DNA from: Octopus sinensis
Taxonomy: Eukaryota
Direction: 5' to 3'
Assembly: GCF_006345805.1 (NCBI RefSeq)
Contig: NC_043001.1
Span: 17,856,001 to 17,920,000, forward strand
Length of the DNA stretch: 64,000 nucleotides
The notes beneath the pieces are model-generated. The model worked only from the letters and a program-made list of their open reading frames with translations. It did not search any database and had not been told where the DNA came from. The translations under genes were made by a program, and so were the position numbers. Of the stretch, positions 1 to 64,000 are shown piece after piece. Within the stretch, counting starts at the first letter, position 1, and each line of letters starts with the position of its first letter.

Positions 1-1298
1 GTGCCAGGAATCGATACCAGAATTCTCCAAAACTACTAATTATGTTTTTGATAGATCGTCTATTGCTTAATCTCATTTGAAATTCCGGGCTTTGGAAAAT
101 TTTCATATACATAACAGAAACGCTTGATCTCTAACTGGGAAATTAACTCAAATAGTAGAACGCTCGCTTTGCATGCGAGAGCTACTGGGATCGATTCCCG
201 GGTTCTCCAATAAAGCTATTTTCGTTTTTGATATCTTGTCTATTACTTGATTTCATCTTCATTTACATTTCAAATTCCGCAATTTTTTATAAATTATCAT
301 ATACACAACAAACATGTTAAGTGGGGAATTAGCTCAGATGGTAGAGCGCTCGCTTTGCATGCGAGAGGTACCGGGATCGATACCCGGATTCTCCATTGAA
401 GAGATTTTTGCTTTTATAAGTTGTCTATTACATTTTCCTTTACTTTTGAAATTCCGGGTTTTTGTTGTTTTTTTTCATTTTCATATACATAAAAAAATGC
501 TGCAGTCTCTTACCGCGGAATTAGGTCAGAGAGTAGAGCGCTCGCTTTGCATGTGTGGAGTCCTACCAATCGATTCCAGGATTCTCTAATAATGTCAATT
601 TTGTTTTTGATAACTCGTCTATTACTTGATATCATTTGCATTTGAAATTTCTGATTTCGTAAAATTTTCAAATACTTAACAAAAAACGGGGAATTAAATC
701 AGATAGTAGAACGCTCGCTTTGCATGCGAGAGATACTGTGATCGATTCCCGGAATCTCCAATAAAGCTACTTTTGTTTTTAATATCTTGTCTATCACTTG
801 ATTTCATTTTCATTTACTTTTCAAATTCAGATTTTTTTAATTTAATTTTCATATACATGACTAAATTTTGTGTGCACCAAAAGGGGTAGATCGATCGCTT
901 TGATATCAACAGGTACCAGGATTGATGCCCCGTTTCTTCAATACAGCTAATTTTCATTTTAATATCTTGTCTATTAATAAGATTTCATTTTCATTTACAG
1001 TTGAAATTCCGAGGTTTTTTTTTTAAATTTCTACATACATAACAAAAACAAATATTCACTCACAGGGGAATTACATCAGAGGGTAGAGCGATCGATGCAT
1101 GGATTCTGGGATCGATGCATGGTCCTGGGATCGATGCATGGATTCTCCGATGAAGCTAATTTTTTTTCTGATCTCATTTATTACTTAATTTCATTTTCAT
1201 TTACTTTTGAAATTCCGCGTTGTCTGAAATTTTTCATATACATAACGAAAACTTATGGTCATTAACCGGGGAATTAGCCCAGGTGATAGAACGCTCGC
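1..1298 (+). repeat. Old degenerate ~185-bp tRNA-Ala tandem array (mostly pseudogenes)
   Basis: tRNA-like bodies recur near 1, 137, 323, 515, 688, 880, 1064 and 1268, separated by a related AT-rich spacer (gctacttttgtttttaataacttgtctattacttgatttcat...aaattccgg...ttttcatatacat). Confidence 0.85.
323..395 (+). tRNA. tRNA-Ala(TGC), intact
   Basis: GGGGAATTAGCTCAGATGGTAGAGCGCTCGCTTTGCATGCGAGAGGTACCGGGATCGATACCCGGATTCTCCA, 73 nt; acceptor stem GGGGAAT/ATTCTCC with G3:U70; loop TT-TGC-AT; T-run downstream. Confidence 0.95.
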
Positions 1299-3048
1299 CT
1301 TAACTTAAAATCAGAATTTTAGGCTAAATATCAGTAGAAAAAATACCCAAAAAGGCTAAAAAATTCTAAACATGACAAAAAAATGCTGAAGACTAATTAT
1401 ATCAAAATGCCTAATTTTTATTTACATTTTTATTTACTTTTTTTAATTGTATTCAGCATTGAGAAATACCTTCTTGAATTTCACTGATTTGATCACTTTC
1501 AGCTGCAGGTCTTGACTTCTGTATACATTCAAGGTCCCAATCTTGTTAGTTATGTGTTTTGGAATATCGAAGATTTTGCAACATTTGCCATATCTTTACA
1601 GGCCATATTTTATTGACAGTATTGATCTAAGCATAGGAAAATGCATTTTGTTTTTCAATTTTGATTTGACTACACCCATACTACTGAACAACCGTTCAAC
1701 TTCTGCATTTGCGTTTGGCAATGTCAATAGATTAATGGTAAAATTTGCAACATCTCTAAAAGGATTTCCCCCAGTAGCATCTTTATATCTTTATATTCCA
1801 AGACTTCCAGTCAGAATGCCTCAGTATTAGACGTATTTGTCCATTTAACTAAATGAATGCTATTAAACTGAATTTCAGTTGAAGCATTTTGTTCTTCATT
1901 TAAATGCATTGCTTCTAAGACAGGTAAAATTGGTTCTTTGAAATGCTGCAAAATATTCTTTACTGAAAAACATTTGATATTCTTCAGTATATTAATATTT
2001 CCTGGCAAATGGTGCTTGAACTCTTTATAAAGGCAGAGTAAAAATTGTGCTCTTTTACGAATATTATTTTCTTCGGTGGCTGTTAAAGTCTTCTTGATAA
2101 TCATTTCTGCTATCTTTCACTCGAACAGTAGCCTAAATTTGTTGATTGGGATCCAGAAATTTTTCAATAGAAGCATCCGGATCAAGAGAATTAATTCTAC
2201 ATGCTGGCAACACTATCATATTAGCAACACATTTGATCAAATTTGAAAGGTCTTCAAGTAATTTTGTTTTGTCGACAGTGTTTGATTCAAATAGTTTATT
2301 CATTTCCTGAACATGTTTTAAAATTGGATGCAAAAATAAAAGTTAAAGTTCATTCGTAGAATCACAAAAAATTTCATGTAACGTTTGTGCTGTAAAGCAT
2401 TTTTCCTTTGTAGTTATAGTTTAGAAGTGAGTTTGGCTTAAAATTCCATTTACCGCAGGTTCTATTGACAGTCACCTAGTTGTACAAGAATTCACGATCT
2501 TCAAAGGCTCTTTATCATTGATAGCAAGGTAAAGTTGTTTGTAGGCACTTTGTCTTGTTGAAGAATGAAAGGACCATTTATAGGTTTCGGATACTAAAAA
2601 TTCTAAATTTACGGGCAAGCATTCAGCACAAGTGTGGGATACTGCCAACTGTAAAGAATGACATACAAATCTAAATAGAATTAATGATGGGACTTCTTTT
2701 AATTTCTGGAAAACACCATTGTTGACTCCTATCATTACTTTAGCATTGTCGGCTCCTATAGCCATTAAATTTTTTATATCTAATTTCTTTTTCACCAATT
2801 CAATTTTTAAGGCATCTACAATGCCATCTGCACTACATGTTTCTAAAAATACCATACTGAGAGATGTATGTACCACATTTTTGTGAGGGTCACTATAATA
2901 TATAACAATTCCTAACAACTTGTTTATCGATATATCATTGGATTCATCTAATAACAGGCTAAATTTTCTATCTCCTATATAAGAAATCAAATCTCCATCA
3001 AAATATGGAGCTAGAACATTTATCACAATATTTGCACATCTTGTACGA
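1299..3048 (-). mobile_element. 5'-truncated hAT-superfamily transposase pseudogene
   Basis: ORF 2472..3026 has FSLLLDES, IGADNAKVMIG and CHSLQLAV; minus-strand translation at about 1640-1730 gives LLTLPNANAEVERLFSSMGVVKSKLKNKM (hAT dimerisation motif); broken by stops and frameshifts. Confidence 0.85.
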
Positions 3049-4100
3049 TAAAGCTACTTTTTGTTTTTAGTAGCTTGCTCATTATTATTTTATTTTATTG
3101 TCACTTACTTTGGCAATTCCGGTTTTTTTTTTCCATATACAAATCAAAACCGTCTCGCTGCTAACTGGTGAATTAGCTCAGACGGTAGAGCGCTCGCTTT
3201 GCATGTGAGAGGTACCGGGATCGATACCCGGATTCTCCAGAAGAGCTACTTTTGTTTTTAATAAATTGTCTACTACTTCCTTTCATTTATATTTGAATTT
3301 CCGAGATTTTTTTAAAATGTTCATGTACGTTACAAAAGCGTTAAAAACCCTACCGGGGAAATAGCACAGCTGCTAGGTCCTCGATTTGCAACTGAGAGCT
3401 ACCGGGATCAATGCCCGGAATCTCCATGAAAGCTGGTTTTCTTTTTAATAACTTGTCTATTACTTCATTTCATTTATTTTTGAAATACCTTGGTTTTCTC
3501 TTTTTTTAATTTTCATATATAGAGCAAAAACCCATGGTCACTAACCGGGAATTAGCTCAACTGGTAGAGAGCTCGGCTTATATTCAGGAGGTACCGGGTT
3601 CGAAACACTGAATCTCCAGTGAAGCTACTTCTGTTTTTAATAACATGTCTATTACGTCATTTCATCTTCATTTACTCTTAAAATTTTGGGTTATTAAAAA
3701 TTTTCATGGGCATATTAAAAACCTATGACAGCTAATCGCTAACCGGGAAATTACCCCAGGTGGCAGAGCGCTCGCTTTGCATTTGATAGGTAACGGGGTC
3801 GATGCCCGGATTTTCTAATGGATATATTTCTGTTTTTTATTAACTTGCAAATTTTTTCGTTTCACTTTCATTTACATTTCAAATTCCGGGATTTTTGTTT
3901 AATATTCATATACATAGCAAACCCTATGTTTACTCAGCGTAGAATTAGCTCAGGATACAGGGCACTCGGTTTACATGCGATATGTACCGGGTGCAGTCCA
4001 CGGATTCTCCAGTAATACAACTTTTGTTTTGTTATTATATCTCTTGTTTCATTTTATTTTTATTTACTTTTGAAATTCCAGGAATTTAAAAAAAATTTTC
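3049..4100 (+). repeat. Continuation of degenerate tRNA-Ala array
   Basis: Near-intact copy at 3167-3239 and decayed copies near 3355, 3546, 3745 and 3937 with the same spacer. Confidence 0.8.
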
Positions 4101-4102
4101 AT

Positions 4103-4265
4103 AGGTGTAAGAGTGGCTGTGTGGTAAGTAACTTGCTTACGAACCACATGGTTTCGGGTTCAGTCCCACTGCGTAGCACCTTGGGCAAGTGTCTTCTACT
4201 ATACCCTCGGGCCGACCAAAGCCTTGTGAGTGGATTTGGTAGACGGAAACTGTAAGAAGCCCGTC

Positions 4266-4307
<42 letters not shown>

Positions 4308-5305
4308 GAAAAATACAAACTGGGACAAGAACGTAAAACATTTAGAAGACGATACAAAAAACACGGACGGGACATTCGAAGCCTTCAATCTTCAGTCAAG
4401 AACCGGATCATCGTAGCAATTTAGGCTGATTAATCTTAGATCGCTCCGATCCGGCCAGCCCAAAGGAAAAACTAAGCTACGATATATATTGAACCATTTC
4501 TTATTTTGATTACAATTTAATGACTTGTACTAGAATGGTGTATTTTATTTAATTTTAAAGTATTTAATAATTCAAGTATTGTTTTAGTTTTCACTTATGT
4601 ATATATATTTATTAATTAATTATTTTATTGTTCTAGTTTATTTTCAACCTGACGAGTGACTGTATTTATACCGAAGTGATTTCTCTACTACTATAATCAT
4701 TTCTTAACTATAGCCACGAAACACGTGTCGTTATTCTACAAAATATATACGTTTTTATTATTATTTTTTTTTTGTAATTTACTTAATCATTGACATTTTA
4801 TTGTTATTTTAATTTTAATAATATGTAATTTTCTAGATGGTGTAATTTAATTGTTCATTTTGAATTGATAAAAGGAGTTTTTTTCTAATTTTATATATAT
4901 ATATTATATTGTGTGAAATTTGATTTAATATTTCTAAATTGAATTTTTTTCTTGTAAGTTTGGATTTTATTCCCTCAAATAATTATATATATGTATGTAT
5001 GTATGTATGCATGTATGTATGTAAGTATGTATGTATGTATGTATGTATGTATGTATGTATGTATGTATGTATGTATGTGTGTGTGTGTATATGTTTGTGC
5101 GTCTGTGGTTGTCCCCCCAACATCACTTGACAACCGATGCTGGTGTGTTTACGTTCCCGTAATTTAGCGGTTCGGCAAAAGAATAAGTACTAGGCTTACA
5201 ATAATAAGTTCTGGGGGTCGATTTGCACGACTAAAGGAAGTGCTCCAGCATGGCCGCAGTCAAATAACTGAAACAAGTAAAACAGTCAAGAGAGAATAAA
5301 GAGTA
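4103..5305 (+). mobile_element. SINE family A (tRNA-like head, internal microsatellite), with nested insertions at about 4310-4980
   Basis: Head gagtggctgtgtggtaagt..ggttcagtcccactgcg..ccttgggcaagtg; tail ccagcatggccgcagtcaaat.actgaaacaagtaaaa; repeated many times in the window. Confidence 0.8.
4646..4732 (+). ncRNA. Type I hammerhead ribozyme motif
   Basis: AAC-CTGACGA-GTG...CAC-GAA-AC(ACGT)GT-C-GTT: full core, palindromic helix III, GUC triplet at 4727-4729; helix I only 3 bp. Confidence 0.65.
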
Positions 5306-5872
5306 TACATAAAAAACGTATGTTCTTCAACCGGGGAAATATTTGAGGGGGTAGAGCACTCGCTTTGCATTCGAGGAGTATCGTGATCGAATCCCAGGTT
5401 CTGCAGGAAAGCTGCGTTATATTTTAATATCTTTTCTTTTAATTCGTTTCATTTACTTTTGATATTCCGGTTGTTTTCGTATATTTTTATTTTCATACAC
5501 ATGACAAAACTTGTGGTCACTAACCGAGAAATTGGATCTGTTGGTAGATCGCTCCCGGTTAGTGAACATAAGTTTATTTTATGCATATGAACATTTCTAT
5601 TTTGAGTAAACGTAGGTATTTTGTTATGTGTATAAATATTTAGAAAGTAGACCCGTAAATGTAAAGGAAGTTGAGAAAGATATCAAGTATTGAAGACAAC
5701 GATGTTCCACTGGAGAAATCCGTGAGCACTCAACCATTTGAGCCAATTCTCTGGCGAGTGTTCACGGGCTTTTTTTATGAATATCAAACTTTTATAAAAT
5801 TCCCGATTTTCAAAACAATATATAAGTGATATATAGCAGTTGAGAAATTATTGAAATAGAAAGAATCTTCAT

Positions 5873-8800
5873 TGGAGAATCCGGGTAAGGATCCCGGTAC
5901 CCCTCGCATGCAAAGCGAGCGCTCTACCATCTGAGCTAATTCCCCATTCCACAGGTTGCCGATGTTAGAGAAATATGAAAGGTTGAAAACAAACCCGAAA
6001 TATCAAACGTAAATGTAATCAATAGGCAAGTTATGAAAAACAAAAGAAACTTCATTGGAGAATCCGGGTATCGATCCCGGTACCTCTCGCATGCAAAGCG
6101 AGCGCTCTACCATCTGAGCTAATTCCCCCCTCCAGAGGTTGCTGATGTTAGATAAATATGAAAAGTTGAAAACACACCCGGAATATCAAACATAAATGAA
6201 ATCAATAGGCAAGTTATGAAAAATAAAAGAAACTTCAATGGAGAATCCGGGTATCGATCCCGTAACCTCTTGCATGCAAAGCTAGCGCTCTACCATCTGA
6301 GCTAATTCCCCATTCCACAGGTTGCTGATGTTAGATAAATATGAAAAGTTAAAAACAAACCCGGAATATCAAACGTAAATGAAATCAGTAGGCAAGTTAT
6401 GAAAAACAAAAGAAACTTCAATGGAGAATCCGGGTATCGATCCCGGTACCTCTCGCATGCAAAGCGAGCGCTCCACCAACTGAGCTAATTCCCCCTTCCA
6501 CAAGTTGGTGATGTTAGATAAATATGAAAAGTTGAAAACAAACCCGGAATATCAAACGTAAATGAAATCAATAGGTAAGTTATGAAAAACAAAAGAAAGT
6601 TCAATGGAGAATCCGGGTATCGATCCCGTAACCACTTGCATGAAAAGCTAGCGCTCTACCATCTGAGCTAATTCCTCATTCCACAGGTTGCTGATGTTAG
6701 ATAAATATGAAAAGTTGAAAACAAACCCGGAATATCAAACGTAAATGAAATCAATAGGTAAGTTATGAAAAACAAAAGAAACTTCAATGGAGAATCCGGG
6801 TATCGACCCCGGTACCTCTCGCATGCAAAGCGAGCGCTCTACCATCTGAGCTAATTCCCCCATCCACAGGTTGCTGATGTTAGATAAATATGAAAGGTTG
6901 AAAACAAACCCGGAATATCAAACGTAAATGAAATCAATAGGCAAGTTATGAAAAACAAAAGAAACTTCAATGGAGAATCCGGGTACCGATCCCGGTACCT
7001 CTCGCATGCAAAGCGAGTGCTCTACCATCTGAGCTAATTCCCCCCTCACAGGTTGCTGATGTTAGATAAATATGAAAGGTTGAAAACAAACCCGGAATAT
7101 CAAACGTAAATGTAATCAATAGGCAAGTTATGAAAAACAAAAGAAACTTCAATGGAGAATCCGGGTATCGATCCCGGTACCTCTCGCATGCAAAGCGAGC
7201 GCTCTACCATCTGAGCTAATTCCCCCCTCACAGGTTGCTGATGTTAGATAAATATGAAAGGTTGAAAACAAACCCGGAATATCAAACGTAAATGTAATCA
7301 ATAGGCAAGTTATGAAAAACAAAAGAAACTTCAATGGAGAATCCGGTCATCGATCCCGGTACCTCTTGCATGCAAAGCGAGCGCTCTACCATCTGAACTA
7401 ATTCCCCCCTCACAGGTTGCTGATGTTAGATAAATATGAAAGGTTGAAAACAAACCCGGAATATCAAACGTGAATGTAATCAATAGGCAAGTTATGAAAA
7501 ACAAAAGAAACTTCAATAGAGAATCCGGGTATCGATCCCGGTACCTCTCGCATGCAAAGCGAGCGCTCTACCATCTGAGCCAATACCCCCCTCCACAGGT
7601 TGCTGATGTTAGATAAATATGAAAAGTTGAAAACAAACCCGGAATATCAAACATAAATGAAATCAATAGGCAAGTTATGAAAAACAAATGAAACTTCAAT
7701 GGAGAATCCGGGTATCGATCCCGCTACCTCTCGCATGCAAAGCGAGCGCTCTACCGCCTGAGCTAATTCCCCCTTCCACAGGGGGCTGATGTTAGATAAA
7801 TATGAAAGGTTGAAAACAAACCCGGAATATCAAAAGTAAGTGAAATCAATAGGCATGTTATGAAAAACAAAAGAAACTTCAATGGAGAATCCGGGTATCG
7901 ATCACGGTACCTCTCGCATGCAAAGCGAGCGATCTACCATCTGAGCTAATTCCCCCATCCACAGGTTGCTGATGTTAGATAAATATGAAAAGTTCAAAAA
8001 AAACCCGGAATATCCAACGTAAATGAAATCAATAGGCAAGTTATGAAAAACAAAAGAAACTTCAATGGAGAATCCGGGTATCGATCACGGTACCTCTCGC
8101 ATGCAAAGCGAGCGATCTACCATCTGAGCTAATTCCCCCATCCACAGGTTGCTGATGTTAGATAAATATGAAAAGTTGAAAACAAACCCGGAATATCCAA
8201 CGTAAATGAAATCAATAGGCAAGTTATGAAAAACAAAAGAAACTTCAATGGAGAATCCGGGTATCGATCACGGTACCTCTCGCATGCAGAGCGAGCGATC
8301 TACCATCTGAGCTAATTCCCCCATCCACAGGTTGCTGATGTTAGATAAATATGAAAGGTTGAAAACAAGCCCGGAATATCCAACGTAAATGAAATCAATA
8401 GGCAAGTTATGAAAAACAAAAGAAACTTCAATGGAGAATCCGGGTATCGATCCCGGTACCTCTCGCATGCAAAGCGAGCGATCTACCATCTGAGCTAATT
8501 CCCCCATCCACAGGTTGCTGATGTTAGATAAATTTGAAAGGTTGAAAACAAACCCGGAATATCAAACGTAAATGTAATCAATAGGCAAGTTATGAAAAAC
8601 AAAAGAAACTTCAATGGAGAATCCGGGTATCGATCCCGGTACCTCTCGCATGCAAAGCGAGCGCTCTACCATCTGAGCTAATTCCCCCATCCACAGGTTG
8701 CTGATGTTAGATAAATTTGAAAGGTTGAAAACAAACCCGGAATATCAAACGTAAATGTAATCAATAGGCAAGTTATGAAAAACAAAAGAAACTTCAATGG

Positions 8801-11800
8801 AGAATCCGGGTATCGATCCCGGTACCTCTCGCATGCAAAGCGAGCGCTCTACCATCTGAGCTAATTCCCCCATCCACAGGTTGCTGATGTTAGATAAATT
8901 TGAAAGGTTGAAAACAAACCCGGAATATCAAACGTGAATGTAATCAATAGGCAAGTTATGAAAAACAAAAGAAACTTCAATGGAGAATCCGGGTATCGAT
9001 CCCGGTACCTCTCGCATGCAAAGCGAGCGCTCTACCATCTGAGCTAATTCCCCCCTCCACAGGTTTCTGATGTTAGATAAATATGAAAGGTTGAAAACAA
9101 ACCCGGAATATCAAACGTCAATGAAATCAATAAGCAAGTTATGAAAAACAAAAGAAACTTCAATGGAGAATCCGGGTATCGATCCCGGTACCTCTCGCAT
9201 GCAAAGCTAGCGCTCTACCATCTGAGCCGATACACCTCTCCACAGGTTGCTGATGTTAGATAAATATGAAAAGTTGAAAACGAACCCGGAATATCAAACG
9301 TAAATGAAATCAATAGGCAAGTTATAAAAAACAAATGAAACTTCAATGGAGAATCCGGGTATCGATCCGGGGACCTCTCGCATGCAAAGCGAGCGCTCTA
9401 CCATCTGAGCTAATTCCCCATGTTGCTGATGTTAGATAAATATGAAAAGTTGAAAGCGAACCCGGAATATCAAACGTAAATGTAATCAATAAGCAAGTTA
9501 TGAAAAACAAAAGAAACTTCAATGGAGAATCCGGGTATCGATCCCGGTACCTCTCGCATGCAAAGCGAGCGCTCTACCATCTGAGCTAATTCCCCCTTCC
9601 ACAGGTTGCTGATGTTAGATAAATATGAAAAGTTGAAAACAAACCCGAATATTAAACGTAAATGAACATAGGCAAGTTATGAAAAACAAAAGAAACTTCA
9701 ATGGAGAATCCGGGTATCGATCCCGGTACCTCTCGCATGCAAAGCGAGCGCTCTACCATCTGAGCTAATTCCCCATGTTGCTGATGTTAGATAAATATGA
9801 AAAGTTGAAAACGAACCCGGAATATCAAACGTAAATGTAATCAATAAGCAAGTTATGAAAAACAAAAGAAACTTCAATGGAGAATCCGGGTATCGATCCC
9901 GGTACCTCTCGCATGCAAAGCGAGCGCTCTACCATCTGAGCTAATTCCCCATGTTGCTAATGCTAGATAAATATGAAAAGTTGAAAACAAACCCGGAATA
10001 TCAAACATAAATGAAATCAATGGGCAGGTTATGAAAAATAAAAGAAACTTCAATGGAGAATCCGGGTATCGATCCCGTAACCTCTTGCATGCAAAGCTAG
10101 CGCTCTACCATCTGAGCTAATTCCCCATTCCACAGGTTGCTGATGTTAGATAAATATGAAAAGTTGAAAACGAACACGGAATATCAAACGTAAATGAAAT
10201 CAGTAGGCAAGTTATGAAAAACAAAAGAAACTTCAATGGAGAATCCGGGTATCTATCCCGGTACCTCTCGCATGCAAAGCGAGCGCTCTACCATCTGAGC
10301 TAATTCCCCCATCCACAGGTTGCTGATGTTAGATAAATATGAAAAGTTGAAAACAAACCCGGAATATCAAACGTAAATGAAATCAATAGGCAAGTTATGA
10401 AAAACAAAAGAAACTTCAATGGAGAATCCGGGTATCGATCCCGGTACTTCTCGCATGCAAAGCTAGCGCTCTACCATCTGAGCTAATTCCCCCATCCACA
10501 GGTTGCTGATGTTAGATAAATATGAAAGGTTGAAAACAAACCCGGAATATCAAAAGTAAGTGAAATCAATAGGCATGTTATGAAAAACAAAAGAAACTTC
10601 AATGGAGAATCCGAGTATCGATCCCGGTACCTCTCGCATGCAAAGCGAGCGCTCTACCATATGAGCTAATTCCCCATTCCGCAGGTTGCTGATTCTTGAT
10701 AAGTATGAAAAGTTGAAAACAAACCCGGAATATCAAACGTAAATGAAATCAATAGGCAAGTTATGAAAAACAAACGAAACTTCAATGGAGAATCCGGGTA
10801 TCGACCCCGGTACCTCTCGCATGCAAAGCGAGCGCTCTACCATCTGAGCTAATTCCCCCATCCACAGGTTGCTGATGTTAGATAAATATGAAAGGTTGAA
10901 AACAAACCCGGAATATCAAACGTAAATGAAATCAATAGGCAAGTTATGAAAAACAAAAGAAACTTCAATGGAGAATCCTGGTATCGATCCCGCTACCTCT
11001 CGAATGCAAAGCGAGCGCTCTACCATCTGAGCTAATTCCCCCCTCACAGGTTGCTGATGTTAGATAAATATGAAAGGTTGAAAACAAACCCGGAATATCA
11101 AACGTAAATGAAATCAATAGGCAAGTTATGAAAAACAAAAGAAACTTCAATGGAGAATCCGGGTATCGATGCCGGTACCTCTCGCATGCAAAGCGAGCGC
11201 TCTACCATCTGAGCTAATTCCCCCCTCACAGGTTGCTGATGTTAGATAAATATGAAAGGTTGAAAACAAACCCGGAATATCAAACGTAAATGTAATCAAT
11301 AGGCAAGTTATGAAAAACAAAAGAACTTCAATGGAGAATCCGGGTATCTATCCCGTACCTCTCGCATGCAAAGCGAGCGCTCTACCATCTGAGCTAATTC
11401 CCCCATCACAGTTGCTGATGTTAGATAAATATGAAAGTTGAAAACAAACCGGAATATCAAACGTGAATGTAATCAATAGGCAAGTTATGAAAAACAAAAG
11501 AAACTTCAATGGAGAATCCGGTCATCGATCCCGGTACCTCTCGCATGCAAATCGAGCGCTCTACCATCTGAGCTAATTCCCCCCTCACAGGTTGCTGATG
11601 TTAGATAAATATGAAAGGTTGAAAACAAACCCGGAATATCAAACGTGAATGTAATCAATAGGCAAGTTATGAAAAACAAAAGAAACTTCAATGGAGAATC
11701 CGGGTATCGATCCCGGTACCTCTCGCATGCAAAGCGAGCGCTCTACCATCTGAGCTAATTCCCCCCTCCACAGGTTGCTGATGTTAGATAAATATGAAAA

Positions 11801-14800
11801 GTTGAAAACAAACCCGGAATATCAAAAGTAAATGAAATCAATAGGGAAGGTATGAAAAACAAAAGAAAATTAAATAGAAAATCCGGGTATCGATCCCGGT
11901 ACCTCTCGCATGCAAAGCGAGCGCTCTACCATCTGAGCTAATTCCCCCTTCCACAGGGGGCTGATGTTAGATAAATATGAAAGGTTGAAAACAAACCCGG
12001 AATATCAAAAGTAAGTGAAATCAATAGGCATGTTATGAAAAACAAAAGAAACTTCAATGGAGAATCCGGGTATCGATCCCGGTACCTCTCGCATGCAAAG
12101 CGAGCGCTCTACCATCTGAGCTAATTCCCCCTTCCACAGAGGGCTGATGTTAGATAAATATGAAAGGTTGAAAACAAACCCGGAATATCAAAAGTAAGTG
12201 AAATCAATAGGCATGTTATGAAAAACAAAAGAAACTTCAATGGAGAATCCGGGTATCGATCCCGGTACCTCTCGCATGCAAAGCGAGCGATCTACCATCT
12301 GAGCTAATTCCCCCATCCACAGGTTGCTGATGTTAGATAAATATGAAAGGTTGAAAACAAACCCGGAATATCAAACGTAAATGAAATCAATAGGCAAGTT
12401 ATGAAAAACAAAAGAAACTTCAATGGAGAATCCGGGTATCGATCCCGGTACCTCTCGCATGCAAATCGAGCGCTCTACCATCTGAGCCAATTCCACCCTC
12501 CACAGGTTGCTGATGTTAGATAAATAATAAAAAACAAAACACGGAATATCAAACGTAAATGAAATCAATAGGCAAGTTATGAAAAACAAATGAAACTTCA
12601 ATGGAGAATCCGGGTATCGATCCCGGTACCTCTCGCATGCAAAGCGAGCGCTCTACCATCTGAGCTAATTCCCCATGTTGCTGATGTTAGATAAATATGA
12701 AAGTTGAAAACGAACCCGGAATATCAAACGTAAATGTAATCAATAAGCAAGTTATGAAAAACAAAAGAAACTTCAATGGAGAATCCGGGTATCGATCCCG
12801 GTACCTCTCGCATGCAAAGCGAGCGCTCTACCATCTGAGCTAATTCCCCCATCACAGGTTGCTGATGTTAGATAAATATGAAAGGTTGAAAACAAACCCG
12901 GAATATCAAACGTGAATGTAATCAATAGGCAAGTTATGAAAAACAAAAGAAACTTCAATGGAGAATCCGGGTATCGATCCCGGTACCTCTCGCATGCAAA
13001 ACGAGCGCTCTACCATCTGAGCCAATTCCCCCCTCCACAGGTTGCTGATGTTAGATAAATATGAAACGTTGAAAACAAACCCGGAATATCAAACGTCAAT
13101 GAAATCAATAAGCATGTTATGAAAAACAAAAGAAACTTCAATGGAGAATCCGGGTATCGATCCCGGTACCTCTCGCATGCAAAGCGAGCGCTCTACCATC
13201 TGAGCCAATTCCCCCCTCCACAGGTTGCTGATGTTAGATAAATATGAAAAGTTGAAAACAAACCCGGAATATCAAACGTAAATGAAATCAATAGGCAAGT
13301 TATGAAAAACAAATGAAACTTCAATGGAGAAACCGGGTATCGATCCCGGTACCCCTCGCATGCAAAGCGAGCGCTCTACCATCCGAACTAATTCCCCATG
13401 TTGCTGATGTTAGATAAATATGAAAAGTTGAAAACGAACCCGGAATATCAAACGTAAATGTAATCAATAAGCAAGTTATGAAAAACAAAAGAAACTTCAA
13501 TGGAGAATCCGGGTATCGATCCCGGTACCTCTCGCATGCAAAGCGAGCGCTCTACCATCTGAGCTAATTCCCCCTTCCACAGGTTGCTGATGTTAGATAA
13601 ATATGAAAAGTTGAAAACAAACCCGGAATATCAAACGTAAATGAAATCAATAGGCAAGTTATGAAAAACAAAAGAAACTTCAATGGAGAATCCGGGTATC
13701 GATCCCGGTACCTCTCGCATGCAAAGCGAGCGCTCTACCATCTGAGCTAATTCCCCATGTTGCTGATGTTAGATAAATATGAAAAGTTGAAAACGAACCC
13801 GGAATATCAAACGTAAATGTAATCAATAAGCAAGTTATGAAAAACAAAAGAAACTTCAATGGAGAATCCGGGTATCGATCCCGGTACCTCTCGCATGCAA
13901 AGCGAGCGCTCTACCATCTGAGCTAATTCCCCCATCACAGGTTGCTGATGTTAGATAAATATGAAAGGTTGAAAACAAACCCGGAATATCAAACGTGAAT
14001 ATAATCAATAGGCAAGTTATGAAAAACAAAAGAAACTTCAATGGAGAATCCGGGTATCGATCCCGGTACCTCTCGCATGCAAAACGAGCGCTCTACCATC
14101 TGAGCCAATTCCCCCCTCCACAGGTTGCTGATGTTAGATAAATATGAAACGTTGAAAACAAACCCGGAATATCAAACGTCAATGAAATCAATAAGCATGT
14201 TATGAAAAACAAAAGAAACTTCAATGGAGAATCCGGGTATCGATCCCGGTACCTCTCGCATGCAAAGCGAGCGCTCTACCATCTGAGCCAATTCCCCCCT
14301 CCACAGGTTGCTGATGTTAGATAAATATGAAAAGTGAAAACACAAACCCGGAATATCAAACGTAATGAAATCAATAGGCAAGTTATGAAAAACAAATGAA
14401 ACTTCAATGGAGAAACCGGGTATCGATCCCGGTACCCCTCGCATGCAAAGCGAGCGCTCTACCATCCGAACTAATTCCCCATGTTGCTGATGTTAGATAA
14501 ATATGAAAAGTTGAAAACGAACCCGGAATATCAAACGTAAATGTAATCAATAAGCAAGTTATGAAAAACAAAAGAAACTTCAATGGAGAATCCGGGTATC
14601 GATCCCGGTACCTCTCGCATGCAAAGCGAGCGCTCTACCATCTGAGCTAATTCCCCCTTCCACAGGTTGCTGATGTTAGATAAATATGAAAAGTTGAAAA
14701 CAAACCCGGAATATCAAACGTAAATGAAATCAATAGGCAAGTTATGAAAAACAAAAGAAACTTCAATGGAGAATCCGGGTATCGATCCCGGTACCTCTCG

Positions 14801-15554
14801 CATGCAAAGCGAGCGCTCTACCATCTGAGCTAATTCCCCATGTTGCTGATGTTAGATAAATATGAAAAGTTGAAAACGAACCCGGAATATCAAACGTAAA
14901 TGTAATCAATAAGCAAGTTATGAAAAACAAAAGAAACTTCAATGGAGAATCCGGGTATCGATCCCGGTACCCCTCGCATGCAAAGCGAGCGCTCTACCAT
15001 CTGAGCTAATTCCCCCTTCCACAGGTTGCTGATGTTAGATAAATATGAAAGTTGAAAACAAACCCGGAATATCAAACGTAAATGAAATCAATAGGCAAGT
15101 TATGAAAAACAAATGAAACTTCAATGGAGAATCCGGGTATCGATCCCGGTACCTCTCGCATGCAAAGCGAGCGCTCTACCATCTGAGCTAATTCCCCATG
15201 TTGCTGATGTTAGATAAATGAAAAGTTGAAAACGAACCCGGAATATCAAACGTAAATGTAATCAATAAGCAAGTTATGAAAAACAAAAGAAACTTCAATG
15301 GAGAATCCGGGTATCGATCCCGGTACCTCTCGCATGCAAAGCGAGCGCTCTACCATCTGAGCTAATTCCCCCTTCCACAGGTTGCTGATGTTAGATAAAT
15401 ATGAAAAGTTGAAAACAAACCCGGAATATCAAACGTAAATGAAATCAATAGGCAAGTTATGAAAAACAAATGAAACTTCAATGGAGAATCCGGGTATCGA
15501 TCCCGGTACCTATCGCATGCAAAGCGAGCGCTGTACCATCTGAGCTAATTCCCC
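5873..15554 (-). tRNA. Homogeneous tandem array of about 54 tRNA-Ala(TGC) genes, unit 176-183 bp
   Basis: TGGAGAATCCGGGTATCGATCCCGGTACCTCTCGCATGCAAAGCGAGCGCTCTACCATCTGAGCTAATTCCCC recurs from 5873 to 15482; each gene is followed on the minus strand by TTTCTTTTGTTTTT (Pol III terminator-like); many copies exact, others with 1-5 changes. Confidence 0.95.
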
Positions 15555-16261
15555 ATTCCACAGGCTTTCGAATGTAAATAAAATGGAATGAAGTAATAGA
15601 CAAGTTATTAAAACAAAAATAGCTGCAGTGGAGAATCTGGGCATTGATCCCGTACCTCTCGCATGCAAAGCGAGCGCTCTACCACCTTAATTAATCCACC
15701 TGGACAGCTGCAGCGAACGATTTTGTGCATATGAAATGTTGAAAATGAAATCAAGTGATAGACAAGTTATTAAAAACAAAAGCAGCGTTATTGGAGAATA
15801 CGGATATCGAACCCGCTAGCTCTCGTATGCCAAATAAGCGCACTACCACTTGAGCTGAACCTCCCTGTTGGCAACCATGGACGTTTGTTATGCATATGAA
15901 AACAAAAACAAATCATAGAACTTAAAACGTATAAGGTGCCCAAATAACAGACAACGAAATTAATTTCACAGGGAAATCCGGTTATTTTCTATTACTTCTC
16001 ACACGTAAAGCGAGCGTTCTGCCAACAGAGCCAGTTTCATGGTTAGTAATTATGGCTTTTGTTATGTATATTAAAATGACAAAAGAAGCCGGAATTTCGA
16101 AAGTAATGTTATGAAAATGCAACGCAGCTTTCCTGAAGAATCCGGGAATTGACACCGGTGCCTCTCGTATGTAAAGCGTAACAAACAAAAGTATTTTTTA
16201 TGATATTCCGGGTTGGTTTTCAACTTTTCATATGGATAACAAACAACCTAATCTGTCAACT

Positions 16262-16334
16262 TGGGAATTAGCTCAGATGGTAGAGCGCTCGCTTTGCATG
16301 CGAGAGGTACCGGGATCGATACCCGGATTCTCCA
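16262..16334 (+). tRNA. tRNA-Ala(TGC), G1>T variant
   Basis: Identical to consensus except the first base. Confidence 0.75.
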
Positions 16335-16779
16335 ACAAATCTTCCTTCGTTTTCAGTAATTTGTTAATTGCTATATTTCATTTTCATTTAGTTTTGAAAT
16401 TCGGGAATTTAAAAAAATTCATATACATAACAAAACTGACGCTCACCAGGGAATTGTCTCAGACGGCAGAGTGCTCAACTTGCATAGTAGAGTTACCGTT
16501 ATCAATGCCATCATTCTCCAATGGCGCTGCTTTGTCTTTAATAACTTGTCTATTACATGATATCTTTTTCGATTTCTTTTGAATTTCTGGGGCTTTTAAA
16601 TAATATTCATATACATAGCAAAACCTATATTTACTCAGCATAGAATTAGCTCACGATGTAGGGCACTCGCTTTACATGCGATATGTACCGGGAGCAGCTC
16701 ACGGATTCTCCAGTAATATGACTTTTGCTTCCATATCTTATCTCTTGTTTCATTTCATTTTCATTTTATTTTTTAAATA

Positions 16780-17008
16780 CTCTCTTTACTCTTTTACTGG
16801 TTTCAGTCATTTGACTGCGGCCATGCTGGAGCACCGCCTTTTTAGTCGAGCAAATCGACCCCAGGACTTATTCTTTGGAAGCCTAGTACTTATTCTATCG
16901 GTCTCTTTTGCAGGATCACTAAGTTACGGGGATGTAAACACACCAGCATTGGTTTTATTAGCGATGTTGGGGGACAAACACAGACACACAGCACACACAC
17001 ACACATAC

Positions 17009-17095
<87 letters not shown>

Positions 17096-17262
17096 TATAT
17101 ACGACGGGCTACTTTCAGTTTCCGTCTCCCAAATCCACTCACAAGGCTTTGGTCGGCCCGAGGTTATAGTAGAAGACACTTGTCCAAGGTGTCACGCAGT
17201 GGGACTGAACCCGGAACCATGTTGTTGGTAAGCAAGCTACTTACCACACAGCCACTCCTGCC
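16780..17262 (-). mobile_element. SINE family A
   Basis: Reverse complement of head, (TA)n core and tail. Confidence 0.8.
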
Positions 17263-18319
17263 GGTTTTTTTTTGGGGGGGGGGAATTTTCATATACACAA
17301 AAAAAACCTCTGTCTTTAATTCTGGGATGATTTTAAATTTTCATATACAAAACAAAAGCACATGATACGGCTTCAGTCACTGCCCGGGGAATTAGCTCCG
17401 GCTGTAGATCGCCTGCTTTGCATGTGAGAGGTGTCGGTATCAATACCATGATTTTCCAATTGAGATGCTTTGTTTTTAATAACTTGTCTATTGCTTGATA
17501 TCTTTCTCAATTTCTTTTGAATTTCTGGGTCTGGGAAACCTATATTTACTCAGCGTAGAATTAGCTCAGAATATAGGGCGCTCGTTTTGTATGCGGTATA
17601 TTACGGGATCAGCTCACGGTTTCTCCAGTAATACTACTTTTGTTTTGATATCTTGTCTCCTTTTTCACTTCATTTTCATTTACTTTTGAGATTCCCAGAT
17701 TTTTTCTTAAATTTTCATATACGTAAAAATACTCTTGTTTGTTAAGTGGGGAAATAATTGAGAGGGTAACGCGCTCGCTTTGTGTGCGGGTGGTTCCGAT
17801 ATCGATTCCCGGATTATTCAGGAATGCTGCCTTTCAATTTAATAACAATTGTTTTATTTCATATCATTTACTTTTGAAAATTCCGTTTTTTTTTTTCTTT
17901 CATTTCATAAAGAATCAAAAAATATACGTAACAAACGCCGGGGGTCACCAACCGGCAAATTGGTTCTTTGGTAGATCCCTCGCTTTGCATGTGTGAGATA
18001 CCAGGATCAATGTCCGGGAATCTCCAGTGAAACTAATCTAGTTACCTATAAGTTGATTTCATTTTCATATATGTTTTAAATTCTGCGATTTTTTTTTTCA
18101 TATGCATTACAAACATCCACGGCCGCTAGGGGGTAGTATAGCTCAAGTGATAGTGCGCTCGATTGGCATGCCAGAGGTACGGGGATCGATGTCCACATTC
18201 ACCAATAATGCTACTTTTGTTTTTAATAACTTGTCTATTACTTGATTTCATTTAGTTTTGATATTCCGGCTTTGTTTCGAACATTTCATATGCACAACAA
18301 ACGTCCGAGGTAGTTGTCC

Positions 18320-18392
18320 GGGGAATTAGCTCAGATGGTAGAGCGCTCGCTTTGCATGCGAGAGGTACCGGGATCGATACCCGGATTCTCCA
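18320..18392 (+). tRNA. tRNA-Ala(TGC), intact
   Basis: Exact consensus; T-run follows. Confidence 0.95.
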
Positions 18393-19232
18393 TTAAGACT
18401 TTTTTTCATTTTATTAAATATTCATATATATATTACTAAAAGCCTCTTAATTTGGCTCTTAACTTGGGAATTAGCCCAGGTAGTAGATCTCTTGTCTTTC
18501 GTGCGAGAAGTATCGGGGTCGGGCCCGGATTCTCAAAAAAAGTTTCTTTTGTTTTTAATAACTTGTCTATTACATTATTTCATTTACTTTTGATATTCCG
18601 GGTTTGTTTTCAAGTTTTCGTATGCATAACAAACGTCTGTTCCCTCAGACGGGGAAGTATCTCAGATGGTAGAGCGCTCACTTTGCATGCGAGAGGTCCC
18701 GCGGTCTATACCCAGTTTCTCCAACGAATCTTCTTCCGTTCTTAATTTATATTTTATTTCATTTCAATTTAGTTATGAAATTCGGGATTTTTTAAAAATT
18801 GTCATAGATATCACAAAATCCTTTGAGCGCCAACCTAGGAATTATCTCAGACGGTAGATCGGTCGCTTTACATGTGGAAGGTGACGGTACCAATGCTATG
18901 ATTCTCCCCCATGTCTATTACTTGAAGTCTTTCGCAATTTCTCTTGAATTTCCGAGGATTATTTTAAATATTCTTATCCATAACAAATCCTATGTTTGCT
19001 CAACATAGAATTAGCTCAGAATATACAACGTGCAGATTGCATGCGATATGTACCGGGATCAGTACACGGATTCTCCAAAAGTGATTTTCTTCTGAGAGGT
19101 ACCGGGATCGAAGTCCGGATTCTCCACTGGAACTAATTTCGTTTTCAATAACTTGTCAATTACTTGAGTTCGATTTCAATTGCTTTTTAAATTCCACGAT
19201 TTTTTTTTTTTTTGTAATTTTCATATACATAT

Positions 19233-19404
19233 AGGCGCAGGAGTGGCTGTGTGGTAAGTAGCTTGCTTACCAACCACTTGATTCTGGGTTCTGTCCCACT
19301 GCTTGGCACCTTGGGCATGTGTCTTCTACTATAGCCTCGAGTCGACCAAACTTGTGAGTGGATTCGGTAAACGGAAACTGAAAGAAGCCCGTCGTATATA
19401 TGTA

Positions 19405-19460
<56 letters not shown>

Positions 19461-19650
19461 TGCGTTTGTCCTCCCACAATAGTTTGACAACCGATATTGG
19501 TGTGTTTAAGTCTCCGTAACTCAGCAGTTCGGCAAAAGTAGCCGATAGAATAAGTACTAGGCATACAAAGAATAAGTCCTGGGGTCGATTTGTTCCACCA
19601 ACGCTGGTGCTCCAGCATGGCCGCAGTCAAAAAACTGAAAAAAAAAAAAG
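19233..19650 (+). mobile_element. SINE family A
   Basis: ggcgcaggagtggctgtgtgg head, (GT)n, tail ending in an A-run. Confidence 0.8.
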
Positions 19651-19734
19651 AATGCATCACAAACACCGATAGTCGCTTACCGGGAGTTTGTCTCAAGTGG
19701 TGGAAGGCTCGTTCTGCATGATAGAGACGTACCG

Positions 19735-20141
19735 GATGTCTTATGAAGAAAGGCTGAAGACGCTCGACCTTTATTCTCTAGAAAAACGACGGCGCCGTGG
19801 AGATCTCATTCTTGCTCACAACATCATGAGCGGAAAGTGTAACCTCTCGAAAGGGCTGTTCTTCACTCCTGCTTCAGAGCGTCGGCTGCGGGGTCACTCC
19901 GAAAAGCTCTATCTGTGATGATTTCATCTCAATCGAAGGAGAGGGGCTTTCTCCGTCCGGGTTGCGGATCCGTGGAATAAGCTGCTGGACGAGATGGTGA
20001 AGATGTCGACGGCCGCTCGGTTCAAAGTCTCCCTTGACCACAAATGGCCTGAACTCTTTGCATGAACACCACCCTGTACATAACTCCATGTCCTCCTACT
20101 TGCTTTTTGCTTTTTGAGCCAAAAAATTAACTTAACTTACT
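19735..20141 (+). mobile_element. 3' fragment of CR1-like LINE
   Basis: SYEERLKTLDLYSLEKRRRRGDLI; closely similar to 46012-46400; short (AACTT)n tail; interrupts a tRNA pseudogene. Confidence 0.85.
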
Positions 20142-20246
20142 TCCGATCTCATTAAGCTGTCTATTACTTGCTTTCATTTAGTTTTCATATTCCGGCTTTG
20201 TTTCCAGCATTTCATATGCACAACAAACGACCGAAGTTTGCCGGCT

Positions 20247-20319
20247 GGGGAATTAGCTCAGATGGTAGAGCGCTCGCTTAGCATGCGAGAGGTACCGGGA
20301 TCGATACCCGGATTCTCCA
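20247..20319 (+). tRNA. tRNA-Ala(AGC), intact
   Basis: Same body, loop TT-AGC-AT. Confidence 0.95.
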
Positions 20320-20675
20320 ATATAGTAAAGTGTTTTGATTTTGTCGAGTTATATCGAAAGAATGCCCTTATTTTCCTTTAATTTTGAAATTCCAGGATTT
20401 TTTTTTCAAATTTTCGTATAAGAAAAAACAATTATGTTGCTAACTGGGGAATTATCTCAGATACTCTCGTATACATAACAAATTCTATCAGCGACCGGGT
20501 TCAGACGGTAGAGCGCTCGCTTTGAATGTGAGAGTTACCGGGATCGATAACCAGATTCTCCAATGAAGCTACTTTTATTCTTAATAACTTGTATTTTCCT
20601 TCATTTCATTTACATTTCAAATTCAAGGTTTATTTTTATTTTCATATACATAACAAAAAGTTTTGATCCCTAACC

Positions 20676-20748
20676 GGGGAATTAGCTCAGTTGGTAGAGC
20701 GCTCGCTTTGCATGCGAGAGGTACCGGGATCGATATCCGGATTCTCCA
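20676..20748 (+). tRNA. tRNA-Ala(TGC), two substitutions
   Basis: D-loop CAGTTGG, T-stem ATATCCGG variant. Confidence 0.8.
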
Positions 20749-20928
20749 ACGACGTGTAATTCGTTTTTAATAATTTGTCTATTACTCGATTTCATTTTCA
20801 TATAGTTTTGAAATTCTGAGGATTTTCTTTTTAAATTTTCATAAACCATTGGTCACTAATCGGGCAATTAGCTTTCATGAGAAATCAAGTAGTACAAAAA
20901 ACATTAATTAAATCAAAAGTATCTGCCT

Positions 20929-21001
20929 TGGAGAATCCGGGCATCGATCCCGGTACCTCTCGCATGCTAAGCGAGCGCTCTACCATCTGAGCTAATTCCC
21001 C
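20929..21001 (-). tRNA. tRNA-Ala(AGC), intact
   Basis: catgctaag on the plus strand equals TT-AGC-AT; single inverted unit. Confidence 0.95.
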
Positions 21002-21275
21002 AGACCATCCAATGAAGCTACTTTCGTTTTTAATATCTCGTCTGTTACTTGATTTCATTTAGTTTTGAAACACAATGGATTTTTAAAAAAAATTTATATG
21101 TGTATAACAAAAGCCTGTAAACGCTGACCAGGTGGTAGAGTGCTCACCTTGCATGCGAGAGGTACATGATCGATGCCCAGATTCTCCAATGAACTTACTT
21201 TTGTTTTTAATAACTTCTAAATTACTTTATTTCAATGAGTTTTGATATTCCGTATTTGTTTTGAATTTCTCGTAT

Positions 21276-21423
21276 GCGAGTGGCTGTGTGCTAACCAACC
21301 ACATGGTTCCGGGTTCAGTCCCACTGCGTGGCACCTTGGGCAAATGTCTTCTGCTATAGCCCCGGGCCGACCAATGCCTTGTGAGTGGATTTGGTAGACG
21401 GAAACTGAAAGAAGCCTGTTGTA

Positions 21424-21501
<78 letters not shown>

Positions 21502-21702
21502 TGTGTTTGTCCCCCTAGCATTGCTTGACAACCGATGCTGGTGTGTTTACGTCCCCGTCACTTAGCGGTTCAGCAAAAGAGACCGATAGAATAAGTACTG
21601 GGCTTACAAAGTATAAGTCCCTGGGTCGATTTGCTCGACTAAAGGCGGTGCTCCAGCATGGCCGCAGTCAAATGACTGAAACAAGTAAAAGAGTAAAAGA
21701 GT
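21276..21702 (+). mobile_element. SINE family A
   Basis: Head with small deletion, (TA)n(GT)n, tail gtaaaagagtaaaagag. Confidence 0.8.
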
Positions 21703-22112
21703 ATATGATACACATTGTGTCAGTGACCGGGAAATTTGCTCAGATGGTAGAACACTCGCTTTGCATGCGAGAGTTTCCTAGTTCAATACCTGTACTTTTC
21801 AATGAAGTTTCTTTTTGCTTTTAATAACTTGCCAATAATTTGATTTCATTTTCATTTAGTTTTAAAATTCCGGGATCTTTTAAAAATATTTCGTATACAT
21901 AGAGAAATCCTTTATTTGCTAACCAGAGAATTATTTTAGATGGTAGGCCGATCGCTTTGCACGCGAAAGGTACCGAGATCAATGTCCGCATTCTCCAATA
22001 ATACTACTTTTGTTTTTAATGACTCGTCTATTACTTGATTTCATTTAGTTTTGATAGTCCGGCTTTGTTTCCAACACTTCATATGCAGGACAAACGTCTA
22101 GAATCACCGAAC

Positions 22113-22185
22113 GGGGAATTAGCTCAGATGGTAGAGCGCTCGCTTAGCATGCGAGAGGTACCGGGATCGATACCCGGATTCTCCA
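22113..22185 (+). tRNA. tRNA-Ala(AGC), intact
   Basis: Exact body with AGC anticodon. Confidence 0.95.
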
Positions 22186-24077
22186 AGGACGATACTTTTG
22201 ATTTAATTAATGTTTTTTCTACTACTTGATTTCTTTTGCATTTAGCTTCGAAATTCCGGATTCTTTAAAACCTATAGTTGGTTCTGCGGAGTTAGTCAGC
22301 TTGTGGAACGCTTATTTTGCGTGTGCCACAGGTACCTAGATCGATGCTCGGATTCTACAATGAATTTTCTTTAAGTTTTAATATCTTGTCTATTACTTGA
22401 TTTCATTTTCTTTTGGTATTAAAATTGTCATATGCACATGATACGCATTCAATCTTTAAAGTGCTCGCTTTGCATGTTAGAGGTACCGGGATCGATATAC
22501 GGTTTCTCCAATGAAGCTACTTTTGTTTTTAATAACTTGCTTATTGCTTCATTTCATTTTCATTTACATTTGAAATTCCGAGATATTTTTTTTCATATAC
22601 ATATCAAAAACATCTGGCCCCTAACCGGGGAATTAGCTGTGTTTCACTAATATAATTATTACTTCATTTCATTTCTTCAGCCTTGGGTTGGTTAACTTTT
22701 TCCTTTTCCATATGAAAAGGAAAATAAGGATGGATAGGAGATACCTGTCGCATGGAATATTTCTGAAAAGATGGACAACTGTAGCAAGAGTGTTGAGAGT
22801 AAATGAACTTGTTTGGACGAGAAATTAAAGAGTCTACCAAAGGATTCAGTGTTGGAATGTGGTTTGTGGGGTCGGCCACGTGCCTCACTTCATAATTGCT
22901 TTTTTCATTCATTTTTGTTTTTCATCCGAATTTTATACTTATTTATCCACGATTCTATAATTATATTTATCTTCATGCTGTTGTTCCATTTGTCCCCCGA
23001 CCCCTTGTCTGTCCTCGTATCGTCCACTTTTTTTCTTTTTTTTTTACCTTTATGTTGAATAAAGAAAAGAGATTTGAAATTCCGAGATTTTAAAAAAAAT
23101 TTTCATGTACATGACAAAAACTTATAATTGCTAACCGGGGGATTCTCTCTCGGGTGGTATGGCGCTCGCTATGCATGCGTGAGGAACAGGGATCGATGCT
23201 TGGATTCTCCAATGAAGCTACTTCTGTTTTTAATAACTTGTATACTTCATTTAATTTACTTTTGAAATTCCGGGTATTCTTTTTAATTTTCATATACACA
23301 GCAAAAAGCGGTATTTACTATCCGGGGAATTAGCTCAGGTGGTTGGACGCTCGCTTTGCATAGGTGATGTAGCGGGTTCGATGTCTGGATTCTCCAGTGT
23401 AGCTAATTTTGTTCTTAATAGCTTGAGTGAGATTGTTTTCATTTACTTTTGAAGTTCCGTTTTTTTTTTTGTTTTTTGATTTTTTGTTTTGTTTTAATTT
23501 TCATATCCACAGCAAAAACTAATAGTTGCTAACTGTGGAATTGTCTCAGAAGGTAGAGCGCCAGCTTTTCATGCGAGAGGTTCCGCGATCGATGCTACGA
23601 TTCTTCAATAAATCTTTTGTTTTTTAATATCTTGTGTGTTACTTGATTTCATTTCCATTTCCTCTAGAAATTCTATGATTTCATTAATTTTTATGTAAAT
23701 AACAAAAACTGATCGGTCCTAGCCGGTTCATTAGGGTGGACGATACAAGAACAGACAAGGGTTCGGGGGGACAAATGGAACAACAACATGAAAATAAACA
23801 TAATTATAGAATCGAGGATAAATAAACATAAACATAAATAGCTTTATTAGAAAATCCGAGCTTCAAACACGGTACTTCAGGAATGCATCGACCCCAGAGC
23901 TCAAATAGCGAATATTTTATTGACCCCGGAAGGGTGAAAGGCAAAGTCGACCTCGGCCGCTAAGTATTTCGCCCGGAGTGCTAACGATTCCGTCAGCTCG
24001 CCGCGTTTATTAACAAAGAATTAACACATTTATTAATAAAGTATTAATACATAAGAAAAGCCAGATCAGTAGGAGAT

Positions 24078-24150
24078 GGGGAATTAGCTCAGATGGTAGA
24101 GCGCTCGCTTTGCATGCGAGAGGTACCGGGATCGATACCCGGATTCTCCA
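24078..24150 (+). tRNA. tRNA-Ala(TGC), intact
   Basis: Exact consensus. Confidence 0.95.
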
Positions 24151-24264
24151 CATTACCCAACAATTTTGTTAATTCTAATATATTTGTTTTAGTTCTAATG
24201 TTTCAAAATTTGATACAAGGCCAGCAATTTCGAGTGAGGGTGTAAATCGATTACATGGGCTTGC

Positions 24265-24665
24265 ATTCCAACCACATGGCTCTGGGTTCAGTCCCACTGC
24301 AAATCTCATTGGGCAGGTGTATTCTGTCAAAGCCACGGCCGATCAAAGCCTGGCGAGTGGATTTGGTCGACGGAAAGTAGAAGCCCGTCGTATGCATACA
24401 CACATACATGTATATATGTATCTATATATCTACGTATGTATCTATGTGTGTGTGTTTCTGTGTCTGTTTTGTCTCCTACCACCGCTTGACGTCTGGTGTT
24501 GGTGTGTTTATGTCCCCGTAACTTAGCGTTTCGGCAGAAAGGACCGAGAGAATGAATGCAAGGCTTTGAAAAATAATGTCGTAGGGATAATTTGTTCGAC
24601 TGAAACCATTCAAGGCGGTGCTCCAGTATGGCCGCGATCAAATGACTGAAACTACTAACAGATAA
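24265..24665 (+). mobile_element. SINE family A, diverged
   Basis: Recognisable head, body and tail; inverted paralog at about 30235-30705. Confidence 0.7.
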
Positions 24666-25096
24666 AATATTATATATTGTATAGAGTAACAACACAGTTA
24701 CTATGGTGACGAAATAAACACTTACATACTCCCTTTGCCGAACCTCTTGTTGAGTGAGACGTAAATAAACCAACACCGGTCATTAAGTGGTGGTGGTGAC
24801 GGTGGACAAACACACGCACGCACATACAACACTCATATATACATACGAACAAGTACACACACACACACACAGGTACATAGTCTATGCTCAGCTTTTGCCG
24901 TCTCTCGACACTGAAACATGTCATCTGAAACATTCTGTATTTGAAGTCTTTCAGCTTTTATGAATTTGCAGTGATCAATAAACCGAATATATTCAGAAAA
25001 AGATAAATTTTGAACTTGTGTGTAATGTTGTTATATGTAAAACTGAAGCACACAAGAACCAAAAGTAAAAAAAAAAAAAAAATGAATGACATTGAT

Positions 25097-25169
25097 TGGA
25101 GAATCCGGGCATCGATCCCGGTACCTCTCGCATGCTAAGCGAGCGCTCTACCATCTGAGCTAATTCCCC
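25097..25169 (-). tRNA. tRNA-Ala(AGC), intact
   Basis: Reverse complement of full body, AGC. Confidence 0.95.
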
Positions 25170-25289
25170 AACGGTGATCCAGTTTCTCTGTTAGTATTTG
25201 AATATTAAAGCGTCGGCTGATTATGTCGTTTGCTTTTAGTCATCTTTCGATATTCGCGCCCGCTTGTGTGCGTGCGTGTGTGTGTGTGT

Positions 25290-25384
<95 letters not shown>

Positions 25385-25851
25385 AGTGTCTTTGAGTTTG
25401 TGTTTGTTCTCCATCACCGCTTGATAACCAGTTTGAGATTATTACCCGCTCCCGTAATCTAGCGGTTCGACAAAAGGAAAAGGGTAAATAAATACCAGAA
25501 TTAAAAGATGAATCCGGGGGACGATCTGCTCGACTAATTCGTTTTAGTTGTTGCTCCAGCATGGCTTCAGTTCAATAGGTGTAACAGGGAAAGGAAAAAC
25601 AATAGGTGAAGCGTATCCAACAGCAACATTGAAAACGAGCAGGGTACACTTAAATATTTAAATGCCAAACTATAAAGCTTACCCAGGGGAATTAGCTCAA
25701 AGACACTGACACACACACGCACACACACGCACACACAACACACACACACACACAAGCGCGCACGTGAATATCGAACGATGACTAAAAGCAAACGGCATAA
25801 TCAGCCAACGCTTTCATATTCAAATACTAACAGAGAAGTTGGGTCATCGTT

Positions 25852-25924
25852 GGGGAATTAGCTCAGATGGTAGAGCGCTCGCTTAGCATGCGAGAGGTAC
25901 CGGGATCGATGCCCGGATTCTCCA
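25852..25924 (+). tRNA. tRNA-Ala(AGC), intact
   Basis: Full body, AGC. Confidence 0.95.
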
Positions 25925-26257
25925 AATGAAATCACTTAATGGTTTTTTTTTATATTGATTGATAATACTTGTTACGAGTTTCGAAATAACTGTATTATTC
26001 TCGATTTCATTCTTCTGTTTTGTTAAAATTTTTTTTTTGTTACCGAATACATTCGGTTATTTATTAATATATTTGAACATGCAATTTCATGAGCCCTAAA
26101 AAAGAAGATTTAAATGTTTTAGCCGATACATACACATACGCGTGCCATGTACACACATAAACAAATAGTAGTGTTTATTTATAATATGTAGACCTGTTTG
26201 TGTGTGCGTAATGTGGGAGCATGTATGTATATATGTATGCATGCATGTATGTATGTA

Positions 26258-26947
26258 CACAGACATGCAGGAAGTAAATAGACACCTTTGATTTTCAAAA
26301 CCTTTTATTTAATACGCAAAGCGAACATTTGAATTGTAATCGATAGGTAGGACTACACACTTTAGTATTTAGTTGACATTCCTTTTGCAGTTTTTAATTC
26401 AGAATCTCTTTTTGGCATTGAACTGATGAGCTTTGTGATTGTCTCTTGTGGGTGTTTTCTTCTAGCTGCTCGTCTATAATAACCAGCCTTATGCAGATAT
26501 GTAACACATCTTCTTGGACTAACTTCTAGCTGTTTTGCAACGTCAGAAGCCTTCGAACGGGGTTCGTTTTCCACAAATCTTCAAACAGCGAAGCTTCTTT
26601 TCGAGGGCCTAGGTCGGCAGGAACAAGAATCTGTTAATTCTTTTCCTTGGTTTTTAAATTGCACTATAATTCTATTAACAGGAGCAAGAGGAATTTGAAG
26701 ATTTTCAGCAATTTTTCGCTGGCTAAGACCAGCCTCAGATTGCCCAATAATACAACATTTTTGAAAATCTGACAGTTCTGCTGAACTTTTTGTGCGTGGC
26801 AGGGTTACTCTTCGCAGATGTTTAATATAATGGCACCTGGAATAAAAAAGAATAATTACACTGTAAATTTTACACCGCTGAAACCATTATTAAGACGCTC
26901 AGATCAGAAATTTTAAAACTTAAAGGTGTCTATTTACTTCCTGCATA

Positions 26948-26953
<6 letters not shown>
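26258..26953 (-). mobile_element. Internally deleted Tc1/mariner element
   Basis: TIRs CACAGACATGCAGGAAGTAAATAGACACCTTT / AAAGGTGTCTATTTACTTCCTGCATATCTGTG flanked by TA; minus strand encodes ELSDFQKCCIIGQSEAGLSQRKIAENLQIP and ASDVAKQLEVSPR...RRAARRKHP (HTH region); no DDE domain. Confidence 0.85.
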
Positions 26954-27002
<49 letters not shown>

Positions 27003-27744
27003 ATATATATAAGGAGATAAATAAAAATATGCATACATACAAACATATATGTACGTACCTACATCTACATGTATATATACATGCATATATAAATAATTAT
27101 ACGGGAGTACAGGACATCACATAAGACGTAGAAACGGAAAAAGCCAAAAAACAAAAAACAAGAAACGGAAACGAAAAACAAATACAGGACGAGCTACACA
27201 AGGACAAAACCCCCGTCATCAGCTGTGCGCTAGAGGAGTCAGGCATGTTTCGAAGGCATAACAGAACACTAATCCAATAGGCCTTCCTGCGAGAGAATTA
27301 AAATAAAATTTCAAGCAGCGGGGCACAATGAGTACGAACACAAACAAGACGTAACAATAAGACTGCAAAATTAAAAATACATGTACAAAAACACACAAGA
27401 GGACGAACGAAAAAGCCTTTTTTCTGGCATAGACAAACAATAAAACTGCAAAATAAAAATACATGTACAAAAAGTACAATTAGTTACAAAACGAGAAAAT
27501 AACAAAGAATACTATACAGGAAATCAACCACACAAGGGGACGAACGAAGAAGCCTTTTGCTGGCAAGGACGAAGTGATAGCAGCGCGTGGAGGCAGTCTT
27601 TTCAATAGTGGGAACCACGTGTAAAGAATTTTGTTTTATAGGCAAGAAAGAGGAAGGAGGAGGGGGACACGCGGCGAAGAGAGAGGAGGAGGGGAGGGAG
27701 AAAGATTGACGAGGTTAAAAAAGCAAAGGGAGAGAGTACCGCAT

Positions 27745-27860
27745 CTTCAATATATATAATATACACATATATCATATATGTTAAATATATTATATGTATA
27801 AATATATATATGTATAAATATATATATCATATATGTATAAATATATATAATGTATATAAG

Positions 27861-27900
<40 letters not shown>

Positions 27901-27991
27901 GTATATATATATATATATATTGTATATATATATATATATGTATATATATAGATATATATATATGTATATATATAATATATATATATGTATG

Positions 27992-28084
<93 letters not shown>

Positions 28085-28105
28085 TATATATATATATAGA
28101 TATAT
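27745..28105. repeat. (TA)n-rich microsatellite
   Basis: Direct reading. Confidence 0.95.
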
Positions 28106-29196
28106 AGGGAGAATTCACAAAAACAAACAAACGACGAGACGGGTGGTGTAGTCAACAAACAAATGTATTAGTTTAACGCTCGGGAAGTGAAAAAGTCTTT
28201 AACGTTTCGAGCCTACGCTCTTCCACAGAAAGAAACACAAAGAAACAGGGCGAGAAAATATACATACATGTGTGTGTGTGTGTGTGTGTGTAATCATCAG
28301 GCTTATGTAGTGAGAGTCGTGTTCCATACTTGACGCAACTCTCAATTGTGGGACACAACTATCACTACAAAAACCTGGAGATTGGGTAACGCATAAATGT
28401 GCTAATTTATTTCAATACTGTAAAGTTGTAAAATTGTAAAGTTTGCAAATAAGACGTGAATATCAGATTAAGTTGGAATTTTATTGATCAATGTATTCTA
28501 CACACAATCATACAAACTCGGAGTTCGTTTGTAGGTAGTCATTGCAGGCATATCATTTTTTACCTTATAGTATATTTTATTCTTCTTATTTTTCTTATGT
28601 ACTCCCTGTCTTTGATTTACTACTAAATACATGTAGACAATCGTCTGTAACATCGTAGTGGAATCTGTCCCTCGCCATTCTTGCCAAACAGCTTAAGCTT
28701 ATGGTTACTAAAAACAGCTTTATTAAAACCGAACAAAATAGAGTTCTTTTAACGAGGAACCCTTTGTAAAATCACCTGATGCGAGACACCTCTGTACCGA
28801 GGGATGCACCACAACTAGTTGTACAGTATCTCACCGGTGAGAGATGGATGCGGGATGTGTCGAAACGATCGTTATGAGCAATGAAATTTCTCGTGTATTT
28901 CATTTTCTGTCTCTATCATTTGTTATACATGCGTACATATATTCTCATGTATTTTATACATGCATACAGGTACAGCGTAACTGTAAGGTTAAAAAGCTTT
29001 ATAACATGTGGTGTCAGATTCAGTCCCATAGACTGGCAATTAGGTGTCTTATATTATAGCCTCGGGCCGACCAGTGTATTGGTAAACGGAAATTGTCAGG
29101 AAGCTCCTCGTATATATATTCGTGTGCGTGAGTGTTCACGTGCGCGTCTGTGTGTGTGTGTGTGTGTGTGTTCACGTGCGCGTCTGTGTGTGTGTG

Positions 29197-29235
<39 letters not shown>

Positions 29236-29515
29236 TTGGGTGTATGGGTCCTTGAGTTTGATTTTGTTCTCCTTCACAGCATGATATTCAGTTTGATATT
29301 ATTATACGATCCCGTAACCCAGCGGTTCGGCAAAAGAAAATAATAAATAAATACCAGAATTAAAAGATAACTACTAAATTGTTTTAACTGTTGCGCCAGC
29401 ATGGCTCTAGTTCGATAAATGAAACAAGTAATGGTCAAAAATAGGTAAAACATAGCGAACAGCAGAGTAATCAGTATGCATTTAAATATTTAAATGGCAA
29501 GATGTAAGCATATAC

Positions 29516-29588
29516 GGGGAATTAGCTCAGATGGTAGAGCGCTCGCTTAGCATGCGAGAGGTACCGGGATCGATGCCCGGATTCTCCA
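29516..29588 (+). tRNA. tRNA-Ala(AGC), intact
   Basis: Full body, AGC. Confidence 0.95.
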
Positions 29589-30234
29589 AGTAACGTCATT
29601 AAGTTCCTACTTTTTTTTTTCGTTTCTTGTATGCTTCAGTTTTTCAAATAACAACTTAACACACAAGTTCAAACTTTGTTTTTTTTTTTTTTCTGAATAT
29701 ATTCTGCTATTGATCAATTATCTAAACCCTGCAAATTCATAAACGCTGAAAGACTTCAAAATACAGAATATTTCAGCTGACATTGGGAATAATGGAGGCG
29801 ATACTGAAGACGCGTTCAGTGTTGAGAGACGGCAATGGCTGAGCATAGAATACATACCTGTGTGTGAGTGTGTGTGTGAGAGTGTGTGTGAGAGTGTGTG
29901 TGAGAGAGAGTGTTTGTGAGAGAGAGTGTGTGTGAGAGAGAGTGTGTGTGTGAGAGAGAGTGTGTGTGTGAGAGAGTGTGTGTGAGAGAGAGTGTGTTTG
30001 TGAGAGTGTGAGAGTGTGTGTGTGTGTGTGTGTGTGTATGTACTTGTTCGTATGTATATATGTTGTGTTGTGTGTGCGTACGTGTGTTTGTCCACCATCA
30101 CCACCACCACTTAATGACCGGTGTTGGTTTATTTACGTCTCACTCAACAAGAGGTTCGGCAAAGGGAGTATGTAAGTGTTTATTTCGTCACCATAGTAAC
30201 CCTGTTGTTACTCTATACAATACATAATCTTTTA

Positions 30235-30523
30235 TCTGTTAGTCGTTTCAGACATTTGATCGCGGCCATACTGGAGCACCGCCTTGAAGGGTTTCACTCG
30301 AACAAATTTTCCTTACGGCTTATTATTTTTCAAAGTCTTGCATTTATTCTCTCGGTCCTTTCTGCCGAAACGCTAAGTTACGGGGACATAAACACACCAA
30401 CACCAGACGTCAAGCGTTGGTAGGAGACAAAACAGTCGCAAAGACACACACACATAGATACATACTTAGATATATAGATACATACATATATACATGTGTG
30501 TGTGTGTGTATGTGTGTGTGTGT

Positions 30524-30575
<52 letters not shown>

Positions 30576-30730
30576 ACGACGGGCTTCTATTTTCCGTCTA
30601 CCAAATCCACTCACCAGGCTTTGATCGGCTGTGGCTTTAGTGGAATACACCTGCCCAATGAGCTTCGCAGTGGGACTGAACCCAGAGCCATGTGGTTGGG
30701 ATGCAAGCTTCTTACCACACTCCTGCGCCT
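30235..30730 (-). mobile_element. SINE family A, diverged
   Basis: Reverse complement head at 30650-30730 and tail at 30240-30290. Confidence 0.75.
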
Positions 30731-30941
30731 TGTCATATATATGTAATCAGACACGTGTTGCTGGAGATATTTTTCTTTCTCTGGACTTCTCTGTTTTCCA
30801 TTCTGACGAAGAGAAATGCTCGAAACGTCAAAAAACCCTCTCTTTTTTCGACCTTTATCGAGCGTTATTCTGTGTGTACGTCCCATTGTTGTTTTCCATG
30901 TTTTGATTTTACTATATGTATGTATATATATATATATATAT

Positions 30942-31479
30942 ATAAGTAAGGAAAATTTTTTAAAAAATGCAGAATGCTCAAATGAAAGAAAATTTTAATA
31001 AAATGAGAAATTGATCAAATATATAAATATATATTTATTCAACCGGTTTTCGTCATTGTATGACTTGTCAAGAATATTTATGTTTTAAAAAGTTTTTTTT
31101 TAAATTAGAAAGGGGGAAAAAAAGAAAATTGCATTGTTTTTTGCAAAAGAATAATGATAAAAATGTACAAAAATTAAAAAATAAGTACTCCGATACATTG
31201 TGAGTTCGTTGTGTATCTTGAGTTTTATGAATGTTCACGAAAAAATTACCTTGAGGTATTAAGATCCAAAGGGATTAAGAGCATGTGTTGTGTGGTTTAA
31301 TTCAGCATGTTGGCAGGACAGAAAAAACTTTTTAAAACATAAATATTCTTGACAAGTCATACAATGACGAAAACCGGTTGAATAAATATATATTTATATA
31401 TTTTATCAATTTCTCATTTTATTAAAATTTTCTTTCATTTGAGCATTCTGCATTTTTAAAAAATTTTTTCCTTACTTAT
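30942..31479. repeat. Inverted-repeat element (~150-bp arms)
   Basis: 30942-31093 is the near-exact reverse complement of 31327-31479; embedded in (TA)n. Confidence 0.9.
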
Positions 31480-31521
31480 CATTTCTCCACGTGCGGTCAA
31501 CACAACCCCACCATTTATTGA

Positions 31522-31583
<62 letters not shown>

Positions 31584-32064
31584 TATGTAAAACACTAGAG
31601 TTTTTATTTACAGTTTTCTTTGTTTGCTCTTTTCGATATTAAAAACAAAAAATAGCTTTATGGAGGTTGGAGAATCCATCTTAGCTAATTCACCTGTTAG
31701 TATTCCCCGCTGACTGATATATATATATATCAAAGTTAATAAAATCTCCGAATTTCAAAACTAAATGAAAGCAACAGACATGATATTAGAAACAAAAGTT
31801 ACTTTATTGGAGAATCTGGGCATCGATCCCGCTATCTCTGTCAGGCAAAGGGTACGCTCTAACGTTTAAGATAATATCCCTGTTTGTGATCGTGTCTTTC
31901 TCCTATTTATATCGTAAAGTCTTTTTATAAATCTGGAATTTAACAATTAAAGTACATTTGTTGGAGTACATGCTATTAAAAACAAAAGTACATTTATTGG
32001 AGTATCCAACAGACTGGAAATTATTAACATAAGCAGCTTTATTGCAACGTCTAGGAACAAATAC

Positions 32065-32294
32065 CTATTTCTTTACTACCCACAAGGGGCTAAACACAGA
32101 GAGGACAAACAAGGACAGACAAACGGATTAAGTCGATTATATCGACCCCAGTGCGTAACTGGTACTTATTTAATCGACCCCGAACGGATGAAAGGCAAAG
32201 TCGACCTCGGCAGAATTTGAACTCAGAACGTAAAGGCAGACGAAATACCGCTGAGCATTTCACCCGGCGTGCTAACGTTTCTGCCAGCTCGGCG
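32065..32294 (-). mobile_element. SINE family B
   Basis: Head gagctggcagaaacgttagcacgccggg; body gccgaggtcgactttgcctttcatcc.ttcggggtcgat; tail agccccttgtgggtagtaaagaaatag; second copy at 34620. Confidence 0.75.
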
Positions 32295-32703
32295 CCTCTC
32301 GAATGCCAACTGAGCGCGCTATCATCTGAGCTAATGCACCGAATTGTGCTCATCGGTTTTGTTATTCGTTTACTTTTACTCTTTAATCTTTTACTTGTTT
32401 CATGCGGTCATGCTGGAGCACGGAATATAAATTTTGTTTTTAAATCTCAGAATTTTCAAAGTAAATAAAAATGAAATCAATTAATAGATTATTGAAAACA
32501 AAAGTAGGTTTATTGGTGAAGCATAAGATTTTGGTTTTAAACGTGATGACCTAATCTTAGATTTATTCAAGGGTCGATAAAAGAAGTACCAGTTGAGCAC
32601 TGGCGTCCACGCAATCGACTTACCTCTCCCCCAAAACTGTTGGCCAAAATTCGAAACAGGATAACTAAAACAGATATAGTAGAGCTAATATTATTAGATA
32701 ATT

Positions 32704-32776
32704 TGGAGAATCCGGGTATCGATCCCGGTACCTCTCGCATGCGAAGCGAGCGCTCTACCATGTGAGCTAATTCCCC
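32704..32776 (-). tRNA. tRNA-Ala(CGC)
   Basis: catgcgaag on the plus strand equals TT-CGC-AT; D-loop variant CACATGG; G3:U70 intact. Confidence 0.9.
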
Positions 32777-33055
32777 AACCGCAATTGGCGGCTTTTCTTA
32801 GTACTATATTAATAAATGTGCCAATGGTTTATTAACAAGTGCGTCGCGTATTTCGTCTGTATCTTCTGAGTTCAAATGCTACCGAGGTCGATTTAGCCTT
32901 TCATTCTTCAAGGGACGATAAATGAAGAACTAATTGAGCACTAGGGTCAATGTAATCGACCTACCCCTCCCCCCGAAATTGCTGGCCTTGTGTCAAAATT
33001 TGAAACATAATAACTAAAATAAATATATTAGAATTAACATAATGCTTGTATAATG

Positions 33056-33128
33056 TGGAGAATCCGGGGATCGATCCCGGTACCTCTCGCATGCAAAGCG
33101 AGCGCTCTACCATCTGAGCTAATTCCCC
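33056..33128 (-). tRNA. tRNA-Ala(TGC)
   Basis: Full body, one T-loop substitution. Confidence 0.9.
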
Positions 33129-33509
33129 ATCTCCTGCTGCTTCTGCTTTTCTTATGTATTAATACTTTATTAAGAAAAGTGTTAATACTTTGTTAATAAA
33201 CGCGGAGAGCTGACGGAATCGTTAGCACTCCGGGCAAAATGCTTTGCGGCCGAGGTCGACTTTGCCTTTCACCTTTCCGGGGTCAATAAAATATATGCCA
33301 TTTGAGCCCTGGGTTCGATGCAATCGACATAACCCACCATCAAAATTGCTGGCCTTGTGCTAAATTTGAGACCATGATTACTAACTTGATACTATACTAT
33401 AAACACTAATGTTGTTTTGATCAAGGTCAGCCCTCTACAGCAGACATATGACTTATAGGCTTTCCTGATAGAGAAATAGACACATTCAAATACAAACGCA
33501 GATACACAT

Positions 33510-33925
33510 ACTCTTTTACTCTTTACTCTTTTACTTGTTTCAGTCATTTGACTGCGGCCATGCTGGAACACCGCCTTTAGTCGGGCAAATCGACCCCGGG
33601 ACTTATTCTTTGTAAGCCCAGTTCTTATTCTATCGGTCTCTTTTGCCGAACCGCTAAGTGATGGGGACGTAAACACACCAGCATCGTTTGTCAAGCAATG
33701 CTAGGGGGACAAACACAGACACACAAACACACACATACACATACATATATATATATACATATATACGACAGGCTTCTTTCAGTTTCCGTCTACCAAATTC
33801 ACTCACAAGGCATTGGTCGGCCCGGGGCTATAGCAGAAGGCACTTGCCCAAGATGCCACGCAGTGGGACTGAACCCGGAACCATGTGGTTGGTTAGCAAG
33901 CTACTTACCACACAGCCACTCCTAC
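33510..33925 (-). mobile_element. SINE family A
   Basis: Full-length reverse complement. Confidence 0.8.
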
Positions 33926-34058
33926 ATACTTTTACACACAAACATACACCTGTTACTGTTTAAGGAATACATTTTCATTGGTCAGTTAGTCGTCTGTTAT
34001 ATGGCAGACGACAAGCTAAATAACTCTCAAATATATCTTGCTAGGATAAGTTTTTTGC

Positions 34059-34487
34059 TTTGAATAGGATAAGCTAGGCTTAGATTTATTTGAATAGGAT
34101 AAGCTAGGCTTAGATTTATTTGAATAGGATAAGCTAGGCTTAGATTTATTTGAATAGGATAAGCTAGGCTTAGATTTATTTGAATAGGATAAGCTAGGCT
34201 TAGATTTATTTGAATAGGATAAGCTAGGCTTAGATTTATTTGAATAGGATAAGCTAGGCTTAGATTTATTTGAATAGGATAAGCTAGGCTTAGATTTATT
34301 TGAATAGGATAAGCTAGGCTTAGATTTATTTGAATAGGATAAGCTAGGCTTAGATTTATTTGAATAGGATAAGCTAGGCTTAGATTTATTTGAATAGGAT
34401 AAGCTAGGCTTAGATTTATTTGAATAGGATAAGCTAGGCTTAGATTTATTTGAATAGGATAAGCTAGGCTTAGATTTATTTGAATAA
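34059..34487. repeat. Perfect 30-bp minisatellite, about 14 copies
   Basis: TGAATAGGATAAGCTAGGCTTAGATTTATT repeated without substitutions. Confidence 0.97.
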
Positions 34488-34619
34488 AGTTTGCTTGACC
34501 AGAGTGGAACGTTTATTGTCATGGGACAACTGGATCGGTTCGAACTGAGTCTTTTTAGCAACATTATTTGTCTTCATTGAGAAACATCAGGGAGACGATT
34601 ATATAAGTCGCACTCCAAG

Positions 34620-34945
34620 GCTGCGAGCTGGCAGAAATGTTAACATGCCGGGCGAAATGCTTAGCGGTATTTCGTCTGTCGTTACGTTCTGAGTTCAAAT
34701 TCCGCCGAGGTCGACTTTGCCTTTCATCCTTTCGGGGTCGATAAATTAAGTACCAGTTACGCACTGGGGTCGATGTAATCGACTTAATACATATGTCTGT
34801 CTTTGTTTGTCCCCTCTATGTTTAGCCCCTTGTGGGTAATAAAGAAATAGAAATAGGTATTTCGTCTGTCTTTACGTTGTGAGTTCAAATTCCGCCGAGG
34901 TCGACTTTGCCTTTCATCCTTTCGAGGCCGATAAAATAAATACCA
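34620..34945 (+). mobile_element. SINE family B with partial tandem duplication
   Basis: Full copy to about 34855, then restarts at ggtatttcgtctgtc. Confidence 0.75.
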
Positions 34946-35224
34946 CTTGGATGATATAATACCACTAGGTATGATATAAATACCACTAGGGATGATATAA
35001 TCGACTGGCTCCCTCCACAGGGCGGGTTATGTCGATAGCACCGACCCCAGAGCTCAAATAGCATATATTTTATTGACCCTGGAACTGTGAAAGGCAAAGT
35101 TGACCTCGGCCGCAAAGCATTTTGCCCGGAGTGCTAACGATTCCGTCAGCTCTCCGCTGACGAAGTATTAACACTTTTCTTTATAAAGTATTAATACATA
35201 AGAAAAGTAGAAGTAGCAGGAGAT

Positions 35225-35297
35225 GGGGAATTAGCTCAGATGGTAGAGCGCTCGCTTTGCATGCGAGAGGTCCCAGGATCGATACACGCATTCTCCA
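35225..35297 (+). pseudogene. tRNA-Ala(TGC) with disrupted T-arm
   Basis: 5' half exact; T-stem CCAGG/CACGC mismatched. Confidence 0.75.
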
Positions 35298-35481
35298 CAT
35301 TACCGAAGCATTTTGTGAATTCTAACATTTTGTTTTATTTCAAATTTTGATACAAGGCCAACAATTTCTGGGGAGGGGTTGGTCGATTACATGGACCCTA
35401 ATGCTCAACTGGTACACCCAGATTCTCCAATCGTTGTGTTTTACTATATTTGTTTTATTTATTAATGGTTACGGTTAGTAT

Positions 35482-35864
35482 GGAATGGAAGCACTCCGTC
35501 GGTTACGACGATGAAGGTTCCGGTTGATCCGAATCAACGGAACAGCCTGCTCGTGAAATTAACGTGTAAGTGGCTGAGCAATCCACAGAACACGTGCACC
35601 CTTAACGTAATTCGGGGTATTCAGCGTGACACAGAGAGTGACAAGGCCGGCCCCTTGAAATACAGGTACAACAGAAACAGGAAGTAAGAGAAAGTGTTGT
35701 TGAAAGAGTACACAGGACAGCACCACCACCATCCCTGCCGGAGCCTCGTGGAGCTTTTTAGGTGTTTTCGTTCAATAAACACTCACAACGCCCGGTCTGG
35801 GAATCGAAACCGCGATCCTATGACCGCGAGTCCGCTGCCCTAACCACTGGGCCATTGCGCCTCC
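35482..35864 (-). mobile_element. SINE family C with 13-bp target-site duplication
   Basis: Head GGAGGCGCAATGGCCCAGTGG..GTTTCGATTCCC (A/B boxes); TTACGGTTAGTAT at 35469 and 35865; (TTCCA) tail. Confidence 0.85.
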
Positions 35865-36208
35865 TTACGGTTAGTATATTATAGTATCGAATATTTTCAC
35901 TGATTGGGCAGTTTATTTCAAACTACAGCTTCATTAACCTTGCAAAACTTTGTACACAGAATGCTTTTTTAGTTGAAGCCGCGAGTATCGAGTTAGGAAA
36001 TGGCCTTCCAAGACTGAGACGGAGTGAAGACTCAGCTTCGCATGTGTACACACCACACACACACACGCACACACATATAGGCATACACATACAGACGCAC
36101 CCAAGTACAGATGTTTAAATACATATATGTGCTCATTTACGTTATTTATGTGTGTGTATGTGTACATGCGTGTGTATGTGTACATGCGTGTGTGTGTGTA
36201 CATGCGTG

Positions 36209-36264
<56 letters not shown>

Positions 36265-37168
36265 TCAGAGGACATCATAAAACTGCAGAAAGACCTGAAC
36301 GAAATCTACAAATGGGCTAACAAAAATAACATGCAGTTCAATGCTATGAAAATTCAGGCCCTCCACTATCGGTCCAACACCAGGCTAAAATCGGAATACA
36401 CTGGACCAGAATGCAATATGATCCCAGAGTCACAGTCGGTGCGTGACCTGGGGGTTCACATAAGCAATGATACAACATTCCATGGCAACACTGTGCAGGT
36501 GAGTGACTGGATGGATTCTGAGGGCATTCAGAACCAGGAATAGGGAAACCCCACTATTCCTATGGAAGATTTTCGTTCTCAGCCGCTTGGTCTAGTGCCC
36601 CCAACTATGGTCCCCAGAGATTGTGAAAGAAACTGTGGAACTCGAAGCAATCCTGTGCCAATACACAAAGAAGATTGACTCGATGCAAAACATGGGTTAC
36701 TGGGAGAGGCTAAAGGAGCTGAGTCTCTATTCCCCGGAGACATGATGAAAGAGATATGCGGTGATATATATTTGGAAGATCTTGGAGGGTCTAGCTCCCA
36801 ATTTTAGAATTGACAGCTAAACCAATCTTCGAACTGGACAGCACTGCATCATACCAAAGATCCCGTCTTCCCCATCTAAAATAAGGACACAGTACTCCAA
36901 TAGTCTGGGTTTCATGGGCCCGCACTTGTTCAACATCCTTCCGGGCAACCTTAGAGATCTACATGGTGTTGATGTGGAAGTTTTCAAGGAACATCTGGAA
37001 AAGGTTACTATCTGAGATACCAGATGGACCCACATCGCGGCAAGAGACGCAAAGAAGAGCAGTTCCGTCCAACTCACCACTTTACCAAAAACAATATCGG
37101 AAACGACACCGAGTAACTACAGGTGGTGCACCAGTATGACATCAGCCCTGGGCTGAAACCAGTAAAAG

Positions 37169-37170
<2 letters not shown>
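36265..37170 (+). mobile_element. Decayed 3' part of CR1-like LINE
   Basis: EDIIKLQKDLNEIYKWANKNNMQFN...VRDLGVHIS; later YWERLKELSLYS; ends in (ATGT)n. Confidence 0.8.
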
Positions 37171-37199
<29 letters not shown>

Positions 37200-37493
37200 T
37201 GTATGTATGTATGTATGTATGTATGTATGCATGTATGTATGAATGTATGTATGAATGTATGTATGTATGAATATGGTACTTAAGTTAAAGGCAGCAGAAT
37301 TTTGTATGGTATTATCCATATAAATCAAATGGTGATTAAGAATGTGCATTGTCCGTTTAATTAAAAAAATTCTATATGTGGCTGAAGATTGCTCGACATT
37401 TTAAAACTGATGTAATATTTACAGTGTTTAATAAAATGAAGTAGCATGAAACAATTGTACTACACTACCTTAGATATCCTTGTTGCTTATTTT

Positions 37494-37527
<34 letters not shown>

Positions 37528-37549
37528 ATATATATATGTGTGTGTGTAT

Positions 37550-37708
37550 TATAAGTCCTTTGCCGATCTTTATATTGACCAGTCTCCAAAAATAACTTAC
37601 ACGCTTGCACGCAAGCCGTTTTACTGCACTTTAGTAGTTTACTGATGTTCAAAAAGGAAACTTTTTGCTGCTGGAATATCACAATTTTTGCTCTCTTGAC
37701 TGGACTGA
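37550..37708 (-). mobile_element. Possible Tc1-like HTH fragment
   Basis: AKIVIFQQQKVSFLNISKLLKCSKTACVQACKLFLETGQYKDRQR resembles a Tc1 transposase N-terminus. Confidence 0.45.
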
Positions 37709-37710
37709 GG

Positions 37711-39765
37711 CTACGTTTCTAGCCCTATTTTCCTTCTTAGGTAGAATAAATCCACCAACCCAGGGCCAGAGATAAAAGTGCCTGTTATTAAACCTTTCAT
37801 TCGCGTCTTCCAAATCACCTTTCTTGCTACTACGATGAGAAAGCAATTCTTACCTTCTTTCGATAGGAAATCCGGTGGGTCAATTTTTACTATTGACTCA
37901 GTCGATAACTGTACTCTTCCTGTACTTGACAATAGTTGTTCAGCATAAACCCACACATCTGAAACCACCAAACACTGAACAATAGCATGCGGGACGGTTT
38001 CCCTGACTCGCCCACATCTTGGACAGGTCGGTAGGTTAGGGCCACCATGATTGCGAGTTTGTCCCGGACAGGTAAGGCTCCTCGGTAACATTGCCATGCC
38101 AAAGACGTCTGGAAGTTATCCAGTGTCTTCGGCCCGAATGTACCTTGGAACATATTGGCCAGCTGATTATTGTCGAGACCTAAGGCTTCCCCAAGCTATC
38201 TTCACATTTCGTCTCTACCAGCCCTCTATAGAAGAATGTGATAGAACCACTACCGCGGGTGTTACCCGATAGATGGAATATCCGGAGAGCCTTACGACAC
38301 TCCGTACACCATGTACCCAACTTCGATCTACGATAGAACCAGACATCCAGTCCCCCGAAGTAAGTGAACATGGGAAACACTGTTTCGCGCCAGCGGAGAC
38401 CACAACACCCGATCACATCCAGATGGATCCACAGATGCTCTCCACCTCAGCGCGGTGCCTGCGCATCATCAGCCAGGCAACCGTAGCCCACCCTTTAAAC
38501 GGTTGTTGGCAGCAATTAGAGTGCCCACAAGCGTATTCGAACCCTTCCACAAGAAGCGGAAGAGCTGTCTTTCCAGCTTGCTCAACCTCGAATCAAAGCA
38601 GGGAACGGCGGTTAGGCGGTAGGTGATGACCGATGCGACGAACACATTGGCCACCTCCGCCCTCCCTGGCTCAATTTTCGCAGCAATGGCTCAAGAGCCA
38701 TTACATACAAAAGCGGGGAGAGGGGACACCCTTGACGAACCGAGCGTTTGAAGCTGAGCGGCTTAGATAAAAAGTCATTCACCCGAACTACCGAGTCGAT
38801 GTTGTTATAAATTTCAATGATCCACCTGACGAAGCTAATACCCAGGCCGAACTGTGCCAGAACGGACACCAGGTCTATCCTATCAAAAGCCTTTGATTGG
38901 TCTAAATCGACCACTGTCCCTCCCTTGCAAGAATCATTATGAAACTCTTTTACAGTGTACTGTAGGCGGGAAACGGCACATGCCTGTGCCTTCCCGATCA
39001 AGCCATCCGCGATACGTGCCAATCTTTTCGAGAACACTTTGGTCAAAATCTTCAACTCTGTGTTTAGCAGAGTGATGGGTCGAAAATTATCAATGCAGTC
39101 CCCCCTTGTTCGGGTCCTTTCCGACAAGCCTCACCATTCCCCGGCGCACAGATCCGGGAATGAACTCATTCTGCTGCCAGTTCGCATAGACATTCGCCAG
39201 CAGGTACCCGAACAAGTCTGGCATACTCTTATACAGTTCATAGGGTAGACCAACTAATCCCGGTGCCTTACCCGCGTCGCGGTGCGCCATAGCCTCAATT
39301 ACCTCCTCAGGCGTGATCGGCCCTTCACAACACTCCGCGTCAAGCTCTGAGAGGCGCGGTAGCTAAGCTAAGCTAAACTAAGCTAAGCTAAACTAAGCTA
39401 AGCTAAACTAAGCTAAGCTAAGCTAAGGTCCCTCTTTTTGTCCGGTCCGCTTCCCCCACCCCGAAAAGCTGGGCGAAATGCTCCTGAAAGACCTCACGCA
39501 TCTCCTCTGGCTCGTTTATCAACTTACTTCTTTGGTTCATCAAAGATTGAATTGTGCCATCATTGCCACGTTGGGCTTCCACCACTCGGGCCCCTCCTGC
39601 TGCTTTGATTCCTTTACAACCAATGTACGAATCCTGGCTCCAACAATGCAACCCATGTTAGGCTTCGAGATGCTGGTTTAACGCCAGTCTCTTGGCCGTC
39701 ACCTGAGCTGCAGAGACATATTCCATTGCTTCCTCCAAGTCCTTAGCTAATGCTAATCCCTTCCT
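37711..39765 (-). mobile_element. Decayed L1/Tx1-clade LINE ORF2
   Basis: GKAPGLVGLPYELY, NFRPITLLNTELKILTKV, DQSKAFDRI, RQGCPLSPLLY, C-terminal CPRCG..ETVPHAIVQC; (AGCTA)n insertion at 39361-39426. Confidence 0.88.
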
Positions 39766-39771
39766 AGTATA

Positions 39772-40140
39772 TCTATATATATAAAACTAAGAATGTGTGT
39801 CTGTATGTCTATTTGTCCAGCTGTCTGTCTGTCTGTGTCAATCCCTAAAACTTGAGAACTACACAACCAATTTCATTCAAATTTTACACATGCCTTACTT
39901 AGGGTCCATGGAGTATCATGGGCAAAACATTGTTTAACTTCTTGCCTAGGGCGAGCCCATAGCAATCATATCTTCTCCACTATGAATCCCTATAACTTGA
40001 GAACTACAAAACCAATTTCATTCAAATTTTAGACATGCCTTACTTAGGGTCCATGTTGCCTAGGGCGGGCCCACAGCAATATCATATCTTCTCCACTATT
40101 TCAGTATTACGTGTTAAAAGTGAAATAAAACAGCTCTCTG
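39772..40140 (+). mobile_element. Possible non-autonomous Helitron-like fragment with internal ~120-bp duplication
   Basis: Starts TCTATATATATAAAA followed by (GTCT)n; 39840-39982 is repeated at 39985-40100; no 3' end seen. Confidence 0.4.
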
Positions 40141-40142
40141 TG

Positions 40143-40192
<50 letters not shown>

Positions 40193-41020
40193 ATATTATA
40201 TATATATATATATATAAAAACTTACTTGGAGAACAGAAAAGAAGGAAACGAAGCGAGGGCGCTCAGTCATGCAATAAATTAATAAATAAAATATATGCAT
40301 ACATACATACATATATGTACGTACCTTCATCTACATGTATATATACATACATATATAAATATCTATATGTGAGTACAGGACACCACAAATAGACGTAGAA
40401 CTCAACGAGAAACGAAAACGAGCTGTATATGTATACATGTATATGTATAGATGTATTTCTATAGATATACATGTATATGTACACATGTATGTCTAGATGT
40501 ATATATATATAGATGTACATGTAATATATACTCATATATATACACATATCTACATGCATACATATACACACCCATACACACACCTCCACCCGCACACACA
40601 CACACACACACACATACATTGGCTGTGTGGTAACAAACTTGGTTCCAAAACACATGGTCCTCAGTTCAGTCCCACTGTGTGGTAACTTGGCATGTGTCTT
40701 CTGCTATAGCCTCAGACCAACTAAAGCTTTGTCAGTGGATTTTGTAGACAGAAACTGAAAGAAATCAATGTCATGTATATGTATGTATATATGTAAGTCT
40801 ATGTGTGTGTCTTTGTGTTTCTCTCCTCATAACTGCTTCACAACTGGTGTTCGTTTATTTACATCCCCATAACTTACTGGTTTCACAAGAAGAAACAGAT
40901 AGAATAAGTATCAGGCTTATCAAAAATATAAAAAGCACTACGCAGTGTCTGATACTTTTGTATGCCCACTCAGTTGTATCTTCAATTTATCTTTATTTGC
41001 GTGTGTATGTGTGTGTATAC

Positions 41021-41078
<58 letters not shown>

Positions 41079-41450
41079 TCACCTTGTTGTCTGTGTGTTT
41101 AACTTCCCGGCACATCTCCTCCTAGCCAACATTCGTAGAACCCAAAATGGGGTCACTTAAAGTTTAGGCGAATGAAAATTGAACTGCGCTCTTTCTGTCC
41201 GAAATTCATTTCGCAAGTGAAAGAATCGAATGTGTTTGTTTAGGCCTTATCCCATGCATTGAATAGTGAATAGTGGACTTTTTGACTGCTGTGTCACCAT
41301 TTTTCGGTGTATTTCAACTGGAAAAACGTTCACTTGAAGAGAATAACAAGTTGCATAATGCAAAATTTTTACTTTTCAAAAATTCCAATTCTAAAGGGTC
41401 CAAACAAATCCAACCAACACCGGGTGATACTGCTAGTATATATATATATA

Positions 41451-41529
<79 letters not shown>

Positions 41530-41575
41530 ATATATAAAGGATTTCGTAGGCAGGGCCTGAAACAAATCAATCGTA

Positions 41576-41663
<88 letters not shown>

Positions 41664-41664
41664 T

Positions 41665-42581
41665 GTAGTGTATGGTTTGGTATTGGCAACATGAATGACA
41701 ATGGTCAGAGCCTACTTGAATTTTGCACATACCATAACCCGTGCATCACCAACACATTCTTTTGCAGCAAGACATCCCACAAGGCATCTTGGAGACATCC
41801 AATATCTCAGCACTGGCATCAGCTGGATCTCATCATTACACGAAGATCCTGTCTGAATTCTATTCAACTGACCCGTAGTTACCCCAGTGCTGATTGTGAC
41901 ATACATCATTCACTAATAAGAAGCAGGGTGAGGATTATGCCAAACAAAGTCCATCACTCCAAGAAAATGGGCCGACCACGCATTAACACTGCCAGAACCT
42001 CGGACCCTATAGTGCGAAAATGTTTTGCTGTTTCCATCAATGTTGCCCTCAGTAGCTGCCCAACATCCTCTGCTGAAAGTAGGTGGAATTATATCAGGGA
42101 AGGTTTGTATACCACATCAATAGATACTTTCGGCATGAGAGAAAGGCAAAACCCAGATTGGTTCAGTGCTGGTCTCTCAGAGCTGCAAACAGTTATCGAA
42201 GCAAAGCTGCAGCTCTGATGCAATACAAAAGTGATTCGTCTACAAAGTAACTCGAAAAACTCAGAAAGGCAAGAAATAAAACCCAACTGACTGCCAGACG
42301 CTGTGCAAATAGGTATTGGCAGGAAATCTGTTAGAGTATCCAGTCAGCTACTGACAGTGGCGACACCCATGGGATGTATGCCGGTTTGAAGAAGGCCCTC
42401 GGTCCATCCGTAACCAAGTCAGCTCCTCTGAAATCAACTACTGGAGATCTCATCAAGGACCAAAGCAAGCAAATGGATAGATGGGTGGAGTACTACCAGG
42501 ATCTCTACCCACGGAGACCACGGTAGCTGAGGCTGCTAATCGAGGGTGTCAAGATCTTGCCAGTCATGGTGAACTTGACAG

Positions 42582-42586
<5 letters not shown>
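41665..42586 (+). mobile_element. RTE-clade LINE fragment (endonuclease and linker)
   Basis: [46 protein letters not shown]. Confidence 0.85.
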
Positions 42587-42618
<32 letters not shown>

Positions 42619-42662
42619 ATATATATAATATATATATATATATATGGCAGGACTGTCAAGGT

Positions 42663-42698
<36 letters not shown>

Positions 42699-42713
42699 AT
42701 ATATATATCTATA

Positions 42714-42758
<45 letters not shown>

Positions 42759-42842
42759 GGTCCCGGGTTGATTCGGGGTTAACCACAGTAAATAAGGTAC
42801 TCAATACATAGCGCAGAGTAAAATTAATTATTATATAGAAGG

Positions 42843-42892
42843 AGCTTCTACAGGACTAGAACTGTTCATTCAAGAGAAATCTTCAGGAAGCT
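42843..42892 (-). ncRNA. Type I hammerhead motif (one A missing in GAAA)
   Basis: Reverse complement of 43666-43716 with a 1-nt deletion. Confidence 0.55.
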
Positions 42893-43665
42893 AGTTAACA
42901 GAATTGTGTATGGCAGAAAGATAAATGGACTTGCTGTCGTAGCCAAGATGCTTGTGTGACCAGCGGTCAAAGATAACAAAAGTAATAAATGAAGACATTA
43001 AAATTAAATAAAATTAGGAATGGGTTTGTATCTGTATGTATATGTGTGTATGTGTAGGTATGTATAGGTACACATATGTGTATATATATATATATAGTAT
43101 ATATGATATATATGTGTGTGTATATGTATATAATGTGTATATAGGGACTGGTGTGTTGTGTGTGCATGTGTTGTATGTGGATATGTGTGTGTATGTGTGT
43201 ATGTGTATGTGTGTTGTATGTATATATCTTTTTTGTGTGATATATTATGTGTGGTCGTGTGTGTATATATACATGGTGTGTATATGTATATGCATATATG
43301 TGTGTATATATGTATATATATATATATAATATATTGTGTGTGTAGATATATGTATGTAATATGTGTGTATGTATATATGTGTGTGTGTGTGTATGCATGT
43401 GTGTATGTATATATGTGTGTGTGTGTGTATATATGTATACATATGTGTAGAGGTATAAGTGAGAATCTCCTTATTTACCTAAAACTCTATTCTTCTATAT
43501 ATTTTTTTATTCTTTTATTAATTCTTTTATCTAATTTACCACTGACTCCTTGACCACTCCCCCAAGTATTATTTTTGCGCTATGCTATCCACCCCAAAAA
43601 AGTCCCCCACCACCGCCCCTTTAAACCTGCCTAATGTATAAATGCCAATACAATTCTTGTTAACT

Positions 43666-43716
43666 AGCTTCCTGAAGATTTCTCTTGAATGAAACAGTTC
43701 TAGTCCTGTAGAAGCT
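43666..43716 (+). ncRNA. Type I hammerhead ribozyme
   Basis: AGCTTC-CTGAAGA-TTTC(TCTT)GAAT-GAA-ACAG(TTCTAGTC)CTGT-A-GAAGCT: three helices, GUA triplet at 43708-43710. Confidence 0.8.
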
Positions 43717-43835
43717 CCTTCTATATAATAATATATATATATATATATATATGTAGGTCCGGTTTGAGTCGCGGTTAACCACAGTAAATAAGGTACTCAA
43801 TACATAGCAGAGTAAATTAATTATTTTATAGAAGG

Positions 43836-43933
43836 AGCTTCTACAGGACTAGAACTGTTTCATTGCAATGAAATCATCAGGAAGCTTCCTGATGATTTCA
43901 TTTGAATGAAACAGTTCTAGTCCTGTAGAAGTT
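43836..43933. ncRNA. Back-to-back hammerhead pair (43836-43886 minus; 43883-43933 plus)
   Basis: Both carry CTGATGA, GAAA and ACAG/CTGT-A; inverted repeat centred on GAAGCTTC at 43881-43888. Confidence 0.75.
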
Positions 43934-43947
43934 CCTTCCTAAAATAT

Positions 43948-44061
<114 letters not shown>

Positions 44062-44699
44062 CCTAATGGGGGCCTTAACTCCCAAAATTTTGTCATTTCT
44101 TTTTTGATCCAAAAACTAGGTTAAAAGTACTGAATGAATCTTTATGAAATTTGGAAATTATATTCTATGCATAAGGGCCATAACCCCCATGACAATTCAT
44201 ATATTTTTGTTGTTGAGGAAATTTTAACCATAGATATTAGACACAAATGAAGTAATATTTATAAAATTCCATCTTCATACAAGTTATAAAGACCCCACCA
44301 TGGGGACTTAACATCCGCAATTTTGTCATTTTATCAAAGCAAAAACGAATACAGTTGTGCTCTTGGAAGCTGTAGAGTTACCCGAGCATAAAAGTTGAGC
44401 ATTATTTGTAATTCAATGGTACAACAGTGTAAGAGTTTGCTTTGGCATACACATACATTGTGATTTCTGCAATGTGGTGCATAAATTGTCAAGTAAATGA
44501 GAGGCACCTTTGCCTCCACTGACTCAGTTGTAAAGTGTTGAGTAAAGTTATTTGATTGCAGACTTCCTTTCAGTCTTTTTATTATCACTCGGTCACACAT
44601 AGTCCCCAGATGGTAACGTTGATTTCAAGGCCTTCCCAGATGAGTGACTGATCAGTATAGTGGTCATTTGCAAACTCCAACTTTCATTTCTCCTTAGCC

Positions 44700-46405
44700 C
44701 TTGGTAGACTCAACAGGCGTATCGATTGAGGACCCTTATCAACAGAGTCAATTATTTGCCGAGGCTTTTTCAACTATTTTCAAACAAGATGATGGTCGTG
44801 AACCCCCTCCATTTGATAGATCGGTACCTCCAATGCTTCGATTGGTCATCACGCGGGACGAAGTCAAACGTGTTATTCAAGGCCTCGATGTCAACAAGGG
44901 TCACGGCCCTGACGGCATACACCCACGGGTTATCAAAGCGTTGGCTCCGGTCATCTGCGAGCCCTTAAACACGACTATTCAATATGTCATTGGCGACGGG
45001 TGTTATACCTGCAGACTGGAGAACAGCGATAATCTGCCCAATTTTCAAGAAAGGAGCCGCGAAGACCCGCTTAATACCGACCGGTTTCCCTTACATCAAT
45101 AATCAGCAAGATGTTCGAAACCATCCTTAAGAAAAGTATGATGCTCCACCTCCTAACACAGCCTCTATCTCTTATTCCCAACACGGCTTCGTGCCGAAGA
45201 GATCATGCTTGACCAACTTACTAGTAAGAAGAATTGGTGACGCGCATCCTCGATGATAGTGATGCTGTTGACATCGTTTTTATGGACTTTGCCAAAGCTT
45301 TTGACTCGGTAAACCACCGCCTATTACTTGTCAAGCTTCAGCATATAGTTTCCATCCGGATATTATACGATGGGTTGGTGCCTTCCTCTCAGATCGCTCC
45401 TTCCAAGTCCAAGTTAATGGTTCGCGGTCCGACGTCTCCAGTGCGAGCAGTGGCGTGCCTCAAGGTTCAGTGCTTGGGCCCTTGTTGTTCTTAGTCTTCA
45501 TAAATGACTTGCCGACGACCTCACGCAACACACCCTTCTATTTGCCGACGATATCAAACTGGTCGCTCCTCGCGGTAATATAGAGGATCTTCGTCGATGC
45601 CTCCACCAAATTTGGAAGTGGTCTAACGATTGGGACCTGTGTCTAACGTGTCAAAGTGCTGTCATCTGCCTGTCGGCTCTACTCCTGCAACTCAACTTGA
45701 TTTCGAGCCGGGTCGTCTGCTGCTGGAGAGGACCGATCAGGTAAAGGGCCTGGGTATCTTGGTGGATTCCTCCTTTTCGCCTTCGGCCCAGTGCGTCCAT
45801 GCTGCCAACAAAGCACGCGGAATTCTGTTCTTGATTTGACGGTCATTCGGAATGTTCACAGCAGCCATATTCCTACCACTCTATGTCACGCTGGTGAGAC
45901 CCATATTGGAGTATGGGATTCACGCCTCTTCTCCTTATCTCCACAAAGACATACAGCATCTCGAAAGAGTCCAGAAGCTGGCTACCCGCATGGTTCATGG
46001 TCTCAAAAATTTGTCCTATGAAGAAAGGCTGAGGACGCTCGACCTTATTCTCTTGAAAAACGCCGCCGCCGTGGTGATCTCATTCTCTCGCCCACAACAT
46101 TATAAGCGGAAGTGTAACCTCTCGAAGAGCTGTTCTTCACTCCTGCTCCAGAGCGTCGGCTGCGGGGTCATTCCGAAAAGCTCTACCTGCGACGATTTCA
46201 TCTCAATCGAAGGAAGGAGCTTTTCTCCGTCGGGTTCGGTCCGTGGAACAAGCTGCCAGACGAGATGGTGTGATGTTAGCCTCCCTGGACCTCAAGTGCC
46301 TGAACTCTTTACATGAACACCACCCTGTACTTAACTCCATGTCCCCCTACATGGCCTTGCTATTTGCTTTTGAGCCAAATTAACTAACTAACTAACTAAC
46401 TAACT
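44700..46405 (+). mobile_element. CR1-like LINE reverse transcriptase pseudogene with 3' UTR
   Basis: KGHGPDGIHPRV, MDFAKAFDSVNH, GVPQGSVLGP, FADD, LVRPILEY, LSYEERL; (TAAC)n tail; many frameshifts. Confidence 0.92.
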
Positions 46406-46699
46406 CACGTCACACAGTTGTTAATGTTTATTTCAGTCGGGTCACGCCCTTCCAATTGCTATAGATTCGTAATGCATCTTACGGCTGTGCCTGTCACCTG
46501 GGTGGTGAGGAATCCTACATTGGGAGTGGTAACGACTAGGGTAGGGTAACTGACTGCTTATTGTGATCATTCGTCTTTTGGTTTCCTGTAGCTTTGCTCT
46601 CTTTTACAAACCCAGTGAACATATATTTCCTATTTCAAAGAAATTCAAACAATATATATAAGACCCAAGTAAAAAAGATTTTCAACAATTCAACTTCTC

Positions 46700-47022
46700 T
46701 GGTTGACATTAAGATGCCCACCCCCAAAAGGGGCCTTAACTCTCACATTTTAGAGCTCTATGACCTTCATTTTTCAGGGGCAAAATCTTTTTAAAAGGTT
46801 CAATAAGACTGGAATTTTGGAATATGCGCATAAAAATCAGTAGTATGGGATATATGTGGCACGATTACAATTTTTGGTGGGTGTGTAAAGAGGGAAATAA
46901 CCCTCATCTGCAATTTTGATGAAATTCGAAACATAGATATTCCAGTTCATTAGAGAAAATATGACAGAAAAGTCTAATTCTTCAATTGTATGTAACACGG
47001 GCAACGCCGGGTATCTCTGCAG
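46700..47022 (+). mobile_element. Possible Helitron-like 3' end
   Basis: CGGGCAACGCCGGG hairpin followed by TATCTCTGCAG; related ggggccttaactc motif at 44065, 44300 and 46730. Confidence 0.4.
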
Positions 47023-47554
47023 CATAAGGCCCTCATTGTCTGTTTTTTTGTTTGTTTTATTTCTTGTACTGTATTTTTTGTACTTGTAATTTTATTCTGT
47101 ATTTTATTTTTGTATTTTATTTTGTATTTTATTTTGTAATTTTATTGTATCGTTTTTGTCACATGTTAACTTTCCTTGTTTTTACCCCTCTGCGAAGTAA
47201 TTTTCTTTAATTCCTTCGCAGGAAGGACTAGTTCCACGAGTCGTGTTCTGTCCAACCTTCGAAACACGCTGGAACAGGGACAGCTGATGAAGGGGATTTT
47301 TCCTTGTATAGTTTGTCTTGTACTCTGTTTTTTTCGTTTAGGTCCGTTTCCACGTTTGTTTTTACGTTTTCGTTTCTCGTTGAGTTCTACGTCTATTTGT
47401 GGTGTCCTGTACTCACGTATATATATTATATATGCATGTATATATACATGTAGATGTAGGTACATATATGTATGTATGTATGCATATATTTTATTTATTA
47501 CACTATATATATATATATATATATATATCTATATATATTATATATATATATATA

Positions 47555-47591
<37 letters not shown>

Positions 47592-48165
47592 TATGACATA
47601 TATCGTACAATATATATCGTGCTCCTATTATTACAGAAAATTTGTTCTCGGCGTATAAACACCTCATTTGAATCAAGGGCGAGAAAGACAATGAATTTAA
47701 TCATCCTTAGTTTAAACACAACTAACAAAAAGAAGAGAAAAAGAAAAACAAGAGGTAAAGTAAAGATAAGATGACAGATAAAATAAAAATAAAATAAAAT
47801 AAAATATATATGTATATATATCTTTACCAAAGTAATTACACTGATGGCTAAGTGGGAAGCAAAACAGCTGGTGAATAGAAGATTCAATAGAATTCGTGGA
47901 AGCATTCATAAACAGAAGGAGGTCATACAAATAGCATAAATAGATAATGTGTGTGTGTATTTCTCCCATACTCCAAAAAACAAAATTTCTTTTCTAAACA
48001 AAAATTTATCCTCTCCTAAACAAAAACAAAACAACAGCCGTAATTGATTCATAAAAAAGACGAAGGAATCTGTTTTATTATCTTGAATTTATTTTCATGA
48101 AGAGTTCGGTTACAGTAAACGAACGTAAGCTCTAATAAAACATTATCTAAAATTCTGACTGTCTC

Positions 48166-48206
<41 letters not shown>

Positions 48207-49079
48207 CGCGTTTTTGTCCTCTTATTATTATTATTGTTTTTTGTATTTATATTTCGTGTGGCATCGTTCATTTTTCTGTCCTTGTTTCGTATACATTCGA
48301 TCCTTTTTCCAAGAAATCTAATGTTCGCAGCTTAGTTTTTCCTTGGGGTTGGCCGGATCGGAGCGATCTCAAGATTAATCAGCCGAAATTGCGAGGATGA
48401 TCCGGTTCTTGACTGAAGATTAGAGGCTTCGAATGACCCGTCCGTTTTTTGTGTCGTCTATTTGAGTGTTTTGCGTTCTTGTCCAATTTTGTATTTTTAT
48501 ATATATTTTTTATACATATATATATACATACATACAAGGCTTCTGGTCGACAAATTTTCCCTCTCTCGTCTTCCACGATAATCCAGCGTTTGCAATACTT
48601 TTTTCGTCTGGCGTTAACAGCCCTTCTTATCTTGTTCTCCTTGTCCTGTCTCTCACTGTTATATATTTATTTTTCCACTGTTTTATATATATTTTTTACT
48701 GTTTATTGTTTGTACTGTCGTTACCGTCTTGCTTTTTTTTTTACCCCTCTGCGAAAAGATCTCAGAATTTTAATTGATTTGCTTTTCGCGGGAAGGAATT
48801 TTTCTTCGAAGTAATACGTCTCGCTTTTATCCTTCGAACGTTTAGTAGATGAAATCTTAGCGACTGAAGAAGGGGATTTTCGTTGTGCTTATTGTCCTGT
48901 ATCTCTCCTTTTTTTTTTTTTGCTTGTCTTGTTCCTTGGTTTGTGTCTATGTGTTTCGTCTCTCTATGTGTTCGACGTCTTTTTGGTGTCCTGTACACAT
49001 ATATGCGTGTATATGTACATGTAGAGGTAGGTACGTACATATATGTTTATATATATGCATATGTTCTATTTATTAACAT

Positions 49080-49121
<42 letters not shown>

Positions 49122-49254
49122 TCGCGCTTAAGCATATATGTTGGTGCAGGCATGGCTGTCTGGTTACGAGGTCCGCTTCGGAACTACATAGCTACGAGTT
49201 CGGTCCCACACTATGGAATCTTGGACAAATAGCTTTTTCTATAGCTCCAAATTG

Positions 49255-52200
49255 AAATGTTTGATAGATTGCGGTTAATTCATTCTCTCTTACCTGTTTG
49301 TGTCAGCCTTCCAATTGCTGTTTTTACTGAGATCTCCCTTTTTAGTAGAAGAAATAGCTATAACCCTTTGACTGCTATTTCTAAATTCGGTATGTGGTAA
49401 GGCAATTCGTTGCTGAACCCTTATTGCTTAGTATTACTTAAATTTTCCTCAATGAGGCTTTTACATGCCGAAGACTACTTGGTGTAATTGATAATTATTC
49501 TAAATTAATTAATTTCACCCTTCATTATTACGGATAACCATATTTTATCTCAGTAGATGACTACAGCATCTTGTTTTGGCTACACGCGGGTGGGAAGGGG
49601 CTGTTGACACAATCGTTTCATTCACAAATTTGAATTCGGTGATACTAGTTGAGGATTCTAGCTCGCTCTGATACTGAGTTGAGTTGGTACCTCCTAGTAT
49701 CTCAAAATTCAATATATAATCATTTATGATTATAGTATTCCACGCTGAAGAGAAAAGAAGTTTCGGTAAGATAGAATTATTTAATATTTAATATTTTAAT
49801 TCTTATGCTTTCCTAAAACTTGATTTCGAAACGTACGTCCGTGGATAACTTTAAAAATGTTTGATAGATTGCGGTTAATTCATTCTCTCTTACCTGTTTG
49901 TGTCAGCCTTCCAATTGCTGTTTTTACTGAGATCTCCCTTTTTAGTAGAAGAAATAGCTATAACCCTTTGACTGCTATTTCTAAATTCGGTATGTGGTAA
50001 GGCAATTCGTTGCTGAACCCTTATTGCTTAGTATTACTTAAATTTTCCTCAAATGAGGCTTTTACATGCCGAAGACTACTTGGTGTAATTGATAATTATT
50101 CTAAATTAATTAATTTCACCCTTCATTATTACGGATAACCATATTTTATCTCAGTAGATGACTACAGCATCTTGTTTTGGCTACACGCGGGTGGGAAGGG
50201 GCTGTTGACACAATCGTTTCATTCACAATTTGAATTCGGTGATACTAGTTGAGGATTCTAGCTCGCTCTGATACTGAGTTGAGTTGGTACCTCCTAGTAG
50301 TCTCAAAATTCAATATATAATCATTTATGATTATAGTATTCCACGCTGAAGAGAAAAGAAGTTTCGGTAAGATAGATTATTTTTAATATTTAATATTTTA
50401 ATTCTTATGCTTTCCTAAAACTTGATTTCGAAACGTACGTCCGTGGATAACTTTAAAAATGTTTGATAGATTGCGGTTAATTCATTCTCTCTTACCTGTT
50501 TGTGTCAGCCTTCCAATTGCTGTTTTTACTGAGATCTCCCTTTTTAGTAGAAGAAATAGCTATAACCCTTTGACTGCTATTTCTAAATTCGGTATGTGGT
50601 AAGGCAATTCGTTGCTGAACCCTTATTGCTTAGTATTACTTAAATTTTCCTCAAATGAGGCTTTTACATGCCGAAGACTACTTGGTGTAATTGATAATTA
50701 TTCTAAATTAATTAATTTCACCCTTCATTATTACGGATAACCATATTTTATCTCAGTAGATGACTACACAGCATCTTGTTTTGGCTACACGCGGGTGGGA
50801 AGGGGCTGTTGACACAATCGTTTCATTCACAAATTTGAATTCGGTGATACTAGTTGAGGATTCTAGCTCGCTCTGATACTGAGTTGAGTTGGTAACCTCC
50901 TAGTATCTCAAAATTCATATATAATCATTTATGATTATAGTATTCCACGCTGAAGAGAAAGAAGTTTCGGTAAGATAGAATTATTTAATATTTAATATTT
51001 TAATTCTTATGCTTTCCTAAAACTTGATTTCGAAACGTACGTCCGTGGATAACTTAAAAATGTTTGATAGATTGCGGTTAATTCATTCTCTCTTACCTGT
51101 TTGTGTCAGCCTTCCAATTGCTGTTTTTACTGAGATCTCCCTTTTTAGTAGAAGAAATAGCTATAACCCTTTGACTGCTATTTCTAAATTCGGTATGTGG
51201 TAAGGCAATTCGTTGCTGAACCCTTATTGCTTAGTATTACTTAAATTTTCCTCAAATGAGGCTTTTACATATGCCGAAGACTACTTGGTGTAATTGATAA
51301 TTATTCAAATTAATTAATTTCACCCTTCATTATTACGGATAACCATATTTTATCTCAGTAGATGACTACAGCATCTTGTTTTGGCTACACGCGGGTGGGA
51401 AGGGGCTGTTGACACAATCGTTTCATTCACAAATTTGAATTCGGTGATACTAGTTGAGGATTCTAGCTCGCTCTGATACTGAGTTGAGTTGGTACCTCCT
51501 AGTATCTCAAAATTCAATATATAATCATTTATGATTATAGTATTCCACGCTGAAGAGAAAAGAAGTTCGGTAAGATAGAATTATTTAATATTTAATATTT
51601 AATTCTTATGCTTTCCTAAAACTTGATTTCGAAACGTACGTCCGTGGATAACTTTAAAAATGTTTGATAGATTGCGGTTAATTCATTCTCTCTTACCTGT
51701 TTGTGTCAGCCTTCCAATTGCTGTTTTTACTGAGATCTCCCTTTTTAGTAGAAGAATAGCTATAACCCTTTGACTGCTATTTCTAAATTCGGTATGTGGT
51801 AAGGCAATTCGTTGCTGAACCCTTATTGCTTAGTATTACTTAAATTTTCCTCAAATGAGGCTTTTACATGCCGAAGACTACTTGGTGTAATTGATAATTA
51901 TTCTAAATTAATTAATTTCACCCTTCATTATTACGGATAACCATATTTTATCTCAGTAGATGACTACAGCATCTTGTTTTGGCTACACGCGGGTGGGAAG
52001 GGGCTGTTGACACAATCGTTTCATTCACAAATTTGAATTCGGTGATACTAGTTGAGGATTCTAGCTCGCTCTGATACTGAGTTGAGTTGGTACCCCTCCT
52101 AGTATCTCAAAATTCAATATATAATCATTTATGATTATAGTATTCCACGCTGAAGAGAAAAGAAGTTTCGGTAAGATAGAATTATTTAATATTTAATATT

Positions 52201-55200
52201 TTAATTCTTATGCTTTCCTAAAACTTGATTTCGAAACGTACGTCCGTGGATAACTTTAAAAATGTTTGATAGATTGCGGTTAATTCATTCTCTCTTACCT
52301 GTTTGTGTCAGCCTTCCAATTGCTGTTTTTACTGAGATCTCCCTTTTTAGTAGAAGAAATAGCTATAACCCTTTGACTGCTATTTCTAAATTCGGTATGT
52401 GGTAAGGCAATTCGTTGCTGACCCTTATTGCTTAGTATTACTTAAATTTTCCTCAAATGAGGCTTTTACATGCCGAAGACTACTTGGTGTAATTGATAAT
52501 TATTCTAAATTAATTAATTTCACCCTTCATTATTACGGATAACCATATTTTATCTCAGTAGATGACTACAGCATCTTGTTTTGGCTACACGCGGGTGGGA
52601 AGGGCTGTTGACACAATCGTTTCATTCACAAATTTGAATTCGGTGATACTAGTTGAGGATTCTAGCTCGCTCTGATACTGAGTTGAGTTGGTACCTCCTA
52701 GTATCTCAAAATTCAATATATAATCATTTATGATTATAGTATTCCACGCTGAAGAGAAAAGAGTTTCGGTAAGATAGAATTATTTAATATTTAATATTTA
52801 ATTCTTATGCTTTCCTAAAACTTGATTTCGAAACGTACGTCCGTGGATAACTTTAAAAATGTTTGATAGATTGCGGTTAATTCATTCTCTCTTACCTGTT
52901 TGTGTCAGCCTTCCAATTGCTGTTTTTACTGAGATCTCCCTTTTTAGTAGAAGAAATAGCTATAACCCTTTGACTGCTATTTCTAAATTCGGTATGTGGT
53001 AAGGCAATTCGTTGCTGAACCCTTATTGCTTAGTATTACTTAAATTTTCCTCAAATGAGGCTTTTACATGCCGAAGACTACTTGGTGTAATTGATAATTA
53101 TTCTAAATTAATTAATTTCACCCTTCATTATTACGGATAACCATATTTTATCTCAGTAGATGACTACAGCATCTTGTTTTGGCTACACGCGGGTGGGAAG
53201 GGGCTGTTGACACAATCGTTTCATTCACAAATTTGAATTCGGTGATACTAGTTGAGGATTCTAGCTCGCTCTGATACTGAGTTGAGTTGGTACCTCCTAG
53301 TATCTCAAAATTCAATATATAATCATTTATGATTATAGTATTCCACGCTGAAGAGAAAAGAAGTTTCGGTAAGATAGAATTATTTATTTTAATATTTTAA
53401 TTCTTATGCTTTCCTAAAACTTGATTTCGAAACGTACGTCCGTGGATAACTTTAAAAATGTTTGATAGATTGCGGTTAATTCATTCTCTCTTACCTGTTT
53501 GTGTCAGCCTTCCAATTGCTGTTTTTACTGAGATCTCCCTTTTTAGTAGAGAAATAGCTATAACTATAACCCTTTGACTGCTATTTCTAAATTCGGTATG
53601 TGGTAAGGCAATTCGTTGCTGAACCCTTATTGCTTAGTATTACTTAAATTTTCCTCAATGAGGCTTTTACATGCCGAAGACTACTTGGTGTATTGATAAT
53701 TATTCTAAATTAATTAATTTCACCCTTCATTATTACGGATAACCATATTTTATCTCAGTAGATGACTACAGCATCTTGTTTTGGCTACACGCGGGTGGGA
53801 AGGGGCTGTTGACACAATCGTTTCATTCACAAATTTGAATTCGGTGATACTAGTTGAGGATTCTAGCTCGCTCTGATACTGAGTTGAGTTGGTACCTCCT
53901 AGTATCTCAAAATTCAATATATAATCATTTATGATTATAGTATTCCACGCTGAAGAGAAAAGAAGTTTCGGTAAGATAGAATTATTTAATATTTAATATT
54001 TTAATTCTTATGCTTTCCTAAAACTTGATTTCGAAACGTACGTCCGTGGATAACTTTAAAAATGTTTGATAGATTGCGGTTAATTCATTCTCTCTTACCT
54101 GTTTGTGTCAGCCTTCCAATTGCTGTTTTTACTGAGATCTCCCTTTTTAGTAGAAGAAATAGCTATAACCCTTTGACTGCTATTTCTAAATTCGGTATGT
54201 GGTAAGGCAATTCGTTGCTGAACCCTTATTGCTTAGTATTACTTAAATTTTCCTCAAATGAGGCTTTTACATGCCGAAGACTACTTGGTGTAATTGATAA
54301 TTATTCTAAATTAATTAATTTCACCCTTCATTATTACGGATAACCATATTTTATCTCAGTAGATGACTACAGCATCTTGTTTTGGCTACACGCGGGTGGG
54401 AAGGGGCTGTTGACACAATCGTTTCATTCACAAATTTGAATTCGGTGATACTAGTTGAGGATTCTAGCTCGCTCTGATACTGAGTTGAGTTGGTACCCTG
54501 GTCTATCTCAAATTCAATATATAATCATTTATGATTATAGTATTCCACGCTGAAGAGAAAAGAAGTTTCGGTAAGATAGAATTATTAATATTTAATATTT
54601 TAATTCTTATGCTTTCCTAAAACTTGATTTCGAAACGTACGTCCGTGGATAACTTTAAAAATGTTTGATAGATTGCGGTTAATTCATTCTCTCTTACCTG
54701 TTTGTGTCAGCCTTCCAATTGCTGTTTTTACTGAGATCTCCCTTTTTAGTAGAAGAAATAGCTATAACCCTTTGACTGCTATTTCTAAATTCGGTATGTG
54801 GTAAGGCAATTCGTTGCTGAACCCTTATTGCTTAGTATTACTTAAATTTTCCTCAAATGAGGCTTTTACATGCCGAAGACTACTTGGTGTAATTGATAAT
54901 TATTCTAAATTAATTAATTTCACCCTTCATTATTACGGATAACCATATTTTATCTCAGTAGATGACTACAGCATCTTGTTTTGGCTACACGCGGGTGGGA
55001 AGGGGCTGTTGACACAATCGTTTCATTCACAATTTGAATTCGGTGATACTAGTTGAGGATTCTAGCTCGCTCTGATACTGAGTTGAGTTGTACCTCCTAG
55101 TATCTCAAAATTCAATATATAATCATTTATGATTATAGTATTCCACGCTGAAGAGAAAGAAGTTTCGGTAAGATAGAATTATTTAATATTTAATATTTTA

Positions 55201-58200
55201 ATTCTTATGCTTTCCTAAAACTTGATTTCGAAACGTACGTCCGTGGATAACTTTAAAAATGTTTGATAGATTGCGGTTAATTCATTCTCTCTTACCTTTT
55301 GTGTCAGCCTTCCAATTGCTGTTTTTACTGAGATCTCCCTTTTTAGTAGAAGAAATAGCTATAACCCTTTGACTGCTATTTCTAAATTCGGTATGTGGTA
55401 AGGCAATCGTTGCTGAACCCTTATTGCTTAGTATTACTTAAATTTTCCTCAAATGAGGCTTTTACATGCCGAAGACTACTTGGTGTAATTGATAATTATT
55501 CTAAATTAATTAATTTCACCCTTCATTATTACGGATAACCATATTTTCTCAGTAGATGACTACAGCATCTTGTTTTGGCTACACGCGGGTGGGAAGGGCT
55601 GTTGACACAATCGTTTCATTCACAAATTTGAATTCGGTGATACTAGTTGAGGATTCTAGCTCGCTCTGATACTGAGTTGAGTTGGTACCTCCTAGTATCT
55701 CAAAATTCAATATATAATCATTTATGATTATAGTATTCCACGCTGAAGAGAAAAGAAGTTTCGGTAAGATAGAATTATTTAATATTTAATATTTTAATTC
55801 TTATGCTTTCCTAAAACTTGATTTCGAAACGTACGTCCGTGGATAACTTTAAAAATGTTGATAGATTGCGGTTAATTCATTCTCTCTTACCTGTTTGTGT
55901 CAGCCTTCCAATTGCTGTTTTTACTGAGATCTCCCTTTTTAGTAGAAGAAATAGCTATAACCCTTTGACTGCTATTTCTAAATTCGGTATGTGGTAAGGC
56001 AATTCGTTGCTGAACCCTTATTGCTTAGTATACTACTTAATTTTCCTCAAATGAGGCTTTTACATGCCGAAGACTACTTGGTGTAATTGATAATTATTCT
56101 AAATTAATTAATTTCACCCTTCATTATTACGGATAACCATATTTTATCTCAGTAGATGACTACAGCATCTTGTTTTGGCTACACGCGGGTGGGAAGGGGC
56201 TGTTGACACAATCGTTTCATTCACAAATTTGAATTCGGTGATACTAGTTGAGGATTCTAGCTCGCTCTGATACTGAGTTGAGTTGGTACCTCCTAGTATC
56301 TCAAAATTCAATATATAATCATTTATGATTATAGTATTCCACGCTGAAGAGAAAAGAAGTTTCGGTAAGATAGAATTATTTAATATTTAATATTTTAATT
56401 CTTATGCTTTCCTAAAACTTGATTTCGAAACGTACGTCCGTGGATAACTTTAAAAATGTTTGATAGATTGCGGTTAATTCATTCTCTCTTACCTGTTTGT
56501 GTCAGCCTTCCAATTGCTGTTTTTACTGAGATCTCCCTTTTTAGTAGAAGAAATAGCTATAACCCTTTGACTGCTATTTCTAAATTCGGTATGTGGTAAG
56601 GCAATTCGTTGCTGAACCCTTATTGCTTAGTATTACTTAAATTTTCCTCAAATGAGGCTTTTACATGCCGAAGACTACTTGGTGTAATTGATAATTATTC
56701 TAAATTAATTATTTCACCCTTCATTATTACGGATAACCATATTTTATCTCAGTAGATGACTACAGCATCTTGTTTTGGCTACACGCGGGTGGGAGGGGCT
56801 GTTGACACAATCGTTTCATTCACAAATTGAATTCGGTGATACTAGTTGAGGATTCTAGCTCGCTCTGATACTGAGTTGAGTTGGTACCTCCTAGTATCTC
56901 AAAATTCAATATATAATCATTTTGATTATAGTATTCCACGCTGAAGAGAAAAGAAGTTTCGGTAAGATAGAATTATTTAATATTTAATATTTTAATTCTT
57001 TGCTTTCCTAAAACTGATTTCGAAACGTACGTCCGGGATAACTTTAAAAATGTTTGATAGATTGCGGTTAATTCATTCTCTCTTACCTGTTTGTGTCAGC
57101 CTTCCAATTGCTGTTTTTACTGAGATCTCCCTTTTTAGTAGAAGAAATAGCTATAACCCTTTGACTGCTATTTCTAAATTCGGTATGTGGTAAGGCAATT
57201 CGTTGCTGAACCCTTATTGCTTAGTATTACTTAAATTTTCCTCAATGAGGCTTTTACATGCCGAAGACTACTTGGTGTAATTGATAATTATTCTAAATTA
57301 ATTAATTTCACCCTTCATTATTACGGATAACCATATTTTATCTCAGTAGATGACTACAGCATCTTGTTTTGGCTACACGCGGGTGGGAAGGGGCTGTTGA
57401 CACAATCGTTTCATTCACAAATTTGAATTCGGTGATACTAGTTGAGGATTCTAGCTCGCTCTGATACTGAGTTGAGTTGGTACCTCCTAGTATCTCAAAA
57501 TTCAATATAATCATTTATGATTATAGTATTCCACGCTGAAGAGAAAAGAAGTTTCGGTAAGATAGAATTATTTAATATTTAATATTTTAATTCTTATGCT
57601 TTCCTAAAACTTGATTTCGAAACGTACGTCCGTGGATAACTTTAAAAATGTTTGATAGATTGCGGTTAATTCATTCTCTCTTACCTGTTTGTGTCAGCCT
57701 TCCAATTGCTGTTTTTACTGAGATCTCCCTTTTTAGTAGAAGAAATAGCTATAACCCTTTGACTGCTATTTCTAAATTCGGTATGTGGTAAGGCAATTCG
57801 TTGCTGAACCCTTATTGCTTAGTATTACTTAAATTTTCCTCAAATGAGGCTTTTACATGCCGAAGACTACTTGGTGTAATTGATAATTATTCTAAATTAA
57901 TTAATTTCACCCTTCATTATTACGGATAACCATATTTTATCTCAGTAGATGACTACAGCATCTTGTTTTGGCTACACGCGGGTGGGAAGGGCTGTTGACA
58001 CAATCGTTTCATTCACAAATTTGAATTCGGTGATACTAGTTGAGGATTCTAGCTCGCTCTGATACTGAGTTGAGTTGGTACCATGGCCTAGTATCTCAAA
58101 ATTCAATATAAATCATTTATGATTATAGTATTCCACGCTGAAGAGAAAAGAAGTTTCGGTAAGATAGAATTATTTATATTTAATATTTTAATTCTTATGC

Positions 58201-61093
58201 TTTCCTAAAACTTGATTTCGAAACGTACGTCCGTGGATAACTTTAAAAATGTTTGATAGATTGCGGTTAATTCATTCTCTCTTACCTGTTTGTGTCAGCC
58301 TTCCAATTGCTGTTTTTACTGAGATCTCCCTTTTTAGTAGAAGAAATAGCTATAACCCTTTGACTGCTATTTCTAAATTCGGTATGTGGTAAGGCAATTC
58401 GTTGCTGAACCCTTATTGCTTAGTATTACTTAATTTTCCTCTCAAATGAGGCTTTTACATGCCGAAGACTACTTGGTGTAATTGATAATTATTCTAAATT
58501 AATTAATTTCACCCTTCATTATTACGGATAACCATATTTTATCTCAGTAGATGACTACAGCATCTTGTTTTGGCTACACGCGGGTGGGAAGGGGCTGTTG
58601 ACACAATCGTTTTTCATTCACAAATTTGAATTCGGTGATACTAGTTGAGGATTCTAGCTCGCTCTGATACTGAGTTGAGTGGTACCGTACCTCCTAGTAT
58701 CTCAAAATTCAATATATAATCATTTATGATTATAGTATTCCACGCTGAAGAGAAAAGAAGTTTCGGTAAGATAGAATTATTTAATATTTAATATTTTAAT
58801 TCTTATGCTTTCCTAAAACTTGATTTCGAAACGTACGTCCGTGGATAACTTTAAAAATGTTTGATAGATTGCGTTAATTCATTCTCTCTTACCTGTTTGT
58901 GTCAGCCTTCCAATTGCTGTTTTTACTGAGATCTCCCTTTTTAGTAGAAGAAATAGCTATAACCCTTTGACTGCTATTTCTAAATTCGGTATGTGGTAAG
59001 GCAATTCGTTGCTGAACCCTTATTGCTTAGTATTACTTAAATTTTCCTCAAATGAGGCTTTTACATGCCGAAGACTACTTGGTGTAATTGATAATTATTC
59101 TAAATTAATTAATTTCACCTTCATTATTACGGATAACCATATTTTATCTCAGTAGATGACTACAGCATCTTGTTTTGGCTACACGCGGGTGGGAAGGGGC
59201 TGTTGACACAATCGTTTCATTCACAATTTGAATTCGGTGATACTAGTTGAGGATTCTAGCTCGCTCTGATACTGAGTTGAGTTGGTACCTCCTAGTATCT
59301 CAAAATTCAATATATAATCATTTATGATTATAGTATTCCACGCTGAAGAGAAAAGAAGTTTCGGTAAGATAGAATTATTTAATATTAATATTTTAATTCT
59401 TATGCTTTCCTAAAACTTGATTTCGAAACGTACGTCCGTGGATAACTTTAAAAATGTTTGATAGATTGCGGTTAATTCATTCTCTCTTACCTGTTTGTGT
59501 CAGCCTTCCAATTGCTGTTTTTACTGAGATCTCCCTTTTTAGTAGAAGAAATAGCTATAACCCTTTGACTGCTATTTCTAAATTCGGTATGTGGTAAGGC
59601 AATTCGTTGCTGAACCCTTATTGCTTAGTATTACTTAAATTTTCCTCAAATGAGGCTTTTACATGCCGAAGACTACTTGTGGTGTAATTGATAATTATTC
59701 TAAATTAATTAATTTCACCCTTCATTATTACGGATAACCATATTTTATCTCAGTAGATGACTACAGCATCTTGTTTTGGCTACACGCGGGTGGGAAGGGG
59801 CTGTTGACACAATCGTTTCATTCACAAATTTGAATTCGGTGATACTAGTTGAGGATTCTAGCTCGCTCTGATACTGAGTTGAGTTGGTACCCTCTAGTAT
59901 CTCAAAATTCAATATATAATCATTTAATGATTATAGTATTCCACGCTGAAGAGAAAAGAAGTTTCGGTAAGATAGAATTATTTAATTTAATATTTTAATT
60001 CTTATGCTTTCCTAAAACTTGATTTCGAAACGTACGTCCGTGGATAACTTTAAAAATGTTTGATAGATTGCGGTTAATTCATTCTCTCTTACCTGTTTGT
60101 GTCAGCCTTCCAATTGCTGTTTTTACTGAGATCTCCCTTTTTAGTAGAAGAAATAGCTATAACCCTTTGACTGCTATTTCTAAATTCGGTATGTGGTAAG
60201 GCAATTCGTTGCTGAACCCTTATTGCTTAGTATTACTTAAATTTTCCTCAAATGAGGCTTTTACATGCCGAAGACTACTTGGTGTAATTGATAATTATTC
60301 TAAATTAATTAATTTCACCCTTCATTATTACGGATAACCATATTTTATCTCAGATGACTACAACAGCATCTTGTTTTGGCTACACGCGGGTGGGAAGGGG
60401 CTGTTGACACAATCGTTTCATTCACAAATTTGAATTCGGTGATACTAGTTGAGGATTCTAGCTCGCTCTGATACTGAGTTGAGTTGGTACCTCCTAGTAT
60501 CTCAAAATTCAATATATAATCATTTAATTATAGTATTCCATTCCACGCTGAAGAGAAAAGAAGTTTCGGTAAGATAGAATTATTTAATATTTAATATTTT
60601 ATTCTTATGCTTTCCTAAAACTTGATTTCGAAACGTACGTCCGTGGATAACTTAAAAATGTTTGATAGATTGCGGTTAATTCATTCTCTCTTACCTGTTT
60701 GTGTCAGCCTTCCAATTGCTGTTTTTACTGAGATCTCCTTTTTAGTAGAAGAAATAGCTATAACCCTTTGACTGCTATTTCTAAATTCGGTATGTGGTAA
60801 GGCAATTCGTTGCTGAACCCTTATTGCTTAGTATTACTTAATTTTCCTCAATGAGGCTTTTACATGCCGAAGACTACTTGGTGTAATATAATTATTCTAA
60901 ATTAATTAATTTCACCCTTCATTATTACGGATAACCATATTTTATCTCAGTAGATGACTACAGCATCTTGTTTTGGCTACACGCGGGTGGGAAGGGGCTG
61001 TTGACACAATCGTTTCATTCACAAATTTGAATTCGGTGATACTAGTTGAGGATTCTAGCTCGCTCTGATACTGAGTTGAGTTGGTACCTCCTC
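49255..61093 (+). repeat. 600-bp tandem array, 19 full units plus a ~0.7 unit, highly homogeneous
   Basis: AAATGTTTGATAGATTGCGG recurs at 49255, 49855, 50457 ... 60655; differences are almost all small indels. Confidence 0.98.
49739..49845 (+). ncRNA. Type I hammerhead ribozyme (first of 19, one per 600-bp unit)
   Basis: TCCACG-CTGAAGA-GAAA..AAGTTT...AAACTT..TTTC-GAA-AC(GTAC)GT-C-CGTGGA; GUC cleavage predicted after 49839. Confidence 0.85.
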
Positions 61094-61127
<34 letters not shown>

Positions 61128-61147
61128 ATATATATATATTATATGTG

Positions 61148-61178
<31 letters not shown>

Positions 61179-61243
61179 TATGTATGTATATATAGTATAT
61201 ATATCCATATATAATATATGTATGTATGTATTATATATGTATA

Positions 61244-61281
<38 letters not shown>

Positions 61282-61383
61282 TGTATGTATGTATATGTAT
61301 ATATCCATGTATATATGTATGTGTGTATGTATATATATGTATATATATATACATATATATATGTATGTATGTATGTATATATG

Positions 61384-61421
<38 letters not shown>

Positions 61422-61434
61422 ATGTATATATATG

Positions 61435-61468
<34 letters not shown>

Positions 61469-61510
61469 ATATGCATATATATATGTATATTATATATATA
61501 TATATATTAT

Positions 61511-61555
<45 letters not shown>

Positions 61556-61582
61556 ATATATATATATATTATATATATATAT
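61094..61582. repeat. (TA)n/(TG)n/(TATG)n microsatellite
   Basis: Direct reading. Confidence 0.95.
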
Positions 61583-61996
61583 AGGAAGAAAGAGCAGGAT
61601 AGAAAGATAGAGCGACGATGCTGGTGTGGGAGGTTCGGCTTGCCTCCAATCAGCCCCTCTACTAGCATCATCAGAGATAAACGAGCAAAAAACTGTAGCA
61701 CTAGACGTGATCATAAAATTTTGTTTTAAGAAATAAGAAATTATGTTATTTTCCTCTCTCTCCTCCTCCTCTTCCTCCTCCTCAACCTTCTCCTCCCTCT
61801 CACTCCCTCTCTCTTTTTCTTTTTTCTTTTTTAGATCACTGAATTTCTTTTTCTTCTTTTTATAACTCCTTCCTTCTGGAGAAAATAAAACTAGAATAGA
61901 GTCGTTAACTAAAACATTAATACAGCAATTTTTTGAAATCAGTATCTTACCTATCACTCTATATAGCTGTTTGACTGACTGCTTATCTATCTGTCC

Positions 61997-62053
<57 letters not shown>

Positions 62054-62914
62054 GCTAGCTATCTACCTATCTATCTAGCTAGCTAGCTAGCTATCTAGCT
62101 ATCTATCTATCTATCTATCTGTCTGTCTATCTACCAACCTGTACATATATCTATCTACCTGTCTATCAATGCATTACTATCTATCTTTTGTATGTTTTTC
62201 TCCGTCGTTTTGCGTTGATGGCTGTCGGAATGAGCTTTCAACTGCTCTCGATAGGCCATAAAATTGTTGATATTTATCTGGGAAGCTCTATAAAAGTGAA
62301 AACGTATTGTCTTTTAATTCGCTTTATCACGCTTCGGTGACTCTGTGCTGGGACTCATAGACTAACGAGCAAACAGGTGACATATAAAACCATAACTGAA
62401 GGACGAAATATCGGAACGAAATAGAAATACTTCCTAGTTGTTGTTGTAGTTGAATATTTCAAGATTTATAGACCCATAACTCGCTACTTTGCGGTCGTCG
62501 TAAAAATATAACCGTTCAAAGGCGTGCTTTATTATTTTCGGTAGCTATTTTCAACACAACTGTTTGTCTACGTGTTTGTTTTGAGTTTCATCTTCGTCTC
62601 TTAACTTAGTTGACATCGAAGAAGCTTTTAAAGTACCTTTCTTTTTCTTTGTCTTTTCGCTGTAGCCTGCTGCTAAAGAGAAGTTGTAAATTTAAAATCT
62701 AAACCCCGTTGAGCGAAAACATCATTGGAGATTTAATGTGAACGTCAAGACTTTTATTTTATATTATACTATCTGACTGAGTTTTAACATTTCTCTTAAC
62801 GCAAGAGTGAGGCAAAATGTCTAACATTAAGACTTTTGACTTCAGAGTCTGAAGTTCGCATCTTATCATCGGCGCTGATTTGTTTCTTGTCTTTCAAAAA
62901 AAAAAAAAAGATTA

Positions 62915-63520
62915 GGCGCAGGAGTAGCTGTGTGGTAAGTAGCTTGTTTACCAACCACATGGTTCCGGGTTCAGTCCCACTGTATGGCACCTTGGGCAAG
63001 TGTCTTCTACTATAGCCTCGGGCTGTCCAAAACATTGTGAGTGGATTTGGTAGACGGAAACTGAAAGAAGACCGGGATCTTTTCGGTTTGAATGGCAGTT
63101 TTTTCTAGCGGTGTCATATGAAATTGTCACCCATAATTATGACCCTAGTATCGATCTATTGCATTTCAATCTGTTTTAGGGTTAGGGTTAGGGTTAGGGG
63201 TGGGGGGAAAGGCATCTTTTTTTTCTTCACAAATGTAAATAACCCAATCTGTTTCTTAAACGAGGAATATATTCATACGGCACAGAATGTATTTTTACCT
63301 CAATAGACGTCAGTGATGGGTTGAAATTGCAGAAATTGAAGAAAAAAGCAACAAATATCTTACAAACTATAGAATTTTCCTCATAAGCCAAGAGAAAAAG
63401 ATGTTTTATAAACACATTCTACCTACCATATACGAAGTTTTAAAAGTGTTTAGTTACCTAGAATTATGTTAAAAACTGCCGTTCAAATCGAAAAGATACG
63501 AAGACCGTCGTATATATGTG

Positions 63521-63564
<44 letters not shown>

Positions 63565-63780
63565 TGTCTGTCTGTCTGTCTGTCTGTGTCCGTGTTTGTC
63601 CCCCCAACATCGCTTGGCAACCGATGCTGGTGTCTTTACGTCCCCGTAACTTAGCGGTTCGGCAAATAAGACCGATAGAATAAGTACTAAGCTCACAAAG
63701 AATAAGATTTGCTCAACTAAGGGCGGTGTTCCGGCATGGTCACAGTCAAATGACTGAAACAAGTGAAAGAGTAAAAGAGA
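62915..63780 (+). mobile_element. SINE family A interrupted by a MITE
   Basis: Head 62915-63074, remainder 63500-63780. Confidence 0.8.
63075..63499. mobile_element. MITE with ~30-bp TIRs and 8-bp TSD (hAT-like)
   Basis: GGATCTTTTCGGTTTGAATGGCAGTTTTT / AAAAACTGCCGTTCAAATCGAAAAGATAC; GAAGACCG at 63067 and 63500; contains (TTAGGG)4. Confidence 0.85.
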
Positions 63781-63978
<198 letters not shown>

Positions 63979-64000
63979 GGGTACGTACGTAGTTAGGTAG

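What the first reader, a model, noticed from the sequence alone, without database searches (positions are those of the whole stretch)
49255..61093. 600-bp 'satellite' carries a hammerhead ribozyme in every unit: candidate retrozyme / circular-RNA array
Seen: each full unit has helix I TCCACG/CGTGGA, core CUGAAGA, a long helix II (GAAA/TTTC, AAGTTT/AAACTT, GAATTA/TAATTC), GAAA, and a 2-bp helix III closed by palindromic GUAC, then GUC. No ORF lies in the unit. Known: type I hammerheads with a tiny palindromic helix III occur in Penelope-like element pLTRs and metazoan non-LTR retrozymes (e.g. newt satellite 2), and tandem copies can cleave as dimers; the described metazoan units are generally shorter (a few hundred nt). 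Inference: a plus-strand transcript would self-process into 600-nt monomers that may circularise and be re-inserted by a Penelope-type RT in trans. The large unit, extended helix II and about 20 near-identical copies make it a possibly undescribed family.
Basis: partly seen in the sequence, partly recalled or inferred. Interest (0 to 1): 0.92.

Follow-up and report, generated by a model that had tools for sequence, protein, structure and literature searches.

The report
Ribozyme repeat spread by Penelope machinery
This 600-base repeat is a mobile non-coding RNA element with a self-cutting ribozyme motif, and its many copies across the genome end in a way that points to copying by a Penelope-type retrotransposon enzyme, possibly from a circular RNA.

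Summary
Confirmed: 19.7 units of 601 bp, each full unit with a type I hammerhead (HHR) core and a palindromic helix III. It is one of many dispersed arrays (1,163 exact junction copies) in a superfamily of about 9,800 units. The 600-bp size is not unusual for non-LTR retrozymes (51-972 bp). The insertion footprint is the informative part. In 56 insertions, 78 of 82 3' ends fall at two fixed sites 195 and ~298 nt past the cleavage site, 81 of 82 abut (TA)n, and 5' ends are random. 23 of 26 head-to-head pairs carry one end of each type. A coding Penelope-like element (PLE) in this genome follows the same rule, which matches published PLE biochemistry. A compensated RNA fold surrounds these sites. 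Arrays are internally uniform but differ from each other, which favours rolling-circle copying of a monomer; an uncleaved multimer template is not excluded. Cleavage, expression, circles and the partner element are not shown. The window's own array ends atypically.

The parts
49255..61092 (+). Tandem array of 19.7 units of a 601-bp non-coding retrozyme (family F1); starts at unit phase 16, ends at phase 457 (phase 1 = first base after the GUC site)
   Evidence: 2 singleton substitutions and none shared among 18 full units after masking near indels
49739..49845 (+). Type I hammerhead motif of the first unit: helix I 49739-49744 with 49840-49845, core 49745-49751, extended helix II 49752-49827, GAAA 49828-49831, palindromic helix III 49831-49838, cleavage predicted after C49839
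   Evidence: helix I covaries between families
49950..50121 (+). Conserved structured domain shared by all sister families (hairpin; multiloop closed by helix 49986-49995 with 50064-50073; further hairpin); inferred RT-recognition region
   Evidence: 9,792 genome hits to the closing helix against 1 in the control
50029..50043 (+). Site A (phase 190-204, mostly 195): main 3' end of genomic copies, in an unpaired stretch of the multiloop; inferred RT start site 1
   Evidence: 53 of 82 3' ends; unpaired in the predicted fold
50126..50149 (+). Site B (phase 287-310): second 3' end, giving a ~100-nt tail on one arm of inverted insertions; inferred RT start site 2
   Evidence: 25 of 82 3' ends; 23 of 26 two-armed insertions have one A and one B end
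61093..61583 (.). (TA)n-rich microsatellite at the 3' side of the array, the target type of the family
   Evidence: 81 of 82 3' ends have (TA)4 within 20 nt
49143..49245 (+). Degenerate SINE-like head joined to the 5' end of the array; not part of the element
   Evidence: 70% over 103 bp to the SINE-like repeat near 62915-63016; the SINE label is recalled

Best explanation
The unit is a non-LTR retrozyme, that is, a non-autonomous Penelope-like element. Inferred cycle: (1) an array is transcribed on the + strand; (2) neighbouring hammerheads pair through the palindromic helix III and cut out 601-nt monomers, which a host ligase closes into circles; (3) an RT plus GIY-YIG protein of an autonomous PLE binds the conserved domain, nicks (TA)n DNA and starts reverse transcription at internal site A; (4) when the other target strand is also used as primer, it starts at site B about 100 nt further 3', and the two cDNAs join head to head; (5) the RT runs round the template and stops at random, giving arms of 0.1 to 20 units. 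Shown in sequence: motif, fold conservation, dispersal, fixed ends, target, arm pairing, uniform arrays. Inferred: transcription, cleavage, circularisation, identity of the enzyme. I put PLE-type mobilisation at about 0.9 and the circular monomer template at about 0.6 of that.
For: Dispersal: 1,163 exact copies of the 26-nt junction, control 0. Ends: 78 of 82 3' ends at two sites, 81 of 82 beside (TA)n, 5' ends uniform (Rayleigh p~0.19); all 26 two-armed insertions are head to head with junction gaps of -11 to +10 nt; 28 of 30 insertions with a single 3' end in view end at A. No 3' end falls at the unit's longest TA run, phase 474-480, so the ends are not simple recombination with (TA)n. The same rule holds in family F2: 8 of 9 distinct two-armed insertions with both ends in view, chimera L091 left out. 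It also holds in a coding RT element of this genome: 8 of 8 simple opposite-strand pairs, 36-nt tail. PMC11167929 shows that a PLE protein nicks and extends both strands and starts at two internal sites that delimit the tail. RNA-level selection: circular + strand fold z -8.2 against 40 shuffles, -160 versus -126 kcal/mol for the minus strand; 92% of cells paired, 5 pairs with two-sided changes, G-U exchanges, slid controls 33-48%. Single template: the two arms differ at 3 of 421 informative comparisons against 42% between insertions. In 18 arrays of 5 or more units (142 units), 40 variants are singletons and 3 are shared by some units, while 34 sites are fixed differently between arrays. 7 of 28 arrays have a private fixed variant, 3 of them across both arms. 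Almost no run-off at the cleavage site: 0 of 82 5' ends between phases 580 and 13, and 1 of 7 genome hits is a candidate. One insertion switches from F2 to F1 at a TGA microhomology (L032).
Against: The window's own array breaks the rule: its 3' end is at phase 457 and its 5' flank is not (TA)n. No autonomous PLE with sequence similarity to the unit was found. Two of 18 arrays (L040, L073) are mosaics of common haplotypes, which one circle cannot give without template switching or an assembly artefact. In PMC11167929, HHR mutants inserted normally and unprocessed RNA was the main substrate. Only 1 of 9 Xenopus retrozyme dimers cleaved in vitro. Sister families F2-F5 have GUU at the cleavage site, and F2-F4 a mismatched first pair of helix II. 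Two of five covariation measures did not beat shuffles (105/500 and 492/500), and helix 4 as I drew it failed (52% paired). Polishing of the assembly could make units look more uniform than they are.
Confidence: 0.55

Rival explanations
1. Same element and same PLE-type enzyme, but the template is a long uncleaved multimeric transcript of an existing array. The hammerhead is slow, conditional or used for something else.
For: Explains fixed internal ends, random 5' ends and the lack of run-off equally well. PMC11167929 found unprocessed RNA to be the main substrate and no reads ending at the HHR site. Mosaic arrays L040 and L073.
Against: Daughters could not be longer than their parents and would shrink by 5' truncation, yet arms of 9-20 units are common. 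New variants would start in single units, but variants are singletons or array-wide, with 12 distinct consensuses among 18 arrays and private variants across both arms.
Confidence: 0.3
2. Short PLE-type insertions of one or two units were expanded afterwards at the DNA level (unequal crossing-over), as an ordinary satellite. This is the scenario discussed in 10.64898/2026.07.22.740005.
For: Proposed in that preprint. Could account for the unusually long window array with atypical ends.
Against: Both arms of inverted insertions are often multi-unit and share one haplotype. Arm lengths fall off smoothly from 0.1 unit upward. Variants shared by some units, the usual trace of unequal exchange, number 3 in 142 units.
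Confidence: 0.12
3. The hammerhead is a chance or dead motif in a satellite spread by DNA mechanisms.
For: No Rfam hit; local fold z only -1.75; activity untested.
Against: Invariant core with covarying helix I across families 58% identical; 448 core matches outside the F1 and F2 spacing against 7 in controls; strand-specific fold; polarised ends.
Confidence: 0.03

Closest known systems
Metazoan non-LTR retrozymes (Cervera and de la Pena 2020, PMC7229834; Li, Clavereau and Pollet 2026, 10.64898/2026.07.22.740005)
   Same: Type I HHR in every unit of tandem repeats, GC below 45%, no ORF, strongly self-paired predicted circle with the HHR free to fold, weak palindromic helix III as in amphibian motifs.
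   Different: Unit longer than the 170-400 nt of the first description but within 51-972 bp. Helix II region of 76 nt. A conserved structured domain with two fixed end sites, whereas the 2020 review says metazoan units show no conserved motif pointing to a partner. Expression and circles are not shown here.
Penelope-like elements, EN+ (Craig et al. 2021, PMC8557442; Frangieh et al. 2024, PMC11167929)
   Same: 5' truncation, inverted 5'-truncated copy, tail on one end only, (TA)n targets, ends downstream of an HHR.
   Different: No RT or endonuclease. Tail of about 100 nt instead of 30-40. Whole unit repeated up to 20 times.
Non-autonomous Chlamys elements such as MRC1 of Chlamydomonas (PMC8557442)
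   Same: Non-coding, multicopy head-to-tail insertions made by PLE machinery.
   Different: Those resemble their autonomous partner at the 3' end, and most Chlamys lack an HHR. Here the HHR is present and no similar partner was found.

Membership tests
Non-LTR retrozyme | Type I HHR in each unit of a tandem repeat (at least two consecutive units) | tested here: met
   19 of 19 cores, 18 with perfect helix I; no Rfam model hit
Non-LTR retrozyme | Low GC (<45-50%), no protein coding | tested here: met
   34% GC; longest ATG ORF 47 aa
Non-LTR retrozyme | No LTR, PBS or PPT | tested here: inconclusive
   No LTR structure in 56 insertions; PBS and PPT were not searched for
Non-LTR retrozyme | Unit size in the known range | tested here: met
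   601 bp; above 150-450 bp of PMC7229834, inside 51-972 bp of the 2026 preprint
Non-LTR retrozyme | Highly self-paired monomer | tested here: met
   Predicted only: 64% paired, z -8.2 as a circle
Non-LTR retrozyme | Self-cleavage as monomer or dimer | not testable with these tools
   Energy terms favour the dimer
Non-LTR retrozyme | Expressed as linear and circular RNA | not testable with these tools
   Only contigs could be laid, which cannot show strand, ends or circles
Non-autonomous Penelope-like element | Fixed 3' end with random 5' truncation | tested here: met
   78 of 82 3' ends at two sites; 5' ends uniform; the window's array is one of 4 exceptions
Non-autonomous Penelope-like element | Inverted 5'-truncated copy at the 5' end | tested here: met
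   26 of 56 insertions, all head to head
Non-autonomous Penelope-like element | Tail on one end only (30-40 bp in the literature) | tested here: met
   23 of 26 pairs; the tail is about 100 nt here
Non-autonomous Penelope-like element | Bias for AT-rich or (TA)n targets | tested here: met
   81 of 82 3' flanks
Non-autonomous Penelope-like element | 3' sequence similarity to an autonomous PLE of the same genome | tested here: inconclusive
   None with the one family examined in depth, none next to PLE fragments in held loci, none in 10 diverged singletons; most PLE families of the genome were not examined

The most novel reading that the evidence does not exclude
These arrays are genomic records of rolling-circle reverse transcription of a ribozyme-made circular RNA by a Penelope enzyme. 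The enzyme recognises a conserved RNA fold rather than its own sequence, primes at two internal sites from both strands of a (TA)n target, and can switch between circles of different families. Because both start sites lie just downstream of the cleavage site in the retrozymes and in the coding PLE, the autonomous elements themselves may also use circular templates in vivo.
Probability: 0.4. Interest if true: 0.8.

Novelty: new member of a known kind. Interest (0 to 1): 0.6.

Why it matters
How animal retrozymes are copied back into genomes is stated as open in the papers read. Here a young, high-copy superfamily shows the full Penelope insertion signature and marks, to within a few bases, where reverse transcription starts on a small non-coding RNA with a conserved fold. 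With the published in vitro PLE assay, this makes the circle-versus-linear question directly testable. It also shows that such elements can escape Rfam and pass as satellites.

Tried and rejected
Rfam: no hammerhead hit. Expression: no RNA holder listed among 24 runs; four runs laid as contigs, three with RNA only guessed, so nothing is concluded on transcription. Partner search: 30 loci plus 16 regions of one RT/GIY-YIG family gave no convincing similarity to F1 or F2 (best hits 15-36 bp, AT-rich). Five PLE-like query peptides against held loci showed no coding sequence at an arm's 5' end. Ten diverged singleton copies had no PLE coding sequence upstream; a wider sample of singletons was not obtained. 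A shared 5' flank in L061 and L087 proved to be another non-coding repeat. Pfam found only RVT_1 in the coding element and PDB sequences gave no hit, so its endonuclease and Neptune-type linker are read by eye against motifs in PMC8557442. Folding did not support the HHR-like motif of the coding PLE (z -0.7; one of two windows missed the 5' part) or the small HHR at 43660 (z -0.83). Earlier findings of the scan: none. Rejected: unit size as a novelty; ends as recombination at TA runs; a linear cleaved monomer as template (arms cross the cleavage site up to 19 times).
Full report
Observation. The array spans 49255-61092 and holds 19.7 copies of a 601-bp, 34% GC unit. Rfam does not detect the motif. 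The longest ATG ORF on the circularised unit is 47 aa. Helix III is 2 bp and costs +2.4 kcal/mol as a hairpin, while its 8-nt palindrome self-pairs at -9.8. This is the dimer architecture described in PMC4209133. Below, phase 1 is the first base after the GUC.

It is a dispersed family. The window lies in a 2.72-Gb genome. I did not identify the species; its repeats recall an octopus, which is recalled and untested. The 26-nt junction occurs 1,163 times, control 0. I fetched 60 regions: 33 in listing order and 27 from the best hits, the latter biased to long young arrays. With the window they make 57 insertions, 56 with a 3' end in view. Six BLAST arms were dropped before counting: three from diverged families and three secondary copies beside an arm.

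Insertion footprint. Of 82 3' ends, 53 lie at phase 190-204 (site A), 25 at 287-310 (site B) and 4 elsewhere (154, 248, 273, and 457 in the window itself). 81 of 82 have (TA)4 within 20 nt. The 82 5' ends are spread evenly (Rayleigh p about 0.19). All 26 two-armed insertions are head to head with junction gaps of -11 to +10 nt, and 23 have one A and one B end. 28 of 30 insertions with one 3' end in view end at A. No 3' end falls at the unit's longest TA run. Contigs of runs X1 and X2 (coded organism A) show the same ends followed by (AT)n. These are the features listed for Penelope-like elements: 5' truncation, an inverted truncated copy, a one-sided tail and (TA)n targets. PMC11167929 explains them: the protein nicks and extends both target strands and starts reverse transcription at two internal sites that bound the tail.

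A coding element here obeys the same rule. A family with open frames of 804-850 residues, an RT domain (Pfam RVT_1, E 3e-8) and, by eye, a C-terminal GIY-YIG-type region with a CX4CXXC linker ends in (TA)n. In 8 of 8 simple opposite-strand pairs among 16 regions, one end lies 147 nt and the other 183 nt past an HHR-like motif. That motif has the U3-A8 core variant reported in PMC4209133, but folding did not support it. The family shares no convincing sequence with the retrozyme, so the partner is not identified.

A superfamily with a conserved fold. Family F2 (557 bp, 58% identical) has the same core, three two-sided changes in helix I and the same two end sites. Core searches at other spacings gave 26 and 422 hits against 2 and 5 in controls and revealed further families. 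All share phases ~100-292. On 11 distinct sequences, 92% of cells pair, 5 of 42 pairs change on both sides, several exchange with G-U, and slid controls give 33-48%. Two of five measures did not beat shuffles and one helix as drawn failed. The closing helix has 9,792 genome hits against 1. Site A lies in the unpaired part of this multiloop. The whole F1 unit folds as a circle at -160 kcal/mol against -119+-5 for 40 shuffles and -126 for the minus strand, with helices I and II of the HHR formed.

Circle or multimer. A cleaved linear monomer cannot be the template, since arms cross the cleavage site up to 19 times. No 5' end of 82 lies there, and only 1 of 7 genome hits is a candidate run-off (that pattern covers the younger subfamily only). 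The two arms of an insertion differ at 3 of 421 informative comparisons against 42% between insertions. In 18 arrays of five or more units, 40 variants are singletons and 3 are shared by some units, while 34 sites are fixed differently between arrays. Seven of 28 arrays carry a private fixed variant. This is what repeated copying of one monomer predicts. Against it, L040 and L073 are mosaics, assembly polishing may hide variation, only 57 of probably several hundred insertions were sampled, and PMC11167929 found unprocessed RNA sufficient in vitro. One insertion switches from F2 to F1 at a 3-nt microhomology, which suggests that the families share the enzyme (L032).

The window's array is atypical. 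It ends at phase 457 next to (TA)n and starts in a degenerate SINE-like head. A later deletion or an assembly join is the likely cause; this was not tested.

Comparison and novelty. It meets every retrozyme feature that could be tested and the PLE insertion features, and differs in its ~100-nt tail and long helix II. Unit size is within the published range. A PLE origin of animal retrozymes is already argued from co-occurrence and pLTR similarity, and non-autonomous PLEs with head-to-tail copies are known. In five searches and the texts read I found no description of this family or of two-site, inverted, (TA)n footprints in a retrozyme. The library lacks most subscription papers, no repeat database could be searched, and the preprint's supplements were not seen.

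What I read: 10.64898/2026.07.22.740005, parts 1-3 of 5, abstract to acknowledgements; PMC7229834, passages and Discussion; 10.1101/2021.04.23.441226 and PMC8557442, passages; PMC11167929, parts 1-2 of 4, main text; PMC7761336, passages; PMC4209133, passages.

Verdict. A real, young retrozyme family, a new member of a known kind, interest 0.6. Its value lies in the footprints, which tie retrozymes to Penelope-type priming and set up a direct test of circular templates.

Noticed in passing
window 5860-15564, and scattered copies 132-35297: Tandem array of about 53 units of 183 bp, each with a tRNA-Ala(TGC) gene on the minus strand, plus dispersed tRNA-Ala(TGC/AGC/CGC) copies.
   Followed up: no
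window 43468-43950: Three small hammerhead motifs (43672 +, 43880 -, 43889 +) in (TA)n, including a head-to-head pair with a longer end on one arm; looks like the 3' end of another PLE-type family. Similar sequence in 5 of 229 held loci.
   Followed up: partly
L221 about 645-810: That small-hammerhead element is joined directly to an inverted arm of a diverged retrozyme, a second possible chimera between families.
   Followed up: partly
window 44690-46300: Frameshifted LINE-type RT fragment on the + strand ending in (TAAC)n; recognised by eye.
   Followed up: no
window 34059-34486: Perfect 30-bp repeat, 14.3 copies, 100% matches.
   Followed up: no
L198 6238 and 6742: Two copies, 504 bp apart, of another type I hammerhead with a different palindromic helix III; possibly a further retrozyme family.
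   Followed up: partly
L135 1145 (+) and the opposite-strand copy: Inverted pair of a hammerhead motif with yet another palindromic helix III.
   Followed up: no
L167, L179, L187, L194; L158, L193; L177, L183: Three more groups of old, single hammerheads with the same helix III palindrome but unrelated flanks.
   Followed up: partly
L199 2939-7940: Partial tandem of the coding PLE, with an upstream 495-residue frame before the RT frame; the 3' end of one copy runs into the start of the next.
   Followed up: partly
L086 2583-4983: Insertion of exactly 4.00 units, from phase 195 to phase 195, with (TA)n on both sides.
   Followed up: no
L087 about 7740-8100 and L061 about 3135-3250: Shared non-coding repeat, a long hairpin in L087, at the 5' junction of two insertions.
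   Followed up: partly
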